Positions 1-64,000 of a DNA stretch of 64,000 nucleotides are shown here, in pieces. How positions within the stretch are numbered: the stretch's first letter is position 1; every line of letters begins with the position of its first letter. Origin of the DNA: Antedon mediterranea (lineage: Eukaryota > Animalia > Echinodermata); contig NC_092671.1 of the NCBI RefSeq assembly GCF_964355755.1, forward strand, positions 24,688,070 through 24,752,069. The letters are read 5' to 3'. Below the pieces are notes generated by a model. It did no database searches. It had not been told where the DNA came from and saw only the letters and a program-made list of their open reading frames with translations. Position numbers and translations under genes: made by a program.

Positions 1-900
1 GGCTTCACATTGATTATAATAAGTCGGCGATATGCCACTAAAAACTATAAAAACTATAAAATTATAAATAAATAAGGGAGTCAGTTTCTCTCTGTAAAAG
101 AATAACTAAACAGAATAATAATACACAACCAAATACAGTAGAGCTAGCAAAACAGAGTTGGAGGAGCAGAGTCTTCACATATGAAGTTGGCTCCTAATAC
201 GAAGAAGAAGAAGAAGAAGAAAACTAGCCTGCGGCCCTCTCTATCCGCCTACAAATAGCACTGGGTTTCCGTCAAATGGGCTAGGCCTAGCCTAGGCCTA
301 GATAATACTACAAGTTGGGTACATTTTTTTACAACCAAATAATCTACAATTATATTGCAATATTTACCAAACTAGCACCAAATCCAAAATAAAAAAGCTA
401 CTAATAACATATTTTGGTATATTAACTGGTTTAAAAACGGATTGCACATAGTGATTTTGAAGGATTGAAATTACTCAACCACACGGCCTGTACTAAACAT
501 ACGAATCCAAGATGGAGTCTGCTTAGAATATATCCCCAGCTTTGAACGGATATTGAATCCGTCCCACAAGCTGAACCAAGCTTAAACTTTCAAAAAAGAT
601 AGATTAATAACCTAATAACCAACCACTAAGTTTTTATAAAGGTTCCGTGCTGATGAGAAAAGTGCCGGATTCCCTACGAAACCAAACAAATAAATCATGT
701 AGCCTACCTCAACGAACACCTCCATCTGCACTTTTTTCTTCAATAAGCTCTGTCGTCCTTTCCTGGGCTATTTATACCAAAATTTTGTGGCGGGAATAAT
801 CTTCCATATTAGGAGTAACAATTTCCAAATATAGAAAGATATAATTTAACCCGGATGGTGGAAATTGCAGCAGATTTGTAAGGGTATTCCCATGCAAAAT

Positions 901-970
901 GCTTGCCGCGAAGTGAAAAGCGAACCGGAAGTCACTATAACTTGGCGATGCTCAGTGACCTGCGCAGTTA
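901..970 (-). promoter_or_regulatory. putative housekeeping-type promoter of an unidentified minus-strand gene running off the left edge
   Basis: Local CpG enrichment, ETS-type ACCGGAAGT at 924-932, TGCTCAG/TGCGCAG half-sites at about 949-967, and a minus-strand donor GAG|GTAGGC at 708/707. Confidence 0.35.
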
Positions 971-1805
971 AAAAACAGCGTTTTAACGGTTAAATGAGCA
1001 CTTTGCTGCTCGACTGCATACTATCACATTATCAACCAGGAGAAAGCTTTGGCAGTAATTGTTATAATACTGTAGTACATTACATTTATATTTATACTTG
1101 AAAACATCGTCGCAAAATATTATACGTAATGTGTGTGGTTATTTTTATCATTTATTGCCAAATAATGAAACGCGCTTGTTTGGCTACTCTGTATGCATAA
1201 TCATAAAACTTCCTCATGATCTGTGTGAAAATACCTTCTTAACCGTGACGGGTTGTAAACAATCCATAATGCATAATGCGTACTCATGGTTTGAAATCTT
1301 TGTTTACTTTCGCTCGTGACGATTTTCCAGATGAAATGTAATCAAACTAATTTACCTGTTAATTACGTAAACTTGTTGTTTTTGGCTCAAATTTTTGACT
1401 TAAAGTGAATAACTTTAATATTACTTTGATATGGCCACTTTAAATTTAGAATATTTTGACCTTCATTTTTTTGTGTTTCAAGGGAAAATACATCTTTAAG
1501 TTTTGTGCGTACGTTATGAAACTGCGCCCTCTAAAGAAAAAAGACATATTTAGAGAATTGTACATTCCTATTTCAAATTCTTCTTCCAGACATTGCAAGG
1601 TTTTGAAATGCTGACTTCAGGGAAATAAACTGCCAATATGAAATGTTAATTGAAAATCTGTCATGTCCTTGATTCTTTTTCTTTTTTGATGTGCGTGTAT
1701 ATGTTTTAGTAATGTTCTGTTGATTTATATATGATATAATTCAACCTTTTACATTAATAAAAGTATTATAGTTGTCTTATTTGTTAACATTGTAAAGCTA
1801 TGAGT

Positions 1806-2087
1806 TTACCAGTTAGTTACCAGTTAGTTACCAGTTAGTTACCAGTTAGTTACCAGTTAGTTACCAGTTAGTTACCAGTTAGTTACCAGTTAGTTACCAG
1901 TTAGTTACCAGTTAGTTACCAGTTAGTTACCAGTTAGTTACCAGTTAGTTACCAGTTAGTTACCAGTTAGTTACCAGTTAGTTACCAGTTAGTTACCAGT
2001 TAGTTACCAGTTAGTTACCAGTTAGTTACCAGTTAGTTACCAGTTAGTTACCAGTTAGTTACCAGTTAGTTACCAGTTAGTTACCAG
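1806..2087. repeat. 11-bp minisatellite (TTACCAGTTAG)n, about 25 near-perfect copies
   Basis: Directly visible tandem array. Confidence 0.97.
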
Positions 2088-2171
2088 ATACCAGTTTTAC
2101 AATAACAACAATAACAACCAAAATAAATGACTGATAATACTAAAGTGAAAAATGCTTGTCGGGAGTAATCG

Positions 2172-2440
2172 TTAAAGAAACATTAACATCTTACGGGCTT
2201 TTGAATGCTTACGTTTTAGCTCTTTCTTGGCTGTATTTGTTGCTCTTGGTTCTGGTGTAACAGGTTGCTCATCTTCCCAGTTTGACAGTTGGCACTTCCC
2301 TGCAAATTGCACATAAAGTTCTGAATTTCCTAGTTCACATGCTAGTTTAAAAAGTAGGCATTTTGAAGGATACGTTTTTCCGTCTGAACCACACACTTTC
2401 TCATAATACTTTGGTTTAGGACAAAATCCGCACCTTGTAT
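2172..2440 (-). CDS. Kazal gene terminal coding exon (Kazal domain plus basic tail)
   Basis: Pyrimidine tract and AG at 2442-2441; CGSDGKTYPSKC motif; stop TAA at 2174-2172. Confidence 0.9.
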
Positions 2441-5400
2441 CTATGATAAAAAAGAAAATTACATTTAAAACAGTATATTATCTATTTCTAAACATTTGTC
2501 ATTCTAAACATTTTTCATGGCAATAAAGTCCTAACCGGTATCTTATTCGTTAGGCCTAATGGAATTATTATCATTCAGCCATTAATTGTAGGACATTGAT
2601 TTGATAATGTAGGCCTAAGGGTCTATGTGTCTCAGAAAACAAACTTAAATAAATGTTGTACATTGTATTGTTACGGTAATTTATTATGTCTAATTATAAT
2701 AACTTCTTTCAAATATACATTGATTTGTATCCTGTTCGAAATAATAAGTAATTGTAATTCTTATTCAAATCTTACTTGATTTATATTAACCAGGCCCGAG
2801 TTTAATTATGGTTTAGTAATTGTTGGCGCAACGGTGAAATAAAACAACTACTAAATGTATAAAGTAAGTATGCCATTTATTCCAAACGAATCAAGTGATG
2901 ATTCTCAATAAATAGATAAAATATACAATATACAATGTTTGATAAGACAGAACAATAAAACGGTGTAGCTACATGACTAGTTGAGAAAAGAGTGTGTTAA
3001 TAATTTGGTCAGTGCATGATAATATTGGGCTTTGCCCATCTCATCTGACCAATTAGGATTAAGAGAAGTAATGTGGTTTTCTGTTAGAGTCATTAACATT
3101 CTTAAAATCCATTAGCTAGAAAAGTGAAGGTAACCTGTCAATGTGAGGTTAAATAAAGAGATATATAGAGGATGTATAAATAATCAAATTAAAAGTAAAT
3201 GTTGAATTGTTTAAAAGCTATGTGGTAGGTCTGCTACAATGGCCTTAATTATTACTAGGACGCCATCTTTCGTTCAGAAAATTAAGGATCTAGGCTATTA
3301 TAGGCCTAAACTAAACACATAGCCTGGTCTAAGCCTGTGAACTAATTAATAATAATAATCCTAATAATAATAATAACTGTGAAATACAAATAATGTATGT
3401 TTATGAGTTGGATGGTGAGTTCATGAGTTGAACAATTTAATTCTCTATTTTTAACGTGGCGAAGTCGAGTTGAAAATAGCACTCAATTTTTCATTGAAAG
3501 AAATTCAATGAATACAAAACATTCATTATTTGTTTTATAACACATCTACTTTTATTAAAGTTATCCATCGCAAATCATTGATGAATACTAAGCCGGGAAG
3601 CTAAGTCATAAAAAAAGCAGTGCTCCAACTTTAGAAAGAGTAGAGAACAGTTATATTGAGGGCGTTTGGAATTCGAGTTGATTTCCAAACGCGATCAGTC
3701 AACAATGTCGGGAGAATCCCAAAATGTTTACAGAAAGCTGATTACGTGCATTAGAGCACATTGATTATCAGAAAAGAAGAAATTAAATTAAATTGAAAGA
3801 TATTCCTTTCAGAATATTTGTATAACACCACAATTGATTGTAAACGATTTTGACATTTAAAATTGATTGATGATTTGTTCAATTACGGCAAACTTTTTTT
3901 TCGGCAGTTGAATAGAGTATGTATATAAGGACTTATATTTGAATGAAATTGTGATATTGTTTGCCCAAATACAAATGTCTGCATTTCTTATTTAATTCAT
4001 TTTATATAATGTATATTATCAACTGACCGTACATAGGCCTACAAGTGTTCTTGAGTCATAGATATGCGCACCACATGTAATTTGGAAATCCGGATGATAG
4101 CAGACGTCTCAAGACTGCCAATTCCAGGTGGAATTCATTATGAATTTCTGTCTATTTTACAGGATTTCATTTTTAGCAAAAGGTTGAAATACAATTATGT
4201 TGGTAAGGGTAGTTTTGGGGATTGAATTGGTTTTACACATCAACAATTCGATATTGGTGCAATCATATTTCAGTTGATTTATAGCCACACTTATATAGAA
4301 TGTTATAGTAAACCAAGTACAATTACTAATATGTTAGCTGAAGTAAACAATTGTTTAATGATTAAAATAATAATACTATTGTGCTTTATAAGCTTAGGTT
4401 GAATTTTGTAACTACTACTGTAGAGTAGCTTTTGCGTCAGGCGGTTGAGTAATTGGTCAAATGTTTGCCCTCCTCTCACGTAATTTATACTTTATAGGCC
4501 CTACTAAGTACATTGAACATTTTTAAAAAAGAGTTTGGAATCTACGACCTGAATACTAGCCTGGCGTCCATACCTTACGCTTACGCGTATGGCTAGGTGT
4601 TAGGTTGAATAAAGTATGCTTTTTAGTCGCGTGGACGCGACTCAACAGTTCACTATGTCGGTCGGTCTGTCGGTCTGTCGGTCTGTCACTATGCGTTTTA
4701 TCGCTTTTCTGTACCTTTTTAACTGTTTTGATGTACATTACTTTTCATTTTTTTCTGAGAGCACGCGACTTATGGCTGTTGGCCTTGTTATTTTACGGGC
4801 ACTAAGGCGTGATGAAGACATCCACCATTCTGTCAAGCGTTTTAAGCTGTCTACCCTATCGACAAACATTTATTTTATTAAATGCATACAATACAGAGCA
4901 TAAAAAGAAGTAGAAGTAATCTTGTCTCAGTTGGCTCTTCAACGTGGGTAAACAAATAATAAGTACAATGTACAATGAGATATTAAGCATCAGTAATAAT
5001 ATATAATAAAATGAAATTCCTTTAATTACTACACGATATTTGTTGTCACATGTGTGATGGTCATAGTGTAGATAGAGCTTTAAAGAATCTAGTTTCATTC
5101 TTGTGTACTGTAATTGTTCCTCTGTTCAATCTTATCTAAACGACTTATCCTGTTAATTCCTACTAATCTTAAACAAACTTTCAAATTTGTACAATAGCAT
5201 CAGGGACCGTGGTACAGTAGTAATAGCCATACAACACTATTCATTCTTATGAGACCTTGTAGAATGCAGCCAAAGTGCAACCTTACGGATCTTGTTAATG
5301 CATTAATAATTTCACTGCCTTCAGATCCTTTACCTGATTGGATTATGATATTTCATTCCATGGGTAATTCAAAACGAAAGAAACATGCATCGTCCCACCT

Positions 5401-8400
5401 CTCCTTCTAAACGAATTATTTAATTAAATTTGAAATTAAAACAAAATATTTGAGGAATATTTTATAATGAAGCATGCAAATTGTTTGCATTTTGCTGATA
5501 TAGTCCTACATACAACGTTTTTCAGGAAAAGCAGATGTTTATTATGAATTTTAAAACGGCAATCTCCCGTGGAAGCTTGCCAGAATATCAACACTCATGG
5601 ACGACGAGAAAGTGATGACTCATCGTATCGCGGAAGGGTAGAAAACGGTTTATGATCATGCAGGTTTGGCAAAAAAAAACCCTTAATTAAAGGAAGATAT
5701 ATCAATTTAATCAACTTAGGCCTAGTGTATTTTTAAAAATGATTTATATGCACTGATGAAAGGCTAGTGTTGGCCGAAAGCTCTGCTAACTTTTCTGGCT
5801 GTTTACTTTATCGTTTTGATTTAGCTTTTCGCTTTTTATTTTTGTATCTCCATTGAGATCCAGCCACTGATACCCACAGCATTGTCATTTTTTTCAGTAA
5901 TTTGCCTTTGGATTTATATATAATGATGAGGAAATATGTGAGAAACAACAGAGATTCGAACCCGAAAATTTTGCTTGATATGCAGATGTCCTAACCAGAC
6001 TACTGCGGCTTTCATTGTATTGTTCAAACTTGATTGGATAGCGACTAAAACACTTTTGGCGTGGTACGACGACGGAACAGCTTTAGTCCCTCTATTGTAC
6101 GCATGCGCACCAGAGATCAAATAGATACGCCCCTCATTTTTCAGGTTTTTTTTATTCACGAAGTGATGTGATCTCCCAGAGAGATAGTTTTATATAACAC
6201 CACAGTGGTGTTATGTATATTAATAATTAATATAAATATTCAATGCGCACTCAATGCGCACTCAATGCGCCTTCTGGGTGCTTGCAATATTTACAGAGGG
6301 CGTTATGTGGATTAATGCTCAAAATCGAGAAGCATTTAGGCTTAAGTACTCCAAGCAGTCGCTTTTCAAATGGTTCGTGTTCTTTATATACTTATTAGTC
6401 CCAATACAAATGTTTTTAAAGTGTTTGTAAGTCGGTGGTAACAATATTTGTTTTGGCTTAAAACCATACAACAATACTCACTCTGTTGAGAACGACTAAA
6501 GCAGCCAAAGTAAAAGCTTTATGTTGATTTTTTTTATAAGTGAGAACATCATTTTGGGTTGTTTTTTTTACGAAATTGTGATGTTTTGGGTGACAATAAC
6601 AGCTGTAACTATTTTATCGGACGAAGCTACTACTGAGATTGAAAATGACGTGTTAGACCTCGAGTTGACAATTTTCAATGCGTGATAATATTTGATTTTT
6701 AACTTGCAAAATAATGATATTCTACCGCACTGGAACTTTATTTCCCAAGAGATTTCATTCACAATTCATTTCCCAGTGGAACGTGAAAAGGTAATGCCTT
6801 TGGAGGAAAAATCAATTACTTTGTCTGGGTATTTCTTGAAAAGATGACGACATTATGCTTTTAGAATCACATAACCATGAGTCAACATAAACGTCTGTCG
6901 TAAGTGGACCTACATTATAATGTAAACATCCTTCAATACTGATGTCCTTAGAAATATAATGTTATACTAAATGTTTCAAGAATGACAAATAACTGTGGCA
7001 TTTTTTAATTTTTAAAATTGTACTTATTTTTAATTTGAAATCCATGGATTGGTATAATATTTAATAGTAGAAATGATATGTATATAAAACTATAATGGCA
7101 ATAAATCCACACAACTGAGTTACTTTTTCATCTGTATAATTTTTCTGAAACGCTATCTAAATAAATGGTATAGGCCTACAGGTTGAATGTTTTATATATT
7201 AGGCTACAACTTATACTTACAGGATGAATTATAATTATTAATGTACAGGATAATAACTATGGAAGGATGACAAGCATAGTTTTTTGGTTTCTTTTATAAA
7301 CTGCCTAAATTAATCCGATTTGTTTTTAAAATTCATGCATATTTTATTCATTTTAATTGAAAAGCCATTGCTTTTACTAGTAGGTCTTAGGCTCAGATTG
7401 TGTTTCTTTCTTACAGCTTCGAGTCCAGCAGCGGAGGTGTTAAAAATTTCAAAGCATGACCTACTTGTAACTAATTAGTTGGGCTTATGTTACTTATATC
7501 AATTTGTGGTGTATTTTCTCTGCCTAAATCAATTAAACTATTTCTCCTCTATAATACATTACTTAGAAGTGCATTTGTCAAAACACCTTTTCTCCTTTTT
7601 ATACTAGGCTACACATATCAGTTACCAGCATTACGTCTAATTTAGGTTATTCGATATACAGCAAGAATGATGGCGACCACCCATTACATAATCAACATTT
7701 TATATAAAACCTATCTTAAAGATAAACATTTGTTTATTTTTAAAGATTTGCCTCTAATGACAAAACTATACTTAAATTGTTTTATAACTCTGTAATTCTC
7801 AGTGTAATACTTTTTTGTAATGTTTGTTTTTATGGTAATACAATGCAAAAAGATAAAATTAAACTTAATCGGATAGGAAATATAAGCAATTAGACTAGTA
7901 GGAGAGCACTTACCTGATGTTGAATCCTTGTATAAAGAAAATGTGTTAAAAAAAGTAAAAAGTATCATTGATGATGAAACACATCCTCTTCACAAACAAT
8001 TTGCTCTCATGAATTCTGGCATAAGACTACGTGCACTTAATACCAAAACAAAACGGTTTAGGTGCTCGTTTGTACCTAATGCTATACACTTATATAACTC
8101 CAGAGTACAAAGGTAAAATGTAACCGATAATTTTTATCTAATTTTAACAATTTTTAGCCTCTTAACTTTTTGTGTGTTTTTTTGTAAATTGTATTTTATA
8201 TTTTTGTATTTTGCCAGTTTTCAAATCACATTTCTGTTTTTTAAATGGACAATAAAGTATATATGACTATAATGTTGATATTTAAATGATGTTTGTTGTG
8301 TAACAATTCGGAGGTTAATACAGTATCGATTGTGATAAATAAGTTGATCATTTCAATGTTCTTCTTGATGAACATGTATGAATGTAAATTCTATAATTTA

Positions 8401-9562
8401 TCCTACGTGATCCTATGTACATACTATTCACATTTTGATGGACTGTTTATTCCTGTTTTGATGATATACTGTAATTCTGTATAAAAATAACAGATACAAA
8501 TAAATGGGGACGAGGCCATGATTTATAATACGTCAAGGGGTGATTTTGGAAGATTTTTACCGCTATTATAATAATGATATCTAGGACTAGGAAAGATAGT
8601 AATAATGATGATTATAATAATTATTCCCGAATTGTGTTCCAATTTATTCCAAGCTTTGTAAATAGTAAGATTACCATGATAATATATCGTTAGTGAATCT
8701 TTCATTTCAATTTCAAAGAATATTGACTGACGTAGTTTATGTTTGAATTAACGCATCGTTGATAGAAAATGAATAGTCATGTTCCCTACGGTTTATCTAG
8801 TTTAACACTCTTTAGTAAATCGTTGAGTTTCACTTTGCAGGATTTAAATATAAGTTATTCTTTATAATAAAGAAAATAAACATATCAGTATCCTTGTACA
8901 AAAGTGTCTATTAGATTACATATTTAAAACACGATTCCTTATGGGTGGGGGTGATAAGGGCCTCTCGGTTTAATATATTTTGTATGTCTGCTTGTTTTGT
9001 ATATAATACACTATAATAACTCCTGTCCCTAGTCTCCGATTTCCTTCTATAATTATAAATAAACAGTACAAAATATATCAAAATGCATTTGCTTTATTTT
9101 CTGTTGCCATGTCGGATTTGGTAAACCGCATAGACCAAAATTAACATGAACTCTTCCGAGACGTACTTGCAGAGCGACTTGGGTCGCCCCTTGTTTTCCC
9201 ATGCGAATGAGTCACATGAGTGTGGGCGGAATTAAAGTACAGTAATCGTAAACTATAGAAGTTTAAATATGTAGTATTTATAAACGAGACCAGAAATCAA
9301 TTTTTTAGGAGTGTGGGCCGATTCTAGCATCTTTTTAATGATCTTTATATCGTATCTTTGTAAATTAATAGACATCAATCGAAAATGTTTTAATATTTAC
9401 CAAGCTTTGCATATAGACAGAAGAAAATCACATAGTAGTAAAATTTTTCTTTATTTATCCAAAATCAAATTGTGTTCAAAAATTACCTTGGCCATTTACA
9501 GTACCCAATCCAACAACCATGATTGCTAAAAATACTGATAGTAACCAACTATCGCACGCCAT
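2172..9562 (-). CDS. secreted single-domain Kazal-type serine protease inhibitor-like protein, 114 aa; join(9487..9562,2172..2440)
   Basis: MACDSWLLSVFLAIMVVGLGTVNGQ|DTRCGFCPKPKYYEKVCGSDGKTYPSKCLLFKLACELGNSELYVQFAGKC...: signal peptide plus six-Cys Kazal pattern with VCGSDGKTY; phase-1 intron G|gtaatt ... ttttttatcatag|AT matches. Confidence 0.8.
3385..3547. mobile_element. degenerate hairpin end of a Crypton-like non-autonomous element (same family as 22451-23348)
   Basis: Arms ACAAATAATG(T/A)ATGTTT ... AAACATTCATTATTTGT with central GGCGAAGTCGAGTTG; homologous to 22454-22615 and 39277-39363. Confidence 0.5.
4620..4789 (+). mobile_element. short non-autonomous Helentron (HINE/DINE-1-like)
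   Basis: Sub-terminal IR AGTCGCGTG ... CACGCGACT, short 5' IR GTCGCGT-GG-ACGCGAC, GTCG/GTCT microsatellite, 3' hairpin GGCTGTTGGCC, T-rich flanks. Confidence 0.8.
5745..5920 (+). mobile_element. dispersed repeat, probable Penelope-like pLTR remnant
   Basis: Carries the hammerhead motif; its 3' ~62 bp recur inverted at 38034-38095 and partly at 52688-52718. Confidence 0.55.
5749..5786 (+). ncRNA. minimal type I hammerhead ribozyme motif, Penelope-like element type
   Basis: GCA-CTGATGA-AA-GGCTA(GTGT)TGGCC-GAAA-GCTC-TGC: core boxes, 5-bp stem II, palindromic AGCT in place of stem III, 3-bp stem I. Confidence 0.55.
5945..6010 (-). mobile_element. degenerate tRNA-derived SINE head or tRNA pseudogene
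   Basis: A-box-like TAGTCTGGTTAGG (6002-5990) and B-box GGTTCGAATC (5962-5953); no intact acceptor stem. Confidence 0.5.
7760..8260 (+). mobile_element. 5'-truncated, frameshifted LINE of Rex1/Babar type (ORF2 C-terminus plus 3' UTR)
   Basis: KTILKLFYNSVILSVILFCNVCFYGN.. frameshift ..LYKENVLKKVKSIIDDETHPLHKQFALMNSGIRLRALNTKTKRFRCSFVPNAIHLYN resembles the Rex-Babar C-terminal signature; T-rich UTR and AATAAA at 8251. Confidence 0.8.
9487..9562 (-). CDS. Kazal gene signal-peptide exon
   Basis: ATG at 9562, hydrophobic 25-aa leader, donor GTAATT at 9486; T-rich acceptor 15 nt upstream of the ATG implies a non-coding first exon. Confidence 0.75.
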
Positions 9563-11185
9563 CGTAATCGCTGTACTCTAAAAAAAAATATAAATAAAGA
9601 CACAAGCATAAGAGATGTCATTTTTGGATTATTCATTTGAAAAAATCTGAAAACTTTTCCCTCTGTAATATTGAATATTATTCTAATTTTTAAAGAAAAC
9701 ATAATCGTGTGTGGGTGTGTGTTTTTAAGGAAATGTCTTGGGTTTTAGGTTTTTTTTTTTGTGAAATCAACAACAAAAATAAGAACCTTCTTATAAACTA
9801 TTTTGAGAAAACAGACCAATGTTTATGAACCATTTTTTGTTCAGTTTCACTGTATATCTTAAACAGCCAGGCCGTGACTATTTTTAGTGTGTGCTTCAAA
9901 GATGAAATGTTTAATTTATTATATAATAGTTAATTCATATGTATTTATTATTACTTTATTCAGTAAGATTGATTCCGAACAACGGAAGTTTGGATGACCA
10001 AACTTAAAGCCTTGGCTTAATGCGTTATCCTCACACAATTATATTTATATTCTGTATATTCTGTTTTGTATTGCATGAAACAATAAACTTGAACTTCAAA
10101 AATCAATAACAAAAAAAGCAATATAATTTTAGTTAGGTCGCATACTATTTTTCTATAAACCTGTATAAGCATGGATCCATATAGGTTCATGGTATAAATT
10201 TTTTTTAACATTATCGTATGTGTTCTTTTTGTTCCCCTCCCCCTCTCTCTAACATAACAAAATCTACTGAAGAATATACATTTCTTACTATAAATATTGT
10301 GTTCTTTACAGCAACAACAATACAGTTCAATGAAAGCGTTACTCATAGTGTAATAATGCATTTTAGGTTTAAAGACAGACATTGTCAAGTTGTCAAATCA
10401 GACAAGCAGTATAGTTCCAGTTCAAACAGAAGATCTGTCTGGATAAATTCCAAAAAGCCTGTTTTGCATTAGTGTTGTCATTCATTATTATGCGGTTTGT
10501 TTGTAGTTAGCCATTGTATCTTCTTCGCGTTAACGTCACTTAATTTCATAAAACATATTTTAATAGATTTAAATAAGGCATTTAGTAGGTATAAATGTTT
10601 TTTATTATTTTAAAGTTAGCCTAATGTATTCACACTGGAGGAATTATAATTCCATTTACTATTTTGTATTATTTAAAATTAGGCCTATAATCATTTCGTA
10701 TCTAGAGCTAATTTATTATTAATATTTTGTGGATTTGAAATATTATTATTCTTTCTTTTTTAATAGAATGAGACTATAGGCCTTCTATGGAGACAGATAG
10801 ATCTTTTAAAAACTCATCATCAACTGTCCAAAAATCGTTGACCTGTATAAGTCGATTTCCTTTTAATAAATTATGAATTCGAATGATGACGACATAGAGA
10901 GACTTATAAATTAATTTAGATGTGTATCTGTCGACAGTTGTCCTAACAGATCAGCAGAAACAAAAAATACCACAGTATTACGGTGGGCTGTCGACACTAA
11001 CGGAATAGAAATCGTGTCTGCGCGTGGTGTTCCTAGCCAACTGACCCACGCTGTTTGCGCAACTAAATATGGACATGAGATAGCTTTCACTTCTTTTTCA
11101 TAAATGGTCCAAATGTCGCAATTTATTTTTACTTTATTTTTTACCAGCTGTGACTGGTTTATTCTAATAATGTATACATGCAACA

Positions 11186-11294
11186 AATCAACACTGAGTG
11201 CGCACGGGTTATCTCTTATAACGTATTAGTAACAGAATGAATCAATACTGAGTGCGCACGGGTTATCTCTTATAACGTATTAGTAACAGAATGA
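11186..11294. repeat. 54-bp tandem duplication (2 copies)
   Basis: AATCAA(C/T)ACTGAGTGCGCACGGGTTATCTCTTATAACGTATTAGTAACAGAATG twice. Confidence 0.95.
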
Positions 11295-12227
11295 TTATCA
11301 TTTTTATGTGCATATATTAAAAAAAAGTATTTATAAGAAAACATATTAAAGAGGAATTAAGTAACTGAAAAAGGAAAGAATTGTCGTACGCATTTTTCCA
11401 AAAAGAATATTAAAAAATCGAGCATTTTAAACACTGTGTACACTAAGATTAATATCTCTTTATAGTGATTGGTAACATAAAATTTGAAAAACAAAATTGT
11501 TTAAAGAAGCATTTAAGAAGAAAGAAATTTAAAAATAGCAGTTCTAATATTTCGTCCCATTTTTCCGAGAGAAAAATACCATATTTATATTTTCCAACAT
11601 AATTTTACAGGCCTCGTACGTCATGAATCGAAAATGGTCATGGTTATTAATTCGTTAAAAAAACAACATTGAACCTTCCTAAAGGTGTTTAGTTGTTCAC
11701 ACTTTTCCGTGTTATTATAATTCGTAAATAAACCTCTGCACAACAGCTGTTAACACCTTGTAGATTGTGTTCAGTATCAGTATTTTTTCATGATTTCAAA
11801 ATAAGAACAATTTTAACAATTTTTGATATGGGTGACCATAAAGGGCACACTCGTTTTTCGTTCGGTCACCGATGGTGCTGAAACATTAGACAACATGAAG
11901 ACAAAAGGTGTAATACAATTAGGCCTTATGTCAACACTCTTGTTGGCAACCCGTTGAAGTAAATAATATTTTACATACATGGTAAAATTAGATGATGTTT
12001 CCTTTTATATGAATTTAATATAAGTATTGTTATATTACTTCTTTAAATAAAGTTAACATAAAGATTACATATATTTACTGGTACATAGTAACAATTGGAG
12101 TGCCTTCTTTTTGGGTAAACTTAAATTTAAATGTTATTAAAATACTGTATCTATACTTTTGCTATTATAATATCAATGATACGTAAAGAAAACTCGAAAA
12201 AGAAATTAAAACATTTTAAAAACTTAC

Positions 12228-12440
12228 CGCACAATCTAACTTGAATCCCTACTTCTATTTCCCTCGTCTTTGCAGTAAGCTTTTAGAATAAAATTTTCCA
12301 AAATATAAATACAGGATTATATATATTTGAAAATCTTGATTGCAGTTTACAACTTATTTAACAGTCAAACACATATAATCAAATGACCAAGCTCACACAG
12401 CAAATAGAAAGTTTAATTTTGTATCCTGTACATGCGCAGT
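12228..12440 (-). other. candidate non-coding first exon of the Kazal gene
   Basis: Strong donor GCG|GTAAGT at 12228/12227; 5' boundary is a guess near CATGCGCAG at about 12431. Confidence 0.35.
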
Positions 12441-14139
12441 TCATAAATGAAATTATGTTATTTTGAGTTGAAGCAAGTTTATCATCCACGATCAATTGCA
12501 TATTTCATAGGCCTAGCCTATCATTCTGGTGAATCTCTGGTTTCTCCAACTCTTCCCCACCCCATCTCACTCTCCCATCACACACACACACATTTATTTG
12601 TGGTCGTTATAGGCTCGATCATGTTTTTATATGTCGGGCGTACATGGTATTATTAATTGAAGTTTACTCTTAATTAGTTTATGCGGTGGCCTATTATAAT
12701 ACGTATTTGGTTTACTGATTAAAATTATTCAAATATAGGCCTACAGGGGAAATAAATATGATATGATTGCAAAATGACGTCTTCTTTCTTTATTTTGATT
12801 TCGAACATTCAATTTCTTTCATGTGGTTTTTTTCTAAATTTGTTGGAAATAAGAAGGAATTCTGAAGAAAAGGTCTTTTTTATGTTCAGATCAGTTATAG
12901 GCTATCCATTATTATCAGGAAAGAAATTTTTTTATCTATTCTTAAAGTAAAGACAGCCGATAGAGGGCCAAAATCACATATGGATGCACGATATTTTTCG
13001 GCGTTCTAACGCAACGGGCCTCTAAATTCTCCAGCCAATTGTATTTTATTGTTTATGATTATGTAGTTTAGTTTGGTTTTCAGACAAATTTTAAAAGCTT
13101 TTATCATATGAAAATGGTTACGGTCAAAATCTGTGTAACATATCGGTTTAACCCAAATATAAAGACACACCGCCATTATCTGGAGAGTTGGAACGTCGTT
13201 TTTTGTTCCGGGAATGATACCATTTAAATTGGCCTAATTATAATCTACTTTCTCCACGGCACATGCTGTGAAATGAAGTGCGTTTACTTAAACAACAACA
13301 GTACATTACAACATTAGCCCGGCTAAAACCCCAGAAGACATAATTAATAAGAAACTATCATCGCGAAAGCTATATATCTAAGTCCGACAGTTTTAATATT
13401 TTGTAAACTCGATTAATTGATAGGTCCAAGCCGCTGGACCACAAAGAACGTCTGGGAAAAGAGAGTCCTTTGACTGGTTGACGCCGCATCAACAGACTTC
13501 GGGAGAATTTTCTCATGTGTGCGCCGTTATCTCTCTGAGGTCTGCTGCCTGTCCAACACACTAAGTGTATTGAAATTCTTTGAATGAGGTTAAATAAACT
13601 GTAAACAATGTAATATCATATATGATTGAATTTTACAATGTTGATATACAAAATATATTACTAAAAACCGTAATTTTTAAAGTTACAATTGCCTACTGCG
13701 GGTGCAATTTACTTCGTTCGTGCTAAAAACGATTATTTTCGGCGATGTTTTGGACCTTATATATTTCGAAAACTACAAGTCAGATTTTCATAATTCTTTT
13801 TTTATTTTAATATTGATACAAAATATTAAACGACACTGTATGTTATTAACTTCTAATGTTGCATCGTTATCCCTGTGATGGAGTAGGCCTGTGTGTGAAC
13901 CGGGTCATTAGGAAGTGCTCCTATTATCATCCTGGAATGTAGTTTAGTGTTTACGATTATATTTTTGTTCTGTACAGTAGTAGGCCAGCCTATATTTACA
14001 CAAAATGTTTTCTACTGATTGTTAAACAAAAATAATAAATCACTGAAGAAAGAAAAATGATTAAAAATGCTAGTCAAAACGTCAAGCGGCGTTTTTTTTG
14101 TAAGAAATATTGCTTGTTTAGTAATTACCAGTGAGCTAT

Positions 14140-14877
14140 TGTAACGGTGCTTGTGATTCGTTACTATATATTCTAGTCTCAGCGGCAGGATGTCATGTAG
14201 TTTTTTTTTCTTTACTGCTATGTCATTGTGCGTGTGTTCTCCTTCTTCTCCGGTGTATTGTATATTCCTGCTCGGTTACAAATCTGCTCCGTGTTTTATC
14301 TCTATTTTTCTTTCTTTTTGTTTGATCGGCTTCTGTGGGTCCAAATTGGTGTGGGAACCAGTTGTAACGGTGCTTGTGATCCGTTACTATAATATTCCAG
14401 TCTCAGCGGCAGGATGTCATACAGTCACAGAATATACAAACAGTAAATATGGTTTTTTTCCAGTGACAACAGTTTTATTCCAATACTAAATATAATGCAG
14501 TATGTACTGGCTATATCACATATGTTCCTATATTGTAAACGTTTTATCCTCTCTATTATTAACGTTTTCTTCTCTCTTTATAAATTTGTTAACTCTCTCC
14601 CTCTTGGCCAGTACATCCATATTTAAGGAACAGTCCTAATTAATATGCATGTACTGGGAGGGGACTATTTGGAACAAAGGAACATTCTTTGATGATGAGG
14701 AATAGTCATTAAGGGAGGAGGGATGTCACATCACCTTCACCTCAGTGAAAGCTAGGGCAAATTGGACCACTGGACATCGACAAGTGTTTATAGTAACTCC
14801 CATTAGAGCAATTATTATATTCCACAAAATACCAACTTGTAAACAGTTAATAGATTTATATTCTCTCGTGTGTTACA
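14140..14877 (-). mobile_element. internally deleted LTR retrotransposon (Gypsy-like): 5' LTR 14363-14877, PBS 14348-14360, 3' LTR remnant 14140-14196
   Basis: TGTAAC...GTTACA termini, 4-bp TSD CTAT (14136-14139 and 14878-14881), ~57-bp direct repeat, PBS TGGTTCCCACACC complementary to the tRNA-Glu(TTC) 3' end, minus-strand AATAAA near 14474. Confidence 0.8.
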
Positions 14878-14949
14878 CTATTACAAATCACTGGTATTAG
14901 TAATAACTGATCATTAAATCCTTCAGAAAAAAATATAAGCACTACAATT

Positions 14950-15030
14950 ATTGAGGGCGCTATCAAGGTCATCAATTTGCAGGTCAACAAACGTTTGTAG
15001 GTACTATATTATTCCATTCAAAATGGCGAA
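14950..15030 (+). promoter_or_regulatory. CDC27 proximal promoter with YY1-type motif
   Basis: CAAAATGGCG at 15019-15028, about 90 nt before the ATG; GAGGGCGCTA at 14953. Confidence 0.5.
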
Positions 15031-15117
15031 ATTTGTTTAAAATATACCGACAGAAAGTTTACACAGTTTAATTGTTTGGAAATTTTAATGTAAATCTTTT
15101 AAGGATAATATATTAAA

Positions 15118-15141
15118 ATGGTTGTTCAAGAACCGGTTCAG
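15118..15141 (+). CDS. CDC27: CDC27 coding exon 1 (MVVQEPVQ)
   Basis: ATG, donor GTATGT, phase 0. Confidence 0.9.
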
Positions 15142-18100
15142 GTATGTGAGAATAAATTGTATAGTGTATATTTAACGTAAAATCCTTCAGTTTTTAGGGC
15201 TTTCCTCGTCATCAATTATGATAGGGAGGAGGTTCATTTCAAAACAAAAAGGCCTCTACTCTAGCCTAGGCCTACTGACACTGCGTTTTACCGGGCGGGA
15301 GAGAGCCGCGGCAGGCTCACTAAGGAGACTAGGTAGCCTAGCTGACTACAGTACACTCTCTAACTGAAAATTGGCATTCAGTCCTGTTGTGTTAATGCAT
15401 ATCGACTTGTAATAATAATAAGCTCACCTACTAGGCTAGCTAGGCCTAGTCCTATAGTAGTAGGCTATATATGCAGCCCAGCCTATTGTGTGACACTTTA
15501 ATTTTTTATATTAAATTAAAATCTTAAATCACAATATTAATAACATCGAAACTAGGCCTAGCTAATTAGCCTAGCTAGGCCTACGCTTTTGCTAAATTTG
15601 GAGTCATGCTAATTTTTTTATGATAGAAAATGGTATCAAGTAGCCTAGCTAGGCCTACATACTAAAATAATATTTAATGTTAGGCCTAATTTTGATATTT
15701 AATTAATTTAATTGTTGTAGGTAGGCCTACACTTTTATACATTTTTAAATATTAATTATACGGCTTTACCACGTTACAGTATTGCCAAGAAATTGAGGCA
15801 ATTTGTTTACATGGTCATTAATCTACTGTATTCAAAACAGAATGTATACTGTGTTACAACACCAACATCATGCCTGTACAGATTGTCTCTAACTTGGCTT
15901 ACAGACTTTTGTAGTATGTAGTACAGCATGAAATTTGCAAATTCTATCATCTTGGAAAAGCTTTACCCACTATATGGTTGTTATTTTAATTTATTGTACC
16001 ATTCATTACTTTACTTTTGACAGGCAACAATTTGGCATTGCTTGACTTACTATGCCTACCAAGATGCAATATTTCTTGCTGAACGTCTCCATGCAGAAGG
16101 TATGTATTTTGCTACATAACTTGAATACGAAAACAAGTTATTGTAATGATATTCTGCAGTACAATGTAATGTACATGCTGTCAATTGTCAATGTACAGTA
16201 TCTGTCTGTGATAATTTAATTAAGGTATTGTGTACAGTAAATGGGTTAAAAAATGATTTCTTGGTAGCGGTTGGATAGAGTTAAGTAGAAGATTTTTCCC
16301 ACTCATTTTAATTTATTTTATATATGATTGATTCAGTAATATTCAGTTTTATAGTCAAGTTCATAAGACCTTGCAACAGACTCGTTGTAAATAAACATTA
16401 TTATTTTTTAGTTGGAACCGAAGAAACACTTTTTCTTCTTGCTACGTGTTACTTTCGATCTGGTAAACCCAACAGGGCATACACATTGCTTACAGATAAA
16501 GGATGTCGAACACCACATTGCAAATATCTGTTGGCCAGATGCTGTTTACAACTGAAGAAGTAAGAAAAACAAAAAAATAAGATTTTATTAGCAAATACAT
16601 TAAAAGCATACAGTACATTAAAAGCCTAAACATGAATGCCGTCAGCTCAAAATGCCTACTTGCTGTGAAAGAAGATAGAAGAGAGATAATCAGAATGTAA
16701 ACATGGTCACATTTACTGTACTGTATATTAAATAAAAATCATATAAATTAATTTGAATGTTTAAAATTCAATGAGCCACATTAAAACATACTTGTAAAGT
16801 AAGAAATATTTTGTTAATACACTATTTATCAGGGAAAAAATAATCACCCCTTAAGAATTCTGGTTTTATTTATACCCATTTTCTAGATGGTTTTCATAGA
16901 TCCTGAAAAAAATGACATAATAGATAATTAAACCATATACTGTACAAGTTTGTTTTATAAATTGGCTTTGTAGATATGCAGAAGGTGAAACAATATTAGC
17001 AGGCAGTGTTTTAACAAAACAACACACACTAGAAGAGATATCAGCAGAATACGGAGAGCTTTCATGTTTTGTTCTTTCACTGCTAGGAAAAATTCTCAGG
17101 TACAGCACATACTTTCTTGTTAAATTTCCATCTAGCAACTTCCTGCAGTTTGAATAGATATTTCAACTGAGTTATGTTGATAAACAATAGTATTAAATTT
17201 GCTGTCTCGGTATTTGTTTGTGATATTATTTGAAATGACCCAAAGCTGAAAGGTAAAATGACTGACCACTGTTAAGCTAAATTGAACTCTCCCTATAGCA
17301 GTCATCTAATAAATGACAACACAGTTGGAGATATTTTTAAATCGCTGGATCCCAGTTTGTTCAGTACTACCATTATTGAATACTCATTCAACAATGAAAT
17401 GCGATTGATGCCTTGGTGTGTATGAAGTGTCTGGAGTTTTTGCTAGGCGATGTCATAGGTGTATAGATGTACATTATGCAAGAAGAAGAATTAATTCGGT
17501 CAATCTTTCTCTTATTGCATTTGATGTCCTAGTACCGTTTGTATTTTGTAGTTAAAATCAAAAACTATAATTAATATTTCATTTTAAACAGATGTAAGCA
17601 CTTTATTAAAGACTTTTGTGTTTGATTTCTTAGCAGTTTTTTACATACAATGTAAAATATATATATTTTTTTCATGTTTTTTCAGTAAATGTGAACGCCA
17701 ACCAAAGGCAAGTGAGTGTTACAAGCATAGTTTGAAGTTAAATCCATGTTTATGGTCTTCGTTTGAGGCCTTGTGCCATTTAGGTATGTGTTATTATTTT
17801 TAACCTAATATTTGTCACAAAGTTGATAAAACTCTTTTGCACAGTAGCAGATCATGGTGTTACAAGACCCTCTTTTTAAAATGTAGAGATACGGCCTTAC
17901 CACGTTAAAAACCGGTTCTCGTCAGATCACCAAAGTTAAGCAATGTTGGGCCCGGTTAAAGCTTGGATGGGAGACCATCTGGGAATACCGGGTGCTTTAT
18001 ATGGAGCTGGGGTCCAATTAGGCATTTTAAATCAGCACTGCTGACTATTATGGCAGCCCCTGCATCTAGTATCTGCCTCAGACGTATTGGCTTATGCCTC

Positions 18101-21100
18101 TCCTCTGTTTAAGGTGGGCACTGGACGAGAGAAGCCTTTGGTCAATGTTGGGACCAGCCAAAAGTGCTTTACACAGTCAGATGAATGTAAGACTAATTGA
18201 CATTGTCATTTACGACAGAAGTCGGCCATATTCAGAAAAAATATCAATTTTAAATTTTTGTCAATGTCTTTTAATCGTCATTAATTTTATTTTAATTTCT
18301 AGGTCATAAACCTGATGCAGACAAGATTTTCCAGGTGTCAAACATGCCAAATCTATCCACCAATCAACATAACAGCTGCCCAATTATAGATACTGAAAAC
18401 CTGTCAATTTCACAACAAAATCTTTCTTCAGATGTGATATCTATGGTTATAGATACACCACCAGTTAGTACACATAAACTTTAAGTAATGTTCTGGTTTT
18501 ATAGCGTGGTTTAATCTTGGAAAAGAATTGATTACACCAATACCCTTTAAATTGTTACAACTTGTAACAAGTTGTAACCAGGTTTGATCTGCTGATTTAT
18601 TACACGTTTTCATACATGCATACACGGACCGTGAGAAATTTTGGGAGAAAGCTTAGGTGCACGCTATTTGACTATGATTAATCAATTTAATACGCAGTAA
18701 GAAAGCGAGATATCTCAAAACAAGAACAGGCCTCTCATTGGTGTGTTTTTCTTGTTTTTTTACAATTTTCTGTAAATTCTCTTCACACTATACAAACCTG
18801 GTTACAACTTATTATTTTTTGCATGTGTAAAAAGGCTATGTACCAAAACACAGAAACTCTGACATATGTTTCAGGCAATTTTCAATAACGTTACATCATT
18901 AACTTCTTTTTAAGGATTCCATGACTAGCTACACAAATATATCAGTATCTGGTATAAAACCTCTCTCTGAGATGGTGACTCCAGATATCTGTATAGATGC
19001 AAACCAGACCCCTGATGCTTGCACAGGATCATTTTCCCTGCCATCCGCTCCTATGACAACTAAAAGAACCAGACCTAGAGTAAATCGTGGCTTACTTGGA
19101 GGAGGACAACAACAAATGTATAGTCCACTAACACCAAGGTATATTAACCATTCAGATTTCGATCTGTTTCAAGCATAAAATCAAAGCAAATTTGCTAATT
19201 AACTTTACTAGAAGATTGTGTTTAAGGGTCACTGTCTTTCAATGAGTATGTTACAATTATTAACATGTTATTGTTACTGTAGACGTTGAAATTCCGTTTT
19301 CATAATCTATTTTTGTTTAAAGATGCTAGACCTACATTTTTTTGACCTGATTTCAGGTCACACACTACATTTTATGTAAAAATAAATACCATATGGACCT
19401 ATTGCGATACTTTTTCGTCTTTAAATGGTTAAAAATGGGACAAATTAAGTTGATTCTATTAATTTTAGCGGCCCACTATAAATCCCAACATGCATCGCAC
19501 GCGGATTGATATTTTCATATTGCGATGTGATGCACCCACTTCGACCGATCGTGTAAAAGGGTAAACAAATAAAAGAACTGAAACTTTTCATCAAAATACC
19601 AGGTCTTCCCCAATTTGTAATTAACGGATTCTAGTCCTAGAGCTAACGTTTTTACGTTACCGTTCTTTACCAGCTAGACCTACAAAACTAAGCCTGACTA
19701 AGCTAGGCCTAGAAATGTCTGCGAGAGAACTTTCGACGCGAGCTACTTAGGTAGTGCATTTCTCTTTTTATCATAATTAACCTTAGGACACACATTTAAG
19801 ACAAGAAATGACCTGGTTTGATGTTTTTATATTATATGCATTATTTTTACAAAACGTCAAATATTACAGGTCTAGTGTCTTTTAAACCTCTCTAGACTAT
19901 GGCGAAAAATACTGTAACACTAACACATAAAAGTTCGCCAACAACAATTTCAATATGTGAAACTCAAACACTTTGTCTCATGTATTTTATATAATTGTTT
20001 TGTCAAAGTATTTTGTCTTAGTATGTACTGTAATGTTTATTCACAGTTTACTGTTGAGTGAATACTAAATCTGTTTGGTCTTTAGCTAATTCTCCCTCCT
20101 GGTTATTATTCATTGGTGATCAACTATTATTATAGCAATCATTTTACAAGGCAGATCATCCAACTATACAGAATGAATACTTTTTCTTCCATGTAATCAC
20201 GGCACAGCATTAAGTAAAATAAGAGATTGAAGACCTCCAATTTACAGTGTCAAATAAATAGATACAAATGATATTGTATTAAATAGTTTATCCTCTACTT
20301 TTGATAACATGGACATTTAACAAGTTGTCTGTCTTGTTTCTTTTAGTTTTGGATTTCTACCACTTGAGAACACTCCAACTTTTGAAAATAATTCTGGTAA
20401 CTACATCACTCCCTCATCACTAGATCTTCAGTCTACAGACATCAAAGCACCTAAAAAGGTGAGTTTTATTCCAAACATTCATAGTATTGGTATAAGTAGC
20501 ATTCTTGTCACCAGCTAGTCATCCCTTCATAGAAAAAGTCTATCTGTAGAATGGATCCGAGGCATTTAAACAATGTAAAATTGAAATAATTTTTTAGGAA
20601 AGAGTTATATGATGCATACAGTACGTAGGACGATTCTGAATAATAAAATTATGATAGACAGTAGTGAACAGAATGAAGTACAGTATAACACAAAATAAAA
20701 AATGAATACATAAAGAAAGAGTTGCAAGAGGGGTAGCAATATAGCCTGGGGCAATTTTTGAATATTCCCCATTGGTTTCTTGGAAATTCTGTGTTTCCTG
20801 CCTAGCATGTTAGGCTTAGCCTCCTTGGAATATAGCCAATGTTGATGTTACCAGGCTATGATTGTTAGTAGCTTTAATATTACATTTTAATAAAGCTTTT
20901 GTTGATTTATATATAAATACAATTTGGAAAAAAACCAACATTTTACAATTTTTTAAGTAGATTATAAGCGAGCTTTTCCAACTTTTGTAAGTCATTGATT
21001 GAAACAGAAGTGTGAAATTTTGTATGAGTCAATGTGCCTTGTAGGTACTAGAAATAATGAATAGTTTTTATTGGTTTTTATTAGAACCAGTTGGTTGTAA

Positions 21101-24100
21101 CTTTTTGGTCACTACGATAATTCTTATATGAAATTGTCTACATAAGACCATTACATAAAATAGTCGTGAGAGCAAACCAACCTGATTGTATGTCATTTAC
21201 TCTTGAGATTTAAATGCATACTTTATCAAGCTTGTGAATCAGTTTAGTTTTGTATCTACACTCTGGCTGAGACATTGAGGCAGGCTGCATAGCAGTCTTT
21301 TAGTTCCCCAGGGCCTTACTCATGCTAGACATGACACTACAACTACTAATGTTCGCTGACTGGCACACAGTATAGACAGGCCCCATGAAAAAAACATATT
21401 AAAAATTTTTAAAAGTACAGGATAAGGCATTTTTCCAGATGTTTTTTATTTAGTCAATAGTAAAACAATTGACAGACTTTAAATGGACAGTAAATGAATG
21501 TGTTTAAACACAAAAAGTATAGTAATCCTAATTGAATGATATCCTACCGTATGAGGTGGTGTTGGTTTACTGAAGTAAATTCAAATAGGCATAATAACGT
21601 AATTAATATTGTGTGCTTGCATCTTTCCGGGTATCTGCCTTCATTCTCTGACCTAGTGTTATCATTATATTTTTTGTTTGTTGTCTTTTTTGTCAGAGTT
21701 TGTAGATAAATGTTATGAAATGAAAAAAAATAAAAAATTAATTTAGAAAAATAAATCTAATAATAATAATAATAATATTGAGAGGTTTTTAAGTCTGAAC
21801 GTGATGATACAGTATTTCATGCTAAAACTGATTTAAGAGTTGAGGTCACCTTTCGATTTAAGTATCCTCTCCCAATATTCCGTTTATCACACCTCACCAA
21901 TTCTCCTAATTCAACTTCAATTTCCTCACTCATTTCTAGGGTCACTTTTTTTATTCTGCCCTCAATTTATTTAGGTATTACTATTAAATGGCATATTTAT
22001 TAAGCCTAATCATTACATTATATTGCAAATGGTTTTGCATGTGAACAATTTTCTGTTATGACGATCATAATTAAATATGATATTGCTTTTGATATAAGAA
22101 TCCATGAATGATCTGTATATACACTTAGATTTTACTTTTTTTTTTCTATATACAAGGTAATTTCCAGAAAACCACATATAAAACCACCTGTTTTTAGCAT
22201 GTCTGGTAATACAAAAGATAGTTCAACTATGCAAACACCAAGCCCACAAACAAGGTAAGACTACTGGCAAGCTTCTTTTCATTCACAGTTTATACTATAG
22301 TAAATGATTAATATTATTCATTTTAACAAAATAGTTAGTAGCAACACTAAAATTAATCCAGTAATGACAAATATTTAATGCTCTAAAAAGACTACTATTA
22401 CTAAAGAAAGTTTCTGTGATTACAGTTGGATCCTACTATGTGTGGCTTATTATACAAATAATGAATGTTTATGAGTGTAATGGCACAAATAATGGCACGA
22501 GGTGAATGATGAAAGGTTATATCAACGAGGCAAAGCCGAGTTGATATAACCTTTCATCATTCACCAAGTGCCATTATTTGTACCATTACACGAATACAAA
22601 ACATTCATTATTTGTTTTATATAACATCTAAATAAATTCTAGTTATTTGAATCAAATAAAAGGTAGCCCTACCCTAGCCAAAGCTTACTACATTTCATTC
22701 ACACACATTGATTAAAAACAGTAACATTTGGTTTTTAATAATGTTATATTAAATGTTATATTTATATGGATTTCGTAAACACACCTACTTTTGTGTTAAT
22801 TATGTCAACAAACGACCAAACAATCCTAGGCCTAGCAAGGCTAAAACGCCTAGGCTAGGCCTAGCCTAAATACTAGCATGGCCTAGGCTAGGTCTAGTAG
22901 CCTAGTACTAGCTTGGCTGAAAGGCAAAACTTCGACAGACAATTGGAACTTATCTAAGCTAATTATGGTTTTTCCAACAATTCCACGTCTTGTAGGGATG
23001 TCCCCATTAATTAATCAAAATCCTAAAAACGATCTAAAGCTAATTTAAATGCCTTTTTGAATGAAATTAGTACATAATGTCCAAATCGTACACAAATATC
23101 TGCTGCTGTTGCATATCTCGCGGTGGTGTTTACAAATGAAACTGAGACCAGACGACAGGTGGCGCTGTTGTATTTCACAGTACATAGCCATATCATATAG
23201 GATAATTTGTGTACAAGATTTTTTTTCATCCGCGAGACGTTTTTTTTTTCGTACACAAAAATGTTCGTTGAATAGTGCGTACTATTGCACGCCATGTGAC
23301 CCACATTCGTCCAATCAAATGACAGGAATTTATATAGGTGTTATATAAATGGTGTATAATACACCACACATGGCACAAACATAATGCTATAGTACCATGT
23401 ACGTCTAACCCTAGACACTAATGCATGTTAGTACCTATCAACATTTCAAGGCAAGTGTAATATTATGTAGAGCATTGTGTGGCATTTGATTCTCGGACTG
23501 TTAGAGTTGGTTTTTTAAAGAACAATTGTGACTTTACTTCATACTGTATAGTTCTAACAGATGATAGAACAATAAAAATGTGTTCTATAATAACTTTATA
23601 GTAAAATCCTTTTAACATTTGCATTGACCTTTATATAATGGACCTACATTTTGGTACACTAAATCAATTTGCTATGCATTATTAGATCAAGTACAATTTA
23701 TTCAAAGCCACAAGTTTGTCATACTGTAACTAAGGAATATATCAGAAGAATGAGCAATTCACAATTTACCCAGAGCATGGATACCCGCCCTCACACGAAC
23801 GGATGTATAGAATCTAAAGCCATTGTTTTTAAAACATCACATTAAATAGAATTATAACAAATATCAGTTCGCAATTTATAGACATTCATAGAAGAATATT
23901 CAATAACAATTTATTATACAGTGCATGTAGTAAATTAATTTGCAATTAGCTATCCCCATGTATACGGCACCGTACCCCATGTATACGGCACCGTACCCCA
24001 TGTATACGGCACCGTACCCCATGTATACGGCACCGTACCCCATGTATACGGCACCGTACCCCATGTATACGGCACCGTACCCCATGTATACGGCACCGTA

Positions 24101-27100
24101 CCCCATGTATACGGCACCGTACCCCATGTATACGGCACCGTACCCCATGTATACGGCACCGCACCCCATGTATACGGCACCGTACCCCATGTATACGGCA
24201 CCGTACCCCATGTATACGGCACCGTACCCCATGTATACGGCACCGTACCCCATGTATACGGCACCGTACCCCATGGGAAACAATTAGCGTTACACAAGGA
24301 AAATCACAGATTGCTCATTCTTCTCTCGTACGTACTGTTTACAGTCAATTCTTTTCTTATTTTTAACTTTTGAATTTAATATTATTTTTATTGTGGATAC
24401 AAAAAGTGTGATCTTTAACCAATTTTATTTATTTTTTTTATAATAAATAATATTTAACTATATTCTCCAGATAGTATTAAATATTTAAACATTTTTTATT
24501 TAGTGGGCCACAGGTGCTGTTTCAAACCCACGGTCTACGAAGAAGTTCACGATTATTTAGTAATGCTAATACAAATTCAGTAAAGGTAGGCATTAAACAC
24601 ATGCTTATTTCTTTAATAATGTCATTTTATTGTAATCATGTTGGATCCACAATGAGTTCAAGCCACTGCCCTTACCTCCTCTTGAAAGGAGGAAAATGTA
24701 AAAGTGGAGTGAAAGTATTGGCTCCTGTTCACCACTCTTTTTGGCAGAGTTAACTGTATTAAACAACATATTTGATTATTAGATATTAATAGCAATTAAA
24801 AAAACGAAACTAGATTGATTTAACATATTCTAGTATTTCAAAAGAGTTATGTTTAAGAAGATAACCGAACATAAAATGCCTGTAAATAGTTGTTAATTGA
24901 CTATGATCATTTTAACTCTTCTTCTTACAAACTTCACCGACTTTTCATTTGATTTAAAAACCTAGGAAAATACTACAGGAAAACGAATAATAAGAGGAAA
25001 ATCCATGTCAAAAAATGTTAAAGGGAAAACGAAAAGTAAACCGACAAAGCCATCTACAATGACGCAGCCCTCCGACAATGACATCCAGAAACCTGAGAAC
25101 ACACCATCAGATCTGAAATCAACACCAGTCAATCAACAAGCAAGGTTGCTCAATTTTCAAAAGGCATCAGCTGGTAAGCTATCATAATGAATACATTTAC
25201 AGAATATTACTGTCTATTACTGAACTCTGTAAAGCCCAATCTGGGTATATATCTATTAAGTATTACTCTAATTACTAAATATTTTTATGAGATATAGTTT
25301 GTGTGACATTCACAGAACACCATAAGATTATGGGAAAAAAACATTTTTTTTGGTTAAAGATGTATTGTTCCAAAAAAACATGAAAAATGAATTTAATAAA
25401 ATCAGACTTGATATCTAATGGTGATAATTTACACGTTCTAAAGCGCTGTCTACACTATCAACATTTATTTGACAAAAAAAAATGCCCATATATGGACATG
25501 TTGAGGTCATACCACTAGGATATTTAGGCAAATCATCACCATATTTGGGACACTTTTTTTTTGTCAAACTAGTTTGATAGTGTAGGCAGAGCTTGATGCA
25601 TGTTCGGCTTATAACAAGTTTTAGAATGTTTGCTGACTAATTACGTTTAAAAACATCAACCTTTTGTGCGGGTCATCCAGGGCTCGATTTATCTTTTTCA
25701 TGTTGCTAGCCCACTGGGCTAGTTCACTGTAGATTTCACTAGCCCATACATTATTTTACTAGCCCACTCTTATTATCGCACCGTGATAGCAGGGCCGCCA
25801 TATAAATGAATTCAGGCATTTTGTACAATAGAGGGCGCACTAATCTAAACGCTCGAGAATTGCTAAACATTTACATAAATACTGTGTTATGCGCGATTTG
25901 AACGATTTGCGCAATTTAAAATTGCGCAAAGAATTCTTACGCAATTTGAAATTGCGCAAGGATTTTCTTGCGCAAAAATCCAATCGTTATTAGTCTTATT
26001 AATCGTCATTAGTACTGATATTGGAATTGAAATTATTATATTACTATTGGTATTTATTTATCCTCATATTATGTGTGAATATGGTATTTTATAGAACCAT
26101 TGGGAATTCGAGATTTTTTTTATTCGTCAAAAAAAATTCGGGAGGGAGGCTCCCGGGAGGGTAAGGAAATGCGATATTATCTTTAATTTTGAATCATTCT
26201 TAGAAATTACTAACAAAATATGGGTGTGCATGATTTCACAATCTGTCGAAAAACCTTGCGCAATTTGCAGATTACTTGCGCAATTTAATACGTTGCTTGC
26301 GCAATTTGAAACACATGTTTCAATTTAAAATTGCGCAAGAAAATCATTGCGCAAATCGTTCAAATCGCGCATAACAACTGTATTAAACTATTATTGCATG
26401 ACAAATTACACAAAATTGTATTTCTTTATTGTTCACATTATAAAAATTAACTTTGCGTCGCGACGCATAGTCTATTTCATGCTCACCATATTCACAGAAT
26501 CGATCTATTGAGGTCTTTTTGTTGTTGGGCTTCAACCTAGCCGAGAAAACTAATTAGATTCTGTCTACCTTAGGCTAGGCCTAGAGAGCCTATTATTTAT
26601 AGTATTAGTAGGGTAGCTAGGATAGACCTAGGCCTACCTAGCCTAGCTAGATCGCATTGGAGCACCTGGCCTACTCTACTCAACTGTTACCAAAATGGTA
26701 GTATCTAGCTAGGCCTAGCTGCTGAGCAGCCATCACGATGCCAAACGATGGCTTTTGATTCTATCTAGGCCTACGCATATTATAAAATATGGCCTCCATG
26801 GCCTACCTACAGGGATAGAGCCAGCCACCCGGCCCTACAAAATATCCCTAGCTTTGATCTGTGACAACCAGGCCTGACAAGACTAGACAAGTTTTTTTTA
26901 ACATTGACAAAATTCTACTACATTTGGCCAATCACAGCACTGTCGAGCAGACAATTTTTCAGCTTATGAAATATTCTCACCAACCAACTCATAAACATCA
27001 GTTATTTGTATATTAATTTATGTTATGCTATGTTATAGATGTTATATAATATATGTTTTTAAAATTTTACAGAAGGGCTGATGTCTTTATTAAGAGACAT

Positions 27101-30100
27101 GGGAAAAGCGTATTCATCATTGTGTCAATTTGACTGTAGAAAAGCAATAGCGCAGTTTTCTAATCTTATGCCGCATCATTACAACACTGGATGGGTATTA
27201 TCACAGGTTGGAAAGGCAAGGTTTGAATTAGCTGAGTATCAACAGGTAACAACTTAAATCATCACAATTACCTACATTTTATTTTTGTGTTTAATAATAA
27301 TAATATCTTTAATTTCGAAATGGATACAAAACGTGATTGGTATTTTTTCCAAGGCAACTTGTGGGTTTACTTATGGGTTTTTTAGTTTCCAACATCAGGG
27401 TTTGCCATATAATTAATCTCGAATAAAAGTGGTACTTAGAAAATGGTACAATCCATGAACACTGCCACCAATTGGTATACGGCATAGTAACCAAACACAG
27501 TTTAGACATTTTTCTAATCAAATTATTAAGAATGTCACTTTTTTAATTCCTTTTTTCACTTTGGTGAGGCACTTGTTATTTTGTTCGCATTTTTTTCAAC
27601 CCGTTGTGTGGATTTTTAAACTCTTTTTTTGTTGTCTTTGTAATTCTCTTATGACAAAATAAATTAAATCAAAAATAAACCAGACATAATATTAAACTAC
27701 TTAGATAAATGTTAATTTGTTTATATTAATATGAAATAAAATGTTGGATATTGACATTAGTAATAACTATTACAATATTTATAGGCTGTAAAACTTTTCA
27801 AAGAAGTAAGGCGGATAGAGCCGCACAGGACAGAAGGAATGGCTCTATACTCCACAGCATTGTGGCATCTCCAGAAGGAAGTGGCATTGTCGTCATTGGC
27901 TCAGGAGCTGGTTGAATTTGATAAAGCATGCCCTGAAGTAAGGCTCTAATAATAAAATAAATAAATATTAAATTGGGCCCGCAGTATATTAAATTTAAAA
28001 CGAGTAAGTAAAATCCATAAATTCATCCATGTGGCTCCCTATTATATATATGGAATGATCCAAATAAATTCGCCCAAAACGTGCCTGTGTTATGTGCGCT
28101 GCATGCATGCATCACATGGATGGATCAGATTTCATTCATTTCAATCATTGTTGATTTTTTGGCTACGGGTTTTAACTCGCCATAAAAAAAAAAAAAAAAA
28201 TGGGATGTAGGCCTAGTTACAGTAGGCCCAGGTAGATAGTAAATTCGATGACTTCTAGCTAGCTAGGCTATAGGCATATTGTAATTGTATATATCGAATA
28301 TGCAGTATATAGCTACTGCAGCAGCTCTAGCAGTTCAATAAACTAAGAGTAACTAGGCCTGGGGAAAATACGCCAAGGAAAAGAGTCTTTGGTACACTCA
28401 TTGTGAAAATAAGCTAGCTAGCTTTCCCCCATATATTAGATTTGGTTATATTGTATTATTTTAATAACCTACTCTAGCTAGTAGTATATCAACAACGGTG
28501 AAATGGAAATACGATGCATTATGGATATCATCAGAGTTAGGGGGTGCCAACAAAACATTAACACTTTGACTGCCAGAGGTTTTTCCAGTTAGAAACTGCC
28601 ACCGCCAGCGTTTATAGCCCAATTCAATGTTTTTATTAAAGCTGATTGAAACTATGTATGTGATCTGATTTACATGTAATTTAGACTAAAATAATCATAA
28701 AGATTTTAGCTTTACAATGGTACCAAGAACGATTTTCAAATCGCTATATGTAAATCGTAATAGTAAAATGAAAGTAACTCACTTTTTGAGTTTTTCGTAG
28801 TTTCGCGCAAGAAAGTCGAGATATTCGCGATTTTCTGCAAGACATCACAATATGAAAATATCTCCCGGGGAGATAAACAAACAACGAAAAAGTTACTTAC
28901 ACGGCACCGGTAGGCCTATAAAAACAAGTTATCACTATCGAAAAATGTATTACATTTCATAAATCATAAATCTTACATCAATGTTTCGCCAAAATCCACA
29001 TAGTAAAGACACCAGGCCTAGTTAACTAGGCCTAAAGTTGGTCCGGAACCGTTTTACGACTAGGCCTAGGCTATAGCCTAGTACTACTAGCCTAGCTAGT
29101 AAACTGATGATAATATTTATACCATTTCTAAACAAGTTTGTTGCGTGAAACTCGGCCACTTACAGTGAAACACCAAAACAATTTAGGGTATACATACAAT
29201 AATAAAATTAAAGACTTCATATTGAAAATTCATCCATTATTTTTTATTCAGATAACAAACAAACATGCCAATCCACATAAACCTTTGTAATGCTTCGGCG
29301 GCATAGCTAGCGCGCGACCGATACACAATGCGCCAAACCATCGCTGTACGCGCTACTGTGATGCGCGGTGTATGTTATTTCGACACGTACCATTTTGACA
29401 ATCATTCGTAACCAGATTAGTTACTTTCAAAAAGTAAAATATTCACGGTCCAGACCGAATATAGTGTCGATATTTATAGTATATACCAATAATTAACCTC
29501 ATCTACCGGATTTCGTAAAAAAATGCGAAAAACGAAGATCTTCGTGTTTGGCAGTCAAGCGTTGTGTTTCCAAAAACGAAGATCTTCGTGTTTGGCAGTC
29601 AAAGTGTTAAACAGCCAGAAATACAAAAAAGAAGCTCCGACGTTTTTATTTAGAGCATTTTACTATTTTAGGCATACAGAACTAATTGCTGTAAATTTCC
29701 TAGAGTTGTCACTGATAAATACAATTTAACATAACCTACATATAACTTAAAAAATCCAAATGATAAATTTTACGTGAACGCAGTAAAACCAACCAGTTAA
29801 ATGTTTGTTAAATAATTATTTTACATCTCCCTGGTAAAATGGTACCCTACGCCCCTATTTTTATGCCTCCATCATTGATAAGCCGAGCGGTATTTAATTA
29901 TTTTTATTATTTAATTCGTAAATTTTAAAAAAAAATCGTTAATATAAATATGTGAACCTTTGTAACTTTTTTTTGTATATGCGCGGGCGCGATACTATTT
30001 AATAAGATAGGCTTTATTCATATCATTGGCGTGGAGTGGTAAACAACTATGAGCCTAGTTGATACCGCCTCGTAACTATGTATTGACGTTTTACTATAAT

Positions 30101-33100
30101 ATTGAATATGCACTGTTAGTGTTACTTTAAAAAAGGATGTAATAAAACTGTGTACAATATTAGTAGGTAATAGGTTTTTTGTGCCCCCTCTGTACACACG
30201 CCTGCCGGCTATTTGTTTATCATTTTAATGAATGTAGTACGAGTCTAACTCCAAATAAAGATATAGAACACATTTTGAGAATTCAAAGTGTTGATCTTTT
30301 TTAAGAATCTGATATTACCATGAATCATCTTTTTACATAATATACAGCATAAGCATGTACAATCTAATTTAATTGTCACACAATTGAATTAACAAAGGAC
30401 AAGGATTTCAAATAAACTGTTACAAATAAACAATTATTAATGAAATAGTTGGGGTATTGTTGGGTCCATGGGAAATCAACAATGTTTAGTAGACTTATTT
30501 AATTTGTTATTTAAAGTTGAGGGTAGTTATTTTTTAAACATATTGGAATACCAAGAAAATAAAGAAAGATATGTTTTATGATTTCTTAATCACCAAGCAG
30601 AAATACCGCTGAGATAAATGAAAGCAATTCAATCTGTTCGCTACCGGGAATAAATTGAGATTCGATATAATTGTATTTACTATCACCACTAATTGTGTTT
30701 TTTTTTCCCCTCGGCGGAAGTGATCGACTTTATATTCAAAATCCGAATGTATTCATCGTTAAATAATAATTATTATTATTATACAATGACCCCACTTCTG
30801 TTTTGGGTCATGGTTTTCCTCTTCGGCATTGCCGAATTATTGTTACTCCATCTCCATTGCTACAACACACGTCGCGGAATAATATCGCTTAACATAACGA
30901 TGTAATTTGACCACCCAAAGCTCGCACGTGGCGTGACGAATTGAGAACGACGAACCCGATGATTCACCCGATGATATGCATGATTGGCCACCAGGGAGCC
31001 GAGTCGACAACGAGTTGGAACTGTAGGGAACCGAGCAACGCTCGGTCGTCGTCGGCGGCTGCACTTACTGACCTGTCATATTTTATAAAGGAAAACTGCA
31101 AACAACATCGTCGATTTGTGAAAATGGCCCCTTGTTTTTTCTAGGCCTACCTAGTAGTATACCTGTTTAGCGTACTTTATTTACTTGCGAAAAACGTTGT
31201 TTGAATTTTATCGGTAGCCTAGGCTATCTAATAAATATAGAAATAAATATGATCTTATGTACTAGCTCCTCCTACTACTTGCTAATAATTAATACTACTA
31301 GACTAGGCCTATCTAATGGCTGGTGCTAGCTAGGCCTAACCCTAGGCCAGAGCCTACGTACGTATTTGTTGTAATGACAATTTAAATGTTTTATTTAGCT
31401 CTATTCTACTCATTACTGCTATTATAATTTATAAAATGGCCTAGTTTGTTCGTATATGATTCGTATACGTCCCGTATACGATATTCTTATCATGAATAAA
31501 CAACGTATACGTTACGTATGCTAAACGTATACGACGCCAACTCTTTGTGGGGAGCAACAGAGTGGAAATAATGTAAACAGTGAAATCGTATACGATCCGT
31601 ATACGTCGTATACGTTTTCAGCGTATACGGATCGTATACGGCTTTTTTGCAAAGGGTAGGTATAAGATGAAAGGCCTTAAAATTAGCTGTCTGGATGTGG
31701 TTATACCTGGCTCAATCTCTTTCTGGTCAATACATTTCTGCATTATTTAATCATACAAAGAACACCCTTAGTGTGTATGAAATTCTATTTTTATCAATTT
31801 CATTTTTTGTATGTGTCTCTGCAGACTTGGTGCACCTCTGGAAATTGTTTCAGCTTGCAGAAGGAACATGATATTGCTATAAAGTTTTTCCAACGAGCAA
31901 TTCAGGTAAGAGTATGGAGCTTCTCACGCTAGTGGATTGTTAGTTCAGATTGGGGGCCTACCCGATCGCAGACTGTGTGAAAACATCCGATCTTGATACA
32001 GATAGATCAAGATCGGTTATCCAGATCAGGAACGCTATTAAACGGTTAACAATTTGACCTCTGTTTCTTTAATAGCCAATCTACTTCTAGTATTCCATTG
32101 GTGCCCATCAGGGTTCTGACTGTTTCAGTATATTTTTGCTTGGTTTTGGGATTTTTTTCACATGAGAATTCCAGAAATACAACCTCATTAGATCATTTTA
32201 TTTCTGGTTATAAAATACCCATACACTACTCCAGATAAGGAACGAACTGGATTGTTTTCAGTTTGCCCTCTTTTTTGAACTTTTCTATCTGGATAATGCT
32301 AACCATTAGATTGTGTGTGTGAATACAGCCTATATTGTTTTCAGTTTGCCCTCTGTTTTGGATTTTTCTTTTTGGATAATGCTGACCATTATATTGTGTG
32401 TGTGAATACAGCCTATATTGTTTTCAGTTTGCCCTCTGTTTTGGACTTTTCTATCTGGATAATGCTAACCATTATATTGTGTGTGTGAATACAGCCTTTA
32501 TTGTTTTCAGTTTGCCCTCTGTTTTGAACTTTTCTATCTGGATAATGCTAACCATTAGATTGTGTGTGTGAATACAGCCTATATTGTTTTCAGTTTGCCC
32601 TCTGTTTTGAACTTTTCTATCTGGATAATGCTAACCATTAGATTGTGTGTGTGAATACAGCCTATATTGTTTTCAGTTTGCCCTCTGTTTTGGATTTTTC
32701 TTTTTGGATAATGCTGACCATTATATTGTGTGTGTGAATACAGCCTATATTGTTTTCAGTTTGCCCTCTGTTTTGGACTTTTCTATCTGGATAATGTTAA
32801 CCATTATATTGTGTGTGTGAATACAGCCTTTATTGTTTTCAGTTTGCCCTCTGTTTTGAACTTTTCTATCTGGATAATGCTAACCATTAGATTGTGTGTG
32901 TGAATACAGCCTATATTGTTTTCAGTTTGCCCTCTGTTTTGGACTTTTCTATCTGGATAATGCTAACCATTAGATTGTGTGTGAATACAGCCTTTATTGT
33001 TTTCAGTTTGCCATCTGTTTTGGACTTTTCTATCTGGATAATGCTAACCATTATATTGTGTGTGTGAATACAGCCTTTATTGTTTTTCAGTTTGCCCTCT

Positions 33101-36100
33101 GTTTTGAACTTTTCTATCTGGATAATGCTAACCATTATATTGTGTGTGTGAATACAGCCTTTATTGTTTTCAGTTTGCCCTCTGTTTTGAACTTTTCTAT
33201 CTGGATAATGCTAACCATTATATTGTGTGTGTGAATACAGCCTTTATTGTTTTCAGTTTGCCCTCTGTTTTGGACTTTTTTATCTGGATAATGCTAACCA
33301 TTATATTGTGTGTGCGAATACAGCCTTTATTGTTTTCAGTTTGCCCTCTGTTTTGGACTTTTCTATCTGGCTAATGCTAACCATTATATTGTGTGTGTGA
33401 ATACAGTATTTATTGTTTTCAGTTTGCCCTCTGTTTTGGATTTTTCTATCTGGATAATGCTAACCATTAGATTGTGTGTGTGAAAACACCCTTTATTGTT
33501 TTCAGTTTGCCATCTGTTTTTGGACTTTTCTATCTGGATAATGCTAATCATTAGATTGTGTGTGTGAATACAGCCTTTATTGTTTTCAGTTTGCCATCTG
33601 TTTTGAACTTTTCTATCTGGCTAATGCTAACCATGTGTGTAAATACAGCCTATATTGTTTCCGGGTTGTCATCTGTTCTAATTTAAGTTATTGTTTTGGT
33701 TGTCAATCCTTTAATAATTTTATTAAATTTGTTTGATTTGCAGGTTGATTCAGATTGTGCTTATGCTTACATATTGCTAGGCCATGAGTATGTATCAACA
33801 GAAGAACTTGATAAAGCCATGTGCTGTTTCAGAAGTGCCATCAGGATTGACTCAAGGCATTACATAGCCTGGTAAATTGATTTTAAGTGGTTAATTAAGA
33901 GCATACCAAAGCCATCAAATCAGCACAGTTTCTGGTGGTAGAACAAGTCTTCTTGGATAAGGATTAAAACTTGTCCAGTGTCTTGTCACTTTAAAGAACC
34001 CAGGACCTTCTTTTAGAAGAGTAGGAGCTATTTTCCCAACTTTATGGTATGAGTTTAGAAAAAATGAAAATATAAAATAGAAGTAAAGAAATATATATGT
34101 TTTAAATGTTTTGTTTTAAACTTGATCTTAATAGGTATGGTACAGGTATGATCTACTATAAGCAAGAAAAGTTTAGCCTTGCAGAGGTACACTTTAAAAA
34201 AGCTCTGATGATAAATCCACAGAGCCCTGTACTCATGTGTCACATAGGAGTAGTTCTACATGCACTTCAACGGCCTGCAGAAGCACTTGAAATGCTCAAG
34301 AAAGCTCTTGTTCTAGACCCTAACAATGCACTTTGCAAGTTTCGCAAAGCATCTATACTTTTTGCTATGGAAAGGTATAAGGTAAGAAATATGTTGATTA
34401 GTAATTTGTTTAAGGTCTTTTTGTACTAATCTGTACCTTCTGTATGTTATGGTGTACCACACTGTAAAGATTCTTAAATCTCTGGAGATGTTGTATTACA
34501 ATTGAGAATGTTGCTAGGCTTACGTAAGCACTGTTAGTGCTCTAACATGTTTGCCACAAGGATAATACCCTCTTTTTATGAGCATGTCCGCAAGTGCGTC
34601 TATGGTTTTAGAATAAAAGTTTTGAATAGTGAAAATGATCTTGTTAGGTGTACTACGAACGATCTGTTGTGATTTTCAAATCTCTTCACTAAACGGGGAA
34701 AAATCCTATTTAGTGTGATTTTCTGTTTTGTTTGTTGGAATTTTTATTCTAAAATAAAGTGATCAATCAATCAATAACATAAGGCATGATTAGGAAATCT
34801 ATTTAATTATTTCCAAAACTTCTTTTTCACTGCTCACCACTGCCCATAAAGCTTGCCCCAAATGTTCTGTTCAAGCCAGCAGGCAAGATATCACTCAGAT
34901 AAGACACGTGTACCAGTTAGGAAACATGTATTTTATTTTTTCTGTAATTTATCTTAATATATCAACAAAATCAAATTGCATACATTATTTTTTGCATCTA
35001 ATTTTCAGACATATTTCTCAGACAAATTTTTACTGATGAGAAAAATTCTAATTTTAATTGATATACAGTATTCTATAATACAGAAAGTATACAAAATGGC
35101 AATCCTGCCACCTGTTTGTTTGCTGTGACTGCATACATTTCATGAAACAAAGCCTATTCTTAATTACTGTGTTCTAAATAAATATGTTTGCAGGCTGCTC
35201 TTGATGAATTAGAAGAACTGAAGCAGATTATTCCAAAAGAATCATTGGTGTATTTTCTTATGGGAAAAGTAAGTATAAAGCCTAAATTAACCTAAAAGGA
35301 ACTACTTTTTCAATTGAAGAGTAGTTGTAGAGTGGTATTTATTTGACTAGCACTGTACCTGACTGTTATTCTTTTCTTTTAAGGTAGAAATAACCTACAA
35401 AATACCCTAAATATTAATTAACCAAATGCTCTAAAATAACCTCAAACTATGAAAGACAAATTAACATGTATGGGTTGTGAATCAGAAACCATTCAGCCAA
35501 AGAACAGAAAACTTTCAACATTATTTTCCAAATGTAATGTCATAAAAGAATACAATTTACTTTAAAGTAAAAATGGTGAGAAAAATGAGATCAATACACA
35601 TAGGACATCCTTGTAACATGATGATGATTACGGTTGATATTTAATTTATGTTCATGCTTAGGTAATTAATGTTATAATCTGTTAGTGTATCACACTATTT
35701 TAAACATGGACCTAACTTCTACTGAAAATTGTAATTGCTATAGGTTTACAAGAAACTTGGTCAAACCCACCTGGCATTGATGAACTTCTCCTGGGCAACT
35801 GATCTTGACCCAAAAGGTGCTAATAACCAGATCAAAGAAGCTATTGACAAACGATATCTACCTGATGAAGATGACTCAGTAGCTGCCATGTATGCAATAG
35901 AGCATGTCACACCTGGTAAGGATCAGTGCTGTAACAGCTATGAGCGGTCATTGGCTAAAGGCTGCTGCTACACTCCAGGACAATAACGATCAATGATAAA
36001 TAGTTAAACATACATTTTTCTGACAGAAAAGAAAAGAAATTAGTAAAGTTTTAATTTTAGAATAATCATTTATGCTGTCTTAAAATAATGCTTAAAAAAA

Positions 36101-36571
36101 TACAATTAAATGACATCATGATCAATATATAAGAACATAAAGAGTAAAGAATAATTATTCTTATTCTTTACTCTATGATACGAACAATAAAATTGTATAC
36201 TGGGTGTATACAAATAATATTTTCATTAATGACGCATCAATTTATTATTCTATAGTTCTAGATTAAACCTTTTTGATTCATTTTTTTTTCTGTAGGAAAA
36301 ATGCATATTTATTAACTTATTGTCAATCATTTTCGTCCTAGTGTGGGTCTTAAATCCACAGCTTTAAGGGCCCATGAGCTAGCCCAATGTAACTACCCAT
36401 TGCCCCCTGCATTAAACCACTGGTAATAAATACTGTTTTGGCTTTAATTTCTTAGGTGTAGTAAGTGAAGAGGAAAGCAACCAACTAGTTGATGATAGTA
36501 TTTCACTTGATAGCCTAGCAGAAGGCGAGCATATGCAGCTACAAGCTAATGAAAGTGATGAAAGTTTATGA
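15118..36571 (+). CDS. CDC27: cell division cycle protein 27 (APC3, TPR subunit of APC/C); 19 coding exons, 2502 nt, 833 aa
   Basis: All 19 exons join in frame with GT-AG introns; MVVQEPVQATIWHCLTYYAYQDAIFLAERL..., RRSSRLFS, KEN, GNCFSLQKEHDIAIKFFQRAIQ and MNFSWATDLDPKGANNQIKEAIDKRYLPD match known CDC27. Confidence 0.97.
16024..16099 (+). CDS. CDC27: CDC27 exon 2
   Basis: ATIWHCLTYYAYQDAIFLAERLHAE; AG/GT bounded. Confidence 0.95.
16412..16559 (+). CDS. CDC27: CDC27 exon 3
   Basis: EETLFLLATCYFRSGKPNRAY...CKYLLARCC. Confidence 0.95.
16974..17099 (+). CDS. CDC27: CDC27 exon 4
   Basis: YAEGETILAGSVLTKQHTLEEISAEYGELSCFVLSLLGKIL. Confidence 0.93.
17686..17783 (+). CDS. CDC27: CDC27 exon 5
   Basis: KCERQPKASECYKHSLKLNPCLWSSFEALCHL. 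Confidence 0.95.
17887..18213 (+). mobile_element. 5S rRNA-derived SINE (SINE3-type) or 5S pseudogene with attached body, in CDC27 intron 5
   Basis: 17887-17997 follows the metazoan 5S sequence (TACGGCC.TACCACGTT...CTCGTC.GATCACC.AAGTTAAGC...CTTGGATGGGAGACC..CTGGGAATACCGGGTGCT) with about 10-15 differences, no strong T-run terminator, and a ~210-bp GC-richer body. Confidence 0.75.
18303..18463 (+). CDS. CDC27: CDC27 exon 6
   Basis: GHKPDADKIFQ...IDTPP; donor GTTAGT, phase fits exon 7. Confidence 0.85.
18541..18838. mobile_element. degenerate MITE
   Basis: Inverted sub-terminal AAGTTGTAACCAGGTTTG / CAAACCTGGTTACAACTT. Confidence 0.5.
18915..19138 (+). CDS. CDC27: CDC27 exon 7
   Basis: ...RGLLGGGQQQMYSPLTP; disordered loop. 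Confidence 0.88.
19321..19881. mobile_element. Kolobok-type non-autonomous DNA transposon
   Basis: TTAA flanks; TIR AGATGCTAGACCT / AGGTCTAGTGTCT starting with a purine pair. Confidence 0.6.
20347..20458 (+). CDS. CDC27: CDC27 exon 8
   Basis: SFGFLPLENTP...DIKAPKK; donor GTGAGT. Confidence 0.9.
22157..22254 (+). CDS. CDC27: CDC27 exon 9
   Basis: VISRKPHIKPPVFSMSGN...TPSPQT; phases 0 and 2 fit neighbours. Confidence 0.85.
22451..23348. mobile_element. non-autonomous element with ~160-bp terminal hairpin, Crypton-like
   Basis: Near-perfect inverted repeat 22454-22615 centred on GAGGCAAAGCCGAG; TTATATAACA(T/C)C at 22617 inverted at 23338-23348; family name is from recalled architecture only. 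Confidence 0.55.
23744..24324. mobile_element. MITE carrying a 21-bp minisatellite
   Basis: Perfect 15-bp TIR AGAAGAATGAGCAAT (23744-23758) / ATTGCTCATTCTTCT (24310-24324). Confidence 0.7.
23954..24275. repeat. 21-bp minisatellite (CCCCATGTATACGGCACCGTA)n, about 15 copies
   Basis: Directly visible; one variant unit; explains four overlapping repeat ORFs. Confidence 0.97.
24504..24585 (+). CDS. CDC27: CDC27 exon 10
   Basis: GLRRSSRLFSNANTNSVK. Confidence 0.9.
24966..25173 (+). CDS. CDC27: CDC27 exon 11
   Basis: EN (completes KEN)...KTKSKPTK...FQKASA. Confidence 0.9.
25442..25593. mobile_element. PIF/Harbinger-type MITE family, copy 1
   Basis: TIR AGC.CTGTCTACACTATCAA; other copies at 52812-52970, about 59120-59290, and a fragment near 5060-5080. 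Confidence 0.75.
25885..26376. mobile_element. MITE with TGT...ACA ends and 4-bp TSD (Ginger-like)
   Basis: Perfect 31-bp TIR TGTTATGCGCGATTTGAACGATTTGCGCAAT; TSD ACTG (25881-25884, 26377-26380); repeated TTGCGCAA palindromes. Confidence 0.75.
27073..27245 (+). CDS. CDC27: CDC27 exon 12
   Basis: EGLMSLLRDMGKAY...HYNTGWVLSQVGKARFELAEY. Confidence 0.95.
27785..27937 (+). CDS. CDC27: CDC27 exon 13
   Basis: FKEVRRIEPHRTEGMALYSTALWHLQKEVALS. Confidence 0.95.
28562..29606. mobile_element. non-autonomous piggyBac-type element, about 1045 bp
   Basis: TTAA TSD on both sides; 14-bp TIR CACTTTGACTGCCA; duplicated sub-terminal motif AAAAACGAAGATCTTCGTGTTTGGCAGTCAA. Confidence 0.85.
31451..31660. repeat. 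cluster of CGTATACG palindromes, probable DNA transposon end
   Basis: About ten CGTATACG or CGTATATG motifs ending in TTTTTTGCAAAGGGTA; the other end was not found. Confidence 0.5.
31825..31905 (+). CDS. CDC27: CDC27 exon 14
   Basis: TWCTSGNCFSLQKEHDIAIKFFQRAIQ. Confidence 0.95.
32251..33661. repeat. 83-bp tandem array, about 17 copies, filling CDC27 intron 14
   Basis: Unit ATTGTTTTCAGTTTGCCCTCTGTTTTGAACTTTTCTATCTGGATAATGCTAACCATTAGATTGTGTGTGTGAATACAGCCTAT; starts at 32251, 32334, 32417... Confidence 0.97.
33744..33871 (+). CDS. CDC27: CDC27 exon 15
   Basis: VDSDCAYAYILLGHEYVSTEELDKAMCCFRSAIRIDSRHYIAW. Confidence 0.95.
33947..34040 (+). mobile_element. degenerate Deu/Nin-domain SINE fragment
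   Basis: TCTTCTTGGATAAGGATTAAAAC...TTAAAGAACCCAGG...GAAGAGTAGG resembles the recalled conserved DeuSINE core. Confidence 0.45.
34135..34381 (+). CDS. CDC27: CDC27 exon 16
   Basis: YGTGMIYYKQEKFSLAEVHFKKAL...CKFRKASILFAMERYK. Confidence 0.95.
35194..35268 (+). CDS. CDC27: CDC27 exon 17
   Basis: AALDELEELKQIIPKESLVYFLMGK. Confidence 0.95.
35744..35915 (+). CDS. CDC27: CDC27 exon 18
   Basis: VYKKLGQTHLALMNFSWATDLDPKGANNQIKEAIDKRYLPD. Confidence 0.95.
36456..36571 (+). CDS. CDC27: CDC27 exon 19 (terminal)
   Basis: Acidic tail ...MQLQANESDESL stop; AATAAA at 36673 and 37312. Confidence 0.9.
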
Positions 36572-37734
36572 CGATGATGTAACGATAGTGACAGCATACT
36601 ACGAAGAGTATTGTACCACCATAATGGTGCTAATTAAACTCCCTATGTTGGTGAAATTCAACAATGTTGTCCAATAAAATATCCCTAAGTTTCTCAAAAT
36701 TTTATTATTATTTAAGAGTAAATGATATTCAGGTGTTTTTTTTATATATACAATGCTTAGAAACAAATTATACTTTCTTTCATAATTAGTTTTGAAAACT
36801 GATCATTACATTTAAATTGTGATGTGACTGGTTGTTTAATTTCATAATATTTGATAATTACATTATAGTCCTAAATACTCCTTGAATAAGTATAGCCTAG
36901 CAATTGGTGCTTAGATTATAGCCATGGTAATGATGAAAAATCCATTGCTTGGTGCAATATTTGAATACAAAATAATGTATTGCATTTTTTTGTAATCTCA
37001 ACTACTGAGTATCTGAAAATAATCTTCTATTCATATTGCTTTTGTTTTCACATTTGATGATAATTTAAACATCTATTGAAACTCGAGGATAGAAATCTGC
37101 AGAATTAACAGAAATTAACAATATTTTAGTTTACTATTCCAAAATCTACAAATTATTTTTGATAGGCTAAGAGTGCCAATTTTTTTTTAAATTAAAATAT
37201 ATGACTGACATAAATGTATCACTTGTTTTAAGTTCATTTCATGGAAATCTGAAAATGCTTAAACAAATCATGTTTAATTATTGAATTAAAGAATGAAATG
37301 AAATAATTTTGAATAAATCGAATCAAATGTAATAACCGCAGTTAAAATATTGAAAAAGTAGATATATGATATAATTATACATCAATGTTGAATTATTCGT
37401 CTTAGACTAGAAGTTAAATATAATGAGATGCGTATAGTAGTTACAAACTGAATGTGGACAGTCTGCAGAAATTGTTCAAATTACTTATATTAGTAAGAAG
37501 CAAAATAGTTTATGCTAAAGCTCTAATTTTAATCAGTAATTTTGAATTGAACTAAGCAAGCTATATAGAAAACTAGATGTTTATTGGAAACAAACAGCAA
37601 CTTACTGGCAAACTCTAGCAAATATAAAAGATTTATTGAATTATCAATTATTAATATATATATCTCAATACAGTCAGATTATTGCTAGTTGCATAGCTAT
37701 TTGAATTCTAGTGAATTCTATGTATGGCATTTGA

Positions 37735-37921
37735 TTTTGTTTCTATTCCAGGTGACTCTATGATATAGTTATTACCATCTTGATTCATGTTTGCTGGTTT
37801 TGTTTCTATTCCAGGTGACTCTACGATATAGTTATTACCATCTTGATTCATGTTTGCTGGTTTTGTTTCTATTCCAGGTGACTCTATGATATAGTTATTA
37901 CCATCTTGATTCATGTTTGCT
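37735..37921. repeat. 63-bp tandem repeat, 3 copies
   Basis: TTCTATTCCAGGTGACTCTA at 37741, 37804 and 37867. Confidence 0.95.
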
Positions 37922-40900
37922 ATCCTCAGTGGATATTGTAAAAGTGATATGTCCTATCTTTTGAACTGAAATTTCTGGATCCAATATTCTTATATTTTAA
38001 TTAAGACCTAAAGGATATATAAATTAATATATATATATAAATCCAAAGGCAAATTACTGAAAAAATGACAATGCTGTGGGTATCAGTGGCTGGATTAGTA
38101 TATATATATACTAATGCTCTTGACCTAATATTCAATACACACTATAGTAATTAAACTGTAGGAATTAAAGTTAATGAATGAATTTAACTGTTAACCTTGC
38201 TAGATTATTGCATTCTTTCTAATTTGTGCCAGAATGCATAGTGTAGCAGTATAAAATTAGACACCCCCAATGTTCTACAAACACTCCCTTACTAATTTAT
38301 TGTTTGTAAAAATGATATTAGGACATAGGTTGTATAGCAATTTATCAAAGTAATGTTTTATTAAACTGAATATATAATTGCAAAAAACAAAATTAGTTTT
38401 AAACTGTTTATACAATATTGTGTGTGTGTCATAATATACTTTGATATCTTTTCTATAATTATATTTTATGTTAATTTGATATTAGTGATAAGAAATATTA
38501 TGTTAATATGTTATAATATTGTTATTAATTTACTATCTAGCTTTTTGTAGGTTTTTTTTTTTAAATTTAAAAAATACAATCACTTGTTCTCTAGAAGATC
38601 TAAAAAAATGTTATGATGTTACTTTAAAATGTAATCGAGCATTTTGAAAATGAAAATTGGTGATTTTACCATGTACATACATTTCTGATGAAATTATAAG
38701 GCAGATTTAGACACCATAAAAAATACACAATAAAAACATACACCTTTTAAAACATGAAAAATTGACATCAACACATTAAACACAAATGCTTTGGCGGGAA
38801 TATGTAATGAAGGTACTATACACCTACTTAACTGCGCAACATGTACCAATAAAATAAAGAGCAGTATTTGTATCAAGACATTGCAATACATTGAAACAGT
38901 TGGAGTAGATTGTATATAACATTATGTTGTTTATTCAAAAGACTGTTTAAATGGACATTTGATGTGTGTATGTTGTACGAAAAAGTAGCAAAATAAAAAT
39001 ATCTGTGTTAAAATCATCATTTATTTGTAGCAGTATCTTTTTATATGTTGTAACCAACTAGTATAGCTATTTTCAACACTATATTCACATACAGTAGATT
39101 GGTTCAGCTTCCATTTCTTCCCAACTCGAAACGATGTCACACAACGTTGTTGACTGATCGCGTGTTCACCATCTATAACTGTTCTTCTCCGCGTATCAAG
39201 TTTGACCACTGCCTTTTTTTAATAGCCTAGCTTCCTGGCCTAGCAATTGTCAATGATTCACAATGAATAACTTTAATAAAATAATGAATGTTTTGTATTC
39301 ATTGACAATTTTTCAAATCATGAAATACTCTCACCAGCACTCATAAACAATCATTATTTGTATACTAATTTACACATACTACAGTATGGTATGGACCATA
39401 CCAATTACAAACTAGAATTTAATTCGTCACTTTGACGAATTATAGGTGATCATTTTTATCATTAATAAAATTAACATTTTTTAAACATGCACGTACGTTA
39501 ACATACAATACGTAAAAAGTTGATGTACGCCATCCTATGACATGATGCATATACACTTATAGCGCTGAGTTGTACCTATTATCTGTCATACACAATATGT
39601 ACAGTATATACTGTATATCTATATACAGTGTAGCATAGGTGAAATTACGGGACCCACATCAAGTTCTAATTTTTGGTATGATGGAATTATCAAAATAAAC
39701 TCAAAGATGACAATTTCGAAAGATAATGAATTGAGCAAATAAATATAAGAATTGGAAGAGACTCTGGCACGTAGAAGCGCTGTGCGCGCTCTTTGAAATT
39801 TGTATAACTTTGACGAAAAAGATGAAAAAACTACTTTTTAACTTCATCTGGCCATATGTTAACGTCACAACATCCGATAGGCTTGGTTTTTATATGAATT
39901 CATATCTACATTTCATCAGCTTTCATAATAAATTATAATCATCAAGGTAACCTTCAATTCTGAAGAGCTGTTAGATATTCAAATTTACGGCGAAGGTGAA
40001 ATTACACGATCTACGTTATGCAAGATTTTACGCGTGATGACGTCATCAAATTGAAAAAAATGACAACTTATAAGAACGATAAATAATTAAGCAAGCACAC
40101 ACTGAAATTTGTGCAAAAATCGAGCTCAAATAGCGGAGATGCGGTCTATTGAATGTGATAACCTACACAAAACGGAAAAAAATCCTAATTTTTAAATTCA
40201 AGTGGCCATTTGATGACGTAATACCATTTTGTACGTCTAATGTGTATATACATTTATATCTACAACTCAATGGCTTCCCGAATAAGTTAAAAAACTTAGG
40301 GGTCATCGTGCATTCTGAAGAGTTATTTTCATTTTAAAAATGCCTTATTTTTCACCATTTTCAGAACTTTTGTGAAATTAATTTGCGCATTTTGACATTT
40401 TGAACCTGCTCGTATAGCGTTATTTTAAGTCGGAACTGACTCAAATTTGGTTAATGTACTAAGGATGGTGAGTAGAATGCGATTTCTACAAAAAAATCGT
40501 ATTTTTACGCTTTTTAAGTATCGCGCGCGCAAAAACGTGTTTTTGCGCAGTAATTTTTTGAAACACGCAAATGGCCCAATTCATGCTCTAAATTGATCAA
40601 AACTTAATTTTGAGCCTTTTAAATTTTTAACGCGCGATTTCACGCGCATGTCTATACGTGCGCGTGCGTTTTTATTTGCTAATATTTTTTACCTTGACCT
40701 GAAATTTACGTGTAGTGAATTTCATAAATATGTGATAATGAATTATGGACATATGATTGATAATGTGATTTCACAAAATGGCGTATACGTGACGTCACGG
40801 ATGAGTAATCACGCTGAAAAGCTTATTATGGCTAAGTTAAAGTATTTGAAAGACATTGTGAAATTTTTGTGATCATTGTTATTCAACTTTTTGAGATAAT

Positions 40901-40931
40901 TGCTAAACAAAAAGTGTACAGAAAGAAGAAT

Positions 40932-42495
40932 AACTAGACATGTAACTCGTCACTTTGACGAGTTTGGTTATCCGCCGCGCAAGTGGTGCAACATTAACAT
41001 TAAGGGGATAGGTTGAGGACAAAAGGAAGTGTTCACGTTGGCATTATGACCTGAACTGAAGAATATGATATGTTGTTATTGCTGAATTTTATTATTTAAA
41101 TTCATATATAGTATACACAGTATAATCTGTATCCATATCACATACAGTGTAGAATAGGTGAAATTACGGGACCCGCTATTTGTTGCAATTTTTAACATGT
41201 TGACGGTTTTAAAATGAAACGCGAAGGTAGCAATTCCGAAAGGAAATTATCTCAGCAACAACGTATTAGCGTGTAGAAGAAATTTGAATACGTGAAATAT
41301 TGATGCGCGCTCTTTTAAATGTAATGAATTTTGACGCAAAAGATGAAAATACGACCTTTTTTATTTAACTGGCCATATGATGACGTCAAAACATCCCATT
41401 GGCAAAATTTTTACATAATTTCGTATCTACAATCCAATAGCTTCCAGAAAAAATTTTAATCGTGATTATCACATTTTATTCTTACCAGCTATAACAGATT
41501 AAAATTTACTGTAAAGATGAAATTGATGCCACACGTGATTTAAATTTTTAGGCATGATGACGTCAAAAAAATTAAAATATTTTTAACTCATGCGAAAGAT
41601 ACTTGATTGACCTAGACAATATCAAAATCGGGGTGAAAATAGAAAACGGATAAGTGGAGATGCGCTCTATTCAATGTGATGAGCTATGACGAAAGATACA
41701 AAAATCCTAAATTTTATATTCGCGTGGCCATACGATGACGTCACAATGTCCGGTTAGCCATATTAATACCTGATCCGATATCTACAACTCATCTACTTCC
41801 AGAATATGCCATCCACAAAAAGTTGACCGTCTAGTTTAGAAATTACGACTGTTTAAAAAAAGGCATATTTTAAACGAATTTTTTAACCTTTTCATAAAAA
41901 ACGCGCGCAAATTGTCCAATTCGACGTGCTCGTATGACGTATCTTTAAGTCGAAATTGTTTAAAATTTGGTAAAATTACTAGAAAAGGCTGGAAAAATAT
42001 AAATCACGTGAAAAAAGTACGTTTTCAATACTACGTGCGCACCGCACACGTAAAAATGTGCGCACGCGTGGGAATTTTTGACATGCTTAAAACGACATGA
42101 AACGCGTAGAAAGTTGATTAGAAATTAATTTTGCGCATTTTTAAATTTTAAATGCGCGTGCGCGCGTAACTTTGTGTAGAACACGCAATTTTTTTCAACA
42201 GAAAGTTAGCGCATGATATAAATTAAACTTTTGCAAAGTTTCAAGTTGAAATGTTTTTTGGTTGTCGAGCTATGTTAAATACGACAAAATCGTTAAATCG
42301 CGCGTAAGTCACGTTGCGCAATTGTAAAAGTCATGAAAAGCTTCGCTTGACGACGTTACGTAAATGTCAATATGTTAAGATAGTTACCGAAATGTTATGT
42401 TTGCGAGTTTTAGAGAAAAGCGTTACACAAAAATCATACAGGTTGATTTCGTACAATCACAAGAGGTTATCCTGCAACTTCGTTGCGGATAACCA
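40932..42495 (-). mobile_element. HINE B1, complete, nested in A1
   Basis: 3' hairpin AACTCGTCA-CTT-TGACGAGTT, subTIR GGTTATCCGC (40966) matching GCGGATAACC (42485-42494). Confidence 0.85.
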
Positions 42496-45400
42496 ACTAG
42501 AATTTAATTCGTCACTTTGACGAATTATAGGTGATCATTTTTATCATTTAAATGAAATTAACATTTTTTAAACAAGCACGTACGTTAACATGCGTTCGTA
42601 AAAAGTTGATGTACACCATCCTATGAAATGATGCTTATACACTTATAGAACTGAGTTGTACCTATTATGTGTCATATACAATATGTACAGTATATTGTAT
42701 ATCTATATACAGTGTAGCATAGGTGAAATTACGGGACCCACATCGTGTTCTAAATTTTTGGTATGATGGAATTATCAAAATGAACTCGAAGATGACAATT
42801 TCGAAAGATAATGAATTGAGCAAATAAATATAAGGATTGGAAGAGAATTTGACACGTAGAAGCGCAATGCGCGCTCTTTGAAATTTGTATACATTTGACG
42901 AAAGAGAGAAAAAAACTACTTTTTAACTTCAACTGACCATTTCATAATGTCACAACATCCGATAGGCCTAATTTTTATATGAATTCATATCTACATTTCA
43001 TCAGCTTTGATAATAAATTATAATCTTCAAGGTCACCTTTAATTCTGAAGAGCTGTAAGATATTCAAATGTATGGTGTAGCTGAAAATACACGACCTTGG
43101 TTTTTCAAGTTTTTACCCGTGATGACATCATCAAAATAAAAATGTTGACAACTCATGAGAAAGATAATTAATTGAGCAAGCACATACTAAAATTTTTGCG
43201 AAAATTGGGTTCAAATAACGGAGATGCGCTCTATTGAATGTGATAACCCACACAAAAAGATAAAAATTACTAATTTTTAAATTCAAGTGGCCTTTTGATG
43301 ACGTCATATCATTTTGTACGTCTAATGTGTATATACATTTATCTCTACAACTCATTTACTTCCATATTAAGTTAAAAAAATTTGGGGTCATCTTCCATTC
43401 TGAAGAGTTATATTCATTTTAAAAAGGCCCTACTTTTTACCATTTTTAGCACTTTGTACAATTAATGTGCGCATTTTGTCATTTTTAACGTGCTCGTATA
43501 GCGTTATTTTAAGTCTGAATGGACTCAAAGTCGTAGAATGTACTAGGGATTATGAGTAGAATGTGATGTATACATCAAATTTTATTTTTTACGCTTTTTA
43601 AAAATCGCGTGCGCAGAAACATGTTTTTGCGCAGTAATTTTTTAAAACACGCAAATGGCCTATTTCATGCTCTAAATTGATCAAAACTTAATTTTGAGCT
43701 TTTTAAAATTTTTACGCGCGATTTCACGTGCATGACCTTGAGACGCACGAGTTTTTATTTGCTAATATTTTTTACCTTGACCTGAAATTTACGTGTAGTG
43801 AATTTCATAAATATGTGATAATCAGTTATGGACATATGATTGATAATGTGATTTCACAAAATCGCGTATACGTGACGTCACGGTAGAGTGATCACGCTGA
43901 AAAGCTTATTATGGCTAAGTTAAAGTATTTGAAAGACATTGTGAAATTGTTGTGATCATTGTTATTCAACTTTTTGAGATAATTGCTAAACAAAAAGTGT
44001 ACAGAAAGAAGAATAATAACACTAGACATGTAACTCGTCACTTTGACGAGTTAGTTATCCGCACGACAAACGCCACGTGCACGTCATACGTTAGAATATT
44101 GCACACAGAAAAAAATTATGGCATTATGACCTGATCTGAAGAATATGATATGTTGTTAGTGCTGAATTCTGTCAATTTTGTGTCATATAGTATATACATG
44201 AAAACAGTATAATCTGTATACATGTTACATACAGTGTAGAAGAGGTGAAATTACGGGACCTGCCATTTATTCAAATTTGTAACATGGCGACGGTATCAAG
44301 ATGAAACACTAAGATAGCAATTTCGGAAGGAAATTATCTCAGCAACAACATATTAACGTGTAGAAGAAATTTGAATACGTTTAATATTGATGCGCGCTCT
44401 TTTGAATATAATGAACTATGACGAAAAATATGAAAATACGACTTTTTTTATTCAACTGGCCATATGATGACGTCACAAGATCCGATTGGGAAAATGTTTA
44501 CATAAATTCGTATCTACAATCCAATAGCTTCCAGAAAACGTTTTAATCATGATTATCACGTTTTATTCTGACGAGCTATAACAGATTGAAATTTACTGTA
44601 AGGACGAAAATAAGTGACCCACGTTATTTACATTTTTAGACATGATGACGTCATAAATATTAAAATATTTTTAACTCATACGAAAGATAGTTGATTGACC
44701 TAGATAATATAAAAATCGGGGTAAAAATGGAAAACAGATAATTGGAGATGCGCTCTATTAAATGTCATGCGCTATGATGAAAGATACAAAAATCCTATAT
44801 TTTATATTCGCGTGGGCATACGGTGACGTCACAATGTCCGGTTAGCCATATTAATGCATGATTCAAAATCTACAACTCATTAACTTCCAGAATATGTAAT
44901 TAAAAAAAAGTTCTCCATGTAGTTTAGAATCTATGACTGTTTAAAAATAGGCATAATTTTGACGAATTTTTGAACTTTTTCACCAAATACGCGTGCAAAT
45001 TATCTAATTCGACGTGCTCGTATGACGTAATTTTAAGTCGAAATTGTTTAAAATTTGGTAACATTACTAGAAAAGGCTGAAAAAACATAAATCACGCGAA
45101 AAAAATATGTTTTTAACGCTACGTGTGCACCGCGTGCGTAAAATTGTTCGCGCGCGTGGGAATTTTTGACATGCTCAAAATGACATGAAACGCATAGAAA
45201 GTTGATTAGAAGTTTATATTTCGCACGTTAAAATTTTAAACGCGCGTGCGCGCGTAACTTTTTGTGAAACATGCTATTTTTAATCCATAGAAAGTTTGCG
45301 CTTGATATGACTTAAATTTTCACAAAGTTTCAAAACAAAATTATGTTTGGTTTTTAGTCTATGATCAATCATTGAAATTCATAAAATCGCACGTAAGTCA

Positions 45401-45675
45401 CGTTGCGCAACTCTGACGTCATTCAAAAATAGGAGGTGCACAAGTTCACATAAATGTCGATATGTTGACAAAGTTACGATATGTTCTGTCTACACGTTTT
45501 AGAGAAACGCGACGCACAAAAATGACAGAAAGAAAGAAGTATAATACAGAAAAAAAATTTGATGAAACAGGACGATTACAAGGAGTTATCCGCTACTAAG
45601 CGGATAACTAAATAATAATAAAGATTTTGTACAATAACAATAGGTGATCATTTTATTCTAAATGATCACCTAATA
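42495..45675 (-). mobile_element. HINE A2, nested in A1, hosts B2
   Basis: A-type 3' end at 42495; A-type 5' end at 45641-45672. Confidence 0.85.
44021..45610 (-). mobile_element. HINE B2, complete, nested in A2
   Basis: subTIR TAGTTATCCGC (44052) matching GCGGATAACTA (45600-45610). Confidence 0.85.
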
Positions 45676-47201
45676 ATAACAACTAGAATTTAATTCGTCA
45701 CTTTGACGAATTATAGGTGATCATTGTTATCATTTTAATGAAATTAACATTTTTTAAACATGCACGTACGTTAACATACGATCGTAAAAAGTTGATGTAC
45801 GCCATCCTATGACATGATGCATACACTTATATAGCTGAATTGTGCCTATTATATGCCATATACAATATGTACAGTATATACTGTATATCTATATACAGTG
45901 TAGCATAGGTGAAATTACGGGACACACATCATGTTCTAATTTTTTGGTATGATGCAATTATCAAAATAAACTCAAAGATGACAATTTCGAAAGATAATGA
46001 ATTGAGCAAATAAATATAAGAATTGGAAGAGAATCTGGCACGTAGAAGCGCTGTGCGCGCTCTTTGAAAATTGTATAACTTTGACGAAAAAGATGAAAAA
46101 ACTACTTCTTAACTTCATCTGGCCATATGTTAACGTCACAACATCCGATAGGCTTTGTTTTTATATGAATTCATATCTACATTTCATCAGCTTTCATAAT
46201 AAATTATAATCATCAAGGTAACCTTCAATTCTGAAGAGCTGTAAGATATTCAAATTTACGGCGAAGGTGAAATTACACGACCTACGTTATTCAAGTTTTT
46301 ACGCGTGACGACGTCATCAAAATGAAAACACTGACAATTTATGAGAAAGGTAAATAAGTAAGCAAGCACACACTGAAATTTGTGCGAAAATTGGGCTCAA
46401 ATAGCAGAGATGCGCTCTATTGAATGTGATAACCTACACAAAACGGAAAAAAATCCTAATTTTTAAATTCAAGTGGCCATTTGATGACGTAATACCATTT
46501 TGTACGTCTAATGTTTATATACATTTATATCTACAACTTATTGGCTTCCATATTAAGTTAAAAAAATTGGGGGTCACCTGCCATTCTGAAGAGTTATATT
46601 CATTTTAAAAAGGCCTTAATTTTTACCATTTTTTGCACTTTTGTGCAATTAATGTGCGCATTTTGTCATGTTTAACGTGCTCGTACAGCGTTATTTTAAG
46701 TCAGAATGGACTCAAAATCGGAGAATGTACTAAGGATTGTGAGTAGAATGTGATTTTTACATCAAATTTTATTTTTTACGCTTTTTACGAATTGCGTGCG
46801 CATAAACGTTTTTTTGCGCAGTAATTTTTTGAAACACGCAAATGGCCTAATTCATGCTCTAAATTGATCAAAACTTAATTTTGAGCTTTTTAAAATCTTT
46901 ACGCGCGATTTTACGCGCATGACCTTGAGACGCGCCAGTTTTTATTTGCTAATATTTTTTACCTTGACCTGAAATTTACGTGTAGTGAATTTCATAAATA
47001 TGTGACAATCAATTATGGACATATAATTGATAATGTGATTTCACAAAATTGCGTATACGTGACGTCAAGGTTGAGTGATCACGCTGAAAAGCTTATTATG
47101 GCTAAGTTAAAGTATTTGTAAGACATTGTGAAATTTTTATGATCATTGTTATTCAACTTTTTGAGATATTTGACGAACAAAAAGTGTACAGAAAGAAGAA
47201 T

Positions 47202-49897
47202 AACTAGATTTGAACTCGTCACTTCGGACGAGTTAGGTTATCCGCAGCGCAAAAGCCACGTGCACGTCATACGTTAGAATATTGCGCGCAGAAAAACGAT
47301 TATGCCATTGAAAAAATGTTAGTGCGCTCTCTATTTTGTGTCACGTCAAAGTATATACGGTATACACTATATTCTGTATACGTACAACATACAGTGCAGA
47401 ATAGGTGAAAATAAGGGACCCAAGTTATTGACGCTTTTGGACATGATGACGTCATCACAATTTAAAAAATTGTAGATTATGCGAAAGATAATTGATTGGC
47501 CTAGACAATATAACAAAATGGGGGAAATGGAATACGGATAAGTGGAGATGCGCTCTATTAAATGTGATGAACTATGAGAAAGAGACAAAAATCCTATATT
47601 TTATATTCGAGTGGCCATACGTTGACGTCACAATGTCCGGTTAGCCATATCGATGCATGATATGATATCTACCACTCATCTACTTCCAGAATCTGAAATT
47701 TTCAAAATTTTCACCACGGACTTTAGAATCTATGACTTTTTTAAAAAAGGCATAATTTTCACACATTTTTGAACTTTTTCATCAAAAACGCGCGCAAATT
47801 GTTCAATTCTACGTGCTCGTATGACGTGATTTTAAGTCGAAATTGATTGAAAACTGGTAAATTTACTAGAAAAGGCTGGAAAAACAAAAATCAAGGAAAA
47901 AATAGATGTTTTTGCGCTACGTGCGCACGCGCGCGTAAGAAAAGTGCGCACGCGTGGGAATTTTTGAAATGCTCAAAATGTCATGAAACGCGTAGAAAGT
48001 TGATTAAAAATTGATTTTTCGCATTTTGAAATTTTAAACGCGCGTGCGCGCGTAATTTTCTGTAAAACATGCCATTTTCTCTCCATAGAAAGTTAGCGCA
48101 TGATATAAATTAAACTTTTGCCAAGTTCCAATTTAAATGGTTTAATAGTTTTCGATCTAAATTAAATACGCAAAATTCATAAAATCGCGCGTAACTTACG
48201 CTGCGCAACTCGGACGGTACCGAAAACCTTATTACGACATATTCAGATAGAGATCAATCTTCTGATAAAGTTACAAAATGTTATGTTGAGAAGATTTAGA
48301 GATACACGCGCAACAAAATTCTGGGAAAGAAAGAAGAACTAGACATGAAACTCGTCACTTTGACGAGTTAGTTATCCGCTCGACAAACGCCACGTGCACG
48401 TCATACGTTGGAATGTTGCACACAGAAAAAGATTTTGGCATTATGACCTGAACTGAAGAATATGATATGTTGTTAGTGCTAAATTCTGTCTATTTTGTGT
48501 CATATAGTATATACATTATAAAGTACACAGTATAATCTGTATACACCTAATTTAAATTTTTAGGCATGATGATGTCATAAAAATTAAATATTTTTAACAC
48601 ATGCAAAAGATAGTTGATTGACCTAGACAATTTTAAAATCTCGGAGAAAAAGAAATACAGATAAAGGTGATGCGCTCCATTTAATGTGAGGAGCAATAAC
48701 GAAAGAGACAAAAATCATATATTTTACATTCGTGTGGCCATACGATGACGTCACAATGTCCGGTTAACCATATTGATTAATGATCCGATATCTACAACTC
48801 ATCACCTTCCAGAATATGTAAGTAAAAAAAAGTGTACCTCGTAGTTTAGAATCTATGATTGTTTAAAAAAAGGCATAATTTTGACGAATTTTTGAATTTT
48901 TTCATTAAAAACACGCACAAAGTGTACAATTCGACGTGCTCGTATGACGTAATTTTAAGTCTAAATTATTTTAAAAGTTGATAAAATTACTATAAAAGGC
49001 TGAAAAAACGCAAAAAAGATGTTTTTAGCGCTACGTGCGGACCACGCGCGTAAGATTGTTCGCGCGCGTGGAAATTTTTGACATGCTCAAAATGTTATGA
49101 TCAGCGTAGAAAGTTGATTAGAAATTAATTTTGCGCATTTTAAATTTTAAATGCGCGTGCGCGCGTAACTTCGTGTAAAACATGCCATTTTTTAGTGCAC
49201 AAAAAGTTAGCGCAAGATATAAATTAAACTTTTGCTAAGTTTCAATTTAAATTGTTATATGGTTTTCAATCTATGTTAAATACGCGAAATTCATCAAATC
49301 GCGCGTAAGTCACGTTGCGCATTTCTGAGGTCATTCACAATAGGAGGTGCACAACTTCACGTGAATGCCCATATGTTGACAAAGTTATGAAATGTTATAT
49401 TTACACGTTTTTGAGATACGCGAGACACAAAAATGGAGGAGAAATGCGCGTGTGCACGTAACTTCTTGTAAAACATGCCATTTTTAATCCATAGAAAGTT
49501 TGCCCTTGATATGACTTAAATTTTCACCAAGTGTCAATACAAAATGACTTTTATTTTTTATCCTATGATCAATCAATGAAATTCATAAAATCGCGCGTAA
49601 GTCACGTTGCGCAACTCTGACGTCATTCAAAAATAGGAGGTGCACAACTTCACGTAAATGTCCATATGATGACAAAGTTATGAAATGTTATGTGTACAAG
49701 TTTTTGAGATACGCGAGACACAAAAATGGAGGAGAAAGAAAGAAGAATAATATAAAGAAAAAAAAAAAAAAGATCCAGGACGATTACAAGGAGTTATCCG
49801 CTACTAAGCGGATAACTAATAAGAAAGAAAAAAAAAAAAAAAAAAAAAAAAGATCCTGACAATAACAAGGGGTTATCCGCCAAGTGCGGATAACCAA
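47202..49897 (-). mobile_element. HINE B3, shorter variant, nested in A3, hosts B4
   Basis: Hairpin AACTCGTC-ACTTCG-GACGAGTT; subTIR GGTTATCCGC (47236) matching GCGGATAACC (49886-49895). Confidence 0.85.
48337..49819 (-). mobile_element. HINE B4, innermost, with an internal deletion and a ~300-bp duplication
   Basis: subTIR TAGTTATCCGC (48369) matching GCGGATAACTA (49808-49818). Confidence 0.85.
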
Positions 49898-51362
49898 TAA
49901 TAATAAAGATTTTGTACAATAACAATAGGTGATCATTTTATTCTAAATGATCACCTAATAATAAAGATTTTGTACAATAACAATAGGTGATCATTTTATT
50001 CTAAATGATCACCTAATAACGCCTTTTGTGGCTTTCATGCTTCTGTATATAAATTTACGTAAGGCCAAAATTCGGTAAATCGCGCCTTACTTTTAGAATT
50101 TTTACTCGATGGTATATAAAGTTGGTTCGTACTTTCGGTACTGATTTTAACCACCTGATTTAACCCTATTTACTAATTAAATTAAGTTAGATAATTAGTT
50201 ATTGACGATTAAAACGAATTTAGGTTCAACGATTTGCCCCAAAGAGGGGTGTTTTCCGATCATGGTATACACTGTCTAATGGATGTCTATCTTGAAAAAT
50301 ACCCGCCACAAAAATGCGAGGAGGCTTCGCATTTTCCTATCTCCTCCTACGATAATTGTTTTTAATAGCTGAAAACCCGTTGAACAGCTAGAGTACAGCA
50401 TCATAATGTTGAAGACAGGCCGATTTTCTTTAAAAAATACTATTTTGATAGATTTAATATACGATTCTACAAATGTATTGATTTGCGATGAATGGAACAT
50501 CCCAATCTCTCAGTCTGCCAGAGTTTAACACAAGTAGGTAAATTTATGAGCCCTTGGTTTAACACATACGGTAGGTAAATATATGGGCCCTTTGAGAATA
50601 AACTTGCAATACTTCGACAATACTGTAAATACCTATTATTAACTATTGTTCGTCAACATTTGAATCGAACATTTCTAACTGTGAATGTTCGTACTGTTAG
50701 CCTAAATGTAATATAAAAATATATACAAATAAATTTTATTACTGAGATTGTGGATAGGCTCTACTGTTAGATATATAAACACATTATTATATACAAATAA
50801 ACTTTATACTGACAGTTCCTTCTCAACGTTTGTATTAATTAATAATTACCAAAAATATAAACGTCGTAGTGGTGTATATCGTGTACTTTAATATTTCAAT
50901 CGATTATGACAGTGACAGTTTTAACAAAGTATTAAATCGCAAATGTTTTACTGTATTTAGATGTAGGCCTATATTATTTATAGGCCTATAAAACATGAAA
51001 GAAATATTTCGTTACCGAGTGGATAAAGAATATATTTAAAAATTGTTCTTCTTTGTATACCTATCCGCTTTCCCATCCCTCAACCCTAATGTTACATACA
51101 AAACACAAATTGGGTTTCTTTAAATGAGTCCAAATCAAACATTTGGACTCATTTTGTGATAAGTTTCTCCTTCGGAAGTAATTCCCAGGGTGCTAATTTT
51201 AGTTGACTACATAAATCATCGTGTCTATTTATTCGTTTCTGTAAACGACAATGTATTATAGTCCTGCGGTACGTACACTTGAAATCGCCAGTTTTGTTAC
51301 GCTGAAATTACTGTGTATTCGAGAACCATCTGTGGGTACGACCTAGATGGTACGCGAGCTTT

Positions 51363-52165
51363 AGTTTTATCATTATCTTGTTGACACCTGTACTAGAGTT
51401 TATCATTATCTTGTTGATACCTGTACTAGAGTTTATCATTATCTTGTTGATACCTGTACTAGAGTTTATCATTATCTTGTTGACACCTGTACTAGAGTTT
51501 TATCATTATCTTGTTGACACCTGTACTAGAGTTTATCATTATCTTGTTGATACCTGTACTAGAGTTTATCATTATCTTGTTGACACCTGTACTAGAGTTT
51601 ATCATTATCTTGTTGATACCTGTACTAGAGTTTTATCATTATCTTGTTGATACCTGTACTAGAGTTTATCATTATCTTGTTGATACCTGTACTAGAGTTT
51701 TATCATTATCTTGTTGACACCTGTACTAGAGTTTATCATTATCTTGTTGATACCTGTACTGGAGTTTATCATTATCTTGTTGATACCTGTACTAGAGTTT
51801 ATCATTATCTTGTTGATACCTGTACTAGAGTTTATCATTATCTTGTTGACACCTGTACTAGAGTTTTATCATTATCTTGTTGACACCTGTACTAGAGTTT
51901 ATCATTATCTTGTTGATACCTGTACTGGAGTTTATCATTATCTTGTTGACACCTGTACTAGAGTTTATCATTATCTTGTTGATACCTGTACTAGAGTTTA
52001 TCATTATCTTGTTGATACCTGTACTGGAGTTTATCATTATCTTGTTGATACCTGTACTGGAGTTTATCATTATCTTGTTGATACCTGTACTAGAGTTTAT
52101 CATTATCTTGTTGATACCTGTACTAGAGTTTATCATTATCTTGTTGATACCTGTACTAGAGTTTT
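51363..52165. repeat. 33/34-bp minisatellite, about 24 copies
   Basis: Unit TTTATCATTATCTTGTTGA(T/C)ACCTGTACT(A/G)GAG with occasional extra T. Confidence 0.97.
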
Positions 52166-52811
52166 TATTACAAAACATTGAAACAATATATACTTTATAA
52201 TGTTCTTTACTCCATAAAATCTGTTTATTCTATCTTTGCATTCTGCAAGAAGAAATAAATAAAACAACAATTATTATTGCATTTTTGACAAAACATGACA
52301 ATGCCAAGAATAAAATAATATAATACAAAGATATACACATAATATTATGATGTATAATTAAATTTTAAACTTCCTATAATAAACACTGGACATATTTGTG
52401 TAATTTTTAAGTTAAAATATATTTTATTTGTTTTTCTTTTATGTATATACCATATTTATTTTTTGGTAGGCTTTGTAGGGGGCCTTTATTCGAGAGAAGC
52501 TTTTATTGTTTTGTGTGTAGTATAGTAACATGTATAATCAAATAAGTTACCCCTATATATGAAAACTATATACACAATTAATATCAAGAAGTGATAAAAT
52601 ACAGAAAAAATTATATCAAAATACTGTATACATTTTATATTTACAGTATTATGTGACAATAAAGTTTATTCAATGTCTAGGGATGTCTATAAATCCAAAA
52701 GGCAAAATTACTGAAAAAGAACCAATTAACAACTACTGTACTTCTGAATGTTCAGTTTGAAACCACTATACAGGATGCCAAACACCATGCATTTATGTAA
52801 CTATTCTATAA

Positions 52812-52970
52812 AGCCCTGTCTACACTATCAACCTAGTTTGACAAAAATAGTGTGATGTGCCCAAATATGGTAGTGATATGCCCAAATATGGTAATGATAT
52901 GACACCATCATGTCCATATATGGGCACGTCACATTTTTTGGTCACCAAGTTTGATAATGTAGGCAGCGCT
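52812..52970. mobile_element. PIF/Harbinger-type MITE family, copy 2
   Basis: TAA TSD (52809-52811, 52971-52973); TIR shared with 25442-25593. Confidence 0.8.
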
Positions 52971-53250
52971 TAAAACAGCAATGCTTACACATTCAAATCC
53001 TATGAAAGAACATATAGAATCGTATTTTGAAATTATGTGACATATGACACATGGATAACAATTTGGCTATACTATCTGCTGCTATACACTTTGGTTTATA
53101 CTATATACACTGTTTTCTATGTATTTTGAAAGATAGTGTTTGAGTGTAACAACAATAATACTGTAATACAAGTGACAATGCCGTGGGCATTACTGAAAGT
53201 GGCTGTATTCACCATTCACACTTATGCTAAGTTAACAATCTCATATCTAA

Positions 53251-53311
53251 TACCCCTTTCACACCAAAAGCGAAACTCCGGTGATCACCGGAGTTTGGTG
53301 TGAAAGGGGCA
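53251..53311. mobile_element. 61-bp palindromic mini-MITE
   Basis: TAA TSD; TIR T(A/G)CCCCTTTCACACCAAA; central perfect 24-bp palindrome AAACTCCGGTGATCACCGGAGTTT. Confidence 0.7.
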
Positions 53312-53779
53312 TAAGTAAATATAATTTAAGAGAAATACTTCAATATTTATTGAGTTAAAACAGTTAAATACTCAATATTGAAGGGAAATATTTCATTTAA
53401 GTGTGATTGTTGGATAAGGCCACTGGATCTCAATGAAGATGAGAAAAGGGATAAAACAATGTCACATGATACAAAGTCAACCAAACAAATGGAAAGAAAA
53501 ACATTATATTGTTTGAAGGTTTGTATAATAACATACTGTACAGTTTGCAGTACAACATGTATGCATTTCTGAAAAGACCTATCCTCAGAGAGAACTGTAG
53601 TGGTGAACCTCAAACTTTATATAATTTCATGAACACTTTGCTAAATATGTATTAAAATTAATTTCTTTATTGTCTTTTAAAACAAACTTGTTAGATACAT
53701 ACTCCATATGCATCATGAGGAGCTCCACTCTGTTTCTTCAAAGAGTGTGATGTCCAGATGAATAAACTGACATCATATC

Positions 53780-53874
53780 TGGATGTGGGTGTATCAATTT
53801 GTCAATCACGAGATGACATTATATTAGTACAGTAGTATGACCTTTGCTTCTTCATAGAGTGTATGGAGTGTGAG

Positions 53875-53908
<34 letters not shown>

Positions 53909-54107
53909 GGATGTGGGTGTATCAATTTGTCAATCATGAGATGAAATTATATTAGTACAGTAGTATGACCTTTGCTTCTTCATAGAGTGTATGAAGTGTG
54001 AGGTCTATAATGGATGTGGGTGTTTCAATTTGTCAATCATGACATGACTGTTAATTTTGTGAGATATTCCTGAATGTACTCGGCTTCTTCGTGGAGTGTA
54101 AGATCCA
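53780..54107. repeat. diverged triplication of the NUB1 stop-codon region with (AT)n spacer at 53878-53906
   Basis: TGGATGTGGGTGT.TCAATTTGTCAATCA at 53780, 53908 and 54011. Confidence 0.85.
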
Positions 54108-54188
54108 GGTAATCTTCTTCATGCTCTGGTATATCAGGTACTAGGTCTTTGATTGCCTCATTTTGCTCTTTTGTTAAACTGTCAGCAC
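54037..54188 (-). CDS. NUB1: NUB1 terminal exon
   Basis: [29 protein letters not shown]...stop. Confidence 0.92.
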
Positions 54189-57100
54189 CTGAATCAATAG
54201 AAAGAAAAATGAATAGTAATACAAAATAGGGTACAGAAATATATAGTTTTTCCATATTCTAATCTACATTAACTTTAAGTTAAATTATAACTGCATTCGT
54301 TAAGTTAAATGCCTTTTTTTCATTATCATACTGTCTTTTACATGTTATTTACCTTACCTTACTTAATATGTTGCCTGGACCCCTCATTTTAAAGCTTAAA
54401 CTTCCAGTGGGAATTGTTGATTGATTGTTTTTCAACAAATAGTTAATATATATTCAATATAGCTTAATTGATTCAAATATAAATGGTGCAGATGTTTAAA
54501 AAAAAATGAAACACATTCCTAAAACCAGACTTCACCAAAATATAGTCGACAATTGACCGAGAATAGTCAATAATATATTTTACATTTTACACAATGTAAC
54601 ACAATTAGTATATTTGATTCTAAGGCTTGTGGTGCTATTTCACTGGGCCAGTATGGAAGTAAATGGGTGTAGGCCACGCAAATATATCATATCAGTCGAC
54701 ATAGTGGACACAAAAATGTCCCTATGTTAATTGTACACAAACACAATTTGACCTACAGTTTATCCAGTCTAATACAAATATACGGTATATACATCAATGA
54801 AATGGAACCAATTAATTGTATGACATTACAATATAGCCCAACTTACCAGTACTTGATCTTTTAGAAGTTGAAGCCCTGTGACAGCTTGATGGCAGTAGAC
54901 CACCATTCTGTACAAGTACTTCAATAGCTTTCTCAACATTGCCATGATAACTGATTAGTGCTTGTCTGGCAACTTCCTTCAAGAAGCCCAATTCACAGAA
55001 CTATAAAGATATAGTTTTAACAAATAAGATTTAATAAATACACTTTATATACTGTATGTGTGTGATAGAGAGGTTGTAGTGTTTGTGAAGAGAGGTAGTG
55101 GTTGTGGAATATACCAGATATAGAGGTGGCATACACTCCTGTTTTGGCTGAGTGATTCCCTTATTGTAGAATTCTCGGTTTTCACATTTTTTTTCCAGAT
55201 TACAAAGGTAACTTAATTTTTATTAAATGTGTCGTTTTTTTGTAATAACAGCTCAAAATACAAGCAAATTTACAATATTTAAGCCAGTGTACTACCATGG
55301 TCATAATTTATTGATTTTTCCCCCTCATATACAGTAGCCACTACGTTACCGCTTGTGACACAGTGATCCTCACCTTCACTCATGGTCTCAATATATTGTG
55401 GGCGGTGTTGAATATAGACGTCTTTTAGAAATCATTGTGTTATTGTGGAATTTGCCATAGAGAGGCTGCAGTTACCGTAAAATACCATATAGATAGTTTG
55501 CAGTTTTAATTCAGCTACAGAATGACTTATAGGCCTACTGTAGCTGTTCTTTTTAAATTCCCAGTACTTTGAAATTCATAAATACAGTACCTGTGACAAC
55601 ATTTGATCTGTGATTTCTCCTTGCCACTCGCCTGGTTCTGGCATGTTAAGTAGTTGAGGATTCTCTTGTAATGTCTGTAGAGCAAGGTTGATATCACTGT
55701 TACATTGTTTAAGTGCTGAGGCTGCTGCATTTGTAGGGAAGCCCATGGATAGGAGTGTGTTATACACATCAATATTCACCCTGAAAATGAAATAAAAATA
55801 TTCAACATCAACAAAACATTTTAATCTTATTGTTTCTTTTTTATTGTGTGCTATATATACATTTTTGCATAGTTTAAAATTTCTTTTAGTAATATTATTT
55901 ACTTATAATGTCATTAAAATTCCTCTGGCCTAAAAAAATAATTTAATTCAGTAATATTTATCATTTTTACAGGAAAAAACCCTTCCATTCCGATTTCCTG
56001 AACAAACCAGGAGACATACAGTATTGTAAATGTTTAACGCAATGGCAAAACCTGTTCTGGAGACATGCCTTAGTATTAAGGTGACTCTTTTTCCCTCATT
56101 AAGGGTTCTAATGTATTCAATATACTGTATGTTTTATGCAGTGTCAATGTTTTTTTTTTGTAGATTAAATACAAATAAAGTATGTATATAGCAAGCACTA
56201 AAAATAGAATTAAGTAAATTGTGTACAGTTGAAGTTTGAGTATGGTAGGATAAAATATTATTAGGTTTGTTTATTATATGTTTGGGAGGGAGAGAGGATG
56301 TGCAGCCTCTGGGTCCACCACTGGTAAGTCATTGAACAGCAAGTTGCTTTACCATTGTCCATTAGCAGCTTTCCCAATCTGCCTTTGCAATTCCCTTTTC
56401 TTATCTTCTTCTCTTTCTTTTGCAGCAATCTCTTTTCTTCGTTCCTTTCTGTCAGTGATTTTGTTAACAGCCAAGGACAAGCTTCCATTTGCTGCTCGCA
56501 ATCCAAGTCTAGCCTCTGAGGTAGTAAAACCCATGCCAATTAGGTGGCTTAGTTTCTCATCATCTACTTCCAATGTCTTCAAAATTCCTCTGGCCTAAAA
56601 AATAATTTCATTCAATTTGAGTCAACATGCACTACATTCACATCCACATGGATGATAGCAAAACATTTCAATTGAAGTGGACATTCATGTTGACATGCCA
56701 GTGATGTAGATGCTATTCTACTGGGCCGGTAGATGCTATTCTACTGGGCCGGTAGATGCTATTCTACTGGGCCGGTATATGCTATTCTACTGGGCCGGTA
56801 TATGCTATTCTACTGGGCCGGTATGGCCCAGGTGTACATAAGTACCGTATATATAATTAACAATATACACTTCAATCTTTATGTAAGGGAGAAGCAAGTC
56901 ATCAAATAAGACATTAAGTTAACTTTTTGACACTTGACACAAAGTTTTGAAAAAAGTAATCCTAAAAAGCATTAATACAAAATACAAATCATTATATCTA
57001 TGTAGGCTTAAGGCCCATTTACACTAGGGTGATAACGATCGACGATAACACGATAAATATGCATTTTTCATACCTAAAACAAAAGAATTTTAAAAAGTTT

Positions 57101-60100
57101 TCATCCTAGAACTATAGGATTATCTTCTATGCTGCCTTTGATGAAAATAATATTTCCACACTTCCAATCAAATGACGTCATGATTAGTAAGAGTAATATC
57201 GTTACAATACAACAATTTTATTGTTGTTATTGATCATGACGTCATTTGATTGTATTTAAAAAAATATTATTTTTATCAAATACAGCATACATTAGAAAAC
57301 TGTTCTAATTTCTTTTATTTTATCCAAGAAAAATGTATCTTTATCTATTTATTGTCGATCGTTATCGCCATAGTGTAAATGGGTCATTACCTTGTGAAGC
57401 AATTGAATACTGAGCTGTTTATTGTGTTGGTAGAAAGCGATGATTCCTTGCAGTAGATACAACCTAACAAACAGGGCTAGCTCACGAGAACTATCTCCCT
57501 TTAATGCTTTTAATCTCTCCATGTCTGCACCGTAACTCTTCTTAAAACATTCTTCACACTTCTTCAATCTGGATTCTATGACAAGATATTCATTAATGTA
57601 AATGTTTCCATCACATGTTGCAATTGGTGTTCATGTCATGTACAACATTCATGATGATGGATCCAAATAAGGTACGACATGTGACACAATCAAATTGTTA
57701 TAATTTATATTTATAAATACTCATCCGGGTCTTAATTTGGATGTTGAGGTTTTTCTTGGGCCTGTCTTTCTTTGGAATCGTTTACCTATCTCTAGTCATC
57801 AGGTAACTTTTAAGACAGCTTAATAAACTCATCTACTTAACTCTGCCATTTTATTTTACTTGTGGTTTCTAACGAAAAATAAAATATAGAGGGCGCGATG
57901 TAAACACAGACGTAATAGGTCATTTTTCACAAACCAGTTCTCTTTGGCTGAATAGTTAGTGAATTAGCTTATGAATCTGAAGACCTGCATTCTAAACTCA
58001 TTGATATCATTGGATTTGTATTGGATGACAACATACTGGTCGGTAATAACCAACAAATTTCACCATAGGGAATATAATGATTGATTCTTGTTAGGGTAGT
58101 AGTCATACAGTATGATTCATTCATTCTCATATTTACATAAACCATACACTACAGCATGCATGTTACAACTAAAAAATAATGTTAGAAACAAATTCCAATA
58201 CTAACAACTGTAAAGAATAAAATCACCAAGGAAGAAATACAATGTTCAAATTGTGAATGAAATTGAGTTTTAGAATATCTCTTGTAATACTGTATAATGC
58301 AGATAAAGAAATCTGTGTATTGTAATGTAACATTTTCTTTTACTTTTCTGTTTTTGTTATGGATTGTGATCCCTGAGCATGGGAGGTTTTTTTTAGAGAA
58401 AACAATTTAAACAAAAATTGAAAGGAATCAAACAAACCTGCATCAGGAAGGGAATCAATATTCTGCAAACAGAAGTAACACCAAGTGATATCAAGGCAGA
58501 GGACAGCGTAGTTATCAACAGCTGATAATATCTCAGATCTACAATGACTGCAAAGCAAAGAGTACAGTTTACATCAGTGATTTCTAACTTATTTAAAATC
58601 ACTTCATTTGATAAGAATTGCAGTTTAGATTTATTAAAATATATATATTTATATTTAGGTATATTTATTCATAAAAAGACATCAAAATACAACGGCAGCC
58701 AAAAGGCTGAAAAGTAGTATTTTACAAAATTTGATAAAAATATATAAATACAGTATGTATAAAAGGTAAAACTAGTTTTAAAAGATTAACACATTAAAAT
58801 TGGTCCACCTGTAAGTTAAAATAGTGCCAGTCTATTCAATATTCATCATTAATGAGTCGGACTAAAAAAGGGACTGGTGAAGATCTAAATCTTTCTGTAC
58901 GACCAAACGGGATTGTAGAAAACAGTTTTGTTTATTATGTATGTACATATATACATTTTCCAAGATGTAAGGCAAAAACAAATTTAGTTTCACCTTCCCT
59001 TCCTCATAGGAGCCGCATCATCTTATTTAGCGTTTTTTAAATGGTAGAACAAATGTTTAAGAATACAAAGAATCATTGTATATCTCATAGTATTATAACA
59101 ATTAGAAATTACATTTCTAAAGCTCTGTTTACCCTATCAAAGTTGATGTGACAAAAAAATGTGATGTGGCCAAATATATCCATATTAAATTATAAAATTT
59201 GTATCCAGTCTGGTAACATCCACCCCTTTTTCTCCCCTTAGGGACTGGACTATATGGGCACATCACATTTTTTTCTTTCACACATTTACATCCGGATTAT
59301 TGTGTACACAATAAAAAAAGACAACAGGGCCCTGTTCAGTCTTACTTACGGGAAAAGTTGGTTAACAAATATAAACTTTAATTTTACATATTTGGTGTTT
59401 TTATTCAGATTTTTATGTTCACGCTATATTAACAATTCTGTAATTTAAGCCAGCTCAACTACTGCCAAATTCTGTATGACTATTGTTAGAGAAATTGAAA
59501 TGTATATTTAACCAAATGTTCAGTGGACTTTGAAAATCAATTTGACTAACAAATTAATTCATAAGATTAAAGGATTATCGAAGATTAATATATCCAGCTG
59601 CTACGAATTGAAATTGTCTGGCAGACTTATTAGACTGACTTAGCAACCAATACATGGCTATACTATTAAAGCTTTTGAATTTAAAGAACTGAATTAATTT
59701 GTCAGCTGTGTAACTGCCCAAAAAACTGCACTACAAGAAGGATGATTGCTATGTGAAGAAATGGTATGTACACTTTTATTTACAGCCTATTTATTTCTGC
59801 CTAAAAACAATTGTCATGATATATACTGTATATCTGTCTAAATTAATATAAGGATATTTAGCAGTTTTCATAGTAGTATTGTGATAGTAATAGTGATAAT
59901 ACAGATTTCTATACTTTACCATAAAGCAAAAGGTAACTAAACTGTGCTTTGTTTACAACTTAATTATTATTGTATAGCTAGATAACCAATCCTATATTGT
60001 TATCCCCATCACACTCAATGATAGAGTCCATTATGGTATTTATTGTTTTAGGTGGAACAAAATATAATAAGAAAAAATCTTACTTGAACTCTTTGTCCGC

Positions 60101-62320
60101 TTCAAGTAGCACGAGCAATGCCTCTCCATATTCTTTACGTTTCAAACATGCTCGTCCTCTCTCATTTAACGTGAGCGCGACTGACAATGCACGGCTCTCT
60201 TCCTTGGGTAGGTCAATTGGCTTGCCTGTTTGATCAGCAATTTGAAGATGGTACTTGTCATGATCTTCTGTTAAATAATAAAAATACATTTTTCCATTGA
60301 TGACTTCAAATTCAATTTTAATTTAACATGTTGTACTGTTTTTATTGTATATTTGATGGTTAACAAATAAGTATTTGTTTATGAAATTCATTGATACGAG
60401 TTCTTACTCATCATAGATATATTGTTGAGTTTATATTGGGATGTGGGGCTTGAATGATTAAATGCTTGGATATACATATGTACTGTTTATGCATATTTCC
60501 TTTTCCTAGATGTTTAAGTAGCAGGCACAGGTGACATATTGATACAGGCAATATGGCACAGACAGGTGTCTCAACCCCATGCCTCTCACATGGTAGTAGT
60601 ACAATATCCCTCCATAGTATAGAACTAACTCCAAATAACAAGAGGGAAGTAAATAAATAAAGATCTAGTTCATATTTATTAATGCCTTGTGAATACAGGC
60701 CTATAAAATAAACTATTTCAAACCTTTGCTTCTGTTCGCAAGCACCTCTGCAACTTCCTTTGTACGAGACAGTCTCATTTTCTTAGCTTCATCCGCATTG
60801 GCTGAAACTTCATTTTCTGTCAAAATGATCACCATGACCTGTGACCCATGACTGACTCGTTGATCAGCTAGTGACCTTTCATCATCAATGACCTGGCCGA
60901 CACTGATAACCTTTAGTTCCTCTACTTTCAATTTCCATTTTTCGGAAATTCTGAGATTAAATCGAAACATATTTCAGGTTAAATAGACTTTATAACATAT
61001 TTTCTGTCTAATAAAATCTTCACTGAAAGATCCATTATTATTACAATTATTGTTAGTTAAAGGTTACATAGTAGTTCAGGTTTGAAAAGCCAGTATCATC
61101 TTTTACACTGCCAGGAAAAGTGTGGAGTTGTGAAAGGTGCAGATTTGTGAAAAAGCAACTATTTTTTTCATAAACTACAATGCCGTAATTTTGGAACTAT
61201 TTGATTGGTCAGTTTTTATCATCGTATCCACTTCAAGATTGCAATCATTGAATTGTTTTAACAATTTCTATCAATATCATTGACTTCCTACCCATTTTCC
61301 TTCAATCATTAACATTTCAGTGATTTGAACAACATCAATGCAAAGCCTGATTACCCCTTTTCCTGGAAAATTGTGTAATCTAGTTTAGATTTGCCGCAAC
61401 TCAACACTGGAAAACAGGACAACCAACCATCCCTAGACTTCTCAAGCTTCAATCCCTGCACTTTATACAAAATACATTGGGCTGGACAGTACATAACAAT
61501 TTCTCCTTGTAGGGTTCATGACAAGTCAAAAATACCAGTACCTTTTTTCACTTATTTTTACTATGAATTAATATCAAACAGTCCTTCTGTTGTTGGATTA
61601 AAAACAGAAAATACAATATGCCTACATACAGTATTAACATTGAGGCTGCAGCAAATGTTCCTGAAGACTATTTTTTACATTGCATTACAAATTCGATATA
61701 TAGCGCTCTTTGAAGACTATTTTCATCATACAGAACATCAAAAACAAACGATTGATGAGAAATTGACTAAAATATGGTATATATAGTAGTAAAGAGGAAC
61801 TACGAAGAGGACACCTTTGAGTCCCAATGTGTCCATGTTATTCATAGGGGTGTTCCCTAAATAGGGGGTTGTTCGTATTTGTTATACATATTGCCTCTTG
61901 AAAGTGTCCCCTTAAGGATGTCCTCTGAGTAGGAATGTCACAAAGGAGGGGTTGTACAGACTACTGTATTAACATTGGAGTGTAATACTTTTGATTTTTA
62001 AAATCACTGTATCTGATGATTAGTTAAAATCAGGGTTAATTCTGTATTTATAGTGAATTGTACAGAAATAATGTTTAAACTTACAGTTTCTTCAAATCTA
62101 GACCACTTATGTCTAGTTTTGTTTGCAAGTCTGACAGTTCATCAACTGATCCTTGAGGCAGGTTAGCAGCAATTTTTATCTTGAGTGTGGCAACACCATG
62201 CTTCTGAAACTGCTGCTTAGCATCTAGCTTATGTAAGGCATGTCTACGAAGCTTTTCTATGATTGAGGCAATTGTATCTGGGTCAGTTTTCAACTCAGAC
62301 GAATATTGTTCAACCAGGTT
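54037..62320 (-). CDS. NUB1: NEDD8 ultimate buster 1 (UBL plus three UBA domains), 5'-partial; 9 exons, 559 aa in window
   Basis: Exons join in frame with GT-AG; [11 protein letters not shown] region, [39 protein letters not shown]...[28 protein letters not shown] and EEDYLDLTL match known NUB1; about 40 N-terminal residues not found in window. Confidence 0.95.
54847..55000 (-). CDS. NUB1: NUB1 exon (UBA3)
   Basis: [34 protein letters not shown]. Confidence 0.9.
55591..55780 (-). CDS. NUB1: NUB1 exon (UBA2)
   Basis: [37 protein letters not shown]. Confidence 0.93.
56353..56594 (-). CDS. NUB1: NUB1 exon (UBA1)
   Basis: [26 protein letters not shown]...GKAANGQW. Confidence 0.93.
56706..56825. 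repeat. 23-bp minisatellite (GTA(G/T)ATGCTATTCTACTGGGCCG), 5 copies
   Basis: Directly visible in a NUB1 intron. Confidence 0.95.
57011..57386. mobile_element. foldback PIF/Harbinger-type MITE inserted in a NUB1 splice donor
   Basis: TIR G(G/A)CCCATTTACACTA.GG.GATAACGATCGAC.ATAA; TTA TSD at 57008-57010 and 57387-57389; imperfect palindrome over most of its length. Confidence 0.8.
57391..57575 (-). CDS. NUB1: NUB1 exon
   Basis: [20 protein letters not shown]...[16 protein letters not shown]. Confidence 0.93.
58438..58547 (-). CDS. NUB1: NUB1 exon
   Basis: [36 protein letters not shown]. Confidence 0.93.
60084..60267 (-). CDS. NUB1: NUB1 exon
   Basis: [42 protein letters not shown]. Confidence 0.93.
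60724..60950 (-). CDS. NUB1: NUB1 exon (UBL)
   Basis: [40 protein letters not shown]. Confidence 0.9.
62085..62320 (-). CDS. NUB1: NUB1 exon (first in window)
   Basis: [13 protein letters not shown]...[10 protein letters not shown]...GLDLKK. Confidence 0.9.
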
Positions 62321-62845
62321 CTAAGAAGAATTGAAAACAAACTGTTTGTTATTGCTACTGGATTAAGGACATTAATTAAAATCACCCTATTCATCTACAA
62401 AAAGTAGGCTTAGGTATGGTATAATAATTTGACACATATTTTATATAATTGTTTAGTGTATGAAAAACCTGTATGCATGGATGAGACTATCGGCACGGTC
62501 AAATGTGCATTAAGTGCATTGTTTTTCCTTTCAACAAGATTATTCTGTGCATGTTTTTTATCAGCAAATTTCTCATCATCGGTAAAAGGAATATCAGCCG
62601 ATTATTTCTCCTGCCATTGGGCTTAAGGTCATTGAAGCTGGTAGAACTCTTGTACTCGATAAATATGCTGCCAAAATCATTTATGGTTACCGGAATGATC
62701 AGAAATGAAGTAATTAAATTATAAAATGGTAAGTTACATGCACATTGGCCATACCATTGGCGAAGTCGATTGAGCTGATAGTTACTTCCCATGTACATAT
62801 TCCCACATACAGTAACTGCTAACATGAGATCAGACACTTTTTATT

Positions 62846-63527
62846 TATTTACCTCCGCCAAGGAGGTATATGTAATCGGTAGCGTGTGTTTGTTTGTTTG
62901 TTTGTTAGCAGGATTACTCAAAAAGTAATTACAAGATCTTTACCAAAATGAATAGACAGATAGATATGTGGTCAAGGACCATTCCATTAAATTTTGGGAC
63001 CATTTGGGACCACAGTCCCAATTCTGGACCACTTTTTAGTATACTTTTTTAGACCTGCTAGTGTTAAAAGATAGGACAGAATTTTTCAAAAGCCGGCGAG
63101 CAGTCTTAAAGTAACAAGTAAACTGAAATTGCATTTTCTCGAGAACTACTTGTCCAAAAAACTTCATTTTTGAACAAGAGGCAAGAGTTATAAGTTGTGA
63201 TTTGTAATTTTAAAACATAATTTGATTTAATGTGCACGTTTTTTGATGCGAGTAGTTTAAAAAACCTATTTCTTTTCAAATTCACTCGTTTGATTTTCGC
63301 GTTGCTGTTCTATTGTTAGTCAACTGAAGCTAATGTTAATTGAAAGGCTTGTTACATAACCATTACACCAAACTCGCATACACATGCTTGTAATGAAATT
63401 AGCCTATATCACAAACAGCATTAAGACACACACAAATATATATATATTTTTTTTTAACCGGAGAAATCTTATGTAGGAGAATTTTACAGTAGGCGGAGGT
63501 ATGCACTCTTGGAGTGGCTTTCTAGTT
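62846..63527 (+). mobile_element. non-autonomous Helentron (HINE), separate family
   Basis: ACCTCCGCC-AA-GGAGGT 5' IR, (GTTT)n microsatellite, 3' subTIR GGCGGAGGT, hairpin CACTC-TTG-GAGTG, end CTAGTT. Confidence 0.85.
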
Positions 63528-64000
63528 TTATTCTATTTTATGTCTTAAACACATGGCCAAGGATTACCATTGATAGTAATCACTGTTCTATCAGATAGGT
63601 GGTAATCACTGTTCTATCAGATAGGTGGTAATCCCCTGACACAGGGGCTGTTTTGTGAACCAGATAAGCAGGGTAACTCATCTCAAATGATGAACTGGGC
63701 ACTGTACTGTGTGCACTGGACTGGAGCAAGTCGGCCTTGAGCCAATATTGTTCGCTCTTTAGGTTCGGTAAATGGGCTGTATAAAAACTCAAATCTCAGA
63801 TCTGAGTTTTCTAGATCTAGAATGGAACTAGAAAACTCAGATCATCAAATGATTGGTTGGCTAGGCCTAAATGCTAAATTTTAAAAGGTAATGTGTACTG
63901 TATTTTCTTTATGATTTAAATCGTAGGCGCTGCAACTTACAATATTGTAGTATCCACACAATTTAAATAAGAGCAAGAAAACACAGTCTTATGAATCAAC

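What the first reader, a model, noticed from the sequence alone, without database searches (positions are those of the whole stretch)
39410..50019. Matryoshka of seven Helentron-type elements in balanced brackets: A1[B1,A2[B2],A3[B3[B4]]]
Seen: seven 3' ends (ACTAG + hairpin + subTIR at 39410, 40932, 42495, 44021, 45681, 47202, 48337) and seven 5' ends (double inverted repeat ending about 42494, 45610, 45672, 49818, 49895, 49957, 50015). Closing order is last-in-first-out, and the subTIR variants agree with it: GGTTATCCGC opens and closes B1 and B3, TAGTTATCCGC opens and closes B2 and B4, TAGGTGATCATTT the A copies. All share one orientation and nesting reaches four levels. Established: subTIR, short IR, microsatellite and 3' hairpin is the HINE/DINE-1 architecture of non-autonomous Helentrons. 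Inference: this is not a satellite or simple tandem duplication but a self-targeting stack grown by serial insertion, possibly moving as a composite unit.
Basis: partly seen in the sequence, partly recalled or inferred. Interest (0 to 1): 0.85.

Follow-up and report, generated by a model that had tools for sequence, protein, structure and literature searches.

The report
Rolling-circle transposons nested inside each other
Seven small non-coding transposons of the Helentron/Helitron2 type sit inside one another four levels deep between two genes of an animal genome, most likely because each copy carries a short repeat near its start that matches the family's own preferred landing site; self-insertion was already proposed for fungal relatives, so this is a clean example rather than a new kind of element.

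Summary
Seven 3' ends and seven 5' ends lie at the stated places (0 expected by chance). Removing inner copies rejoins every host to a 1.2-1.6 kb unit with no target duplication. All six nested insertions lie 58-78 nt from the host's 5' end, and 6 of 7 sites read TTAT^T. Sequencing runs show two high-copy families, solo copies, and the same self-junctions in other samples. Two related metagenome loci are also self-joined. So this is serial self-insertion of non-autonomous HLE2 (HINE-like) elements, not a satellite or a tandem duplication. Movement as one composite is not supported at this locus. Self-insertion near the 5' end and a TNAT^T target are in print for Fusarium FoHeli (PMC5148889). 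This scan noted the same kind of nest in four windows of other genomes (unchecked AI notes). No genome or long reads were available, so the nesting rate and the assembly were not tested directly. Verdict: real, a new variant of a known kind, interest 0.42.

The parts
39411..50015 (-). A1, outermost host; own sequence 39411-40932, 45673-45681 and 49958-50015 (1589 bp rejoined)
   Evidence: genomic site reads TTAT^T in element sense
40933..42495 (-). B1, complete 1563-bp copy in A1's microsatellite, 67 nt from A1's 5' end; lacks its own purine-rich tract and holds no insertion
   Evidence: a joined-ends contig about 98.5% alike in run X5; fuller tract in another copy in run X4
42496..45672 (-). 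A2 (1587 bp rejoined), inserted exactly at B1's 5' end, reusing the same TTAT^T site
44021..45610 (-). B2, complete 1590-bp copy in A2's microsatellite, 62 nt from A2's 5' end; the one site that is not TTAT^T (TATT^G)
45673..45681 (-). 9-bp piece of A1's (TTA)n tract stranded between A2 and A3
   Evidence: rejoined A1 tract matches the A2 and A3 tracts
45682..49957 (-). A3 (1582 bp rejoined), 58 nt from A1's 5' end; mosaic, A1-like in one half and A2-like in the other
   Evidence: 64 of 82 informative sites A1-like before column 871, 15 of 62 after; 0 of 2000 permutations
47203..49896 (-). B3 (1213 bp rejoined, shorter internal part), 61 nt from A3's 5' end
   Evidence: an uninvaded B3-like end in run X3 (loose end behind 48338)
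48338..49818 (-). B4, innermost copy (1481 bp), 78 nt from B3's 5' end; internal deletion and a 293-bp internal duplication (49149-49734, 84% alike)
49790..50015 (-). Stack of four 5' hairpin ends (B4, B3, A3, A1) closing in last-in-first-out order
   Evidence: predicted hairpins of -11.1 to -11.7 kcal/mol

Best explanation
This is a nest of seven non-autonomous Helitron2/Helentron-type (HLE2, HINE-like) transposons of two related high-copy families, most likely built by six separate insertions into the short T-rich repeat that each copy carries about 55-80 nt inside its own 5' end. Shown: boundaries, no target duplication, one orientation, insertion positions, and a TTAT^T site in 6 of 7 cases. 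Inferred: a RepHel transposase supplied in trans inserts a copy, probably from a joined-ends circle, at TNAT^T in a T-rich tract. The (TTA)n or (TCA)n tract is a run of such sites on one strand, which would fix the orientation. The element starts with T, so each insertion recreates TTAT^T at its own 5' end; the same spot can be hit again, giving head-to-tail pairs such as A2-B1. Each newcomer also brings a fresh tract, giving depth. The order would be A1 first, B1 before A2, and each host before its guest. The stack likely persists because it lies between the 3' ends of two convergent genes.
For: Balanced ends and clean rejoining. Positions 67, 67, 58, 62, 61 and 78 nt; chance 2e-10 over TT sites and 6e-7 over TNAT^T sites within the hosts. 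A ends identical (44 of 44 and 58 of 58 nt in all three pairs) while whole copies are 90-93% alike, which fits separate lineages under selection for ends, not decay after duplication. Element bins are roughly 700-6000 times the flank depth in run X7 (a rough measure). Solo forms exist (joints 47204>49957, 47200>45617). Self-junctions occur in 4 of 4 small runs of another study: A body to A head, B2 body to B2 head, B1 end to B1 end, B1 end to B2 end, B2 end to A head. A 1594-bp contig in run X5 is B1 with exactly joined ends. In metagenome contigs 2 of 2 related loci are self-joined: L001 nested 69 nt from the 5' end, L003 exact head-to-tail. FoHeli1/2 insert between TNAT and T and show repeated 5' termini of 31-85 nt (PMC5148889).
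Against: No genome was held, so nested versus solo copies were not counted; the joint tables were cut (15 of 565 rows, 15 of 25). No listed contig spans the stack. B2's site is not TNAT^T. B4 landed in a tract that is T-rich but not (TTA)n, and A1 landed in an ordinary site, so the microsatellite is neither the only target nor required. Junctions from short contigs cannot tell true nests from chimeras with two 5' ends. No autonomous partner was found in the window.
Confidence: 0.82

Rival explanations
1. Same serial insertion, but the position is set by protein tethering and not mainly by sequence: RepHel bound to or nicking the resident 5' hairpin exposes about 60-80 nt of single strand and captures an incoming copy there. 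This is a variant of the best explanation, not exclusive of it.
For: The distance from the 5' end is held (58-78 nt here, 69 nt in L001) across tracts of different sequence: (TTA)n, (TCA)n and a T/C-rich tract. B4 took the only TNAT^T site in that patch among 16 in B3. About 1400 TNAT^T sites lie in the rest of the window with no 3' end of these families.
Against: The solo A joints listed for runs X2, X3 and X4 carry (GAA)n, which has no TNAT^T site, and B1, which lacks its tract, is not invaded. Both point to sequence. Strand bias follows from the asymmetric motif alone.
Confidence: 0.3
2. The block grew by tandem duplication or composite transposition of an A[B] unit, with the last 58-bp end a local duplication.
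For: A1+B1 aligns to A2+B2 over 3055 bp at 86%. The last two A ends are a perfect 58-bp tandem. A3 is a mosaic of A1-like and A2-like halves. A2-B1 could have arrived together by 3'-end bypass.
Against: The B guests are 73-82% alike with different ends while the A hosts are 90-93% alike; the insertion point differs in A2; ends are identical while interiors are not; this reading needs one truncated A and one extra end, the nest needs neither.
Confidence: 0.1
3. The stack is an assembly artefact in a high-copy repeat.
For: No listed contig spans it; the families are very abundant.
Against: The seven copies differ by 7-27% from their relatives in the stack, every junction falls on an exact element end, and the same junction types occur in other samples and organisms.
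Confidence: 0.04

Closest known systems
FoHeli1/FoHeli2 (Helitron2) of Fusarium oxysporum, Chellapan et al. 2016, PMC5148889 (passages and section 10 read; supplements not seen)
   Same: Asymmetric inverted repeats, hairpins at both ends, insertion between TNAT and T, joined-ends form, repeated 5' termini of 31-85 nt explained by self-insertion; three copies in tandem or nested in Metarhizium.
   Different: There the passages show stacked 5' ends with one 3' end and one nested example; here all seven copies keep both ends, two families invade each other, and the landing spot is a microsatellite. Animal host, no coding sequence.
DINE-1 / HINE non-autonomous Helentrons, Thomas et al. 2014, PMC4067079 (passages and section 16 read)
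   Same: subTIR, nearby inverted repeat, microsatellite, 3' stem-loop, T-rich target, no target modification.
   Different: The passages read do not describe self-nesting. These copies end in CTAG(T). No partner with an endonuclease domain was identified.
Cg_HINE elements of the Pacific oyster, Vojvoda Zeljko et al. 2020, PMC7492417 (parts 1-3 of 7 read)
   Same: Same end modules, microsatellite in the left module, TT target, no duplication, high copy number.
   Different: Cg_HINE carry clear 140-180 bp tandem arrays; here the interior has only a degenerate period of about 355 bp. The parts read mention insertion into other repeats but not into their own microsatellite.
HLE2 group as defined with HELIANO, PMC11417382 (passages read)
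   Same: Short terminal inverted repeats of 11-18 nt, 3' stem-loop, T-T insertion.
   Different: Subgroup placement needs a RepHel sequence, which is absent.

Membership tests
HINE / non-autonomous HLE2 | Subterminal inverted repeats of about 11-15 bp, asymmetric | tested here: met
   A: 12-13 bp; B: 10-12 bp; at the 5' tip and about 30 nt inside the 3' end
HINE / non-autonomous HLE2 | Short inverted repeat pairing with the 5' subTIR | tested here: met
   Predicted DNA hairpins of -11.1 to -11.7 kcal/mol in 7 of 7
HINE / non-autonomous HLE2 | 3' stem-loop after the 3' subTIR | tested here: met
   8-10 bp stems, -6.9 to -8.8 kcal/mol in 7 of 7
HINE / non-autonomous HLE2 | Insertion between T and T with no target duplication | tested here: met
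   6 of 7 reconstructed sites are TTAT^T, one is T^G; hosts rejoin without extra bases. Sites are reconstructed, not seen as true empty alleles of this locus.
HINE / non-autonomous HLE2 | Microsatellite near the 5' end | tested here: met
   (TTA)n in A1-A3, T/C-rich tracts in B2-B4, absent in B1
HINE / non-autonomous HLE2 | No coding capacity; dispersed high copy number | tested here: met
   Longest stop-free frame 60-91 aa; depth far above the flank and other flanks seen
Helentron (strict sense) | Autonomous partner with RepHel plus endonuclease sharing the same ends | not testable with these tools
   No genome held; no such ORF in the window
Canonical Helitron (HLE1) | 5'-TC start, A^T insertion, no inverted repeats | tested here: not met
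   Starts are TA or TG, sites are T^T, subTIRs present; only the CTAG end is shared
Satellite DNA / tandem array | Head-to-tail homogeneous monomers | tested here: not met
   Nested order, two families with cores only 65-70% alike

The most novel reading that the evidence does not exclude
The 5' microsatellite that defines HINE/DINE-1 elements is an evolved landing pad: across animal HLE2 families it spells the family's own target next to the transposase-binding hairpin, steering new copies into old ones as a safe harbour, and the repeat's sequence (TTA or TCA versus TTC) decides which copies get invaded.
Probability: 0.3. Interest if true: 0.7.

Novelty: new variant of a known kind. Interest (0 to 1): 0.42.

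Why it matters
It gives a readable record of six HLE2 insertions with exact sites and partial order. It links a long-noted but unexplained feature, the 5' microsatellite, to target choice. If general, it explains stacked 5' ends, warns that repeat libraries will mis-set the boundaries of these families, and offers a route from dispersed elements to large repeat blocks. The idea of self-insertion is already in print for fungi, which caps the surprise.

Tried and rejected
Whole genome: none held, so no genome-wide count. Viral contigs: 0 matches to the 3'-end pattern. Metagenome scan: 3 loci; L002 was dropped as a chance match in GC-rich DNA with no BLAST hit to the elements. Rfam: 0 matches in 38000-52000. 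Earlier scan notes by place and by sequence: nothing. Recombination of a circle with a resident copy at the shared tract was rejected: it would give a permuted guest (5' end next to 3' end inside the host), which is not seen. A guide-sequence idea (A's hairpin loop resembles the target tract) was dropped: the copies that land there are B, whose loops differ. Read depth was not taken as a copy number. Runs X7 and X8 are probably the source sample and are not independent support. X5's joined-ends contig cannot tell a circle from a tandem pair. Missing cover or missing spanning contigs were not used as evidence.

Full report
Check of the observation. I read 38800-50700 and scanned for the end motifs. 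A degenerate 3'-end pattern matches exactly seven times in the window, all on one strand, against 0 in 100 shuffles. Seven 5' hairpin ends are present. The elements run on the minus strand. Defining each from ACTAG to the A after the outer subTIR, removal from the inside out rejoins A1, A2 and A3 to 1589, 1587 and 1582 bp and B3 to 1213 bp; B1, B2 and B4 are 1563, 1590 and 1481 bp. The rejoined A tracts are colinear and differ only in microsatellite length. The parse A1[B1, A2[B2], A3[B3[B4]]] is right. B ends pair by variant. A ends are identical, so their pairing rests on parsimony.

What the elements are. Each has a 5' subTIR folded back on a nearby inverted repeat, a T-rich tract about 55-80 nt in (deleted in B1), a non-coding interior with a degenerate period of about 355 bp in five of the seven copies, a 3' subTIR, a stem-loop and a CTAG(T) end. 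This is the HINE/DINE-1 plan as described in PMC4067079 (passages) and PMC7492417 (parts 1-3 of 7), and the HLE2 plan in PMC11417382 (passages). A and B share cores 65-70% alike. A copies are 90-93% alike overall but identical over the first 44 and last 58 nt; B copies are 73-84% alike. No RepHel frame lies in the window, so strict Helentron membership is untested.

Insertion sites. The six nested insertions lie 67, 67, 58, 62, 61 and 78 nt from the host's 5' end. Given a landing inside the host, the chance of this is about 2e-10 over TT sites, 3e-4 over TTATT sites and 6e-7 over TNAT^T sites; the 55-80 window was chosen after seeing the data, so these figures are optimistic. Six of seven reconstructed sites read TTAT^T, B2's reads TATT^G. 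FoHeli1/2 insert between TNAT and T according to the figure legend in PMC5148889 (the paper's text gives A for the last base). Because an element begins with T, insertion recreates the site. That fits A2 sitting exactly at B1's 5' end, and gives the order B1 before A2.

Other DNA. No genome is held. Ten coded runs hold part of the stretch; I laid eight. In X7 and X8, probably the source sample, the left flank is covered at depth 255-276 and 42-48 with 0-2 differences, and element bins in X7 at 1.9e5-1.7e6: high-copy families, though depth is only a rough guide. Joints include solo A forms and end-to-end stacks of B (15 of 565 rows shown). In four small runs of another study, each shows at least one self-junction among the rows listed, as well as solo forms and other flanks (15 of 25 joints, 12 of 28 between-letter rows, 24 of 135 loose ends shown; X6's is a single contig of depth 2.2). 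B1-type stacks there fall in a (TCA)n tract, again TNAT^T in some rows and a T run in others. Solo A joints listed for X2, X3 and X4 carry (GAA)n, though X7 also has solo A with (AAT)n. Run X5 holds a 1594-bp contig that is B1 with exactly joined ends, 23 other letters and one gap: a circle or a tandem pair. A metagenome scan gave 3 loci. Two are distant relatives from other DNA. L001 has a 3' end inserted in the same tract, 69 nt from the family's 5' end; L003 is an exact head-to-tail pair with a 1418-bp second copy. The third is a chance match.

Setting. The stack lies in a roughly 17-kb gap between convergent 3' ends: a plus-strand gene with TPR exons ending near 36570 and a minus-strand gene with UBA exons ending near 54040. 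The names CDC27 and NUB1 are my recall from the translations; Pfam gave only TPR/ANAPC3 and UBA.

Mechanism. Most likely (0.82) serial insertion by a RepHel acting in trans, drawn to TNAT^T sites in the T-rich tract that every copy carries, with the site recreated at each step. Whether sequence alone or binding at the resident hairpin sets the position is open (tethering about 0.3, not exclusive). Composite movement is not supported here: the guests differ far more than their hosts. A3's mosaic make-up and B4's internal duplication show later or earlier recombination; three sequences cannot say which copy is the recombinant.

What is known. PMC5148889 proposes self-insertion to explain repeated 5' termini of 31-85 nt and reports joined ends (its supplements, which list those termini, were not seen and may show fuller nests). 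PMC13085455 cites nested insertion as a possibility (passages). Four searches (listings only for papers not named above) turned up no paper describing systematic self-targeting of animal HINEs through their microsatellite; the library lacks most subscription papers. Four earlier notes of this scan report the same kind of nest in other genomes; they are unchecked and are not counted as support.

Verdict. Real, well explained in outline, a new variant of a known kind. Interest 0.42.

Noticed in passing
window:50016-51364: A different very high-copy repeat begins at or just after the stack's right edge (depth like the B family), with a hairpin near 51325-51357; A1 may have landed at the edge of another mobile element.
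   Followed up: partly
window:45682-47202: A3 is 95-99% like A1 over columns 200-600 and closer to A2 over 900-1300: gene conversion in the stack or a recombinant subfamily.
   Followed up: partly
run X5, record 9 (lies on window:40932-42494): Circular contig equal to B1 with joined ends, in a run filed under another organism code where little else of the stretch is laid.
   Followed up: partly
window:34106-36568 (+) and 54040-55902 (-): Exons of a TPR gene (likely CDC27, recalled) and a UBA gene (likely NUB1, recalled), convergent, flanking the stack.
   Followed up: partly
window:22448-22621, 25441-25594, 57014-57383: Palindromic MITE-like repeats; 25441-25597 has a relative at 52808-52971 and 57014-57383 one at 35983-36344.
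   Followed up: no
window:1806-2087, 23954-24275, 32251-33634, 51363-52165: Young minisatellites with periods 11, 21, 83 and 33 bp, 94-100% alike.
   Followed up: no
window:38000-38095: End of another high-copy repeat with an A-rich continuation in many contigs; a 98% inverted copy lies at 5858-5922.
   Followed up: no
window:2172-2477 (-): Cysteine-rich frame that looks like a Kazal-type exon (by eye, not scanned).
   Followed up: no
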